Source: Octopus sinensis (Eukaryota). From it: DNA of 64,000 nt. Made by a program: the position numbers and the translations under genes. Position 1 is the first letter of the stretch. Each line of letters begins with the position of its first letter. The stretch is taken from assembly GCF_006345805.1 (NCBI RefSeq), contig NC_042997.1, positions 205,592,001 to 205,656,000 of the forward strand, read 5' to 3'. The notes below the pieces were generated by a model. That model ran no database searches, was not told the DNA's origin, and was given only the letters and a program-made list of their open reading frames with translations. This document shows, piece after piece, positions 1-64,000 of this stretch.

Positions 1-760
1 CATTGTTACGTCAGAACATGTAATTCCAACAACAGGCAAAGTATGGCACAATGTGAGGCCTTCAAATTTGGTCAATATAGCAAGCAGCATTTACTCCATT
101 TCCTCAGCCTTCACCAATGTTTCGGAAGACCACCAGTTCAGGTTTTTGGTTGAGTGCAATCTTGCCCCTTGCCATGATGCTCTGTCTTCCCTATGAGTAT
201 CTCTCCACCATACAGCCATTGGCATGACATTCACCCCTTCTCCTCTAAATGCCAGAAATGCCAGCTCTGCTGTCTTCCAGAGAAATGCAATATCAACTTT
301 TGTTAGACAAGACTACACTCTTCCACTACTCATGTTGCCCGCTCTGACGTTTTTGCAGCTCACTGCAGATGTACCCATCAATAATGATCTGTGCGGATGT
401 GGATCCTAGCTGGACTTTGGTGAGTCAAATTGAAAGATCTCAGCACAAATGGGTCTGTGGTGAGTTCCTATGCTCTGCCTAGCTGATTCCATTGTCCTAA
501 AGAATCAGTGCTGTCGGTGCTGATGACAGTCATGACGTGTTGTTGTAACCTTTGGTCGGCCACTGTGTGGATGATTATCCATGTTGTTTGTGGCACTATC
601 TCATTCCCTCAGCCATTCAGTTGTCCAAATACTGCAGTTCAAGTCATTAGCAATGACCTATGGACGTTGACCAGTATGGAGACATCCGATGGTTTGCTCC
701 CTCTGATTTCATGTCAGTCTTGTTATGCTTCCTACATTCGGGAAATGATGGACAGGCTGG
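1..760 (-). mobile_element. Decayed Tc1/mariner transposase in the last intron of PARP copy A
   Basis: Minus-strand translation gives Tc1-like fragments HSGRPKVTT, WKSVVLSNKS (cf. W..V.FSDES) and GCMVERYS..QSIM, with stops and frameshifts. Bases 1-140 are the reverse complement of ~35645-35785. Confidence 0.8.
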
Positions 761-1021
761 AGAATTTTGGTGCCTTTTATACCCAATGAGTCAATGTTTT
801 GACTCTGCATCATACTTTTCATAAAGATGGATTCGTTTTCATGAAAAGTGAGCGAATTTGAACCCTAAATGCAATCCTTGTGTTTTCAAAAGAGAGCAGT
901 GTTGTGGGTCAGTGACATCTTCCTGATGTCAAATTACCTTGAATTGTGATAAAATCTATATAATCTCAATATCATGAAACAAATAATCTTTTACTGTGTG
1001 ATGTGTTTATATATATATATA

Positions 1022-1260
1022 TATCATCATCATCATCATCATCGTTTAACGTCCGTTTTCCGCACTAGCACGGATTGGACGGTTTGACCGGGGTCTGGGA
1101 AGCCAGGGGCTGCTCCAGGCTCCAGTCTGATCTGGCAGAGTTTCTACGGCTGGATGCCCTTCCTAACGCCAACCACTCCGCGAGTGGAGTGGGTGCTTTT
1201 TACATGCCACCTGCACAGGGGCCGGGGGGTCCGGCATCGGTCACGATCGGTTCGAGCTTT
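1022..1260 (-). mobile_element. RTE LINE 3' tail fragment with (CAT)n tail
   Basis: Same sequence as the 3' end of the long RTE copy at ~56620-56945 (gtttaacgtccgttttcc...ggatgcccttcctaacgccaaccac). Confidence 0.85.
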
Positions 1261-1269
1261 TCTAGAGTT

Positions 1270-1760
1270 GAGTTGGGGGGGGGTGCAGGTAATATAGGGA
1301 AGCATCAGTGGGGGGAAAGGTTGGGGTAAGGAGGAACGATGACAGGGAAGGGTTGGTGCAGGTTCGTAAAAAAAAAAAAACGTAGGATATCACGAGGCGG
1401 GGAGGGGACTGGAAGGAGATAGTCGGATTGAGGCAGTGACAGATTCAAAACAGGAGGTAACGTAAGATCAGTGGGGCAGTTAATGAGCTGCGGTGCTAGC
1501 AGCTTGTCTTGGTGGGGGAAGGGTAGTACAGTGAAAGCATGTGAGAAGGAGGGGTAGGAGGGAGAGACACACGTAATGGTGGTGGGGGAGGAGGAGGGAA
1601 GAGGGCATATCCGGTATAGATGGTGAGAACAGTGTTCACCGGTATTGGTGGTGGGGGTGAGAACGTGGTGGGAGGGCGGGGGCACCGCCAAATGGTGGAA
1701 AGATGGAATTAAGGATTGAAGGTAACCTTAAAGGGTTAAATTTCGTAGAGAAAGATAGGA
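1270..1760 (-). mobile_element. Probable Penelope-like element N-terminal fragment
   Basis: Pyrimidine-rich minus strand resembling the C/T-rich PLE at 30.5-32.4 kb. No catalytic motif seen. Confidence 0.3.
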
Positions 1761-1876
1761 AAAACAAAGCAAGTTACTGTATGAGTTCAGACATTTAACA
1801 ATATATATATACATATATATATATATATATGCATACATACATATATATATATATGGTTTTTTTTTATTATTCTTAG

Positions 1877-2154
1877 GCACACGTGGTGAAGGTGTTTATT
1901 TTTCCAAAAAGATCCGATATTCTGCAGATGATAACTATTCTCCTCCTGACCATCACAAAATAAAGACAATATACAAATGCAGTGTTCTTGTGGGAAGAAT
2001 GACGCAAGGACGCCAGGGATTAAAGGTTTTACAGGATCCTTACAATTCTGCTGTTGATGATATTCAAAGACCCGATATTTATGTTACTTTTGATGACTCT
2101 CAAGCATATCCTAATTATTTGATTACATTCTCTAAGGCTTTAGTAACACTTTGA
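1877..2154 (+). CDS. PARP14/15-like ADP-ribosyltransferase, terminal catalytic exon (copy A)
   Basis: Follows the acceptor ttcttag and reads (G)TRGEGVYFSKKIRYSADDNYSPPD...VLVGR...YNSAVDDIQRPDIYVTFDDSQAYPNYLITFSKALVTL*. This is a typical PARP catalytic C-terminal half. Upstream exons lie left of the window. Confidence 0.9.
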
Positions 2155-2244
2155 GTTGAGATTTGTAATTCTAAAAGTATTCAAATGTTTAACACTAAAA
2201 CTTCAATTTTGTAACACTTAAAACTATTTGAATTTTTAAAACTA

Positions 2245-2570
2245 ATGCTGTTCAAATTTGCAACTGTAAAATTATTCAGATTTGTAACGTTAAAACTATT
2301 AAAACTTGTATCACTACCACTATTCAAATTTGTAACACTAAAATTATTCAAATTTGTCACAGTGAAACTATTCAAATTTGTAACAGTAAAATTATTCAAA
2401 TTTGTAACAGTGAAACTATTCAAATTTGTAACAGTAAAATTATTCAATTTTGTAACAGTGAAACTATTCAAATTTGTAACAGTAAAATTATTCAAATTTG
2501 TAACAGTGAAACTATTCAAATTTGTAACAGTAAAATTATTCAGATTTTTGACACTAAAACAATTGAATAT
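2245..2570 (+). repeat. 24-bp minisatellite (48-bp dimer) just 3' of the PARP copy A stop
   Basis: Alternating ttcaaatttgtaacagtaaaatta / ttcaaatttgtaacagtgaaacta, about 13 units. Confidence 0.95.
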
Positions 2571-3029
2571 ATTTTAACATTTTCTTTTTTGTTACATTAG
2601 ATGTAATTATTGCTTAAAATAAAATGAAGGCTGCAGGTTCAAATCCAGTCAAAGTTTATTATTTTGTATTATATTTTTTAAAAATAAGTATAAACCGGTT
2701 TTGTGACTGGGAAGAAACTGTCCACTGATTTTGGAAATGTGATTCTAAGAAGAATAAAATTCCTTTACACTTACCAAAACCCCATCCATATGATCAAGTA
2801 GAACCCAACTGGTACATATTGAATGCCTGTTATCAGAGAAAATTGGTGGAAAACCTGTGGAGTATTCATACTTAGCATTTTGGAGTGAAATCACCAGACG
2901 ATGGCCAACCTCCTGGTGGTATAATACGGGATATTATTGGGATACACGACACTGTTGCCGTTACTTTCACCATCTTTCTTGGAATTCTCAAGTAATATCA
3001 TGGAAAATGCAGGTTAATTCTCAAAGCAT

Positions 3030-6000
3030 GATCATCGGTTAACGTCCATTTTCCATGCTAGCATGGGTTGGACAATTTGACTAACGACTGGTGTACCAGA
3101 TGGCTGCACCAGGTTCCAATCTTGATCTGGCAGAATTTCTACAGCCGGATGCCCTTCCTAATGCCAACCACTCCAAGAGTATAGTGGGTGCTTTTTACGT
3201 ACCACCGGCATGAGAGCCAGTCAGGCGGTACTGGCAACAGCCACGCTCAAATGGTGTTTTTTACATGCCACCTGCACAGGAGTCAGTCCAGTGGTACTGG
3301 CAATGATCATGCTCGAATGGTGCTTTTTATGTGCCACCGGCATGGAAGCCAGTTAGCTACTCTGGCAATGATCATGTTCGGATGGTGCTCCACTAGCACG
3401 GATGCCAGTCATCGAATTTGATTTCGATTTCACTTGTCTCAACAAGGTCTTCGCAAGCAGAGTTTAGTGTCCAATGCAGGAAAGGTACGCATAAGCGGGC
3501 CGGTTACACCCCTGGCATAGGCCACAAGGTTATGGACTTATTTGGCTTGCCGGGTCTTCTCAAGCACAGCATATTTCCAAAAGTCTCAGTTGCTAGTCAT
3601 TGCCTAGGTGCGACCTAAAGTTCAAAGGTCGTGCTTCACCAGCTCATCCCAGGTCTTCCTGGGTCTACCTCTTCCACAGGTTCCCTCAACCACTAGGGTG
3701 TGGCACTTTTTCACAAAACTATCTTCATCCATTCTCGCCACATAACCATACCAGCGCAAACATCTCTCTTGTACACCACATCTGATGCTTCTTAGATCCA
3801 ACTTTGCTCTCAGGGTACTTACACTCAGTTGAGTATGCACACTGACATTACACATCCATCGGAGCATACTGGCTTCATTCCTTGCGAGCTTACACATGTC
3901 CTCAGCAGTCACGACTCCTGTTTCACTGCCATGTAGCCTGGCTGTTCGTACGCATGCATCATACAGTCTGCCTTTTACTCTAAGCGAGAGGCCCTTTGTC
4001 ACCAGCGGAGCTCTCTGAACTTTGCCCAAGCTATTCTTATTCTTGCAGCTACACTTTCAGCGCACCCTCCCCCACTACTGACTTGGTCACCTAGGTAATG
4101 GAAGCTATCAACTACTTCTAGTTTTTCTCCCTGGAATGTGGCGGAAGCTGTTCTCTGCACATTTTCAGTTTTTATTGCTCCTGAGCATCTGCCACATACA
4201 AAAACTATCTTCCCAGTTATCCTTCCTTTGATATTACTGCACTACTTATGTGTCCATAGCTTACAGTGGGTACATCTTATAGAGTTTCTACATACGCCTT
4301 TTCTACAGATCAAGCAGAGCAATCTACCTGAAGGGATTTGTGGTTTGTGAGCCTTCCTACTTATTAGGACTTTGGTTTTAGCTAGGTTGACTCTAAGGCC
4401 CTTTGATTCTAATCCTTGTTTATACAGGTGACTAGACTATAGCCGACACTGCCAGATATTTTACGCATCTCTGCAGTGATTCCTGATGGGTCTGGGGCTT
4501 TCGCTGTCTTCATACTCTTAATTGCTTTATCTACCTAGGTATAGCTGGTCCCTCTGTTGGGTCGACATTCGGCAGACCCTCTTTCTCCCATTCATTCTCT
4601 TTATTCATTCTCTTTATTCAGCAACCTTTCATAGTGGCGTTTCCAAACCTCTCTCTTTGCAGCTTCATTTAGTGCAAGAGAACCACCATTCATGCGAACA
4701 CATTTCTCTCCTACAACATCACGATTCTCTCTCACACACTGTCTTGCAACACAAAATACCTCAAGTCTTTGGTCCTCATGGCACAGAACATTGGCAAATT
4801 TTTTTCTTATCTGCTTCCCCTCTGGCTAAATAAACCTGTCTCCTAGTTTCCCTTCTGGCAGTCTGATACGATCCCCTGCTCCCACTATTCTTCCAGTCCT
4901 TCCAAGCCTGTTTCTTTTCCTTAATGGCCCTGTCTACAATATTGTTTCACCACCACGTTACCTTGGGTCAGAATGGGACTTTGTACCATCCACAGATCTG
5001 GTCAGTGGCCCTCAGCAGTTTGTCCCGTAGAAACCTCCAGTTGTCTTCTACGTGTGAAGCTACATCCCCTTCTATTTTATCAAAGGCTTTGAGTAATATG
5101 TCTCTAAATCTCTGTCCATTTGCATGATCTTTAAGCTTCCAGACCCTTCTCCTCCATACTGGTCTTCTGGGCATCCACTTAGCCCTGATCCTGAAGTCAT
5201 TAACTACCAGTCTATGTTGTGGGGTACATTCTTTGCCTGGGAAGATTTTGACATTTATAAGTAGCCATCTTACTTGTTTCCTGGTGAGGATATCAATTTG
5301 GCTAGTGTGTCTGCCAGAACAGTAGGTGACTAGGTGACTGGCAGGTTTTCTAAAGTTAGTATTGCAAACCATAAGATCATTTGCATCACAGAACTCCAGC
5401 AGCCTGGTTCCCTCCTCGTTGCAGGAGCCAAAACCGTAGCCTCCACGTATGCCATGGAAGCCTCCGGAATGATGTCCAACATGTCCATTGAAGTCACCAG
5501 CCACAAAGAGAAGGTCCCTGTCATTCGTCAACACGGTCTTTCTGTCCATCGGGTAGCCCTGGCTGAGGGGTAAAGGCCGAGATGATGGTTACTAACCCAT
5601 GATGAAGCATTAATCTAATCTTAAGTATTCTGTCGCATCCTCTGACTACCTCAGTTACCTTATCTAACCATTTTCCTGCAAAAAGTATACCCATGCCCCT
5701 GATCCCATCAGTGTTCCCTACCCAGAAAATCTTGTACCTGTGTTCTTTGCCTGTGAGGTACCTAGCAGAACCTCCTCTCCACCTTACTTCTTGGATGCAG
5801 CACATATCGACACATCTCCGTTCAAGCATCTCAGCAATCTCATCAGACCTACCTTTCAGTGTGCCAACATTGAGAGTGTCAATCCTGAGGGTGTGGGAGG
5901 TATGGGCCCTAGAGACCCTGGGACGGGGGACAGTAGCGTCATGTACCTGAAATAAGAGCTCGCATTTGGCAGAATTCATAAGCAAACAATAGCCTTGAGT

Positions 6001-6330
6001 TCAACCTGCATACACTACCCTTTCATATTTTTGCACTATATGGTCACTACCTTATATAGTAGGGGTGGGGATGGCGTAAAGCCTTTAAAAGTGTTCATGG
6101 GAGACAAACAAAGGATGGCAAAAAATAGGGACTTCTGGTACAGGTTGATGGGGTGGAAGGGTGGGTGCACTGCGAACTAGCAAACATGGATGAGAGCACC
6201 TCCTGCATACATATTCTTTCGGTGGAGGTATTGAAAATCGAGTAGGGGAATCCGAGTACGTGCGCTAGTTTATGTATGGTGGTGGAGGAAGTAGGAAGTC
6301 TTGGCGAGGCGAGTGGTACTTGAAAGAGAG
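3030..6330 (-). mobile_element. Near full-length decayed RTE-clade LINE (APE endonuclease + RT)
   Basis: APE motifs TLNVGTL, CCIQEVRW and AGDFNGHVG. RT C-terminus LRWYGYVARM...GRGRPRKTW. Tail at ~3030. The 5' UTR is homologous to 63450-63610. Broken by stops and frameshifts. Confidence 0.92.
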
Positions 6331-6999
6331 AGAGAGAGACACACACACACAGACAGAGTGAAGCCGAGAGACAGAGAGAGAGGGTGGGTAGAGATGTTCA
6401 GAACACGAGGGAGAAAAAATATTCTTTTGGGATTTGTGTGGCATAGTTAATTAAACAAGACAGCAAATGTTGATAATAGTAAAATAGAATTGAAGAATCT
6501 GAGAGCCAGTCTAAGACAAAATTAGAGAAATAAGTGACTGTGTGATAGACTTTCATAGATGAATGAATGAATACGTTGCGGTTAAAGAATTGCTTGAACT
6601 AAGGTTATCTTAAAGGCAAAAACAGGGAGGACGAAACTATTGAAACTATATTTACATGTCTACATGGTAATGAAATAGGCAGAATAATGAAAAGAACTAA
6701 CAAGGGGTTTATGATTTGTGCAGAAATAGAAGAGTAAGTGACGAGGTTGAACAGACAAAACTTCTTATCTGAGCATCTTCTGCAATTCGTATTTTTTCGC
6801 CGAGGTACTGAAATCAAGTAAACGTCATTTTGCAAATCCAGTACAGCTTCCATGTTGCAAATTACAATACATACATATACAAGCAAAAGGACCTGGTTTC
6901 ACTTGGGTTATAAACTTATAGCCTTAACACAGATTGATAGATAGATAGATAGATAGATAGGTAGATAGATAATGATTGATACAGCAGCATAACTACAGA

Positions 7000-8290
7000 T
7001 GCTAAAATAATTTTATCATGAAGAACATTTTAGTACTGGTTTCAGCCTTTTCGACTTTTTCAACTTACAGTAAAGCATGAAAAACAATTGAATTGTGGAA
7101 AAATTAAATGAAATGTTTTAAAAAATATTTCTCTAGTTTCAAATGCAAGAGACATTTTCCTTCTTTTTCTTTCTGTCTGCATGTCTCTCTTTTTTACTCT
7201 TGTGAGGGCTTGGTTACAGGTAGTAGGTAGTAGCAGTCCTAAAAGAATATTTGATATGAGTTCTTGGTTTTGATTGTTTAAGCAGCAGTAGTAGCTGAGA
7301 AAGGGGGCAGCAAAAAGAAGAAAAAGAATAATATTAATAATCAAAATGCGGGAGTGGTATGACAGTAGTAGGATGTTGGTAGGATCCTTTTGAATGGTCA
7401 AGTGACCCAAAAGTGACCAGTTGTGGTTGTAATAGTAGTTATTGGAATTGTTCTGAATAAATTCATGGGTAGTGACTTCAGAATATATCGTTTTTAATAC
7501 TTGCGTGGGTATTATTCTAAGGCCCTTGTAATTGTGTCATTTGTGGTGGACGCATTAAAAAGGGGTTTACATTTTGTGAAAAAATATGACTCTTTGCTAA
7601 TGCGCTGATTACAAGTTGCATCGTCCCCGAATTTATTGAGGGAAAAAATTCTGAAGCTTGGTTGTTTGTTAGTGGTGCAAATGTCGATTTGTTCGCTGAA
7701 TACGATTTTTCTGTGTATTTCCGAATTCTGATGTGAGACCTAAGTAGAGCCATCCTTTGATGTAAACTGTTTTTGGTTTGTCCTATGTATTGCTTTTGAC
7801 AACCTGAACAAGTTAATATATATTTTAGGTTTTCTGAAGCATATGTGAAGTTTTTCACTGTAAAACATTGGCTCTGTTTGAAAGAGAACTTCAATCTTTC
7901 AACTGAAAAACAAAAAGTTAAATTCTGGTCATATGTATCCATGAAAGGCACAACTTTATGGACAGCTCGTCAGACTCTATAGAAAGACAAAAAAATGAAG
8001 ACCTCCTACGCAGACGAGGTAATGCTCAGAAATCAAAATTTAAGGCCGAACATATAAAAACGTTAATGTGAACAGGTTATCTCCCCTGGCCCAGAGGATT
8101 TTTAAAAACCCTTACAAGGCTCCAAAAGGTTAACCAGCAAATGGGATGAACCAATTTTCCAATAGGTAGCGCTTGAAATGGACACAGAGAAAACTTCTTT
8201 ACGATTATTAAATGCGCCAATTTTAGCATAGTCCTTAAGAATTTTGTTTCTCTCTGGGGAAGAGGCAGGCCTAGGTTTACACATTCAATA
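7000..8290 (-). mobile_element. Penelope-like element fragment (GIY-YIG end + pLTR)
   Basis: ORF 7517-7951 contains NLKYILTCSGCQKQYIGQTKNSLHQRM. The terminal sequence near 7000-7070 recurs at ~9970-10030. Confidence 0.8.
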
Positions 8291-8299
8291 TTGTATACT

Positions 8300-8760
8300 T
8301 TTATCTATCCATTTCTAAAGAGTTGTTGATGAAGGCACTTACCTTTGCTAAGGGTTTCACAGGTATTAGTGATAGTTTTATTAACGTTATTAATGTATGC
8401 CAGGAAGACCGGTACTGTCTAGCAAACATTCAACATAGGTCAAACAATCTGACCCTGAAGGCTCCTCCAATGTGGCTATGATAGCCTATGAAATGCAAAA
8501 GCAGAAATTTGATCTACTGTATTAAATGCCCGAATAGCAAGGAACTATTTATAGGTGAGACCAGGAATGCATTATCGGAATGCTCAGGAGTTCACAGACA
8601 ACAAATCTGGAACACCGATGCTTGCCAAATTCTATTGAGTGAACACAGAAACATGTGGTCAGAACATGTTTATAATTTTTCCTTTCTACAAACTACATGA
8701 CACATGAGGTTGGAAGAAAGCTAAAAGAAAAATGGTTTAAAACTTTCACGCTCGTTCTGA
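8300..8760 (+). mobile_element. Penelope-like element GIY-YIG fragment
   Basis: ORF 8488-8700: CKSRNLIYCIKCPNSKELFIGETRNALS...HRQQI. Confidence 0.8.
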
Positions 8761-8826
8761 ATGGAAATAACAGTAATAATTTGTTGTTAACCAGTTAATC
8801 ATATGGATTAAAAAATATCTTTAACA

Positions 8827-9207
8827 GGCGTAGGAGTGTGGCAAGTAGCTTGCTTACCAACCACATGGTTCCCGGTTCAGTCCCACTGCGTGGTTCCTTG
8901 GGCAAGTGTCTTCTACTATAGACTCGGGCCAACCAAAGCCTTGTGAGTGGATTTGGTAGATGGAAACTGGAAGAAGCCTGTCGTATGTATATGTGTGTAT
9001 ATGTTTGTGTGTCTTTGTTTGTTCCCCCCAACATCGCTTGACAACTGATGCTGATGTGTTTACGTCCCCGTAATTTAGTGGTTTGACAAAAATGACAGAT
9101 AGAATAAGTACTAGGCTTACAAAGAATAAGTCCTGGGGTCGATTTGCTCGACTAAAGGCGGTGCTCCTGCATGGCTACAGTCAAATGACTGAAAAAAGTA
9201 AAAGAGT
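8827..9207 (+). mobile_element. tRNA-derived CORE-type SINE
   Basis: Head with ggttcagtcccactgcgtgg and ttgggcaagtgtctt, internal (TG)n and a gtaaaagag tail. Other copies at 14492-14650 and 19692-20012. Confidence 0.8.
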
Positions 9208-9493
9208 ATATGAATATAAACAAATTACAAAACATTGGCATACCTGGCAAACCATGATGCATGCAGATTGATCAAAACGGTATTCCAAAAATTCAGCTTG
9301 TGGGAGCACTCGAAGAGGTACTACAGTTGTCAAGAACTCAACTGTCAGTTAAATACATTTGAAATCTGATGATTACTACGAACGTAAAAAAGCACTAATT
9401 GAACTTGACAAAATATTTTTAATGTTAAAATACCATAATAAAAAAACATGAAAACTAGACCATGTTTTAATTTTATTCAACTGTTTTATATAT

Positions 9494-9765
9494 CATCATC
9501 ATCATCGTTTAACGTCCGTTTTCCACGCTAGCACGGGTTGGACGGTTCGACTGGGGTCTGGGGAGCCAGGGGCTGCTCCAGGCTGATCTGGCAGTGTTTC
9601 TACAGCTGGATGCCTTTCCTAACGCCAACCACTCCGCGAGTGTAGTGGGTGCTTTTTACGTGCCACCTGCACAGGTGCCAGAGGGGTCTGGCATCGGCCA
9701 CGATCGGTTGGTGCTTTTTATGTGCCACCGGCACAGAAGCCAGTCGAGGCGGGGCTGGCATCGGC
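9494..9765 (-). mobile_element. RTE LINE 3' tail fragment
   Basis: (CAT)n followed by gtttaacgtccgttttccacgctagc, matching the other RTE tails. Confidence 0.85.
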
Positions 9766-9780
9766 AAAATGTGTAACAGA

Positions 9781-9853
9781 AGCCCCCAGTGAAGATCGAA
9801 CTCACGACCCCTGGTTTACAAGACCAGTGCTCTAACCACTGAGCTATGGAGGC
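9781..9853 (-). tRNA. tRNA-Thr (anticodon UGU)
   Basis: GCCTCCA-TA-GCTC-AGTGGTTA-GAGC-A-CTGGT-CTTGTAA-ACCAG-GGGTC-GTGAG-TTCGATC-TTCAC-TGGGGGC-T: complete 73-nt cloverleaf with all stems paired, A/B boxes and a T4 run about 11 nt downstream. Confidence 0.93.
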
Positions 9854-11534
9854 AATATATATGTATGTATGTATATATGTATATATATATGTGTGTGTGT
9901 GTAGAAGTTTGAAAAGTAACACACGTTGATATATGTATAAGGAAAATAAGACAAGTTATAAAAAGGTAAAATAATTTTATCATGAAGTACATTTTAGTAC
10001 AGGTCTCCATCTTTTCAACTTTTTCAACTAAGAGTAAAATAAAATTAAATTGAAGAAAAAGCTAAGTAAAATGTTTTGTAAATATTTCGAAAGTCTTAAA
10101 ACAGTCTGTCTGTCTCTCTCTCAGTCTCTTCCTTTGTGAAATATTGATGGGTGGTAGCAAATTTGAAGAAATAATTTTACAAGTACACGAATTGATGGTT
10201 TAAGCAGGAGCAGCTGAGAGAGGAAAAGAATAAATAATTAAGATTCAGTTGAATTAGGTACTTAAATTGAGGTACCAAGCTGGTTCAATAAAGTCCATGC
10301 AGCTCAAAGGTGAATAAAAAGCAAATATGTAACAAGGATGTACTGGTATCAGTGCATTACATCTGTTTCAAGTGGCTGCATTTAATCGATCAATGAAAAC
10401 GTTGCACCACTTTGAAATAAACCACTCTCCTTGGACGCGTTATTTCTTTAGGAAATTTTCATTGGGACCAGAGAATAAAATAATTACATTGATTTTTCTT
10501 CCTATTTCATCTGCAAAGATTCTTATGTTGCTGTGCTGGAACGAAAACAATTGCAGCGTGGAAGGTGTTTGTAAGCCAGTTAAGAAACACACAAAAGCCG
10601 TTCGATTCACTTCAACATTTAAGTTTAATTTGTCAAAATATTTTTGTCACTAAAGTCCACGACCTGTTCACTGACAAAAATCCGTGCTGCACGGATTTAT
10701 ATACATGAAATTAAATTATTAATTTATTTATTTATTTAATAAACATTTAAGTTAAATCTTATTCTAATTAAGTAGTACATACTAAAAAAATACTTTATGC
10801 TAAGTTATATACATAATACTAGTACAAGCTCTGAATATTAGAATTAAAAATAGAAAATGGTTCAAATATATTCACACCTATTATATAAACCTACTATATT
10901 ATTAATTTATATATAGTATATATAGATTTAATATTACAATCACTAATAGAATTAACCAAAATATCAATCAATATTAAACTTATTTATTTAAATGTAATAC
11001 TGCATAACAAATAAACCTCCTAACTATTAAATAATATAATGTCTTACAAAAAGTTTCTGAAAGTAAATTATATGTAATACGTTAAATCACATTATAAAAA
11101 TAATAATAAATTAAATAGATATACGTATCGTAACTAATAATTATCAAGAAATTTATATATGAATTAATATTTTAACAATAATAATAATAATAATCCAACA
11201 TAGTACAATTCAAAAATTAAATAATATTGTTAAATAAAAAACGTTACTTATCTTATCGATGAATATTATATAACTGAATTTTAAACGTAAAATTGTAGGT
11301 CTTAGCATTTATAAGAAATTAAACTCGTGAAGACGTTGTGTAAAAAGATAGAATAAATTTATTAATGAAAATGACGAAAAATATTTAAGCTTCTAGAATC
11401 AAAGAATAAGAAAACAACAAAATTATAAATGACTATTTACTATAAATTAAATTCCAAATAATTATTACATAAAATATACATATAATATTAAATTAATTTA
11501 TATTAATATAATTAATGGATCTCAATAAAATTAT

Positions 11535-12380
11535 ATCATCATCATCATCATCATCATTTAGCGTCTGCTTTCCATGCTACCATGGGTTGGACGGTTCAAC
11601 TGGGGTCTGGGAAGCCAGAAGGCTGCACCAGGCTCCAGTCTGATCTGGCAAAGTTTCTACAGCTACATGCCCTTCCTAATGCCAACCACCCCGTGAGTGT
11701 AGTGGGTGCTTTTTACGTGCCACACGAGGTTGGCAAACGGCCACGATCGGATGGTGCTTTTTACGTGCCACCGGCACGGGAGCCAGACAAGGCTGGCAAC
11801 GGCCACAATCGGATGGTGCTTTTTACGTGCCACCGATACGAGGCCAGTCGGGGCGGCGCTAGCAACGGCCACGTTCGGATAGTTCTCTTACGTACCACCA
11901 GCACTGGTATCACAGCTACAATTTCCATTGATGTTGATCGATTTTGATTTTGATTTTCTCTTGCCTCAACAGGTCTTCACAAGTAGAGTTTTGTGTCCCA
12001 AGAAGGAAAGGTATGCATAATTGGACTGGCTACATTCCAGGTAGAGGCCATGGGTTATGGTCTCACTTGTCCTGCTGGGTCTTCTCACGCACAGCATACT
12101 TCCAAAGGTCTTGGTCTCTAGTCATTTCCTCAGTGAGACCTAAAGTTCGAAGGTCGTGCTTCACCACCTCGTCCCAGGTCTTCCTGGGTCTGCCTCTTCC
12201 ACAGGTTCCCTTAAACGCTAAGGTGTGGCACTTTTTTACACAACTATCTTCATCCATTCTCGCCACATGACCATACCAGCGCAAACGTCTCTCTTGCACA
12301 CCACAACTGATGCTTCTCAGGTCCAACTTTTCTCTCAAGGTACTTGCACTCTGTCAAGTATGAACACTGACATTACATTA
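11535..12380 (-). mobile_element. 5'-truncated RTE LINE (RT C-terminus + 3' UTR + tail)
   Basis: ORF 12063-12338 reads LRWYGHVARMDED...GRGRPRKTWDEVVKHDL, followed by the shared tail. Confidence 0.9.
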
Positions 12381-12399
12381 TTATATATGATAATTTATT

Positions 12400-14260
12400 T
12401 ATTAAGAAATATCCAAGTTTAGAATTATTCAATATATTAATATAACATATAATAACATACTAATTTATACACTAATACTACTAAATTATATCTACAAGAA
12501 ATAAGTAGCATAAAATAAAATAAGGTTTTATATAAATGGACAATTAGCTAAACATATCATATAGGTAAATAAATTTATATTTGCTTTTAATTTTATATGA
12601 CTATTTACTATAAATTGAAGTTCAAATAATTATTAAGTAAAATATATCTATATTATATTTAAATTAATTTATATTACTATATTTTGATAAATTTATATAA
12701 TCATTTATTTATTAGCTAAACCTATTATATAGGTAATTTAATTTATGCTTACATTTAATTTTATGCTCATCCAATGAATTTAGCAATACATATTTATTAC
12801 TAAATAATATTTCCTTAAATTCATTATTACAGAATAAACAAGAATTACTCTCTATACAATAAGATTTTGCCTTGCAAATTTTCTCCCAAGTTTATTTATA
12901 TTTAATACATTTAGATTTAAGTTCCCAAATATATTTACTGAGGCCTGTTGAATTTATTAGATTTCTATTCCTAGAAGAATACATATGTTGAGCTACTCTT
13001 AATTTAATTTTATTCGAAGTCCACCCTATATAAATAGCGTTTAAATTATAATCATTCAAATTATTATCATCCACTAAAGTTACCATACATTTACAAACTA
13101 CATTATCCAAATTACAATTATTATAAATTTAAATGTAGCCTTATCTCTACATGTACAATAAATTATATCATGGTCTTTATTATTATTATTATTATTGGAA
13201 TCATTATCTAATTTATTTTTGTAGAATTAATTTAATTTAAATTTATTAAAGGAAGGAATAATATTACCAACAGTATTAGTAATTTAATACCCAACACAAA
13301 AATTATTGTTAGAAAAAATGTTTTAATATTTTTTATTATCCCTAATGAATATGTCAATTATATTTAAAAAATTTTTAATAACATTTGTTTTTACCTTATT
13401 TTTCATATTATTATTATTATATTTTTTGTAATATTATTAAATTTATTATCATCAATAATTGAATAAAATTTCATCTTATTTTATTTTTATTTTTACTTAT
13501 ATGATTATTAATATTTTTATTTTCATTTTTTTATCCATTATTAAATATATGTTTTATATTATCAAAATACCTATTATTATTAAGACCATAGTTACCTAAA
13601 TAAAACTTATCATAATTCAGATAATTAGGTTTATCATTATAAAAATCATTTATATTAGACTCCTTCAAATTATAATTATGTTTACAAGTATTAAAGAATT
13701 TAATATTATTATTATTATATACTGCTTCATGCAGGGCTTTATTATAATAAGGTGCATTTTTATTTAAAATCTCTATATCATAAGAAGGTAATGATATTCT
13801 TTTACCTACATTATTTATCAATGATTTTTTAACAGAAGTTGGATGATTACTATAAGCATTAATATATCTAAGATTTTCATTAATTTTATGGAATGGTTGG
13901 GTTTTGCCCGTTATTAAATTAAAATTAACATCTAAATAATTAACATCTAAATAATTAACATCTAAATAATTAACATTATAATTCTCATTATAAATAGTAA
14001 TCTTTTAAAGAAATTACAAAGTTTCTTGTATAATTCAAATTTTCTATTTGTACAATTCTTAGTCAATAATAAAAGGTCATCCCTATATAAACCACCCTCC
14101 AATTTTAAATTTTCTAATTGAAGTTCTCATAATAAATAAATACCTACTAAATCAGTAGCCTATGCAGAATCTGGTGCCCCCATAGGTATATCAAAACAGT
14201 TCCTAGTATCCTTCCTCACCCATAATGACTACACGAAACGCGTGTAGTCATCTTACCAAA
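12400..14260 (-). mobile_element. AT-rich decayed Penelope-like element (RT + C-terminal GIY-YIG)
   Basis: FDIPMGAPDSA near 14.2 kb, thumb region INNVGKRISL...YNKALHE, and AIYIGWTSNKIKLRVAQH...STGLSKYIWELK (ORF 12892-13110). Confidence 0.8.
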
Positions 14261-14413
14261 TATATACGCTTTATTTATTATTTTGTACATTACTTAATTA
14301 TTGGTATATGTTTTTATTTTATATTTTATTTTTTCCTATAGGATGTAATTTTTTCTATATGGTGTAAGTAAATTTTTTTCATTATTGAATTGACAAAAGG
14401 AGGTCTTTTTCTA

Positions 14414-14476
<63 letters not shown>

Positions 14477-14491
14477 CATACATACATACAT

Positions 14492-14650
14492 ACGACAGGT
14501 TTCTTTCAGTTTCCCTCTACCAAATCCACTCACAAGGCTTTGGTCAGCCCGACGCTATTGTAGAAGACACCTGCCCAAGGTGCCACGCAGTAGGACTGAA
14601 CACGGAACCATGTGGTTGGTAAGCAAGCTACTTACCATATAGCCACTCCT
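14492..14650 (-). mobile_element. SINE head (same family as 8827-9207)
   Basis: Reverse complement of the SINE 5' half, next to (TA)n/(CATA)n. Confidence 0.8.
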
Positions 14651-14656
14651 AAGCCA

Positions 14657-14699
<43 letters not shown>

Positions 14700-15559
14700 A
14701 GAAAAAATGGAGCAGATGTAACAATTAGAAGTTGATCATTAGTATTGAATAATCATAGGTTAATTAAGGTTAAAATAACATTTACACCTTTTTCAGTTTG
14801 TTATTTTTGAAGTTAACCTGCATTTATTACGTTCCATGTAACAAACATCAGAATGATTTGAACTTTATGAGAAGAATATTAACAAGAGAACGAAGGTTGA
14901 CAGAAGAAAAAAGAAAAAATTGTTAGATCTTTAGGCTTACATTTTTGTCTCCTTAAAAGATAGCTCGTGTGCGTACAGTTGCTTCAAGTAGATGAATGGG
15001 AGAAATGACCAGTTGACCGCCGTGTTAGTCGAAAGTGCTATACCTGGCAGTAATATCTGGTGCCATTAATCGCAGCATATAACGCTATTTGAACCCTTTG
15101 TGTAAGTCCCTATGATTAGAAATAATGCCCTAGTTAAAAATTAAGGATTCCATTAAAAGTTTGAGTGCGATATATGGTATAAATCTGGGTTACATAAATA
15201 GGTATAACAAATAAATAAAGTGCTGTTATGTGTGGCCAGGGTTTACTACTCGTTAATACAATTAAAACAAATCAACTCAGTTAGAATTATATAACATGCT
15301 CTTTTAATCGTATATATGTTAATTGCAACGCAAGCAGTTAGTATGTTAGTGATTTAACGTTAATGTGAATATTATTAAAGAGAATTATAGCTGCGAGTGT
15401 ACATCGTGCATCTAAGGTGAATAATTCAGTGAGTCAAAGTAATTTGAATACAATGGTAATTCATGATAAAAGGTGGTATGTAGTAAAGGGTATGGTCAAA
15501 GGTTAGACAAGTCAGCTAATAAACTGTAATGTAAAGATAGGTATTAGCGGTATTTAGAG

Positions 15560-18290
15560 AAAACCTTGTCTTTATGTAAGCATGCTTGGTTTTTCTCGTC
15601 TTGTTTATTTAGTAATTCTGATTTGGCCATTAAAATGAAAAGATTTCTCGTTTATGCATAAATTTCAACGTTTATTTTTAAGGTCGTATGAAGATGTTTT
15701 GGTAAAGATGTGCTGTTCTAATCTATAATGTTATTATCTTTAAGTTCCCAGATGTAAGTGTTTAATATGGTAGAATTAGCTTTATTTCTATTCTTGAAGC
15801 TTGAGAGATGGGAATTATTTCTAAGTTTCATTTCATTTTTAGTTGCTCCTATATAAGTCTTGTTATAATTATTGGAGAATACATCTCATTACATTCTTAG
15901 TTTTACATTCATTTATGAATTCACAAGTATTTTCATCTCTGCAACCACATAGATTAGTAAGATTTTATGTGCTTGTAATATGGTAAGCGGGATTATCTTT
16001 TATAAGGTGGTTGTCCGTATTTTTAGAGGGCGAGTTATTTGGGGGATCGCTTATTATATCAATCTATTGGTTGTTGTAGTTATTATTGTGGTTCTTCCTA
16101 GTTTCGTAGAAAGAGTCTAGCTTTGTATTGTTAATAGAGGCTGTAATAGTAGCTAGGTTGCTAATTTGCTTATGGCCTATTCTAATTTTATTACTAAAGA
16201 TTTCTGAGCATTTCTTATTCATATTAAAATGCCTATGTATAAGGCTCATTCTAGATTTAACTATATTGGTTTTTAGTTGCATCGCGAAGGGGATTATTAG
16301 CCAGATGTTATCATTTTCCCGCTTGTTATTCTTAATATTTTTTTTTTATGTAAAATCTGCCCCAGTATTATTGTAGATCGTAAATTTATGGTAATAATTA
16401 TTATTGTTCTTCCTGTTGTTATTTTATTGCTATCAGCTTTGTTAGGATTGATCCTATTTGATTTATTTATTTTAGTTTCCTTGGCATTATAATTGCTAAC
16501 AAGGACTTTATTGGTTCTTTTAGATGTTTTATTATTACTATTAGAAAATGTTTACTCGTTTTTGGGGTAGCTGTAAAGTGAACCATGCCATTGTTTGATT
16601 GATTACCGCAGCACTGAGAACCCATTGAAAGAGGATAGAGAAGGGGAGACGAAGAGGGAGGCAGGCAAGCTCGCCAAAATTCCAACATGTGAGCGAATTT
16701 ATGTACAGAACTAGATTTGATGGGGGGACGTAGCATAGCTAAGATATGGAAATTTATGAAATTTTAAGAATATCTTCGGTAAGTTAGGACATCATAGCTA
16801 AGATATCGACGTTTATAAATAATAGAATATAATATCTATAAACATCCCAAAGTTTAAGCGAACAAAGAAAGTACTAGAAAAGCTTGCTCATTTTGGGGGA
16901 GCTGTAAAGTGAACCATGCCATTGTTTGAATGATTTCAGCAGTACTAAGAACCTATTGGAAGAGGAGAGAGAGATAGAGGGGGGAGGCGGGCAAGCTCGC
17001 AAAAATTCCAGTGTATGGGCGAATTTATGTACAGAACTCAAGACTTTTGGGAGGTGGGGGACGTAGCATAGCTAAGATATGGAAATTTATGAAACTTTAA
17101 GAGTATCTTCGGCAAGTTGGGACATCATAGCTAATGTTATTAATATTGTTAAGGATCTTATTGTTCTTCCTACTATTTTTATTATTACTACAATTATTGT
17201 TATATAATTTTTATGATTATTATCATAGACATTGTGACTATTATTACTATTATTATAATTATAGATATTTTTATTATTCGGGCTATTTTTATTAAGCTCC
17301 GAGTAAAGGTAATTAATTTTTTGCTTATGCAATATTATAGATATCTTCGTTAGACTAGAGATACGAAATTCTTTTACTAATGCTCTGAACAAGTCCTCTT
17401 TTTATAAAGTTTGGGTGGTTGTTGTGCATTTATATATTTGAGGTGGTATTAGGTTTAATGTATGGTTCGTTTAAATGACAATTGACGTCTAAATAGTTAA
17501 TAAAATGATACTCTTTTCTATTGTGATAGTTAATACAAACCGTTTAAAGAACTTGTATAATTTTTCTTTAATAGTTCAAGCCTCCTATTAGAGGTGTTTT
17601 TAAGGATAAATAGTGCATCATCTCTGTAAAGGCCTCCCCTAATCTCTGGGAATTCATCGTGTAAATAGGTAAATACGCACTAAATTAGATACCTGTGCCG
17701 AGTCTGGAGCCCCCATTATGATGTCGAAATAATTGGCGGCGTCCTTCCTTACCTACTGCTCATTATCGAATTTTATAGATTTCCTAGCTTCTATGATTAC
17801 CTTAATTTGATTCATAGTCAATTTGGTGTTTTTAGCGAAAATCAGAACGCTATTTAGGACCGCAGGATTAATTGATGAATAGTAGTTGTCTATGTCCATT
17901 TGTAAGAATTTATAACTATTTTTATTCTGTATGTAGGGCATCGTGGGTATTTGACCATAATTCTAGAGTAATCTTATTTATTTTATTGGAGGAATATATT
18001 TATCTAAGATTAATTTACTTAGCTTGTATAGGTCAGATTTATTAGAACAGATTAGTCTAACTTTAATGTCCGTTAAGAAATTTCCTTTGTGGTCCTTGAT
18101 TGTTATGCGACGTCTGGAAGGAGCGAAAGGTTCAATTTTCTCTTCTATGTTATAATCAGTCATAATATTCTTGGCGGATAAGTTCATAAATCTTATATTA
18201 AAGTCTATTTGCCAACATAAAGTGGCAATCCTACTAAGGACGATGCTACTACTGTTTATCCCTAGAGAAATACCAAAATATTTTCATGGG
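15560..18290 (-). mobile_element. AT-rich decayed Penelope-like element (RT + Cys-rich linker + GIY-YIG)
   Basis: ITIKDHKGNF...RLI (ORF 17978-18187), MDIDNYYSSI, FDIIMGAPDSA, YRDD, then CGCRDENTC and TYIGATKN...YIWELK near 15.8-15.95 kb. Confidence 0.85.
16541..17134. repeat. Two ~260-bp direct repeats (period ~331 bp) interrupting the PLE ORF
   Basis: gctgtaaagtgaaccatgccattgtttga...ggacatcatagctaa at 16541-16801 and 16874-17134. Confidence 0.85.
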
Positions 18291-18415
18291 GCTAAACAGT
18301 AGTAACTAAACAGGACTGTTATTTTACGTTGGCAAACAGACTTTAATATACAGTACTGTTACTACTTATTTCTCTCTCAGAGATTTAAAACCAGTTGTGT
18401 TTCTCTTTATGTATG

Positions 18416-18925
18416 TATACGTGTGTATAAAATTACACACAAAGAGGAGAGCCATTAAGTGGTCTCCTTGCATGATGAAAAGAGATGTCAAATCTCAAAC
18501 TACGGAAAAACATTTTTATTTATAGCACGTTGAATGTAGGCGGGCAAGACATTTTGAAAGAATTAAGACCAGTTATTCCTATACCTCGAAGTTTCATCAT
18601 TAATCACTAAATTAATTAATCACTTATTTAATCAAGTACGTGTTGCCTTTGGGATATGGTATATATTTGAATTTTATACTTATACGTCCCCAGCAGTTTC
18701 TAATGAAGATCCATAGAATGATTTATTTATTTATTCAATCATTAATGGTGATACTTCGAGGTATAGGAATAACTGGTCTTTTTAATTCTTTCAAATTGTC
18801 TTGCATGACTACATCCAACGTGCTATAAATAAAAACGTTTTTCATGGCTTGGAGATTTGTTTTCAGCATGCAAGAAGACCACTTAGTGGTTCTCCTCTTC
18901 CTGCGTAATTTTATACACACGTATA
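18416..18925. repeat. Foldback/MITE-like element with ~200-bp imperfect inverted arms
   Basis: 18416-~18612 is the reverse complement of ~18735-18925 (e.g. gaccagttattcctatacctcgaag / cttcgaggtataggaataactggtc). Confidence 0.85.
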
Positions 18926-19009
18926 TATTATGAAAATATTTATGGTCTACACACATTTTTTGCGCAAGCTAGCCATAAATACAAATTATTATTTTTAATA
19001 ATTTTTAAC

Positions 19010-19064
<55 letters not shown>

Positions 19065-19065
<1 letters not shown>

Positions 19066-19341
19066 AAAGTAAAAGAGTCAAAAGGAAGAGTAAGTACGGT
19101 TGGAAGCTCTTTAATAATCACTACGAATGTGTCGATACATACAGATCGACATATATACAGGATTTATATTTAAATTAAATTATGTAACAATTTACCTGTG
19201 TAAGAAGATATCTATGTGTCTCCTCGGGAAATACTCAGTTGCTGTCTCTGTAAGTAAATCTAGATTTACATGCTACCAGAGCCATGGTTCCTTTCAAAGG
19301 AGCCAACCGTACTTACTCTTCCTTTTGACTCTTTTACTTAT
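19065..19341. repeat. MITE-like element with a perfect 39-bp terminal inverted repeat
   Basis: TAAAGTAAAAGAGTCAAAAGGAAGAGTAAGTACGGTTGG at 19065-19103; exact reverse complement at 19303-19341. Confidence 0.9.
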
Positions 19342-19625
19342 AATTTTCACACATAAGGAATACCCAAGACTAGAATTGGTAGCATACCAAAATAATACTA
19401 CCAGCTATTTAGGAATTCTAAGAGTGAACAAGCTCTATTTATTTAGCATTAACTAAAGTAGGAGACAATAAAGGAAGTATAGTATATATCCTGCTGTTAT
19501 AATGGTTAAATTATTTAAGTATTATTATTAAAGGATACCACAAGTTTACCTTCAGATATACACATTAGGTTATTTTTTGTATTATCTGATATATAATACC
19601 CACATATCTATTAACCCCAAAACTG

Positions 19626-19691
<66 letters not shown>

Positions 19692-19693
<2 letters not shown>

Positions 19694-20012
19694 GGTTGCG
19701 GGTTCAGTCCCACTGCGTGGCATCTTGGGCAAGTGTCTTCTGCTATAGCCCCGGGCCGACCAATGCCTTGTGAGTGGATTTGGTAGACGGAAACTGAAAG
19801 AAGCCTGTCGTATATATGTATATATATGTATATGTGTGTGTGTTTGTGTGTCTGTGTTTGTCCCCCTAGCATTGCTTGACAACCGATGCTGGTGTGTTTA
19901 GGTCCCCGTCACTTAGCGGTTCGGCAAAAAGAGACCGATAGAATAAGTACTAAAAGGTGGTGCTCCAGCATGGCCGCAGTCAAATGACTGAAACAAGTAA
20001 AAGAGTAAAGAG
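19692..20012 (+). mobile_element. CORE-type SINE (5'-truncated)
   Basis: Matches 8827-9207, including the ggtgctccagcatggccgcagtcaaatgactgaaacaagtaaaagag tail. Confidence 0.8.
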
Positions 20013-20748
20013 TATATATTAGCGTCATGCAAGCATGAAGTCAGGTCAAATTTTTCTCACGGTAAAACAATAGTTTTGTGTTAGTGACAGCAGTTACATT
20101 TACCAGACGCTTTCGCTAAGCAGAAGAATGTTTTTGCCACTCGACCCTTCTAACTTCTTCTATTTCACCAAAAGCTAGAATAGAGATAACAGGTACCACC
20201 AACGAAATCTATTGTTCTCAGCATTATGTCCATATTTCTAACTGGTTTTGGATAGTTATAAATACTAGAATTTGGCAAGGCAAAATTAGTGAACGGACAA
20301 CTAGAATCATAGTCACAAGCAGGCAGCCACTTGAGACCAAATGGCCAGAGGGAGAAAGGTTACAATCAGCCAACTATGAGACACGCTATAACTTGCACTA
20401 ACTCACTTTCTTTTCTCTGTAACATTACCATATCTCTCTATATATACTACTATGAGATCGTGTACACACATACAGACCGAAATTAACTATTTTAGCTTGC
20501 ATGCTTTTCCCGTCGTGGTTTTCGATATATACAAAGTAACAGTAAATAACTTTCTTTAAAACTTCGGTCGCTGTTCTTTTTTCATCTTGCATACTGGCAA
20601 CCAACACTACCGTTACAATTTGGTGACGCTCAACTGCAACGAAGAATTGTTACAATTGGTGACGACTCCGACGTTCAATCCTATTGTTTGTCAATTATTG
20701 TTAAACTGTTACAATTGGTAACCCCGACTTCAACTAAAAACATTACCG

Positions 20749-20749
<1 letters not shown>

Positions 20750-20835
<86 letters not shown>

Positions 20836-20857
20836 TATATATAAATGTATATATATA

Positions 20858-20930
<73 letters not shown>

Positions 20931-20945
20931 GTATATAAATATATG

Positions 20946-21010
<65 letters not shown>
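20750..21010. repeat. Compound (CATA)n/(TA)n/(CA)n microsatellite
   Basis: Direct inspection. Confidence 0.95.
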
Positions 21011-21014
<4 letters not shown>

Positions 21015-21048
21015 TTGCACGAAGCGTAAGGATACTTAAAAGAATACA

Positions 21049-21771
21049 CCTGCTAGAAATAAGGGCTAAAGTTTTAAATTAATCTACCGTACAGCACCAA
21101 GATAACAGAGAAAAACAGTATGCGAGGAAAACAGAAAGAATTAATACATTCAAAAGTACAAAATAAAAGATTATGCAGTTTCCTAAACTGCATAATCTTT
21201 TATGTCCACATACCCGGACTTCGGCTTTTGGATATTCAATCCTTGAGTCTCTTCAGTGTGAACTACCTAGTAAAAATTTACGACCGTCACATTAAACTCC
21301 GACTGTTATGTTAAACTCTGACAGTGCAACTGGTTTTGTTTTGCGCCAAAAAATAGAGCAGTGCAGAAAAATTATAAGCAAAACATTCAAGCACTAAGAT
21401 TTGAAATTAGATGTCACTATTGTTAATATCATCTGTGGATAAAGTTTAAAATTGATGATATCAACAGCAGTAACATAGGTGGTCCACAGGTAAATAGCAC
21501 TATTTAGCAATGAATTACAAATTTGCATGAAGCATAACGAGTTTAACATGACGGTCGTGAATTTTTACTAGGTAGTTCATACTGAGGAGGCTCAAAGATA
21601 GAATATCCAAAAGCCGAAGTCCGGCTATGTGGATGTCCTAAACTGCATAATATTTTATTTTATGTTTTTGAATATATAAATTCTTTCCTTTTTCCTCGCA
21701 TACTGTTTTTCTCTGTTATCTTGGTGCTGTACCGTGGTTTAATTAGGACTTTAGCTCTTATTTCTAGCAGG
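21049..21771. repeat. Foldback element with ~250-bp inverted arms
   Basis: 21049-~21318 is the reverse complement of ~21535-21771 (cctgctagaaataag...cttatttctagcagg). Confidence 0.88.
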
Positions 21772-21859
21772 AATATGCAAATTTGTAATTCATAGCTAAC
21801 TAATGCTATTTGCCTGCGGACCACCTGTATATATATTTATATATATAGGGAGAATTCAC

Positions 21860-22020
21860 GAAAAAAAAAACAAAAGACGAAGACAGGTGGTGTAGACAAC
21901 AAACAGATGTATTAGTATAACGCTCCGGAAGTGAAAAAGTCTTTAACGTTTCGAGCCTACACTCTTCCACAGAAAGAAACAAGGAGAGAAATAAAGAATG
22001 TGTAGTGGCTAGCAATCTAT
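21860..22020 (-). mobile_element. Penelope pLTR fragment (family of the 30.5-32.4 kb element)
   Basis: Reverse complement of ~32250-32410. Also present at ~27950-28060. Confidence 0.75.
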
Positions 22021-22033
22021 CATGTCAATATAT

Positions 22034-22072
<39 letters not shown>

Positions 22073-22174
22073 AACAAGGAGTTACAACACCTTTACTTGT
22101 GAGATTTTTGCTGCCCTGGTAACTATTTTTTTTCCGTGTTAATTGTTAACAAGGTAAAAATACACTCATCTATA

Positions 22175-22245
<71 letters not shown>

Positions 22246-23033
22246 CGAAAATGGGTCAAGAACGTAAAACATCCAGTTAGGTGATACAAAAAATGGACAA
22301 CAAAACAGCAAAACATCCAGATAAACGATACAAAGAAAACAAGGACGGGTCATTCGGAGTTTTCTTTCCTCAGTCGAGTTCCAGATTATCTTTGCAATTT
22401 CAGCTGGTTATACTCGAGATTGCTTCAATCTGGTCAGCCCCAAGGAAAAACTAAGCTAAGAGTATTAGATTCCTTGGAAGAAAGCAGCGAATGTATACGA
22501 AAACAAGGACAAAAAAAAACGGAGAATGTTACACAAATACAAATGCAAATAACAGGACATAACAACAGGTTTCTTTCAACCAAGGACGAATTAAATTAAG
22601 CTGGCTGGTGTGGAAGTAAAGCCTTACGGTAGGGACAAGATTTGTCAGGGATAGGGAGGAATATAGGTGTTGCACGGATGGAACCAAGAAAGAAAGGTCA
22701 GGCTTGGCCGAAGGCAAGTCACATGGGGAGAGAAGAGAGAAAGGTAGGGCCAAAGCAATAGAAGAATTAAAGAGGGACGAGAAAAAGGAAAAGAACACAG
22801 TGAATCGAAGGTGGGGGAAAGCAAGCATGAAGAGAACGCCAGGAAATATGAGAAAGGGGAAACGAAAGAACGAAGAGTGGAATGAACGAAGCTGGGTCTT
22901 CTCAAGCATAGAATATCTCCAAACGTCTCGATCACTTGTCATTGACTCTGTGAAGCCCAGGTCTTCTTGGGTCAACCTCTTCCACAGGTTTCCCCCACTG
23001 TTAGGGTGTGACACTTCTTCACACAGCTGTCCT

Positions 23034-23079
<46 letters not shown>

Positions 23080-23455
23080 CTAGCTGAAGGTGACCCGCTC
23101 TACGCGCGGGTAAGAGTGTGGTTGTTACTTTCTGTTGTTTCCTTTCAGCACGTAAAAAGCACCATCCGAACGTGGCCGATTGCAGCGCCGCCTTGACTTG
23201 CTTCTGTGCCGGTGGCACGTAAAAAGCACCAACCGATCGTTGCCGCTGCGAGCCCCCCTGGCACCTGTGCCGTCGGCACGAAAAAAGCACCCACTACACT
23301 CACAGAGTGGTTGGCGTTAGGAAGGTCATCCACCTGTAGAAACACTGCCAGATCAGACTGGAGCCTGGTGCAGCCTCCTGGCTTCCCAGACCCCGGTAAC
23401 ACTGTCCAACCCGTGCTAGCACGGAAAACGGACGTTATACGATGATGATGATTCT
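23080..23455 (+). mobile_element. RTE LINE 3' tail (an opposite-strand RT fragment lies at 22890-23035)
   Basis: Shared tail ending ggacgttatacgatgatgatg. Confidence 0.8.
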
Positions 23456-23744
23456 CCGTCTTTGTTTCTCTCTCCTTTCTCTCTCACTTTCCCACTCTCT
23501 TACTTTTCTTTTCTCTCGGACTCTCCCTCGCTTTCTCTTACTCTCTATCTTTATCTATCTCTCTCCCATTTATAAACAACAGAAGATCTTGAGTAAGTTG
23601 AGAAATAAAATATTTAGAAAGATCAATCATAAATATCAGGCAGTGGCAACGGAAAGGTCTGCTTCAAGGCAGACAGCAAAACGCTAACATTTAAAAGGGA
23701 CAGACGAACTTGCGAGCTGAATAAAAATAATAAAATATTGGAAA

Positions 23745-24030
23745 CCAAAGTTTGAAGGGATAGAATCTGAGGATAGTAGAGTCACCATGGCTGGCATTTC
23801 TTAACGACGGACAGCAACGTATTGACAGTTTAACGGCTGGCGTAAAATTTTGAACTTGATGTAAAAGAAAATTCGTAAACCCCAAGTTTTGAAGTGATTC
23901 TTTCTCACGACAGTAGACTCACCATGGCAAGCATTCAAGACTTCTTTATCATGAACGGCAACACATTGACGATTGAAAGGCTGGCGCAAATTTTTTAGCT
24001 TGATGTAACAGAGAATTCCTAAACACCCGC
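23745..24030. repeat. ~130-bp degenerate tandem repeat
   Basis: agtagagtcaccatggc...ggctggcgtaaaattttgaacttgatgtaa occurs twice. Confidence 0.7.
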
Positions 24031-24277
24031 TCCTTGAAATTTTAATCCCCTTCCAGCCCCATTTAGACCCCTTTTCACATTTTGGTTAATATAACCCGAT
24101 TTCATTCGGGTCTACTGGGGCCACATTTTATAAGATGAAGAATTTTGTCCTAGAGGTGACGCCTTTCATTTGAGGGAAAAAATAATTGTCATGCAAACTT
24201 TCCAGCACTTTTAACATAGGTGTGCATATTTTCAGCTGAATCAACCGACTACGTAATGCACACATTATATATATATG

Positions 24278-24322
<45 letters not shown>

Positions 24323-24539
24323 ATCTATGTTTTCCCCATCTATGTTTTTAACTTTTTGTTCATTGCTTAGTACTCTATGCTTAAGGACTTCTATTTCTGT
24401 CTTCATTTTATCCAGTGTAAGTTTCTCTCTTAATTTTCTTTGTTGATCCTCTCCTCATTTGGAATACGCTTAATTTCGAATTGATTACGCTTAATTTGGA
24501 ATACCAATCATCACTAAAAAAAATATAGCGCCTCTTTTA

Positions 24540-25700
24540 ATTGCTACTTAAAGGAGGACTGGAAGAGATATTTAGATGATTGCTTCATACTTTGGAAAGA
24601 CAGCATGGATAAACTCCTTGATTTTAAAAGAATGCTCAACAACATACACAGCAATATACAATTTACTATGGAACACAACAGTAAGCAACTCCCTTTTCTA
24701 GACATCTTAATTAGAATAGTTAACAACCACATAGAAACAGACATCTTTTATAAACCCACAGATTCTAAACAATACCTACCATTTAACTCCTCCCACCCCA
24801 AACACATAAAAATTAATATACCCTTTAATCTGGCGAAAAGAATCTGCACCATCATTTCGGATACATACACTCGTGAACAAAGACTCCTTGAACTTAGATC
24901 TACACTAACTAAAAGACATTACTGAATCTCATTAGTAAATGAAGGCATCAAAAGAGCTAAGGAAATAGATATACAAATGTTAAGGAAAACTAGCCGAAAT
25001 ACTAAACCAGACTTAAAAATACTCCCGTACATTTCCACACATAACCCCAGAAACAACGAAGCCTTCAACATCATCACCCAAAACCTTCCCATCCTCACAG
25101 CAGACAAAACAATGAACGAAATTTTAAGCTCATATAAAATTATAAAAAGCAAAAAGCAACCGAAGTCACTGAAAAAAATATTAACCAGCGCTAGACTGTA
25201 TCCACTAACAACAGAGCCAAAAGTGACAAAATGTGGACGTTCTAACTGTGGAACATGCCCCCACCTTCTGGAGGGTTCAGAATTCCAATTCAAACAGAAG
25301 AAATATTTAAGATCAAATCAAATTTCACCTGGGACTCAGTAAATTTAATCTATGTTATGACATGCATAGGATGTGGTAAACTCTATATTGGACAAACAGG
25401 AATTTCGCTCCGTCAAAGAATCACCATTCACAAAGAGCAAATCCGTCACCCACAACACAGACAGTTAAAGGTGAGTGAACACATAGAAAGGTGTGCCAGG
25501 AATCTTAATCCCAATTTCCAAATATTTCCCTTTTACTAATGTTCACAGAACACCACAATGCAACAAAGGTTGAATAAAGAGGCATTTTTCATCAATAAAC
25601 TTCTCCCCCAACTAAATATGAACACACGACTCAATACAGAACACCACTAACTGTTCAATTGAAACCACTAACCCCTATACACTTCCTACACCACTCACAT
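24540..25700 (+). mobile_element. 5'-truncated Penelope-like element (RT C-terminus + GIY-YIG)
   Basis: WKRYLDDCFILW, IQFTME...LPFLDILI, YKPTD...SSHP, and NLIYVMTCIGCGKLYIGQTG...HKEQI. Frameshifted. Confidence 0.92.
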
Positions 25701-26057
25701 CTCTAAATCCAGAACTACTTACCTCCCTTACAAATAATCCAGAACTACTTACCTCCCTTACAAATAATCTTTTTTCTCGGGAACTATTAGACCTGACACC
25801 GTGTATTAGCCGGTGTTTTTCAAATGATGAATAGCTTTGCGTAAACCATGTTCCTTTTTTTCTCTTAGTTTATTATCATCTTATAATCATCTCATAATAA
25901 TGACTTTTATGACTCGTATTACTACCGCAGTCAATCTAAATGTGTAAATTTGTCGTTACCTGTCATAAATATCCTTTTTTTATTTGCAATGTGCATTTTC
26001 GTTGATTTTTCATATTTTACCCATATATATGTATATATATACGACGGCTCTATATAA

Positions 26058-26203
26058 GCACCTACATCGCTAAAAATAGAGATCAGAAAACTTTTGTGTC
26101 ACAGAATTGTCCTTGGAATATTTTCCTACCAGGCCTGTAATAAATTCGTGACTATTCTGTGACACAGAAATACTTTTGACTTTATTTTTAGCGATGTAGG
26201 TGC
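26058..26203. repeat. Short MITE-like hairpin with ~50-bp arms
   Basis: gcacctacatcgctaaaaata...tgtgtcacagaat vs attctgtgacaca...tatttttagcgatgtaggtgc. Confidence 0.8.
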
Positions 26204-26234
26204 TCTTGTAGGGCCCTCGCATGTATGTATATAT

Positions 26235-26950
26235 ATACTGCTCAACTTAGCAAGAAGAATTTGCATGATTGCATCAAATCCCGAAACCCGAGAAAAGCGA
26301 CTCCAAGAACTTAAAAACACTACTAAATAGAAAATACCCGGCCAGTCTTATTAAAAGTGGAATAGAAGATACGAAAATAATAGACATCCAAGAGTTACGG
26401 AAAACAAGAAAACACCATGACACACTTCAAATTTTATCTTACGTCTAAACACACAATCCGAGGAATAGGGAATCATACATCATCCACCAAAACACAGCCC
26501 TCCTAATGAAAGACCTGCGAGAGAAAACGGCACTGGAAACACATAGAATTATTAAAAGCAAGAGGTAACCGCATTCTCTAAAAACGTTATTTACCAGTGC
26601 CAAATTACCCACCAAAAGTACAACCCCACAAGCCCAAAAGGGCAACCGCCCTAATTGTGGGACTTGCATCTTCCTCTTAGAGGGCTCCACATGTAAATTT
26701 AAGTCAGGTCAAACTTTTACCATAAAATATGACTTTACCTGAGCATCGAAGAACTTAATCAGTGTTCTCAGATGTGGAGGGTGTGGTGGAGATTACATAG
26801 ATCAACACCTAGACCAATGCCCGCAGACATAAACCCGAAATACCAAATCTTCCCTCTCTATCAATGTTCCGAAAACACTTCAACCCAATTCTGTTTAAAT
26901 AAGGAAAGTATGCTCATCAGAAAATATAAACCACAGCTGAATATCCTTTA
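26235..26950 (+). mobile_element. Penelope-like element fragment (thumb + endonuclease region)
   Basis: NLARRICMIASNPETREKRLQELK and a CGTCIF-type segment. Paralogous to 24.8-25.5 kb. Confidence 0.75.
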
Positions 26951-27289
26951 GAAAGAAATAAAAACACTGAAGGGAAAAAGGAAAAGACACAATTTCTCCA
27001 CAAAAAACAACAACCACATACAACAGATATAATTTTTTAAACTTTTAGTAACAGTCTTCCACATAGGTTTCAAAACTGCAACTCCAAATGACCTTACAAT
27101 AATACCATGCAAACACCAGTTGCTAACGGCACCAAACTCTAGACCAAAGAAATTTTATAAACACCAGGTATGTAGATTACATCTTCATACTCACATCCTC
27201 CTGTGAAGAAGCGAACAAAATATTCATGACGTTCAACAATGAATATACGGTTCAGTATAGAATATGCCAACAACACTGGATCCCTATCG

Positions 27290-27950
27290 CTGCTCAACCC
27301 CCGACTGAAAATAACGGAAGGAAAGATCCATACCTAGTTCTACAGGAAAGCAGCCAGTAGAGATATGTTTGTTCACTACAATTCAGCCCTTCCACTTGGT
27401 ACTGAAAATAAGATACACCAGAAATGAACTTACACGCATCCAGAGCAAGTGCAGCAGGACAGAGAACAAGGCGACCCACACCACACGCTTCCAAGAGATA
27501 TTGAAAACTAACGGGTACCCTATATTCATTGTAAATCAGCTTAAGTGCTCAAGACAACAAACACGCTAAACACACAGAAAACCCAGCAACACATGCTTCC
27601 TTAAAGTACCCCATTTTAGAAAGAAGATAACTACAGCCATCCGAAGAGCCATAAGAAGAGAAGGGTTAGAGCCCACTCCGGCCCCTCTCTGAGAAGACAC
27701 CTAGCAAAGGAACGAGCAATGGACAGCAATCAATGCACACTAGCTAACTGCCCCATCCATGACACAGATTTATGCCAATGGCTTAATGTTGTGTATAGAA
27801 TACAATGCAACAAGTTCTATGTGGGTAGCACAACAAGACTGTTACACATTTGCATCATAGAACATCTGAACACGAGAGCCTTCTCCTTCAGAAAACATCT
27901 AGACAGACGCCGAAACGCTGACAAAAGCATAACAGTCACAACTCGGAAAG
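27290..27950 (+). mobile_element. Penelope-like element fragment (thumb + GIY-YIG)
   Basis: ILKTNGYP and NVVYRIQCNKFYVGSTTRLLH...EHL. Confidence 0.75.
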
Positions 27951-28540
27951 TGAGAAAGTCTTTTACGTTTCGAGCCTATGCTCTTCGACAGAAAAGAACA
28001 CAGAAATAAACAGAGAGAGAAAATAAGGTGTAGTGGCTAGCGATCAATCATGGCAAATGCTGCACAGGGGTGATCAGATAGTAGAGCTAGGAAGAAGGGG
28101 GAACAATAAAGTAGTGGTGATCCCAAAACGAAGGTACGCATACGTGTGTATGCGAGAGCGTGTATGTGCGTGTGGAAGAGGGCTGGTGACCTTGACGTGT
28201 GCCTGTATAGGTGTGTGGATGATGGTGCAGGTGTTGAGAATTGGTCAGTGCTAGTGTGTGGGGAATGGTGTGATGTGGTGTGGTGTTGGGGTATGGGGAA
28301 GCAAGGATGGAGTATGTAGGTGTGGGGTGGGGCATGTCGGAGTGGAATGTGTGGGATGGGGTGGGGATGAGATGGGATGTATAGGGACGATAGTGTTGGA
28401 ATGTGTAGGGTAGGTAACAATGAAGGGAGTGGATGGAAGGGAGGAGGTGAGTATGAGTAAAGAGAGGAAGTAGGTGTCAGAGCAAGAGAGGAGAGGAGAG
28501 GTGGGTGGGAGTGAAAAAAGTGTAAGAGGAGAGAGGAGGG
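27945..28540 (-). mobile_element. Penelope pLTR/3' region of the C/T-rich family
   Basis: Reverse-complement similarity to ~31800-32350. Confidence 0.7.
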
Positions 28541-28571
28541 GGTTATATATATGTGAAAGTATGGTTAGTGA

Positions 28572-30050
28572 TTACACATGGTTGAATATACAAGGAAAGA
28601 AATAAGACGAAAAACAGATTTGTTTTATGAGACTATGGTAAAAATATTTTAGAATATACAAAACAAAATTTTTCCCTTAATAAAACAACAGGTTTCGCTG
28701 TAGCTTTTCAAATTTTGAGTGTTAGGTGCAATACGAAAGAAGAAATTTTGTTTTTTATGTAACCAAGGTATTTTCAGCAAAGGGTAGGTAAATTTGTAAT
28801 TTTTATTTAGTTCTGGCTCATATTTTCTCGAAAAACGAGGCCTCTTTTTATTTAGTTGCAATTGTATAATTTTCAATATGGATTTATATTCAGTTCTCGC
28901 TTATATTTTTTTGTAAAATGATCCCTCTTTATTTAGTCACAATTGTGTTGAGGTCCAAATAGCCCATTGATATATTGGGAAGATTTAGAATTGTAGCTGC
29001 AGTTGTTCTGCACACATGTCAATGGGTTCGCGGAGATGTATCTGGCAATATTGTGGGGAAGAGATTTGTTGTTTGTGGACTGTACATCTACGTCTAAGAG
29101 ACATTCCTGTGGAACCTATATAGTTTTTTATGGCAGCTCAAGCATCCAATGACATAAATAAGGTTTTTGGAGGCGCAAGAGAAATTGGATTTAATTTTGA
29201 ATTTTTCCCTTGTTTAAAATGGAATTCTCATCCTTCCTAAAGATTGAGAGATGTTCTGCATTTTTTTACTCCTGTGTTTGTTGTTCTTGAGAATAATGTA
29301 TGATTTGTGAGGATTTTCTTTTATGTCTTTGATTGTTCATTGCTTTTAATGATCTTATGCATAATCGGAATTTCCTTCAGTTTGGAGCCCTTATGGAGTA
29401 TTGGGAGATTTTAAATGCTTCGTTGTTTCTGGGGTTGTGTATGGGTATATAGGTTAGTATTTTTAGAGTAGATGTGCGACTTTTCTTAATGTCTTTATGT
29501 CAATCAATTTTGCACATTTAATCGCATCACCTATGAGCTGAATTGGGTAATGTCTGTGCATGAGTACATTTTTAAGCTCTTGCAGTCTTAGTTCTTTGGT
29601 ATTTTTTCCATCACTATGGTGCAAATCTATCCTGCAGGGTTGAAGGTAATGTTTGTTTTAATATGTCTTGGGTGGCACAAGCTAAATAATAGGTATTGTT
29701 TAATGTCTGTATTTTTGTAAAATATGTCCCTTTCTATTTTTTATGTATTTTTTAAAACTAGTACGTCTAGGAATGGGAGTTCCTCTTGGTTGTTTTGCAG
29801 TGGGTTTGGAGGTCGGATACATTAAATACACTTGGAAAATCCCGTGGAAAAATAGTATTTCACACCGAGGTACAAATGGGTCTTATACAAAATATTTACT
29901 GCAAATTTTCCTGAAAACTTCAATTTATAAAAAAAATCTCTCTTCCCTTATAGATATTTCTTTTAGTAATTTATACGTTTAGTGTGCTAGAAGTAGTTAT
30001 TATCGTAAGACTTTATAGCATTCCATACAGCCATACCAACAAAACCACTT
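28572..30050 (-). mobile_element. Decayed Penelope-like element (duplicated at 42282-~43760)
   Basis: Minus strand reads ELPFLDVLV...IFYKNTD..QYL..HP, with a downstream GIY-YIG-like region. Confidence 0.8.
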
Positions 30051-30519
30051 CTTAATTATTTTTGTTGTAAATTATTCTGGTATATTAAAATTTTTTTTCA
30101 TGTTATCAAAAATACAGATCAAAGTTATATACCTACTTTGTGTAATACTATTAATTCATTCAATAAATAATTTTTTTACACTATGTACATCGGATAAAGT
30201 GGATTTTGCAACAATTTGAAAGGAATAAATATGAAATTACCATTAATGAAAACAGAGGCAACAGAGTGTATGAAACAGTTTCAAATGAAAACGGAAAATT
30301 TTGGCTGCAACGAATTGATAGTTTATTTAATCTACTCTGCTGTGAATGAAATTTAAATTTGTGAAGATCTCATAGTTCAAATACTGAATAAACTTCAGAA
30401 ACAAAAATTACAGGAAATTTCTTGGAACATGAATTTATAAAAAATTTCAAGATGTTCAAGCCTTTAATAATAGCTTTCTTACAGTGGCTATTACATACCT
30501 AATTAATAAGCAGTATTCT

Positions 30520-32410
30520 TCCTCCTAGCCCCTCTAAATTTCTCTTCACTTTCGACATCCAGAGCCTTTACACAGTGATCCCTCACCACGAGGGGCTGCG
30601 TGCACTCCAACATTTCCTTGACCTTCGACCTAACCCCAACCTGACATATCCACACTCGTTCGTCTGGCCGTACTTGTCCTCTCACTCAACTTCTCGTTTG
30701 CGGGTGATTTTTACCAGCATTTCTCAGGAGTGGCCATGGGAACGAGAACGGGTCCCAACTATGGCTACATTGAGGCCCAAATATTCTCAAGTTTCACTGG
30801 TCCCACTCCCGAACTATGCGGTCGGTATATTGACGACTGCATCGGTGCGACCTTACGCTCCTGCGAACATCTAGACTCCTTCCTCTCTTTTGCCAAATCT
30901 TTCCATCATGCCCTCCATACATCACTCCACTCTCATTACCTCCATGCACTACAAACACACAGATACACACTCATACCTCAACTTCTCCTCCTCCCACCCG
31001 AAACACACTAAGCTTTCCCTCCTCTATTCCCAATTTCTCCATCTACGCAGGCTTTGCAGTGACAACCATGAGACTCAGTGACAACCATGAGACTCAGTCT
31101 CAACTCATGGCTAACCACTTCATTCTACGTGGCTATCCCCTCACTACTATCCACACCGCCCTTGCCAGAGCACGTTCCGTGGACTGTGCATCTGCTCTTT
31201 CCCCCTGCACCCACCCCACCGTCTCCCGTTTCCCCTCACCTATCTCTTAAATGCAACATTCTCCAAGCCTTCCGCTAACTCCATTCTGACCCCTCTATTT
31301 CGCACATCTTCTCTAACTGACTCTTCCCCTCCTTCAAATGAGCCCACAACCTACAAGACCTCTTGGCCCACAGCTTCTTCCCTAACCCAAACTCCCAACC
31401 CGGCTCGTTCTCCTGCTCCGGCCCACGCTGCCACACTTGCCCTTACATCAACACCACCCTCCTTACCGGCACCCATCATTGACCCTATCATATCACTGAC
31501 TCTTTCACCTGCATTTCTAGCAACGTCATCTATTGCTTCTCCTGCTCTATCGGCCCTTCTCTGTACATCGGACAAATGGGACAACGCTTGGATGACCGGT
31601 TCGCAGAACACTTCTGACACACCTGACTCTGCAATGACACCTCGGTCTCGTGCCATTACTGCTCTACAGGTCACTCTTTGCAACACCTGTCTGTTTTCGG
31701 ATTGTCCATCCAGACTTCCGTCTTCTCCGTGAACAGAGATTAATCTCTTTTCGCTCCTTTGCACCACATGGAATCAACTCCTCTCCTCTTCATCTAACTC
31801 TCCTCTCTTCCTCTCACACCTATTTTCTCCCACCCACCTCTCTCTTTCTCTGACTCCTACTTCTCTTCCCTCCTAGCCACATTCTCGTTTCATCGTCACC
31901 CCTCCCTCGTAACCCCAACCTACCCAGTCCAACCCCACCTTCCCTATACATCCCATCCCACCCCTTACACCCACTTACATCCCACATACCCCACCCTCAG
32001 CCTAAACCACACATCACATTACACCACCACGCACACACTAGCACTGTCCACTTCCCAGTACCCTCACCATAATCAACACACCTACACATGCACACGTCAA
32101 GGTCACCAGGCCTCTTCCACACGCACATACATGCTCTCATATACACATTCGTGTGCACCTTCATTTTGGGATCACCACTACTTTATTATCTCCCCTTCTT
32201 CCTAGCTCTACTGTGTGACCCCTCTGTCTGGCATTCGCCATGATTGATCACTAGCCACTACACTTTATTTTCTCTCCCTGTTTCTTTTTGTGTTCCTTTC
32301 TGTGGAAGAGCGTAGGCTCAAAACATTAAAGACTTTCTCACTTTCTGAGAGTTAAACTAAGGCATCAGTTTGTCTATGCCACCTGTCTTCATCTTTTGTC
32401 TTTTTGTAAT
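30520..32410 (+). mobile_element. C/T-rich Penelope-like element (RT, GIY-YIG, pLTR; duplicated at ~44220-46120)
   Basis: FDIQSLYTVIPHHEGL, GVAMGTRTGPNY, GRYIDDCIG, YKHTDTHSYLNFSSSHP, and a C..CP...GIY-YIG-type region. Confidence 0.88.
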
Positions 32411-32419
32411 TCCCCCCCA

Positions 32420-32460
<41 letters not shown>

Positions 32461-32560
32461 TCAAAATGAGGGTGAAAAAATTGTATATTAATTTAATAAC
32501 ACCAATTTAACACCAGTGGTTTAGCGCATAAAAAACTGAGATTCAGTAAATATTATCAAC

Positions 32561-32826
32561 ACACATATGAGAGTGAATCCACTAAAGTGGACGTCCTTAC
32601 GCTAACCACTAAAAATTGTTCTCAAGAAAAACTTACCACACTATGAATGTAAGCGAGCAGGACAAATGAAAACTAACAAAAATATAGATTTATATAGATC
32701 TATATTTTTGTTATTTTTCATTTGTCCTGCTCACTTACGTTCATAGTGTGCTAAGTTTTTCTTGAGAACAATTTTTAGTGGTTAGCGTAAGGGCGTCCAC
32801 TTTAGTGGATTCCCTCTCATATGTGT
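32561..32826. repeat. Near-perfect 266-bp palindrome (duplicated at 46300-46565)
   Basis: acacatatgagag...ctctcatatgtgt. The ~130-bp arms meet at atatagatttatatagatctatat. Confidence 0.93.
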
Positions 32827-32834
32827 ATTAATAT

Positions 32835-33060
32835 ATCATCATCATCATCATCATCATCATCATCGTTTAACGTCTGTTCTCCATGCTAGCATGGGTTGAA
32901 CGGTTCGACCGGGGATCTGGGAAGCCAGAAGGCTGCACCAGGCTCCAGTCTTATCTGGCAATGTTTCTACAGCTGGATGCCCTTCCTAACGCCAACCACT
33001 CCGTGAGTGTAGTGGGTGCTTTTTACGTGCCACCTGCACAGGTGCCAGGCGAGGCTGGTA
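32835..33060 (-). mobile_element. RTE LINE 3' tail (duplicated at ~46575-46795)
   Basis: (CAT)n followed by the shared tail. Confidence 0.85.
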
Positions 33061-33171
33061 TGTATATATATTATGAATATATAAAATATTAGGGAAAAAC
33101 AAGTATTCCAGGTTATCAGGACATTTACTATTTCACACTTTTCTTATGAAATGTAAAAAGTATATTTTATA

Positions 33172-33516
33172 ATATTATTATTATAAATTTGGGATCTTTA
33201 CCAATACATATGCACCTCCTGTTTCAGGATAACCTCATGGTATGGTATATGCAGAGAAAGATAAAGCAATTAAAATTATTAAAGCAATTAATGTAACTTA
33301 CAAGAAAATTAGTTAAATAAATATAACTTAACTGTTATTATTCCCCACAGAATTATAACAAGTAGTTATATTTATTTAATTTTCTTATAAGTTACATTAA
33401 TTGCTTTAATAATTATATTTGCTGTATCTTTCTCTGCGTATACCATATCATGAGGTTATCCTGAAACAGGAGGTGCATATCTATTGGTAAAGATCCCAAA
33501 TTTGTAATAATAATAT
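33172..33516. repeat. Hairpin/MITE with ~165-bp arms (duplicated at ~46908-47252)
   Basis: aaatttgggatctttaccaat...gcacctcctgtttcaggataacctcatg vs catgaggttatcctgaaacaggaggtgc...attggtaaagatcccaaattt. Confidence 0.92.
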
Positions 33517-34129
33517 ACGTATTTTAAATATTTCATAGGGAATACTTATTGTATTGTAAGCTCTATTTAGCACAGCAATCATTTCAGCTTACATATGTAC
33601 TGCTCCTGAGAGGGTGGGGATATGTGTGTGTATTGTACTTTGCAACATGGAAGCTGTACTTCATTTGCAAAATGATGCTTTGAGAATTAACCTGCATTTT
33701 CCATGATATTACTTGAGAATTCCAAGAAAGATGGTGAAAGTAATGACAAAAGTGTCGTGTATCCCAATAATATCCCGTATTATACCACCAGGACGTTGGC
33801 CATTGTCTGGTGATTTCACTCAAAAATGCTAAATATGAATACTCCACAGGTTTTCCACCAATTTTCTCTGATAACAGGCATTCAATATGTACCAGTTGGG
33901 CTCTACTTGATCATATGGATGGGGTTTTGGTAAGTGTAAAGGAATTTTATTCTTCTTGGAAACACATTTCCAAAATCAGTGGACAGTTTCTTCCCAGTCA
34001 CAAAACCGGTTTATACTTTTTTTTAAAAAATATAATACAAAATAATAAACTTTGACTGGATTTGAACCTGCAGCCTTCATTTTATTTTAAGCAATAATTA
34101 CATCTAATGTAACAAAAAAGAAAATGTTA

Positions 34130-34570
34130 AAATATATTCAATTGTTTTAGTGTAAAAAATCTGAATAATTTTACTGTTACAAATTTGAATAGTTTCACTG
34201 TTACAAATTTGAATAATCTTAGTGTTACAAATTTGAATAGTTTCACTGTTACAAAATTGAATAATTTTAGTGTTACAAATTTGAATAGTTTCACTGTTAC
34301 AAATTTGAATAATTTTACTGTTACAAATTTGAATAGTTTCACTGTTACAAAATTGAATAATTTTACTGTTACAAATTTGAATAGTTTCACTGTTACAAAT
34401 TTGAATAATTTTACTGTTACAAATTTGAATAGTTTCACTGTTACAAATTTGAATAATTTTACTGTTAAATATTTGAATAGTTTAACTGTGACAAATCTGA
34501 ATAATTTTCCTGTTACAAATCTGAATAATTTTACAGTTACAAATTTGAACAGCATTAGTTTTAAAAATTC
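34130..34570 (-). repeat. 24-bp minisatellite 3' of the PARP copy B stop
   Basis: Same unit as 2245-2570 in reverse orientation, about 17 units. Confidence 0.95.
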
Positions 34571-34645
34571 AAATAGTTTTAAGTGTTATAAAATTGAAGT
34601 TTTAGTGTTAAACATTTGAATACTTTTAGAATTACAAATCTCAAC

Positions 34646-34923
34646 TCAAAGTGTTACTAAAGCCTTAGAGAATGTAATCAAATAATTAGGATATGCTTGA
34701 GAGTCATCAAAAGTAACATAAATATCGGGTCTTTGAATATCATCAACAGCAGAATTGTAAGAACCATGTAAAACTTTTAATCTACGTTGCCCTTGAATCA
34801 CTCTTCCCACAAGAACACTGCATTTGTATATTGTCTTTATTTTGTGATGGTCAGGAGTAGAATAGGTATCATCTGCAGAATATCGGATGCTTTTGGCAAA
34901 ATAAACACCTTCACCATATGTGC
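34646..34923 (-). CDS. PARP14/15-like catalytic domain, copy B terminal exon
   Basis: (G)TYGEGVYFAKSIRYSADDTYS...VLVGR...YNSAVDDIQRPDIYVTFDDSQAYPNYLITFSKALVTL*, with acceptor ttcttag. Confidence 0.93.
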
Positions 34924-34943
34924 CTAAGAATGATAAAAACAAA

Positions 34944-34979
<36 letters not shown>

Positions 34980-34984
<5 letters not shown>

Positions 34985-35630
34985 ACCTTTGAACATTGAG
35001 GCTCACTGAAGCAATGACTAGTGACCAGGACCTTTGGAGATATACTGTGATTCAGAAGACCAAACAAGCCAAGTGAGACCACAGCCCATGGCCTATGCCA
35101 GTGGGTGTAAGCAGCCCACTTATGAATACCCCCTCCCCACTCGTTCATTGGACAATAAACTTTGCTTGCAAAGACCTGTTGAGGCAAGTGAAATCAAAAT
35201 CGCTGACGTGGCCGATGACACTACTGCGTGATTGGCACTTGTACCAGTGGAAAATTAAAAGCACACCGAGCATGATCGTTGCCAGGGCCATATAGTGGCT
35301 CCTCTGCTGGTGGCACGTGAAAAACAACATTTGAGCATGGTCGTTGCCAGTGCCACCGGACTACCTCCAATGAAGGTAGCATGTAAAAATACCTTTGAGC
35401 ATGGTTGTTGTCAGAACCGCCTGACTGGCCCTCGTGCCAGTGGCATGTAAAAGCACCCACTAAACACTCGGAGTGGTTAGCATTAGGAAGGGCATCCAGC
35501 TATAGAAACTTTTCCACAACAGAGTGAGCCTGATGCAGCCTCTTGTTCATTAGTCCTCAGTCAGACCGTCCAACCCATGCTAGCTTGGAAAGTGGATGTT
35601 AAACGATGATGATGATGATGATGATGATGA
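34980..35630 (+). mobile_element. RTE LINE 3' fragment in the PARP intron (duplicated at ~48722-49372)
   Basis: RT C-terminal remnant plus 3' UTR and (GAT)n tail. Confidence 0.8.
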
Positions 35631-35644
35631 TATATATATATATG

Positions 35645-36069
35645 CTGAACTGGTGGCCTTCCAAAACTTTGGTGAAGGCTGAGGAAATGGAGTAACTGCT
35701 GCTTGCTATATTGACCAAATTTGGAGACCTCACATTGTGCCATACTTTGCCTGTTGTTGGAATTACATGTTCTGACATAACAATGCCCGTGACCATACTG
35801 CCAGGTTGACAACAGGCTTCCTCCAACAACATCAACATCTAGACACTGGCTTCAGTCCAGACCCAAACCCTATAGAGCACCTGTGGGATGAAACCCCTAA
35901 GAAGGCTAAATGACACCCGTCCAAGACCGAAAACTCAGGACAACTCACTGCAAGTTTTAACAGAGTGTCAGCTGCTATCCCCATGGCTTTCATCAATCGT
36001 TTGGTGCATTCAATGTGCAGAAGATGCCTGGCAGTAATCAACAATAATAGTGGTCACACGAGATATTGA
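35645..36069 (+). mobile_element. Tc1 transposase 3' half (duplicated at ~49387-49812)
   Basis: SPDPNPIEHLWDE...FINRLVHSMCRRCLAVINNNSGHTRY*, a Tc1 C-terminal signature. Confidence 0.88.
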
Positions 36070-36923
36070 GCTTATCTCTTTGAATCCAGGACATTTTGTC
36101 ATCACATGACACCATGTGACATCAAACAGGTTTCAGGAAATGATGTTTTATCATTGGGAGAGCCTGTCCCTTGCAAATATTTACCACTGAACTTGTTTGG
36201 GTGGCATTTTGTGAAACCCCACTCTTCTACTCACCCCATATCCATATTCACCATACACATCAAAATCTAATTCCAAAAGATGATAAAAGAGTTAGTGAGA
36301 GAAGATCATTTGAGATATCTAAATGGAGTGACCTCTGCTGGTTTATCAGATTTCTGTACAGTTATTAAATGTCCCTTAACCAATTTCTAGGCCGTAGCAG
36401 ACATTGAATATTTCAATGAGAGTTAACAACACTGTATTGATTATCTCAGTATATCTATAATTGACAAACTCAGAATGGTGATTGCTTGGCCTGGTGTTCG
36501 CTTGTTGATATTTCTGTCTAGTCCTGCAGACTCTCCACTAAACTTTTTCCTTCTTCCTATAACATTATCCCTCTGAAATTCCACCCCTTCTCTTATCTTT
36601 CCTGCAATATTTTCATTTACAAAGGTTCAAGAGGAACATTAATGGATGGGGACAGACCCTTCCTCCCAATCCAAATAAAAGTGTTGGTTCCACAATAATA
36701 AAATACACCTGGTTTACTCTAGAGCAGAAGATGTTAGGAAGGGGACCTGGCAGTAGAAACGATGCCAAACATGGAATGTGTGAGCAATATGACAGCCTCT
36801 GTCCTCTCTGAGTGAGAAAGGATTCTAAACAGCAATCAATGTGGAGAGTGACTGTCCAGCTCAGGACAATAGGAAGGGTGGGTAGAGGAGACTACTATTG
36901 CCACTTTGAGAATATGTACTTAC

Positions 36924-37101
36924 CATTTTTACTACAATATCTACAGTTGAATCCATATCTATTTATTCTCTCAACACATTCTGCAGTAGTACCATGCCAA
37001 AGGCCATCAACTTCATTTGTAATCTTTGGATTTTCTGCCTCAAATTGTTCTTTCAATGCTTTGTATCTCTGGCATAATGTTTTATTTTGAATTCTCTCAA
37101 T
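36924..37101 (-). CDS. PARP catalytic domain, copy B middle exon (contains HGT)
   Basis: ttctacag|IERIQNKTLCQRYKALKEQFEAENPKITNEVDGLWHGTTAECVERINRYGFNCRYCSKN-G|gtaagt. 178 nt, phase-compatible with both neighbouring exons. Confidence 0.93.
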
Positions 37102-37491
37102 CTGTAGAAAGGAAAATACATTTATGAAAAGACAATCAGTTCACTTCTTTGACAAGGAAATAACGTTTGTGGTGAAAATCCCCAACCCTATCTGCTTTTT
37201 TTTTTTTCTTTTTTATTTGATACCAATTTTGATTCGGCTGTAAATTTTGGTAAGGCATAATAGTTTAGCTGCAAAATGGTGTTGCATTTACAATTCAATG
37301 CAAGAAGTTAAAGCAGAGGTATTTTTGTTGAGCAAAGATTTCTTGTGAATATCCAAAAACACATAAAACCATCCCAAAATAGGTTCATACAATGAGATTT
37401 AAGTCTTTTATACAAACAAAATGTCTCTTAACATTTTGTTTTAACAATAAACCATCAAATATTGTTTATAAACAGAAGTAAAAATACAAAC

Positions 37492-37625
37492 TTTGATTAT
37501 ACGATAGGAAGGCAAATTCCGACGGAAAGTGGCCTGGATGTCATCATATTCTGATCCACTTGTGACTGGAACAATTTTAATTAATTCCTTGTCTCCCATT
37601 GATGACCATCTATCAAAGACTGATT
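37492..37625 (-). CDS. PARP catalytic domain, copy B first exon
   Basis: ctttag|(E)SVFDRWSSMGDKELIKIVPVTSGSEYDDIQATFRRNLPSYRIIK|gtttgt. 134 nt, matching the W..M...V...SEY...F..I.K pattern that precedes IERIQN in PARP14-like proteins. Confidence 0.9.
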
Positions 37626-37962
37626 CTAAAGTTCAAACAGAAATCAAATATTTCAGAACAAAAATAAAATTATGAACCCTTTTTCTGTTAAAAGTTTATA
37701 AAAAACAGGAATATTTTGGCAAACTTTGGGGAATAAACAAGGGACACTGAATTACTAATGATTACTATAGTTTAGTAGTAGTAGTAGGAGTGCAGGTGGG
37801 GTTGGGCTGTGGGTGTGGTGAAGAACTCCTTCCAAAGCAGACATTAGAGCACAACACAGTCCTTGCACCGATATCAAACCATCCAACCCATTGCTGGCAT
37901 GGAAAATAGATGTTAAAAGATTATGATGATGATGGCCTCAGATATGTATATATATATGTGTG

Positions 37963-37994
<32 letters not shown>

Positions 37995-38163
37995 TGTATG
38001 CATATAACTAAATGTATGTGAATTTTTTCAATGTGTACAAATAACATGGAAAAAATATATATTTACCAGGGTAGCAAAAATTCACATAAGTACCAAGAAT
38101 GTTACATCCTATTTTTAAAGGTAGAAGTCCCAGGGTTTAGTGAAATGTTTTTGAATGACATAG

Positions 38164-38497
38164 ATAAATTCAGAAATGGAGTTAAATTCAGGTGTTATTC
38201 AAATATTTATACTTCTGACACATGTTTCGAAGAAAACATTGATATTATTCCTTAGGAAATAAAATGATGTAAAACAATGTAATCATCTTGCATTCCCCTT
38301 CATCATATATGCAGTTATCACATTCGGTTAAAATGGCTTATTGATGTGTTTTGTTTCTATTTTCTCCCATGATGTGATGATTACATTGTTTGACATCATT
38401 TTATTCCCTCAGAAATAGTACCAATGTTTCCTTCGAAACATGTCAGAAGTAAAAAGATTTGAATAACACCTGCGCTTAACTCCATTTCTTAATTTAT
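38164..38497. repeat. MITE-like element with ~125-bp inverted arms (duplicated at 51901-52234)
   Basis: 38164-38287 is the approximate reverse complement of 38376-38497. Confidence 0.85.
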
Positions 38498-38508
38498 ATA
38501 CATGCATG

Positions 38509-38544
<36 letters not shown>

Positions 38545-38779
38545 TATATGTATGTATGTATATGCATATATTGTTTGAAGTGATGTACAGTTTTATGTAT
38601 TTAGAAAAAGCTGGTAGTCGGTATTTTGGATATGGCTAAAAATTTCCATACTATCTTTGAAATAATCTTTGTAATTTCGTAAACTAATTATTTAAATTGA
38701 ACCTTCATTATAACTTCTGAAAGCCTTAGTTTTTCTCCTGAAAAGCAAAATAAGCTGTTTTCATCCAATGCAAAAACAT

Positions 38780-39740
38780 TCTACTGAGAAATAGGGAAAA
38801 CCATTCCAGACTCCACTCCCATGGAAGAAGTTGGAACTTTTAGAAAAATATCTGGAGTGATGCATGGAAATAAAGACTGGGTTAGACATACAGAAGGATC
38901 CTACCAAAACTTACCAGAACAAGCATGGTAAGACATCACAATAGCAAAGCTGAGGATAGTGCTCACAAAGGTTCATATGTGGAAATCCCCTGGTAATGAC
39001 AGGGTGCCAAATTTCTGGCTCGCATCACTCCCATGTGCACATGAAAATTAAGTTCAGGCATTGAATGAAATTATGAGTGATCCTATGAAAATACCGATTG
39101 GTTATTCAAGAAGAATAAGAAAGCCAAATTTCCCCAAAACTATTGGCTCATAACATGTCTCTCTAACACATATAAAATTTCAACATCCATCCTTGTGGAG
39201 AACGCATACAAATTAAGGAAACAAAACAATATTTTCCCCCACTGAACAAAAATGGGGGCTGATGAGGCTCATATGGATGCAAAGATGAACTCTTAATCAA
39301 TCACATGATCCTTGAGAACTGTCATAACAAACCCAGAAATCTCAGTGCTGCATGAATTGATTACACAGTGGTCTTTGACAGCATACAGCATTCATGGATC
39401 TTGAAATTGCTTCTTAATTTCTTCTGTGATTTCAAATTTTCTGAAGCACAATATTCAGTGTGAAATACAAATCTCCAATTATACAACTCTGATGGAGTAC
39501 TGACCACAAAAAATTATTAATATCAACTGTGGAATTTTCCAAGGCGACTCACTTTCACCTTCAATTTTCTGCATAGCCCTAATACCCCTTACAAATGAAT
39601 TCAACAGAATAGGGTATGGATATAAGATTGGTGACAAGAAAACAAGTCATCTATTTTATGTGGATGACTTAAAACTCTATGGCAAAGACGATAATGAGCT
39701 TGAAGGACTGCTACATAATGTGAAAGCATTTAGTGATGAC
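38780..39740 (+). mobile_element. R4/Dong-like RLE non-LTR retrotransposon, RT 5' part (duplicated at ~52515-53475)
   Basis: WKSPGNDRVPNFWL, SYGCKDELLINHMIL, GIFQGDSLSP, SHLFYVDDLKLY, VKAFSDD. Contains stops and frameshifts. Confidence 0.85.
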
Positions 39741-42031
39741 AATAACATCCCTCCTCCCCAAACCTAACCCCACATTCCCTTCCCAGTTTTCAGAGTTGGC
39801 ACTGTCAATGTTGGTACACTGAAAGGTAGGTCTAGTGAGATTGTAGAGATGCTAGAAAGACACTTTGATGTATGCTGCATACAAGAGGAAAGATGGAGAG
39901 GAGCTTCAGCTAGGGTCCTCACAGGCAAGGCACATAGGTATAAAGTCTTCTGGCAAGGTAACATGGATGGTGTAGGGGGTATAGGCATACTCCTTGTGGA
40001 TGAATGGGTGGATAAAGTCATAAAGGTTGTTAGGGTGTGCGATAGAGTGCTTAAGCTCAGGCTAGTCCTGCAGAACAGCACAGCTACAATTATCTCTGCC
40101 TACGCCCCTGCAAGTGGCCCTACTAAATGCTCAGAAGGACCATTTTTATGATACCCTTCTACAGGCTACCTCAAAGACGAGTGGCAAAGACCTCATCTTT
40201 GTGGCTGGAGATTTTAATGGGTATGTTGGGCGGGAATCTGTTATGTTCACTGGCGTACATGGGGGCCATGTTATTGGTGATCGGAACGATGAGGGAACTA
40301 GACTATTGGAGTTCTGTGATGCATGTAACCTTTTAATCTGCAACACTAACTTCAGGAAGCCAGACAGCCACCTGATAACCTATCAATTAGGTGACTCTGC
40401 TAGCCAGACTGATTTCATCCTCACCAGATAGCGGGACACAGGGTTGCTCTTATATACAAAGACCCTCCTGGGTAAAGAATGTACCCCACAGCATAGGCTA
40501 GTCCTTAGTGACTTTAGGTTCAAGGCCAGAAGGATACCAAGAAGCAGACCAATCCCAAAAAGAAGGATTTGAAGGCTAAAGAAACCTTCACATGGTCAGA
40601 GATTTAGGGACATCTTCATCAAGAAATTTGAAGAGAGGGAGGAGGAGCTACAGACATCGGACATAGAAGGTAGCAGGAAATTCCTACAGGACAGCTTACT
40701 GAGTGCTACAGACCAAGTCTGAGGATGGTGCAAAGTCCCTTCCAGACCCAGAGTTACGTAGTGGTAGAATAGTACAGTAGACAAAGCCATTAGATCAAAG
40801 AAACAGGCCTGGAAAGCCTGGAGGGATGTGGGTAGCAGGGAACTGTACCAGGTAGCCAAAAGGGAGGCTGGGCAGCAGGTATACATAGCCAAGAGTGAAG
40901 CGGTAAAGAAGAAGTTTGTCAATGTCAAGCAACGTGAGGACCAAAGAACTGAAGTATTTCAGATTGCAAGACAGTATGTGAGAGAAAATTGTGATGTCAC
41001 AGGAGAGAAATGTGTCTGAATGGATGATGGTGCACTTGCTTTTAATGATTTTCAAAAGAAAGAAGCTTGGAAATGCTATTATGAAAGGCTGCTGAATGTG
41101 GAGAATGAAGGGAGGAGGAAAGCCTGCCAAATGTTGACCCAGTAGAGGGACCAGCTATCCGAATAGACAGCTCCCATGTAGATAAAGCAATTAAGGGTAT
41201 GAAGCCAGGAAAAGACCCTAGCCCATTAGGAATCACTGCTGAGAGACTTAAAACATCTGGTGGTGTGGGCTATGGCCTAGTCACCCGCATTGTAAACCAG
41301 GTAGTTCATAACGGAGTCATACCCAATGACTGGTGTAACAGCACCATAGTCAACTTCTATAAAGGTGAAAGTGATGCTTTAGATAGAAATAACTACAGGG
41401 GTATCAAACTGCTGGATCAGGTGATGAAGGTGATAGAGGGGATCATAGCCCATCTCATTAGGGTGAGAGTCTGCTTAGATGAGATACAGTTCGGTTTTGT
41501 TCCAGGCAGAAGCACCACTGATGCCATATTCCTGGTTTGACAACTGCAGGAGAAATACCTAGCTAAAGATAAACCCCTCAACTTAGCTTTCGGGGACTTG
41601 GAGAAAGCCTTTGACAGGGTCCCCCGATCCCTTATCTGGTGGGTGATGTGGAAACTGGAGATTGACGAATGGTTAATAAGGGCTGTACACGCCTTAACCA
41701 GAGATGTTGTTGGTAAGGTTAGGGCTGGCAATGAATATAGTGAAGAATTACGGGTAGAAGTAGGGTTCACCAAGTATCAGCCCTCAGTCCCCTTTTATTC
41801 ATCATAGTCCTCCAGGCAATAACAGGAATTCAAGACAGGTTGCGCCTGGGAGCTCCACTATGCTGACGACCTAGCCCTTGTAGCAGAATCACTATCAGAA
41901 CAAGAGAAGAAATTTCAGGTGTGGAAGCAAGGTTTAGAATTGAAGGGCCTTAGAGTCTACGTTGCAAAAACCAAAGTTCTAGTAAGTAGGAAGGCGAACA
42001 CATCAAACACCCCTTCAGGTAGGTGGCCCTG
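39741..42031 (+). mobile_element. RTE LINE inserted in the R4-like element, cut off at the duplication junction
   Basis: APE motifs CCIQEERWRG and AGDFNGYVG; RT motifs NYRGIKLL, QFGFVPGRSTTDAIF and YADD. Confidence 0.92.
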
Positions 42032-45000
42032 TGAATTTTATTTCCTTTTTCCTTTTATTTTCCTTGTTTACTTTTTTTACACATCAAACACCCCTTCAGG
42101 TGGCCCTGTGAATTTTATTTCCTTTTTCCTTTTATTTTCCTTGTCTACTTTTTTTACACATCAAACACCCCTTCAGGTAGGTGGCCCTGTGAATTTTATT
42201 TCCTTTTTCCTTTTATTTTCCTTGTTTACTTTTTTTTTCTTTTTTCCCCTTTTTTTATATGACTTTGTAAATGGTATAATTTTACACATGGTTGAATATA
42301 CAAGGAAAGAAATAAGACGAAAAACAGATTTGTTTTATGAGACTATGGTAAAAATATTTTAGAATATACAAAACAAAATTTTTCCCTTAATAAAACAACA
42401 GGTTTCGCTGTAGCTTTTCAAATTTTGAGTGTTAGGTGCAATACGAAAGAAGAAATTTTGTTTTTTATGTAACCAAGGTATTTTCAGCAAAGGGTAGGTA
42501 AATTTGTAATTTTTATTTAGTTCTGGCTCATATTTTCTCGAAAAACGAAGCCTCTTTTTATTTAGTTGCAATTGTATAATTTTCAATATGGATTTATATT
42601 CAGTTCTCGCTTATATTTTTTTGTAAAATGATCCCTCTTTATTTAGTCACAATTGTGTTGAGGTCCAAATAGCCCATTGATATAATGGGAAGATTTAGAA
42701 TTGTAGCTGCAGTTGTTCTGCACACATGTCAATGGGTTCGCGGAGATGTATCTGGCAATATTGTGGGGAAGAGATTTGTTGTTTGTGGACTGTACATCTA
42801 CGTCTAAGAGACATTCCTGTGGAACCTATATAGTTTTTTATGGCAGCTCAAGCATCCAATGACATAAATAAGGTTTTTGGAGGCGCAAGAGAAATTGGAT
42901 TTAATTTTGAATTTTTCCCTTGTTTAAAATGGAATTCTCATCCTTCCTAAAGATTGAGAGATGTTCTGCATTTTTTTACTCCTGTGTTTGTTGTTCTTGA
43001 GAATAATGTATGATTTGTGAGGATTTTCTTTTATGTCTTTGATTGTTCATTGCTTTTAATGATCTTATGCATAATCGGAATTTCCTTCAGTTTGGAGCCC
43101 TTATGGAGTATTGGGAGATTTTAAATGCTTCGTTGTTTCTGGGGTTGTGTATGGGTATATAGGTTAGTATTTTTAGAGTAGATGTGCGACTTTTCTTAAT
43201 GTCTTTATGTCAATCAATTTTGCACATTTAATCGCATCACCTATGAGCTGAATTGGGTAATGTCTGTGCATGAGTACATTTTTAAGCTCTTGCAGTCTTA
43301 GTTCTTTGGTATTTTTTCCATCACTATGGTGCAAATCTATCCTGCAGGGTTGAAGGTAATGTTTGTTTTAATATGTCTTGGGTGGCACAAGCTAAATAAT
43401 AGGTATTGTTTAATGTCTGTATTTTTGTAAAATATGTCCCTTTCTATTTTTTATGTATTTTTTAAAACTAGTACGTCTAGGAATGGGAGTTCCTCTTGGT
43501 TGTTTTGCAGTGGGTTTGGAGGTCAGATACATTAAATACACTTGGAAAATCCTGTGGAAAAATAGTATTTCACACCGAGGTACAAATGGGTCTTATACAA
43601 AATATTTACTGCAAATTTTCCTGAAAACTTCAATTTATAAAAAAAATCTCTCTTCCCTTATAGATATTTCTTTTAGTAATTTATACGTTTAGTGTGCTAG
43701 AAGTAGTTATTATCGTAAGACTTTATAGCATTCCATACAGCCATACCAACAAAACCACTTCTTAATTATTTTTGTTGTAAATTATTCTGGTATATTAAAA
43801 TTTTTTTTCATGTTATCAAAAATACAGATCAAAGTTATATACCTACTTTGTGTAATACTATTAATTCATTCAATAAATAATTTTTTTACACTATGTACAT
43901 CGGATAAAGTGGATTTTGCAACAATTTGAAAGGAATTACCATTAATGAAAACAGAGGCAACAGAGTGTAAGAAACAGTTTCAAATGAAAACGGAAAATTT
44001 TGGCTGCAACGAATTGATAGTTTATTTAATCTACTCTGCTGTGAATGAAATTTAAATTTGTGAAGATCTCATAGTTCAAATACTGAATAAACTTCAGAAA
44101 CAAAAATTACAGGAAATTTCTTGGAACATGAATTTATAAAAAATTTCAAGATGTTCAAGCCTTTAATAATAGCTTTCTTACAGTGGCTATTACATACCTA
44201 ATTAATAAGCAGTATTCTTCCTCCTAGCCCCTCTAAATTTCTCTTCACTTTCGACATCCAGAGCCTTTACACAGTGATCCCTCACCACGAGGGGCTGCGT
44301 GCACTCCAACATTTCCTTGACCTTCGACCTAACCCCAACCTGACATATCCACACTCGTTCGTCTGGCCGTACTTGTCCTCTCACTCAACTTCTCGTTTGC
44401 GGGTGATTTTTATCAGCATTTCTCAGGAGTGGCCATGGGAACGAGAACGGGTCCCAACTATGGCTACATTGAGGCCCAAATATTCTCAAGTTTCACTGGT
44501 CCCACTCCCGAACTATGCGGTCGGTATATTGACGACTGCATCGGTGCGACCTTACGCTCCTGCGAACATCTAGACTCCTTCCTCTCTTTTGCCAAATCTT
44601 TCCATCATGCCCTCCATACATCACTCCACTCTCATTACCTCCATGCACTACAAACACACAGATACACACTCATACCTCAACTTCTCCTCCTCCCACCTGA
44701 AACACACTAAGCTTTCCCTCCTCTATTCCCAATTTCTCCATCTACGCAGGCTTTGCAGTGACAACCATGAGACTCAGTGACAACCATGAGACTCAGTCTC
44801 AACTCATGGCTAACCACTTCATTCTACGTGGCTATCCCCTCACTACTATCCACACCGCCCTTGCCAGAGCACGTTCCGTGGACTGTGCATCTGCTCTTTC
44901 CCCCTGCACCCACCCCACCGTCTCCCGTTTCCCCTCACCTATCTCTTAAATGCAACATTCTCCAAGCCTTCCGCTAACTCCATTCTGACCCCTCTATTTC

Positions 45001-46118
45001 GCACATCTTCTCTAACTGACTCTTCCCCTCCTTCAAATGAGCCCACAACCTACGAGACCTCTTGGCCCACAGCTTCTTCCCTAACCCAAACTCCCAACCC
45101 GGCTCGTTCTCCTGCTCCGGCCCACGCTGCCACACTTGCCCTTACATCAACACCACCCTCCTTACCGGCACCCATCATTGACCCTATCATATCACTGACT
45201 CTTTCACCTGCATTTCTAGCAACGTCATCTATTGCTTCTCCTGCTCTATCGGCCCTTCTCTGTACATCAGACAAATGGGACAACGCTTGGATGACCGGTT
45301 CGCAGAACACCTCTGACACACCTGACTCTGCAATGACACCTCGGTCTCGTGCCATTACTGCTCTACAGGTCACTCTTTGCAACACCTGTCTGTTTTCGGA
45401 TTGTCCATCCAGACTTCCGTCTTCTCCGTGAACAGAGATTAATCTCTTTTCGCTCCTTTGCACCACATGGAATCAACTCCTCTCCTCTTCATCTAACTCT
45501 CCTCTCTTCCTCTCACACCTATTTTCTCCCACCCACCTCTCTCTTTCTCTGACTCCTACTTCTCTTCCCTCCTAGCCACATTCTCGTTTCATCGTCACCC
45601 CTCCCTCGTAACCCCAACCTACCCAGTCCAACCCCACCTTCCCTATACATCCCATCCCACCCCTTACACCCACTTACATCCCACATACCCCACCCTCAGC
45701 CTAAACCACACATCACATTACACCACCACGCACACACTAGCACTGTCCACTTCCCAGTACCCTCACCATAATCAACACACCTACACATGCACACGTCAAG
45801 GTCACCAGGCCTCTTCCACACGCACATACATGCTCTCATATACACATTCGTGTGCACCTTCATTTTGGGATCACCACTACTTTATTATCTCCCCTTCTTC
45901 CTAGCTCTACTGTGTGACCCCTCTGTCTGGCATTCGCCATGATTGATCACTAGCCACTACACTTTATTTTCTCTCCCTGTTTCTTTTTGTGTTCCTTTCT
46001 GTGGAAGAGCGTAGGCTCAAAACATTAAAGACTTTCTCACTTTCTGAGAGTTAAACTAAGGCATCAGTTTGTCTATGCCACCTGTCTTCATCTTTTGTCT
46101 TTTTGTAATTCCCCCCCA

Positions 46119-46199
<81 letters not shown>

Positions 46200-47869
46200 T
46201 CAAAATGAGGGTGAAAAAATTGTATATTAATTTAATAACACCAATTTAACACCAGTGGTTTAGCGCATAAAAAACTGAGATTCAGTAAATATTATCAACA
46301 CACATATGAGAGCGAATCCACTAAAGTGGACGTCCTTACGCTAACCACTAAAAATTGTTCTCAAGAAAAACTTACCACACTATGAATGTAAGCGAGCAGG
46401 ACAAATGAAAACTAACAAAAATATAGATTTATATAGATCTATATTTTTGTTATTTTTCATTTGTCCTGCTCACTTACGTTCATAGTGTGCTAAGTTTTTC
46501 TTGAGAACAATTTTTAGTGGTTAGCGTAAGGGCGTCCACTTTAGTGGATTCCCTCTCATATGTGTATTAATATATCATCATCATCATCATCATCATCATC
46601 GTTTAACGTCTGTTCTCCATGCTAGCATGGGTTGAACGGTTCGACCGGGGATCTGGGAAGCCAGAAGGCTGCACCAGGCTCCAGTCTTATCTGGCAATGT
46701 TTCTACAGCTGGATGCCCTTCCTAACGCCAACCACTCCGTGAGTGTAGTGGGTGCTTTTTACGTGCCACCTGCACAGGTGCCAGGCGAGGCTGGTATGTA
46801 TATATATTATGAATATATAAAATATTAGGGAAAAACAAGTATTCCAGGTTATCAGGACATTTACTATTTCACACTTTTCTTATGAAATGTAAAAAGTATA
46901 TTTTATAATATTATTATTATAAATTTGGGATCTTTACCAATACATATGCACCTCCTGTTTCAGGATAACCTCATGGTATGGTATATGCAGAGAAAGATAA
47001 AGCAATTAAAATTATTAAAGCAATTAATGTAACTTACAAGAAAATTAGTTAAATAAATATAACTTAACTGTTATTATTCCCCACAGAATTATAACAAGTA
47101 GTTATATTTATTTAATTTTCTTATAAGTTACATTAATTGCTTTAATAATTATATTTGCTGTATCTTTCTCTGCGTATACCATATCATGAGGTTATCCTGA
47201 AACAGGAGGTGCATATCTATTGGTAAAGATCCCAAATTTGTAATAATAATATACGTATTTTAAATATTTCATAGGGAATACTTACTGTATTGTAAGCTCT
47301 ATTTAGCACAGCAATCATTTCAGCTTACATATGTACTGCTCCTGAGAGGGTGGGGATATGTGTGTGTATTGTACTTTGCAACATGGAAGCTGTACTTCAT
47401 TTGCAAAATGATGCTTTGAGAATTAACCTGCATTTTCCATGATATTACTTGAGAATTCCAAGAAAGATGGTGAAAGTAATGACAAAAGTGTCGTGTATCC
47501 CAATAATATCCCGTATTATACCACCAGGACGTTGGCCATTGTCTGGTGATTTCACTCAAAAATGCTAAATATGAATACTCCACAGGTTTTCCACCAATTT
47601 TCTCTGATAACAGGCATTCAATATGTACCAGTTGGGCTCTACTTGATCATATGGATGGGGTTTTGGTAAGTGTAAAGGAATTTTATTCTTCTTGGAAACA
47701 CATTTCCAAAATCAGTGGACAGTTTCTTCCCAGTCACAAAACCGGTTTATACTTTTTTTTAAAAAATATAATACAAAATAATAAACTTTGACTGGATTTG
47801 AACCTGCAGCCTTCATTTTATTTTAAGCAATAATTACATCTAATGTAACAAAAAAGAAAATGTTAAAAT

Positions 47870-48300
47870 ATATTCAATTGTTTTAGTGTCAAAAATCTGA
47901 ATAATTTTACTGTTACAAATTTGAATAGTTTCACTGTTACAAATTTGAATAATCTTAGTGTTACAAATTTGAATAGTTTCACTGTTACAAAATTGAATAA
48001 TTTTAGTGTTACAAATTTGAATAGTTTCACTGTTACAAATTTGAATAGTTTTACTGTTACAAATTTGAATAGTTTCACTGTTACAAAATTGAATAATTTT
48101 ACTGTTACAAATTTGAATAGTTTCACTGTTACAAATTTGAATAATTTTACTGTTACAAATTTGAATAGTTTCACTGTTACAAATTTGAATAATTTTACTG
48201 TTAAATATTTGAATAGTTTAACTGTGACAAATCTGAATAATTTTCCTGTTACAAATCTGAATAATTTTACAGTTACAAATTTGAACAGCATTAGTTTTAA
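47870..48300 (-). repeat. 24-bp minisatellite 3' of the PARP copy C stop
   Basis: Same unit and about the same number (~17) as in copy B. Confidence 0.95.
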
Positions 48301-48381
48301 AAATTCAAATAGTTTTAAGTGTTATAAAATTGAAGTTTTAGTGTTAAACATTTGAATACTTTTAGAATTACAAATCTCAAC

Positions 48382-48659
48382 TCAAAGTGTTACTGAAGCC
48401 TTAGAGAATGTAATCAAATAATTAGGATATGCTTGAGAGTCATCAAAAGTAACATAAATATCGGGTCTTTGAATATCATCAACAGCAGAATTGTAAGAAC
48501 CATGTAAAACTTTTAATCTACGTTGTCCTTGAATCACTCTTCCCACAAGAACACTGCATTTGTATATTGTCTTTATTTTGTGATGGTCAGGAGTAGAATA
48601 GGTATCATCTGCAGAATATCGGATGCTTTTGGCAAAATAAACACCTTCACCATATGTGC
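48382..48659 (-). CDS. PARP14/15-like catalytic domain, copy C terminal exon
   Basis: As copy B except one silent change (GGG/GGA) and L>S near the C-terminus (KASVTL*). Confidence 0.93.
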
Positions 48660-48679
48660 CTAAGAATGATAAAAACAAA

Positions 48680-48726
<47 letters not shown>

Positions 48727-50660
48727 ACCTTTGAACATTGAGGCTCACTGAAGCAATGACTAGTGACCAGGACCTTTGGAGATATACTGTGATTCAGAAG
48801 ACCAAACAAGCCAAGTGAGACCACAGCCCATGGCCTATGCCAGTGGGTGTAAGCAGCCCACTTATGAATACCCCCTCCCCACTCGTTCATTGGACAATAA
48901 ACTTTGCTTGCAAAGACCTGTTGAGGCAAGTGAAATCAAAATCACTGACGTGGCCGATGACACTACTGCGTGATTGGCACTTGTACCAGTGGAAAATTAA
49001 AAGCACACCGAGCATGATCGTTGCCAGGGCCATATAGTGGCTCCTCTGCTGGTGGCACGTGAAAAACAACATTTGAGCATGGTCGTTGCCAGTGCCACCG
49101 GACTACCTCCAATGAAGGTAGCATGTAAAAATACCTTTGAGCATGGTTGTTGTCAGAACCGCCTGACTGGCCCTCGTGCCAGTGGCATGTAAAAGCACCC
49201 ACTAAACACTCGGAGTGGTTAGCATTAGGAAGGGCATCCAGCTATAGAAACTTTTCCACAACAGAGTGAGCCTGATGCAGCCTCTTGTTCATTAGTTCTC
49301 AGTCAGACCGTCCAACCCATGCTAGCTTGGAAAGTGGATGTTAAACGATGATGATGATGATGATGATGATGATATATATATATATGCTGAACTGGTGGCC
49401 TTCCAAAACTTTGGTGAAGGCTGAGGAAATGGAGTAACTGCTGCTTGCTATATTGACCAAATTTGGAGACCTCACATTGTGCCATACTTTGCCTGTTGTT
49501 GGAATTACATGTTCTGACATAACAATGCCCGTGACCATACTGCCAGGTTGACAACAGGCTTCCTCCAACAACATCAACATCTAGACACTGGCTTCAGTCC
49601 AGACCCAAACCCTATAGAGCACCTGTGGGATGAAACCCCTAAGAAGGCTAAATGACACCCGTCCAAGACCAAAAACTCAGAGACAACTCACTGCAAGTTT
49701 TAACAGAGTGTCAGCTGCTATCCCCATGGCTTTCATCAATCGTTTGGTGCATTCAATGTGCAGAAGATGCCTGGCAGTAATCAACAATAATAGTGGTCAC
49801 ACGAGATATTGAGCTTATCTCTTTGAATCCAGGACATTTTGTCATCACATGACACCATGTGACATCAAACAGGTTTCAGGAAATGATGTTTTATCATTGG
49901 GAGAGCCTGTCCCTTGCAAATATTTACCACTGAACTTGTTTGGGTGGCATTTTGTGAAACCCCACTCTTCTACTCACCCCATATCCATATTCACCATACA
50001 CATCAAAATCTAATTCCAAAAGATGATAAAAGTGTTAGTGAGAGAGGATTGTTTGAGATATCTAAATGGAGTGACCTCTGCTGGTTTATCAGATTTCTGT
50101 ACAGTTATTAAATGTCCCTTAACCAATTTCTAGGCCGTAGCAGACATTGAATATTTCAATGAGAGTTAACAACACTGTATTGATTATCTCAGTATATCTA
50201 TAATTGACAAACTCAGAATGGTGATTGCTAGGCCTGGTGTTCGCTTGTTGATATTTCTGTCCAGTCCTGCAGACTCTCCACTATACCTACTCCTTCTTTC
50301 CCATAACATTACCCCTCTGGAATTCCACCCCTTTTCTTATCTTTCCTGCAATATTTTCATTTACAAAGGTTCAAAGGGAACATTAATGGATGGGGACAGA
50401 CCCTTCCTCCCAATCCAAATAAAAGTGTTGGTTCCACAATAATAAAATACACCTGGTTTACTCTAGAGCAGAAGATGTTAGGAAGGGGACCTGGCAGTAG
50501 AAACGATGCCAAACATGGAATGTATAAGCATCATGGCATCCTCTCTGTGTAAGAAAGGATTCTAAACAGCAATCAATGTGGACAGTGACTGTCCAGCTCA
50601 GGACAATAGGAAGGGTGGGTAGAGGAGACTACTATTGCCACTTTGAGAATATGTACTTAC

Positions 50661-50838
50661 CATTTTTACTACAATATCTACAGTTGAATCCATATCTATT
50701 TATTCTCTCAACACATTCTGCAGTAGTACCATGCCAAAGGCCATCAACTTCATTTGTAATCTTTGGATTTTCTGCCTCAAATTGTTCTTTCAATGCTTTG
50801 TATCTCTGGCATAATGTTTTATTTTGAATTCTCTCAAT
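50661..50838 (-). CDS. PARP catalytic domain, copy C middle exon (HGT)
   Basis: Identical to 36924-37101, with the same splice sites. Confidence 0.93.
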
Positions 50839-51228
50839 CTGTAGAAAGGAAAATACATTTATGAAAAGACAATCAATTCACTTCTTTGACAAGGAAATAA
50901 CGTTTGTGGTGAAAATCCCCAACCCTATCTGTTTTCTTTTTTTCTTTTTTTATTTGATACCAATTTTGATTCGGCTGTAAATTTTGGTAAGGCACAATAG
51001 TTTAGCTGCAAAATGGTGTTGCATTTACAATTCAATGCAAGAAGTTAAAGCAGAGGTATTTTTGCTGAGCAAAGATTTTTTTGTGAATATCCAAAATTGC
51101 ATGGAACCATCCCAAAATAGGTTCATACAATGAGATTTAAGTCTTTTATACAAAGAAAATGTCTCTTAACATTTCTTTTAACAATAAATCATTAAATATT
51201 GTTTATAAACAGAAATAAAAATACAAAC

Positions 51229-51362
51229 TTTGATTATATGATAGGAAGGCAAATTCCGACGGAAAGTGGCCTGGATGTCATCATATTCTGGTCCATTTGT
51301 GACTGGAACAATTTTAATTAATTCCTTGTCTCCCATTGATGACCATCTATCAAAGACTGATT
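51229..51362 (-). CDS. PARP catalytic domain, copy C first exon
   Basis: (E)SVFDRWSSMGDKELIKIVPVTNGPEYDDIQATFRRNLPSYHIIK. Three nucleotide differences from copy B, all non-synonymous. Confidence 0.9.
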
Positions 51363-51699
51363 CTAAAGTTCAAACAGAAATCAAATATTTCAGAACAAAA
51401 ATAAAATTATGAACCCTTTTTCTGTTAAAAGTTTATAAAAAACAGGAATATTTTGGCAAACTTTGGGGAATAAACAAGGGACACTGAATTACTAATGATT
51501 ACTATAGTTTAGTAGTAGTAGTAGGAGTGCAGGTGGGGTTGGGCTGTGGGTGTGGTGAAGAACTCCTTCCAAAGCAGACATTAGAGCACAACACAGTCCT
51601 TGCACCGATATCAAACCATCCAACCCATTGCTGGCATGGAAAATAGATGTTAAAAGATTATGATGATGATGGCCTCAGATATGTATATATATATGTGTG

Positions 51700-51731
<32 letters not shown>

Positions 51732-52245
51732 TGTATGCATATAACTAAATGTATGTGAATTTTTTCAATGTGTACAAATAACATGGAAAAAATATATATT
51801 TACCAGGGTAGCAAAAATTCACATAAGTACCAAGAATGTTACGTCCTATTTTTAAAGGTAGAAGTCCCAGGGTTTAGTGAAATGTTTTTGAATGACATAG
51901 ATAAATTCAGAAATGGAGTTAAATTCAGGTGTTATTCAAATCTTTATACTTCTGACACATGTTTCGAAGAAAACATTGATATTATTCCTTAGGAAATAAA
52001 ATGATGTAAAACAATGTAATCATCTTGCATTCCCCTTCATCATATATGCAGTTATCACATTCGGTTAAAATGGCTTATTGATGTGTTTTGTTTCTATTTT
52101 CTCCCATGATGTGATGATTACATTGTTTGACATCATTTTATTCCCTCAGAAATAGTACCAATGTTTCCTTCGAAACATGTCAGAAGTAAAAAGATTTGAA
52201 TAACACCTGCGTTTAACTCCATTTCTTAATTTATATACATGCATG

Positions 52246-52279
<34 letters not shown>

Positions 52280-53475
52280 TATATGTATGTATGTATATGC
52301 ATATATTGTTTGAAGTGATGTACAGTTTTATGTATTTAGAAAAAGCTGGTAGTCGGTATTTTGGATATGGCTAAAAATTTCCATACTATCTTTGAAATAA
52401 TCTTTGTAATTTCGTAAACTAATTATTTAAATTGAACCTTCATTATAACTTCTGAAAGCCTTAGTTTTTCTCCTGAAAAGCAAAATAAGCTGTTTTCATC
52501 CAATGCAAAAACATTCTACTGAGAAATAGGGAAAACCATTCCAGACTCCACTCCCATGGAAGAAGTTGGAACTTTTAGAAAAATATCTGGAGTGATGCAT
52601 GGAAATAAAGACTGGGTTAGACATACAGAAGGATCCTACCAAAACTTACCAGAACAAGCATGGTAAGACATCACAATAGCAAAGCTGAGGATAGTGCTCA
52701 CAAAGGTTCATATGTGGAAATCCCCTGGTAATGACAGGGTGCCAAATTTCTGGCTCGCATCACTCCCATGTGCACATGAAAATTAAGTTCAGGCATTGAA
52801 TGAAATTATGAGTGATCCTATGAAAATACCGATTGGTTATTCAAGAAGAATAAGAAAGCCAAATTTCCCCAAAACTATTGGCTCATAACATGTCTCTCTA
52901 ACACATATAAAATTTTAACATCCATCCTTGTGGAGAACGCATACAAATTAAGGAAACAAAACAATATTTTCCCCCACTGAACAAAAATGGGGGCTGATGA
53001 GGCTCATATGGATGCAAAGATGAACTCTTAATCAATCACATGATCCTTGAGAACTGTCATAACAAACCCAGAAATCTCAGTGCTGCATGAATTGATTACA
53101 CAGTGGTCTTTGACAGCATACAGCATTCATGGATCTTGAAATTGCTTCTTAATTTCTTCTGTGATTTCAAATTTTCTGAAGCACAATATTCAGTGTGAAA
53201 TACAAATCTCCAATTATACAACTCTGATGGAGTACTGACCACAAAAAATTATTAATATCAACTGTGGAATTTTCCAAGGCGACTCACTTTCACCTTCAAT
53301 TTTCTGCATAGCCCTAATACCCCTTACAAATGAATTCAACAGAATAGGGTATGGATATAAAATTGGTGACAAGAAAACAAGTCATCTATTTTATATGGAT
53401 GACTTAAAACTCTGTGGCAAAGACGATACTGAGCTTGAAGGACTGCTACATAATGTGAAAGCATTTAGTGATGAC

Positions 53476-56400
53476 AATAACATCCCTCCTCCCCAAACCT
53501 AACCCCACATTCCCTTCCCAGTTTTCAGAGTTGGCACTGTCAATGTTGGTACACTGAAAGGTAGGTCTAGTGAGATTGTAGAGATGCTAGAAAGACACTT
53601 TGATGTATGCTGCATACAAGAGGAAAGATGGAGAGGAGCTTCAGCTAGGGTCCTCACAGGCAAGGCACATAGGTATAAAGTCTTCTGGCAAGGTAACATG
53701 GATGGTGTAGGGGGTATAGGCATACTCCTTGTGGATGAATGGGTGGATAAAGTCATAGAGGTTGTTAGGGTATGCGATAGAGTGCTTAAGCTCAGGCTAG
53801 TCCTGCAGAACAGCACAGCTACAATCATCTCTGCCTACGCCCCCGCAAGTGGCACTACTAAATGCTCAGAAGGACCATTTTTATGATACCCTTCTACAGG
53901 CTACCTCAAAGACGAGTGGCAAAGACCTCATCTTTGTGGTTGGAGATTTTAATGGGTATGTTGGGCGGGAATCTGTTATGTTCACTGGCGTACATGGGGG
54001 CCATGTTATTGGTGCTCGGAACGATGAGGGAACTAGACTACTGGAGTTCTGTGATGCATGTAACCTTTTAATCTGCAACACTAACTTTAGGAAGCCAGAC
54101 AGCCACCTGATAACCTATCAATCAGGTGACTCTGCTAGCCAGATTGATTTCATCATCACCAGATAGCGGGACACAGGGTTGCTCTTATATACAAAGACCC
54201 TCCCGGGTGAAGAATGTACCCCACAGCATAGGCTAGTCCTTAGTGACTTTAGGTTCAAGGCCAGAAGGATACCAAGAAGCAGACCAATCCCAAAAAGAAG
54301 GATTTGAAGGCTAAAGAAACCTTCACATGGTCAGAGATTTAGGGACATCTTCATCAAGAAATTTGAAGAGAGGAAGGTGGAGCTACAGACATCGGACATA
54401 GAAGGTAGCAGGAAATTCCTACAGGACAGCTTACTGAGTGCTACAGACCAAGTCTGAGGATGGTGCAAAGTCCCTTCCAGACCCAGAGTTACGTAGTGGT
54501 AGAATAGTACAGTAGACAAAGCCATCAGATCAAAGAAACAGGCCTGGAAAACCTGGAGGGATGTGGGTAGCAGGGAACTGTACCAGGTAGCCAAAAGGGA
54601 GGCTGGGCAGCAGGTATACATAGCCAAGAGTGAAGCGGTAAAGAAGAAGTTCGTTAATGTCAAGCAACGTGAGGACCAAAGAACTGAAGTATTTCAGATT
54701 GCAAGACAGTATGTGAGAGAAAATTGTGATGTCACAGGAGAGAAATGTGTCTGAATGGATGATGGTGCACTTGCTTTTAATGATTTTCAAAAGAAAGAAG
54801 CTTGGAAATGCTATTATGAAAGGCTGCTGAATGTGGAGAATGAAGGGAGGAGGAAAGCCTGCCAAATGTTGACCCAGTAGAGGGACCAGCTATCCGAATA
54901 GACAGCTCCCATGTAGATAAAGCAATTAAGGGTATGAAGCCAGGAAAAGACCCTAGCCTATTAGGAATCACTGAGAGACTTAAAACATCTGGTGGTGTGG
55001 GCTATGGCCAAGTCACCCGCATTGTAAACCAGGTAGTTCATAACGGAGTCATACCCAATGACTGGTGTAACAGCACCATAGTCAACTTCTATAAAGGTGA
55101 AAGTGATGCTTTAGATAGAAATAACTACAGGGGTATCAAACTGCTGGATCAGGTGATGAAGGTGATAGAGGGGATCATATCCCATCTCATTAGGGTGAGA
55201 GTCTGCTTAGATGAGATACAGTTCGGTTTTGTTCCAGGCAGAAGCACCACTGATGCCATATTCCTGGTTTGACAACTGCAGGAGAAATACCTAGCTAAAG
55301 ATAAACCCCTCAACTTAGCTTTCGGGGACTTGGAGAAAGCCTTTGACAGGGTCCCCCGATCCCTTATCCGGTAGGTGATGTGGAAACTGGAGATTGACGA
55401 ATGGTTAATAAGGGCTGTACACGCCTTAACCAGAGATGTTGTTGGTAAGGTTAGGGCTGGCAATGAATATAGTGAAGAATTACGGGTAGAAGTAGGGTTC
55501 ACCAAGTATCAGCCCTCAGTCCCCTTTTATTCATCATAGTCCTCCAGGCAATAACAGGAATTCAAGACAGGTTGCGCCTGGGAGCTCCACTATGCTGATG
55601 ACCTAGCCCTTGTAGCAGAATCACTATCAGAACAAGAGAAGAAATTTCAGGTGTGGAAGCAAGGTTTAGAATTGAAGGGCCTTAGAGTCTACATTGCAAA
55701 AACCAAAGTTCTAGTAAGTAGGAAGGTGAACACATCAAACACCCCTTCAGGTAGGTGGCCCTGCTTGATCTGTAGAAAAGGTGTGGGTAGAAACTCCTTA
55801 AGATGTACCCAGTGTAAGCTATGGATGCATAAGAGGTGTAGCAACATCAAAGGAAGGTTAACCGAGAAGATAGGTTTCGTGTGCAGCAGATGCACAGGAG
55901 CAATAGACACCACAGATACTCAGAAAACAGATTCCATCATACCTCCAGTGGGAGAAACTAGAAGTAGTTGATAATTTCCGTGACCAACGTGACCAAGTTA
56001 GTAGTGGGGGTGGATGCTCAGAGAGTGTTACCACTAGAATAAGAATAGTCTGGGCAAAGTTTAGAAAGCTTCTACCACTACTGGTGACAAAGGGTCTCTC
56101 TCTCAGAGTGAAAGGTAGATTGTATGATGCAAGTGTGCAAAATGCCATTCTTCACAGCAGTGAAACATGGGCTGTGACAGTGGATGATATGCATAGGCTC
56201 AAAAGAAATGAAGCTAGCATGATCTGCTGGATGTGTAATGTCATTGCGCATACACGACAGAGTGTAAGTGCCCTGAGAGAAATGTTGGACATAAGAAGCA
56301 TCGGATGTGGCGTGCAAGAGAGAAGTTTGCGCTGGTATGGTCATGTACTAAGGATGGATGAGGAGAGATGTGTGAAGAAGTGCCACTCCCAAACAGTTGA

Positions 56401-56945
56401 AGGTATCAGGGGAAGGGGTAGACCCAGGAAGACATGGGATGAGGTAGTCCGGCATGACCTTTGAACGTTGGGCCTCACAGAGGCAGTGACGAAAGACCAA
56501 GACCTCTGGAGATATGCTGTGACAGTGAAGTCCTGACAAATGAAGTGAGTTCATGGCTCGCAGGACAGCCTGCTGTGTTTACCTTAGATCGTAGGGTGAC
56601 CTGCTGTGCTTGAGGAGACCTATTGAGTCAAGTACATCAACATCAAAATAAAAATCAAATGGAAATTGTAGTTGTGATACTCATGTTGGTGGCACATAAA
56701 AAGCACCAACCGATCGTGGGCGTTGCCAGCCTCCCCTGGCTCCTGTACTGGTGGCACATAAAAAGCACTCACTACACTCACAGAGTGGTTGGCATAAGAA
56801 GGGCATTCATTTGTAGAAACACTACCAGATCAGACTGGAGCCTAGTGCAGCCTCCAGGCTTCCCAGACCCTGATCGAACCATCCAACCCATGCTAGCTTG
56901 GAAAACAGACGTTAAACGATCTTGATGATGATGATAATGATGATG
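53476..56945 (+). mobile_element. Near full-length decayed RTE LINE nested in the R4-like element
   Basis: APE + RT + CXXC segment + LRWYGHVLRM...GRGRPRKTW + 3' UTR + (GAT)n tail. Confidence 0.93.
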
Positions 56946-58174
56946 ATTGGGATGAAATTTGGTCTTGATAAATCTGCTAAGGTCACTTTCCAGAAAGGGA
57001 AACTGAAGACCTCACATTCAATGGAGTTGGATGTTGACACAGTCAAGATAAGGAACACTGACAGGAAAATCAATAAGCAAAAAGATGCACCACCCAAAGG
57101 CCGATGCAGATCGTCTTTACCTACCCAGAGCTCAAGGAGGTCAAGGCTTGGTTCGATTTGAAATCTCCTACAAAACCATCACAACTGGACTGGCCAAATA
57201 TCGTGAAACATCTAATAAATGGATGCTAAATCTCATTGAAAAGCATGAAAGACAAGAAGCTTCCTTCTGTAATGAAGGAGAGCAAAAAATGTTCAAGTGA
57301 GTTTATACATAAATTGAACAGCATGAGGGAAGTGCAACAACTCTAGTTGCAAAGAAGGTGAAACCAATAGGAAAGCAAAATGCATTTGAACAATTGGATG
57401 ATGGGTGGGAACAAAAACCCCAGCATGGCAAATATGTGGCCCATAGCAAACAGGCTGATGTAGACCAGAAGCACACCCATCAGTGGCTACAAAGCTCAGG
57501 GCTAAAGGCAGAGAGTGAAGGCTTTATCTTGGCTGCCCAAGAGCAGAGATTATTGACCTGGAACTATCAAGACAATGTGATGAAAAATTGTGTAGACCCA
57601 AAGTGCTAATACTGCAAGGATGGGATTGAAACAGTGGACCACCTAATCTCTTGATCCAAGGTTTTTACCACCTGTAGAGTAGAGATCAAGACACAACAGT
57701 GTTGGCCAATATCTACTTTGGATAATGTGTTGGCATTATAAAATGAAAAGTGCTGACAAATGGTACAAGCACCACTCTGAGGCTGTTAGAGAGGGAGAAA
57801 ATGTAACGATTCTTTGGGACTTCCCAGTATGTACAGATGTGACCATCAAAGCTAATAAACCAGAAATTGTTGTGAAAGACCAAAACAATAAAGTCTGTTT
57901 ATTGATTGACGTGAGCGTACTTTGTGACTATGATGTCTCAGCAAAAGAATTTGATAAACTCAGAAAATATAAAGATCTGCTGATTGAAATCAAAAAGATG
58001 TGGCATCTCAAGATGTCTACAATACCAGTGATTGTAGGAGCACTTGGAATGATCAAAACAGGAACTGAAAATTATTTAAGAACGATCCCTGGATTACCAT
58101 CCATGCAGGAAGTGCAAAAGATTGTCTTAACTGGTAACTGGTCTCACGTATTGAGAAGAGCATCGTTGCTGTGA
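56946..58174 (+). mobile_element. R4/Dong-like element 3' part (RT end, zinc-knuckle remnant, RLE endonuclease)
   Basis: IGMKFGLDKSAK, HQWLQSSGLKAESEGFILAAQEQ, a C..C...ETVDHL remnant, and ILWDFPVCTD...NKPEIV...LIDVSV...KLRKYKDL...IPVIVGALG (ORF 57725-58174). Confidence 0.9.
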
Positions 58175-58430
58175 ATTTTCTTTCTTTTTTCCCTTTATTT
58201 TCTTTGTTTATTTTTAAAATTTCTGTTAAGATTGTTTTAACTGCCACATCACAGACACTGAGAAGAGAATTGCCACTGTGAATTTTATTTCCTTTTTTCC
58301 CTTTATTTTCTTTGTTTATTTTTAAAATTTTTGTTAAGATTGTTTTAACTGCCACATCACAGACACTGAGAAGAGAATTGCCACTGTGAATTTTATTTCC
58401 TTTTTCCTTTTATTTTCCTTGTTTACTTTT
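58169..58430. repeat. ~108-bp tandem repeat (about 2.5 units) at the 3' end of the R4-like ORF
   Basis: ctgtgaatttt starts at 58169, 58276 and 58384. Confidence 0.9.
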
Positions 58431-58566
58431 TTTTTTCTTCTTTCCCCTTTTTTTATATGACTTTGTAAATGGTGTGTTTATTTTAATGGCCTACCACATG
58501 TACAAAGTGAACTTTTTTGTCCTAGATGTTGGGAAGACACTTGGCAAGGAATGGAAATGAAATTGA

Positions 58567-58678
58567 AAGAAGAAGAAGAAGAAGAAGAAGAAGAAGAAGA
58601 AGAAGAAGAAGAAGAAGAAGAAGAAGAAGAAGAAGAAGAAGAAGAAGAAGAAGAAGATGATGATGATGATGATATTAA

Positions 58679-58734
<56 letters not shown>

Positions 58735-58735
58735 G
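58567..58735. repeat. Compound (GAA)n-(GAT)n-(AAT)n microsatellite
   Basis: Direct inspection. Confidence 0.95.
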
Positions 58736-59780
58736 CCCTGATGCAGTACCAGGCAGTGGCTCTCATGGCTTCTGATCTTAACTGATTGGAAGTGTTATCA
58801 TGTATATTGTTTTGTCTTGGTATAAAAGATGGGTTACAGCAAATATTCTGCTCAATACCACAGATTTGCTTGTCAGTTGTTTGACCTTACCCAGTTGAGC
58901 ATGTCCCTTAGTGGCTGACGATATGTGCATCTCTGATCACGAGCAGAAGTAGTGGGGGAGCATCATAGCCATGTGTTGAGAGGGATTCTTTGGGGTTTGA
59001 ATAGTTCACCTCTGGAAACATGGGTGGTTCTTTCAACATCCTTAAACAACCCTTATTCAGGGACCGTTTGAGCGGGATGGGCTACTCAACTTGAAGAAAA
59101 TTCTAACTGGGCCCCACCTGCAAGGTCATGTGCTGTTTATCTTGATATGAGATCACCATGTCGCGCACATATGGTTGTGATGCATGTGCCTGGTGTACCT
59201 TTATCAGACGGGTAGTCATGATGGGTATATTGGGCTTCGTATATTTTACCCCAGTGTCACTTTGATGGCATGCACTGCTCTCTCACTCAATAATAATAAT
59301 AATAATAATAACAACAATAACACCAGGACTTACAAACACATATAACATACAGAAAATTGCACTACTAGGCACTGCACACATCCTACGCAGAACACTTTCC
59401 ATACAATAACCATCAGAGCATCACAACAAATCACAGCACAAACCCAAGGCACACAGAGCTGCGCTCGGTAGTGAAGTGAAAGCACGATATAAAAAATATA
59501 CTACTGAATAATAATGATAATAATAATAATAATAATAAAGCAGTACCAGGCAGTGGCTCTTGTGGCTTCTGATCTTAACTGATTAGAAGTGTTATCATGT
59601 ACATTGTTTTGTCTTGGTATGAAAGATGGGCTGCAGCATATATTCTGCTCATACCACTGGTCGTGATGCATGTGCCTGGTGTACCCTTATCAGACGGGTA
59701 GTCATGATGGGTATACTGGACTTTGTATATTTGTACCCCACGGTCACTTTGTTGGCATGCATTGCTCTCTCACTCAATAA
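58735..59780 (+). mobile_element. Cluster of (AAT)n-flanked elements: an unclassified repeat (58735-59300, internally deleted copy at 59540-59780) and an R4-like 3' end (59315-59520)
   Basis: Shared start gcagtaccaggcagtggctct and end ctctctcactc+(aat)n. The middle piece reads PGLTNTYNIQKIALLGTAHILRRTLSIQ*. Confidence 0.7.
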
Positions 59781-59789
59781 TAATAATAA

Positions 59790-59965
59790 TACTCTTTTTT
59801 ATTAAACTCACAAGGCCTGAAGTTTTGGAGGAGGGGATTCTTGATTACACTGACCCCAGTGTGTAACTGGTACTTATTTCATTGTCCCTGAAAGGATGAA
59901 AGGTGGAATTTGAACTCAGAACGTTAGGACAGACAAAATGCCCAACATGCTAATGATTCTACCAG
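59790..59965 (-). mobile_element. SINE fragment
   Basis: actggtacttatttcattgtccctgaaaggatgaaagg...ggaatttgaactcagaacg resembles the reverse complement of a CORE/tRNA SINE. Confidence 0.55.
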
Positions 59966-60106
59966 CTCACCTTCTGAATAATGATGATGATGATGATGAC
60001 GACAGTGGTGATGATAACGAAGATGGTGACGATGACGATGATGATGAAAAGAGACACTTGTTTTTTCCTAAATAAAATTTAAGATAAATAAAAAGAAAGT
60101 ATTTAC

Positions 60107-60161
60107 CTGATGATGCAGCTGAACTACCTGTTGTGTTTCCTTGGAAATATTCTTCAAATTT
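60107..60161 (-). CDS. Probable 55-nt upstream exon of the minus-strand PARP gene
   Basis: ttctaacag|AAA TTT GAA GAA TAT TTC CAA GGA AAC ACA ACA GGT AGT TCA GCT GCA TCA TCA G|gtaaat = KFEEYFQGNTTGSSAASS. The terminal G completes the GAA (E) codon with the AA that opens the 51362 or 37625 exon. Confidence 0.6.
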
Positions 60162-60844
60162 CTGTTAGAAGTAAACAATTAATTTATCATCACTCAAGCA
60201 AAGACATAATATCCTAATTAATTTCTGTTAATTACAATGGATGAATATTGTTTTAAATTTACTCATTTTAAGACCTCACCAACAAGAGTAGAAATTCAGA
60301 TATTCAGACAAGCAATCTTGTTTTTCAACTGAGCACATCTAAACCTCTCTTTTTCAGCACATACCATAATTACCTTATAAGTTCATTTCATTATTCTATC
60401 TAATTCATTATCTCTGTAAACACAGTTTCATCTTCCATGCTGTACGTTTAAAAATATTCAAGATCCAGGAAAGACTCATATTTTTTGTAAATGTTCTTTC
60501 AAGTTTCATTTTGTAGAAAAAAAATAAAACACTTTGGAAATTTCCAACACTTTCAGTTGCATAAAAAATAAAAACTTTTTGCCATACAGTATATATAATA
60601 CCTCTTTTTACCATGGGAAATTTCTCTGAAATTTTATCGCCAAGAAACATATCCAACCAGTTTGGGATTTTTGTCAAAACTCATCCCCACCCCTACAAAT
60701 AGCTTTCTCCGAAAAAATTCCAATATAATCGACTTCTAGGCCATATGAATAGCATATGTAAAAAAATTTACTAAAAAATGTGTGGAAAAGAGTTTGTGTG
60801 AGATTTGGCTGTTATTTCTAGTATATGAATAGACTGCTTGAAGA

Positions 60845-62600
60845 ATTACTTCTATGGCTAGGAAGACCCCTATAGAGAGATGGAGCAGATGGATCAGAGT
60901 GACCAGAGCCATACAGACCCCCGCAAATGATTATCAGGTAAAGAAAATTATTGCACATGCACTAGGAGCTAGTATAAGAGTTACCCTCAAAGTCTACACA
61001 TTTAAGTTTAACAACAAAATATATGCCCAGGACGAGGGGGCAGCCATTGGCGTTAGTATCGCCGGTGATGTGGCCAACCTTTTCATGGTATGGTGGGACA
61101 GAAGGCTTAAGGAACATCTGACACAAAACTCCATACTCGTGAACATGTACTCTTGCTATGTTGATGATATCAACATAGTGGTAAGGGCACCCCCACAAGA
61201 GAGTACTCTTGAAATAGAAATAGAAACTAATACTATTGGGAGTATCTAGCAAATAACCAACTCCATCCACCAGAGTATTAAGGTCACTACCCTACTAAAA
61301 TCTCTAACCATAGACTACCAGTACTAGATACAGAACTCTGCCTGGAAACTGAAAATAATAAAACCCAAGTCCTTCATTCACACTATGCCAAACCTATATC
61401 CTCCAAATACTTGATCCACCAGAACTCAGCTATCGCGGACAATGCCAAATTTAATATTTTGATGGCAGACCACATCAGAATAATGCAAAATGTGTCCCAC
61501 ATGTGCAACCCGACAGAATTAAAGACACACATACAACATTTCATTCACCGCATGCAGTTCTCAGGTTACAGCCATAAAGAAAGGATCAGAGTATACAAAG
61601 GAGCCATGAGGAAATTTGAAACTATCATATGTGATGATAGGAATGGGATTTGCCCACTCTATAGGAGCAAGTCATGGAACACCATTGAAAGGACTAAGAA
61701 GAAAATAGGGAAGGCCAGCTCTTGGTATGATAGCCACAAATACCAGAGTGTCATGTTCGTCAACACCACCACTAGAGGTGAACTGGTGTACTGCTCTAGA
61801 AGGGCTCTAGACAAACTTAAGCTAAGGATTAAGTTTGTTGAAAGGCCAGGCAACCCTATCAAATCCCTAATCAGTAGAACCTACCCTTTTAGTAGAACCC
61901 CTCTGTACTGATAGGAACTGTACTGTTTGTAGATTTAGCCCACAAACAAATTGTAAAGCCAGAAATGTAGTCTATAGTATAAGATGTACAGAGGGACGAT
62001 GCAGTAACAAGACAACGACATACGTAGGGGAAACGGCATGAAGCATAGGAGAGCGAATAAATAAACATTGGAGAGAACTTAAGGAAGAAAAGAGCTGCCA
62101 GCATGCTGAGCAGGAACATGGGGGCTCACTCAACAACATAGAAGTTCTAGCACACACCCCCAACACAATACAACATATGACAGAATAAGATCCGCATAAA
62201 CAGTTATAAATATGAACTAAATATAATACAATACACAGATAAACAAATGAAATTAACTATATACATTAACAAAATAATTTGAATTAAATTATACACAAAA
62301 AAAGGATGGAAAAAAAGTAGGTATAAACACATGAACACAAAAAAATAAAAACAAATTAAATGAACGTGTATAAACAGGGGATACGGATAATACAGGCACT
62401 TTCTCCCCCACCCCCACATACACTTACTGAACATAGACACACATAGGGGTATACGCATGCGCAAATAAAGACACATACAATAGGAATACAAAATACAAAA
62501 TGGCTGACCGTTAGTAAGGAGAGACACACAAATAAGAAAGAAGAAAGCAAAGGACCACTGATGAGGTCACAGAAGTGTGACAAAAGAACTCTGGCTGAAA
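60845..62600 (+). mobile_element. Penelope-like element of a further lineage (RT + GIY-YIG + pLTR)
   Basis: YAQDEGAAIGVSIAGDVANLFMVWWD...CYVDDINIV, HRMQFSGY, and NVVYSIRC...YVGET. Confidence 0.88.
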
Positions 62601-63449
62601 TACAATTAATATAAAATAAAGCTGAAGTAAATTAACACCAAATATATAGTGCGTGTGTTTTTATTGGCTAAACTGGCAAAATAAGCATCCCCAAATACAA
62701 CAATATCTGTTTCAACACATTTCACATCAAGAATCTAGCAAAACAAATATATAAAAGTACTTAAAAAGTTATTTGGAAATCATGAAGAGAAATGAACAAA
62801 ATTGAGTCGTCCACATTTTAAAATCGAAAATTAAAAAAAAAATTTCCGAAATACTTTTCCCCATGTCACCCAACCATCACCACTTCCAAAGTTTCACTTT
62901 TAGCATCACAGTCAACGCATGCGAAATGGTGAAAAGGGTTTCAAAACTTTGTGTTTATGCCGTAGACTGCAAGGAGATGGCGAGAGTAATTTTCGTTTTT
63001 CAATTGGGAATTTTTTTCAGAATCATAATCTCTGTATTTTGCCTCATATTTTGCAAAAAAAAAAAACAAATTTTGAAAAAAGTCAAAGATGAAGAAATTG
63101 AGGGATGGTGGTGGTGGGGTTATTGATATTTTGAAATGCCTATTTTCGCTGATCTTTTTTCAGATTTCTAATCTCTGTACCCAAAACAGGGGCTTCTGTA
63201 GAAAAAGAAAATAAAGGGAAGTTTTTTGTGGGGTACAAAAGGAAGTCTTGCCAAGATCCCTTCACTCAATCCAATTCTCTCTCATTCTCCCTCTCTTTCA
63301 CATTCCTTTATTATCGTCACTTATTCATTCCTCTATCTAAATTTGTCACAGATTGCCTGACCAAAAACTGTTGGTTAGAGCTCTAGTTAAGAATTTCAAA
63401 TGCCCAATACTATCTCATTATTACCATAATATTCTCTGACACCGGCAGC

Positions 63450-64000
63450 CTGAGTTTTTGCTGTTTCGTGCTGCACCCGCCCTCCCACCACCTCCACCAA
63501 CTGTACCGGAAGTCCCTATCCTCTGACCTCTATCGAATGTCTCTCCCATGAACACTTCTAAGGCTTAATGTTTCCCCCATCCCTACTTAGTGTTCATCTC
63601 CGATGTAAGGTAGTGATCATGTAGCACATAAAAATGATGGTGTGGTGTATGCAGGTTGAAGGTTATTGCACATACATGAGTTCTGCCAAATGCAAGCTTT
63701 CTTTCCAGGTACATGACGCTGCTGTCCCCCATCCCTGTGTCTCTCAGGCCACCCCTCCCATACCCACAGGGTTGGCACATTCAATGTTGGCACACTGAAA
63801 GGAAGGTTTGGTGAGATTGTTGAGATGCTCAAGCAGAGACATGTAGATTTGTGCTGCATCCAAGAAGTAAGGTAGAGAGGAGGTTCTGCTACATTTCTCA
63901 CAGGCAAAGCACACAGGTACAAGATTTTTCTGGGCTGGAAACACTGACAGGTTCGGGGGTATGGGTATAGTTCTTGCAGAGAAATGGGTTGATAAGGTAA
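63450..64000 (+). mobile_element. RTE LINE 5' end (APE start), running off the window
   Basis: FNVGTLKGRFGEIVEML...LCCIQEV. The 5' UTR is homologous to 5950-6190 (-). Confidence 0.88.

What the first reader, a model, noticed from the sequence alone, without database searches (positions are those of the whole stretch)
1877..2154. Diversifying-selection-like signature in the catalytic exon of duplicated PARP mono-ADP-ribosyltransferases
Seen: copy A's last exon differs from copy B at 15 codons, of which 13 change the amino acid (R/Y, S/A, K/S, N/T, P/T, M/V, T/I, R/Q, Q/R, G/R, Q/H, D/G, P/S) and 2 are silent. Five of the changed codons differ at two bases. All differences fall in the first ~55 codons; the last 37 codons plus the stop are identical. 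The changes flank GxGxYF and cluster in the segment GRMTQGRQGLKVLQDP vs GRVIQGQRRLKVLHGS. Established: several mammalian mono-ART PARPs (e.g. macro-PARPs PARP9/14/15) are antiviral and evolve under recurrent positive selection. Inference: this is a lineage-specific, probably cephalopod, PARP expansion whose paralogs are changing substrate specificity in a host-pathogen conflict. This is the best candidate for an undescribed system in the window.
Basis: partly seen in the sequence, partly recalled or inferred. Interest (0 to 1): 0.78.

Follow-up and report, generated by a model that had tools for sequence, protein, structure and literature searches.

The report
Octopus PARP14-like exon: gene-conversion mosaic
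The counted differences are real, but their sharp 5'/3' split comes from gene conversion between neighbouring octopus PARP14/15-like gene copies; only the wider gene family, not this one pair, gives statistical evidence for fast, probably adaptive, change around the enzyme's active-site loops.

Summary
Copy A (1877-2154, +) differs from copy B (34646-34923, -) at 20 bases in 15 codons: 13 replacement, 2 silent, 5 double hits, all in codons 1-55. There is a third copy, C (48382-48659, -), in a 13.7-kb tandem duplicate of B. The window is Octopus sinensis chromosome CM016859.1. The exon is the last of three encoding a PARP14/15-type mono-ADP-ribosyltransferase domain.

The A/B pair alone shows no dN/dS above 1 (1.33 whole exon, 1.35 in the variable tract, Fisher p = 1). 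The "identical last 37 codons" are not purifying selection. The low divergence (about 2%) runs about 1 kb into the 3'UTR and beyond, with a breakpoint after base 2038 (24/184 versus 13/688 differences, permutation p <= 2e-4). This is a gene-conversion tract, most likely copied from B/C into A. For five of the 13 replacement differences, both codons occur elsewhere in the family.

Across 13 octopus paralogs, however, the exon has omega 1.4. M2a versus M1a gives LRT 38, above all 140 null simulations that include heavy recombination. Hypervariable codons sit in the D-loop, the beta6-beta7 hairpin and the acceptor loop. This is a new member of a known kind: rapidly evolving, duplicated macro-PARPs.

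The parts
1877..2154 (+). Copy A, last (third) exon of a PARP14/15-like ART domain: 92 codons plus stop. Carries the GEGVYF motif (triad Tyr) and DIYV (third triad position, Ile).
   Evidence: Translation and recount; Pfam PARP 32.5 bits against a cut-off of 26.7; acceptor ttcttAG|GC as in B and C.
1855..2038 (+). High-divergence tract of A versus B/C: 22 nt of polypyrimidine tract plus exon codons 1-54. 24/184 differences (13%).
   Evidence: Alignment A1 and segment counts; maximum chi-square breakpoint after 2038.
2039..3026 (+). Low-divergence tract shared with B/C: rest of the exon, the 3'UTR with its minisatellite, and downstream DNA. Differences: 0/113, 2/125 and 11/447. Inferred gene-conversion tract with B/C as donor.
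   Evidence: Donor direction from collinearity of B's flank with the O. vulgaris V2 flank down to window 28544.
3027..6824 (.). SINE plus LINE insertion that interrupts A's copy of the shared 3' flank.
   Evidence: Homology to B stops at 3026 and resumes at 6825; endonuclease/RT-like ORFs.
6825..6879 (+). Last about 55 nt of A/B shared flank (matches B 33675-33621); end of the inverted homology block.
1..1017 (+). Intron upstream of A's last exon. Bases 1-141 match B's intron (35785-35645, 7/141 differences). Bases 1-1017 match the corresponding intron of both O. vulgaris copies (about 95%). A's two upstream ART exons are therefore expected just left of the window.
   Evidence: No LWHGT-type exon on the + strand in 1-1876.
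34646..34923 (-). Copy B, last exon (exon Z).
   Evidence: 100% identical to the annotated O. sinensis protein P0007, 'PARP15-like', 187 aa.
36924..37101 (-). Copy B, exon Y (IERIQN...LWHGT...CSKN), carrying the triad His and the start of the D-loop.
37492..37625 (-). Copy B, exon X, the N-terminal part of the ART domain. The annotated start ATG lies at 37599-37597.
48382..48659 (-). Copy C, last exon; differs from B at G45 (silent) and L89S.
50661..50838 (-). Copy C, exon Y; its 59 codons are identical to B's.
51229..51362 (-). Copy C, exon X; three replacement differences from B (S/N, S/P, R/H) inside a local patch of raised B/C divergence.
28572..55763 (.). Two units of a 13.7-kb direct tandem duplication (28572-42031 and 42282-55763, 99% identical) carrying B and C. 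The junction is a 77-bp x3 repeat at 41998-42236.
   Evidence: Single copy in the O. vulgaris locus.
2161..2564 (+). 24/48-bp minisatellite in the 3'UTR of A. The same array lies in B (34145-34639) and C (47881-48375). A is 96 bp shorter.

Best explanation
A, B and C are the 3' ends of members of an Octopus-specific cluster of PARP14/15-like mono-ADP-ribosyltransferase genes. A (+) and B/C (-) face each other as a convergent, inverted pair, and the same arrangement exists in O. vulgaris.

(1) A recent interlocus gene-conversion tract of about 1.1 kb overwrote A from inside the last exon (after base 2038) through the stop codon, the 3'UTR and downstream DNA. B/C was most likely the donor. This is why codons 56-92 are identical; purifying selection is not needed to explain it.

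(2) The unconverted codons 1-55 keep ordinary between-paralog divergence for this family. That divergence is a mixture. Some are states that recur in other paralogs (inherited or imported by earlier short conversions). Others are lineage-private replacements, 6 in A and about 5 in B/C.

These replacements fall on codons that are hypervariable across the whole family. They line the NAD+/acceptor cleft: the end of the D-loop, the helix after the triad Tyr, the residue before the second pocket Tyr, the beta6-beta7 hairpin and loop, and the residue next to the third triad position.

At family level these codons evolve with omega of about 4-5. This fits diversification of what the ART domains bind or modify, with gene conversion shuffling the variants.

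Shown: the anatomy, the breakpoint, the reticulation and the family-level statistics. Inferred: donor direction, adaptive cause, any immune role, and whether A is functional.
For: Anatomy and identity:
- Three ART exons are present for B and C.
- B is 100% identical to O. sinensis P0007 on CM016859.1.
- PDB best hits are human PARP14 (E = 5.5e-34) and PARP15. The AF2 model has pLDDT 92.5 and TM 0.83-0.92 to PARP15/14 ART domains.

Gene conversion:
- Divergence of A versus B by segment: intron 1-141, 7/141; proximal intron, 4/22; exon 5' part, 20/165; exon 3' part, 0/113; UTR, 2/125; downstream, 11/447.
- Maximum chi-square breakpoint after base 2038, p <= 2e-4.
- In O. vulgaris the convergent pair V1/V2 is 93.7% identical over exons X-Y but 97-97.7% over the distal intron, the last exon and the flank. 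Homogenisation of the facing 3' ends is therefore recurrent.
- B's 3' flank is collinear with V2's flank down to window 28544, whereas A's shared flank stops at 6879.
- B versus C shows a second patch: 37 of 101 mismatches fall in 36500-37560.

Reticulation:
- At codons 20, 23, 42, 48 and 55 both alleles recur elsewhere in the family with identical codons.
- A shares the unique CCT at codons 23 and 55 with V1/V2, and the unique GGC (codon 1) and ACA (codon 31) with B/C.

Family-level selection:
- Pairwise omega is mostly 1-3 in the last exon.
- With 13 sequences: M0 omega 1.38; M2a-M1a LRT 37.9; M8-M7 38.4; M8-M8a 38.0; 31% of sites at omega of about 4.6.
- Whole domain, 9 sequences: LRT 44.
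- None of 140 null replicates with extreme block reshuffling reached 37.7; the maximum was 31.8.
- Tree-free minimum changes: 82 replacement versus 21 silent, with 9 codons showing at least 4 amino-acid states.
- Exon divergence exceeds intron X-Y divergence 2-9 fold in most paralog pairs.

Structural mapping: secondary structure of the model together with the PARP15 description of the D-loop and the beta7-beta8 acceptor loop (PMC12572374).
Against: - The codon-model fits are my own implementation, with NJ trees and few replicates. Recombination, clearly present here, inflates such tests: 44-56% of the first 32 recombinant null replicates exceeded the chi-square threshold.
- Global omega is not significantly above 1 (M0 versus omega = 1: 2*dlnL of about 2).
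- The sequences were sampled through annotated proteins, which biases towards intact ORFs.
- An alternative placement of the conversion boundary, upstream of the exon, cannot be excluded on silent sites alone. Two clean silent differences in 36.8 sites do not differ significantly from the flank.
- A's orthology to V1 is not shown by the intron: informative sites are A=V1 11 and A=V2 10.
- A's upstream exons lie outside the window, and neither A nor C appears among annotated proteins.
- At least one family member (P0021) has lost the triad Tyr, so relaxed constraint contributes somewhere in the family.
Confidence: 0.65

Rival explanations
1. A and B are recent duplicates. After duplication, positive selection drove a burst of replacements in codons 1-55 (the acceptor-side loops), while purifying selection kept codons 56-92 identical.
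For: Replacement divergence in codons 1-55 (16.5/128 = 12.9%) is four times the flanking non-coding divergence (25/768 = 3.3%; Fisher p = 5e-5). The two unambiguous silent differences (5.4%) are compatible with the flank. Both lineages carry private replacements: 6 in A and about 5 in B/C. The same codons are hypervariable across the family.
Against: - The identical stretch continues for about 1 kb of non-coding DNA, so selection on codons 56-92 is not what keeps it identical.
- The 22 nt of intron next to the exon are also highly diverged, at 4/22.
- Intron 1-141 is already 5% diverged, as much as between species.
- At five of the 13 sites both alleles recur elsewhere with identical codons, which is unlikely for new mutations.
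- dN/dS inside the tract is 1.35, Fisher p = 1.
Confidence: 0.12
2. Copy A is a non-functional partial duplicate (pseudo-exon) drifting neutrally. Its differences from B are unconstrained decay, patched at the 3' end by gene conversion.
For: - dN/dS of about 1.3 is indistinguishable from 1.
- A has Arg at a position that is Tyr/Phe in 23 of 26 homologs, and Ser at a position that is Ala in 24 of 26.
- No annotated protein contains A's exon.
- A 3.8-kb TE sits in its 3' flank.
- A family member with a broken catalytic motif exists (P0021).
Against: - The reading frame, the acceptor site and the polypyrimidine tract are intact.
- B/C, which is annotated and has intact catalytic motifs, carries about as many private replacements as A.
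- The positionally equivalent O. vulgaris copy V1 is annotated as a 265-aa protein.
- With only about 20 substitutions, the absence of a stop codon is not informative either way.
Confidence: 0.2
3. The mosaic is an assembly artefact: a chimeric join or collapsed haplotypes in a repeat-rich region created a false A/B identity block and the B/C tandem duplicate.
For: B and C are 99% identical over 13.7 kb, and the tandem copy is absent from the O. vulgaris locus. The region is full of SINE/LINE copies and microsatellites.
Against: - A and B are inverted, 32 kb apart, and still differ at 13 positions plus a 96-bp minisatellite indel within the shared block. It is therefore not a duplicated read pile-up.
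- An independent assembly of O. vulgaris shows the same kind of 3'-end homogenisation between its convergent copies.
- B versus C has a structured patch of divergence rather than uniform error.
Confidence: 0.04

Closest known systems
Human PARP14 / PARP15 (macro-PARPs, ARTD8/ARTD7) catalytic domain
   Same: - Best sequence and fold matches: E = 5.5e-34, about 40% identity, TM 0.83-0.92.
- H-Y-hydrophobic triad: LWHGT, GVYF, DIYV.
- Octopus paralogs and the O. vulgaris ortholog of B carry Macro and RRM_PARP14 domains upstream.
- Vertebrate PARP14/15 are also repeatedly duplicated and evolve fast (PMC4038475, PMC13224862).
   Different: - The loop after the beta6-beta7 hairpin is 8 residues shorter than in PARP14.
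- No macro, RRM or WWE exons were found inside this window.
- In primates the strongest signal reported is in the macrodomains (PMC4038475). Here it was tested, and found, only in the ART domain.
Clustered PARP14-like paralogs in invertebrates (amphioxus, sponges; Perina et al. 2014 as cited in PMC13224862)
   Same: Lineage-specific tandem or clustered PARP14-like duplications. The octopus copies lie at 205.6, 206.2, 206.7, 211.1, 211.4 and 211.5 Mb of one chromosome.
   Different: In the searched library I found no paper that describes the octopus/cephalopod cluster, its gene conversion or its ART-domain hypervariability.
Multigene families with interlocus gene conversion plus diversifying selection (MHC class I/II, primate TRIM/APOBEC3-type arrays; from general knowledge)
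   Same: Mosaic divergence with sharp breakpoints, alleles shared across paralogs, exons more diverged than neighbouring introns, and omega above 1 at a subset of codons.
   Different: No link to pathogen recognition has been shown here. The variable sites lie in an enzyme's active-site loops rather than a binding groove. Copy number and polymorphism are unknown.
ZAP/PARP13 PARP-like domain under positive selection (Kerns et al. 2008, cited in PMC4038475)
   Same: Positively selected sites lie within the PARP catalytic fold rather than in the nucleic-acid or ADP-ribose binding modules.
   Different: PARP13 is catalytically inactive. B and C keep the H-Y-I triad and NAD+-pocket residues, so they are plausibly active. 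The match to ZAP is much weaker (E of about 1e-14).

Membership tests
PARP/ARTD catalytic domain (Pfam PF00644), PARP14/15-like mono-ART subgroup | Significant match to the PARP catalytic-domain profile | tested here: met
   B's three-exon domain scores 71 bits against a cut-off of 26.7. A's exon alone scores 32.5 bits and B's exon alone 33.7 bits.
PARP/ARTD catalytic domain (Pfam PF00644), PARP14/15-like mono-ART subgroup | H-Y-[I/L/Y] triad typical of mono-ARTs (His in HG[ST], Tyr in GxGxYF, hydrophobic residue in place of PARP1 Glu988) | tested here: met
   B and C have LWHGT (exon Y), GEGVYF and DIYV. For A only the Tyr and Ile can be read; its His-bearing exon lies outside the window.
PARP/ARTD catalytic domain (Pfam PF00644), PARP14/15-like mono-ART subgroup | ART fold superimposable on solved PARP14/15 domains | tested here: met
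   AF2 model of B: pLDDT 92.5, pTM 0.88. Foldseek top 50 hits are all PARP15/PARP14 ART domains, TM 0.81-0.92.
[quoted passage not shown] | Macro (PF01661) and/or RRM_PARP14 exons upstream in the same gene | tested here: inconclusive
   None was detected on the minus-strand frames of 37400-42281 or 55700-64000. The O. vulgaris ortholog of B is part of a 1096-aa RRM+Macro+PARP gene that runs beyond the fetched locus. Paralogs P0017, P0019, P0020 and P0021 are Macro+PARP. The exons may lie beyond base 64000.
[quoted passage not shown] | Mono-ADP-ribosyltransferase activity | not testable with these tools
   Needs a recombinant-protein automodification or NAD+ consumption assay.
Genes under recurrent positive (diversifying) selection | dN/dS significantly above 1 between the two copies named in the finding | tested here: not met
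   Omega is 1.33 for the whole exon and 1.35 for codons 1-55, Fisher p = 1.0.
   With 13 sequences: M2a-M1a 37.9, M8-M7 38.4, M8-M8a 38.0. These come from my own GY94/F3x4 code with an NJ tree.
Genes under recurrent positive (diversifying) selection | Signal survives recombination / gene conversion | tested here: inconclusive
   None of 140 block-reshuffled null replicates reached the observed LRT; the maximum was 31.8. The tree-free count gives 82 replacement and 21 silent changes. But the null LRTs are strongly inflated, replicates are few, and no recombination-aware estimator was available.
Genes under recurrent positive (diversifying) selection | Functional link to pathogens (induction, restriction, antagonism) | not testable with these tools
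   The only hint is that a PARP14-like protein was detected in the O. vulgaris skin-mucus proteome (PMC11431876). Its identity relative to these copies is unknown.
Interlocus (ectopic) gene conversion between paralogs | Statistically supported breakpoint between high- and low-divergence segments | tested here: met
   Maximum chi-square 42.6, breakpoint after base 2038, permutation p <= 2e-4.
Interlocus (ectopic) gene conversion between paralogs | The low-divergence segment includes non-coding DNA, so it is not explained by protein constraint | tested here: met
   3'UTR 2/125; downstream 11/447; about 5/55 beyond the TE insertion.
Interlocus (ectopic) gene conversion between paralogs | Incongruence with the sister species (paralogs within a species more alike than orthologs, in the tract only) | tested here: met
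   Exon 3' part: A-B 0, A-V1 5, A-V2 3 differences. Exon 5' part: A-B 20, A-V1 18, A-V2 19. A/B/C share the ...SKALVTL* end, against ...SN* in V1/V2. B's exon Y is V2-like (6 versus 23 differences).

The most novel reading that the evidence does not exclude
The octopus PARP14/15-like cluster could be a diversified effector repertoire. In this reading, a dozen or more ART domains differ mainly at hypervariable D-loop, beta6-beta7 and acceptor-loop residues that set which proteins or nucleic acids get ADP-ribosylated, or that escape pathogen-encoded inhibitors. Interlocus gene conversion would act as the shuffling mechanism. This would be an innate-immune 'variable-region' logic built on an enzyme active site, in an animal without adaptive immunity.
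Probability: 0.15. Interest if true: 0.75.

Novelty: new member of a known kind. Interest (0 to 1): 0.4.

Why it matters
Macro-PARPs are among the fastest-evolving antiviral genes in vertebrates, but which part of the protein is in conflict, and with what, is still debated. An independent invertebrate expansion would give a natural panel of variants for asking what sets target choice in mono-ARTs. This holds if, as here, the hypervariable codons lie in the ART domain's D-loop and acceptor loop.

It is also a caution for genome scans. A striking replacement:silent count between two paralogs, with a sharp boundary, is what gene conversion in a fast-evolving family produces. It should not be read as pairwise positive selection.

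Tried and rejected
- The protein search with the 92-aa exon alone returned only six metagenomic fragments at 43-47% identity and no octopus protein. Repeating it with the 195-aa domain and then with an alignment was needed.
Stop-free segments joined with X were used instead. They found no macro, WWE or RRM exons in the window.
- I looked for A's exons X and Y. No HG[ST]-type exon lies on the + strand in 1-1876. No annotated protein contains A's exon. The tools cannot fetch the chromosome left of the window, so A's integrity stays untested.
- I first read A's intron as closer to O. vulgaris V1 (95%) than to V2 (91.6%) from BLAST identities. A three-way alignment showed this came from gaps: informative sites are 11 versus 10. 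That orthology argument was dropped.
- I considered RNA-editing or deaminase footprints for the clustered changes. This was rejected: by eye from the alignment, the changes are about 12 transitions and 8 transversions of mixed types.
- I considered purifying selection as the cause of the identical 3' codons. This was rejected because the non-coding flank is equally similar.
- The first simulation run timed out. It was rerun single-threaded per worker.
Full report
WHAT IS THERE

The window is AT-rich, repeat-rich animal DNA. The exon at 1877-2154 (+) follows an acceptor ttcttAG at 1875-1876 and opens in phase 1. It reads (G)TRGEGVYFSKKIRYSADDNYSPPDHHKIKTIYKCSVLVGRMTQGRQGLKVLQDPYNSAVDDIQRPDIYVTFDDSQAYPNYLITFSKALVTL*.

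A pattern search found not one but two further copies, both on the minus strand: B at 34646-34923 and C at 48382-48659. B and C lie in the two units of a 13.7-kb direct tandem duplication (28572-42031 and 42282-55763, about 99% identical).

- A and B differ at 20 nt in 15 codons.
- Thirteen are replacements and 2 are silent.
- Five codons carry two changes, always at adjacent bases.
- All differences lie in codons 1-55.
- C differs from B only at G45 (silent) and L89S.

GENE AND FAMILY

Upstream of B and C there are two more coding exons:
- Exon X (B: 37625-37492) encodes ...DRWSSMGDKELIKIVPVTSGSEYDDIQATFRRNLPSYRIIK.
- Exon Y (B: 37101-36924) encodes IERIQNK...VDGLWHGT...GFNCRYCSKN.
Both have canonical splice sites.

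The three exons together give a 195-aa PARP catalytic domain:
- Pfam PF00644 scores 71 bits.
- The best solved relatives are human PARP14 (E = 5.5e-34), then PARP15, PARP10 and PARP12.
- An AlphaFold2 model built on a 26-sequence alignment has pLDDT 92.5. It superimposes on PARP15/PARP14 ART domains with TM 0.83-0.92.
- The triad is H-Y-I, typical of mono-ARTs.

The protein search with the whole domain identified the source. B is 100% identical to Octopus sinensis 'PARP15-like' P0007 (187 aa, starting at an internal ATG) on chromosome CM016859.1. The coordinates returned imply that the window is 205,592,001-205,656,000.

Further paralogs lie on the same chromosome at 206.2, 206.7, 211.1, 211.4 and 211.5 Mb. 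Homologs occur in O. vulgaris, O. bimaculoides, Argonauta and a cuttlefish. Several carry Macro and RRM_PARP14 domains upstream. Inside the window I found no macro, WWE or RRM exon.

THE MOSAIC

Aligning A with B and C beyond the exon changes the picture. A-versus-B divergence by segment is:

| Segment | Differences |
|---|---|
| Intron piece 1-141 | 7/141 |
| 22 nt before the exon | 4/22 |
| Exon codons 1-55 | 20/165 |
| Rest of the exon | 0/113 |
| 3'UTR before the minisatellite | 2/125 |
| Downstream of the minisatellite | 11/447 |

- A 3.8-kb SINE+LINE insertion (3027-6824) interrupts the flank. Homology then resumes for about 55 nt and ends at 6879.
- A maximum chi-square scan puts one breakpoint after base 2038, with 24/184 versus 13/688 differences, permutation p <= 2e-4.
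- The identity of the last 37 codons is therefore part of a block about 1.1 kb long that is mostly non-coding. Protein-level constraint is not its cause.

COMPARISON WITH O. VULGARIS

The fetched locus L005 contains the same convergent pair:
- V1 (+) is the annotated 265-aa protein P0008.
- V2 (-) is the 3' end of a 1096-aa RRM+Macro+PARP gene.
- V2 is the ortholog of B/C. Exon Y differs at 6/177 nt from B but V1 differs at 23/177. Across the X-to-intron region the informative sites are B=V2 66 versus B=V1 33. The 3' flank is collinear with window 34646 down to 28544.
- V1 and V2 are themselves 93.7% identical over the X-Y region but 97-97.7% identical over the distal intron, the last exon and about 400 nt of flank. 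The facing 3' ends of the pair have therefore been homogenised independently in that species as well.

In the last exon the two halves tell different stories:
- 3' part: A-B 0, A-V1 5, A-V2 3 differences.
- 5' part: A-B 20, A-V1 18, A-V2 19, B-V1 21, B-V2 22. B differs from distant paralogs by 21-27 there, which is nearly a star.
- A, B and C share the derived ending ...FSKALVTL*, where V1 and V2 end ...FSN*.

B's flank continues to match V2's well beyond the point where A's shared flank stops. I therefore infer that B/C was the donor and A the recipient.

The tandem B/C duplicate is absent from the O. vulgaris locus. C keeps the ancestral upstream linkage, and B is the extra downstream copy. 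B versus C shows a further local patch of divergence: 37 of 101 mismatches fall in 36500-37560, including three replacements in exon X, while exon Y is untouched.

WHAT THE 13 REPLACEMENTS ARE

Using all 13 copies for polarity:
- A-private codons: 3 (CGT, R), 10 (TCC, S), 12 (AAG, K), 43 (ACG, T), 46 (CGC, R), 47 (CAG, Q), and the silent AAG at 50.
- B/C-private codons: 12 (AGC), 43 (ATT), 47 (CGT), 53 (CAT), 54 (GGT), and the silent GGG at 45 in B only.
- At codons 20, 23, 42, 48 and 55, both alleles occur elsewhere in the family with identical codons. At codon 46, B's CAA occurs in five distant paralogs.
- A shares the unique CCT at 23 and 55 with V1/V2, and the unique GGC (codon 1) and ACA (codon 31) with B/C.

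The tract is thus reticulate. It mixes retained or imported paralog states with lineage-private replacements on both sides.

Two of A's private changes hit conserved positions. R3 lies where 23 of 26 homologs have Tyr/Phe. S10 lies where 24 of 26 have Ala. The other sites are variable everywhere.

SELECTION, PAIR LEVEL

Nei-Gojobori counting gives 3.5 silent differences over 56.2 sites and 16.5 replacement differences over 201.8 sites, omega 1.33. Within codons 1-55, pS is 0.095 and pN 0.129, Fisher p = 1.0.

Three of the five double-hit codons can include a silent step, so '13 versus 2' overstates the contrast. Both pN (p = 5e-5) and pS (p = 0.04) in the tract exceed the flanking non-coding divergence of 25/768. 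This fits a tract with an older or imported history better than a purely replacement-driven burst. With only two unambiguous silent differences, however, the burst model is not excluded.

SELECTION, FAMILY LEVEL

I assembled codon alignments of exons X, Y and Z from 12-13 copies. I fitted GY94/F3x4 site models with my own code.

| Data set | M0 omega | M2a-M1a LRT | Other tests |
|---|---|---|---|
| Last exon, 13 sequences | 1.38 | 37.9 | M8-M7 38.4; M8-M8a 38.0; 31% of sites at omega about 4.6 |
| Whole domain, 9 sequences | 1.20 | 44.0 | - |
| Exon X alone | 1.39 | 4.5 (not significant) | - |
| Exon Y alone | 1.08 | 4.9 (not significant) | - |

Because conversion is rife, I simulated null data under two schemes, M1a and all-neutral. 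Blocks of 29 or 10 codons were reshuffled among taxa.
- The LRT is indeed inflated: 44-56% of the first 32 recombinant replicates exceed 5.99.
- None of the 140 recombinant replicates reached 37.7; the maximum was 31.8.
- Mean M0 omega was about 0.5 under the M1a null (maximum 0.99) and about 1.0 under the all-neutral null (maximum 1.52), so the observed 1.38 is exceptional only against the M1a null.

Other family-level evidence:
- A tree-free count gives at least 82 replacement and 21 silent changes. Nine codons show four or more amino-acid states.
- In most paralog pairs the exons are 2-9 times more diverged than the 390-bp intron between X and Y. Examples are P0010/P0017 (3/389 versus 28/561) and V2/P0013 (5/387 versus 64/558).
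- Exon pS also exceeds that intron, so part of this contrast reflects intron homogenisation or constraint.

My reading is that site-specific positive selection in the family is likely (about 0.6) but not proven.

WHERE THE VARIABLE CODONS SIT

Exon codon k corresponds to P0007 residue 95+k. From the model's secondary structure and the PARP15 description of the D-loop and acceptor loop (PMC12572374), sites with posterior above 0.9 map as follows:

| Exon codon(s) | Location |
|---|---|
| 3 | End of the D-loop |
| 10 | Last residue of the triad-Tyr strand (VYFA) |
| 12, 14 | Loop after that strand (12) and the short helix 108-112 (14) |
| 20 | Residue before the conserved Tyr116 |
| 27, 29, 34 | Loop 113-123 (27) and the following long strand 124-133 (29, 34) |
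| 42, 44, 46, 47 | beta6-beta7 hairpin and its loop |
| 67 | Residue immediately before Ile163, the counterpart of PARP1 Glu988 and PARP15 Leu659 in the acceptor loop |

I could not compute distances to NAD+, because model coordinates are not exposed.

COMPARISON WITH WHAT IS KNOWN

Rapid evolution and repeated duplication of PARP14/15 in vertebrates is established. So are positively selected sites in the PARP13 catalytic domain, and clustered PARP14-like paralogs in amphioxus and sponges (PMC4038475; PMC13224862).

I found no paper on a cephalopod PARP14-like cluster. One O. vulgaris skin-mucus proteome lists a PARP14-like protein (PMC11431876).

The finding is therefore a new member of a known kind. 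It has one useful twist, ART-domain hypervariability combined with gene conversion, and one correction: the pairwise pattern is a conversion boundary.

VERDICT

- Observation: confirmed.
- Interpretation: partly supported.
- Interest: moderate, 0.4.

The main open points are whether A is a live gene, the exact history of codons 1-55, and whether the family-level signal survives recombination-aware analysis on a full paralog census.

Noticed in passing
window 28572-42031 and 42282-55763; junction 41998-42236: A 13.7-kb direct tandem duplication (about 99% identical) carries copies B and C, joined by a 77-bp x3 tandem repeat. The O. vulgaris locus has a single copy, so the duplication is either specific to O. 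sinensis or an assembly artefact.
   Followed up: partly
window 36500-37560 versus 50237-51297: B and C differ at about 0.3% overall, but 37 of their 101 mismatches fall here. The patch covers the introns on both sides of exon Y and three replacement changes in exon X; exon Y itself is untouched. It looks like a second conversion patch, or a pair of patches, from another paralog.
   Followed up: partly
window 2161-2564, 34145-34639, 47881-48375: A 24/48-bp minisatellite begins about 10 nt after the stop codon in all three copies. A has two fewer 48-bp units. The array is also present downstream of V2 in O. vulgaris.
   Followed up: no
window 3027-6824: A 3.8-kb SINE plus LINE insertion (endonuclease/RT-like ORFs on the minus strand, about 4968-5985) splits A's copy of the shared 3' flank. 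The insertion therefore post-dates, or is tolerated within, the converted tract.
   Followed up: partly
intron between exons X and Y (B: 37102-37491) and its counterparts in loci L002-L010: This 390-bp intron is only 0.8-2.8% diverged between paralogs whose flanking exons differ by 5-12%. Exon silent sites are also more diverged than the intron. The cause is unexplained: it could be intron homogenisation or constraint, or exon variants that are older than the intron.
   Followed up: partly
protein P0021 (O. vulgaris paralog; not in the window): This family member reads FDEGVSF where the others read FGEGVYF. It has lost the triad tyrosine and part of the GxG motif, so it is probably a catalytically dead or decaying copy.
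   Followed up: no
window 2137-2154 (and the B and C equivalents) versus L005 21040-21050: O. sinensis A, B and C share a six-residue C-terminal extension (...FSKALVTL*). The two O. vulgaris copies end ...FSN*.
   Followed up: no
window 1800-1855, 34925-34980, 48661-48722: A (TA)n microsatellite lies about 20 nt upstream of the splice acceptor, separated from it by the polypyrimidine tract, in all three copies. SINE sequence lies next to it in B and C; in A the nearest SINE (1001-1226) is about 570 nt upstream. A/B homology is lost upstream of this point: B lacks about 870 nt of intron that A shares with both O. vulgaris copies.
   Followed up: partly
annotation of CM016859.1 around the window: Only B is represented among annotated proteins, as 187 aa from an internal ATG. 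Neither C (99% identical exons) nor A appears in the protein collection.
   Followed up: partly
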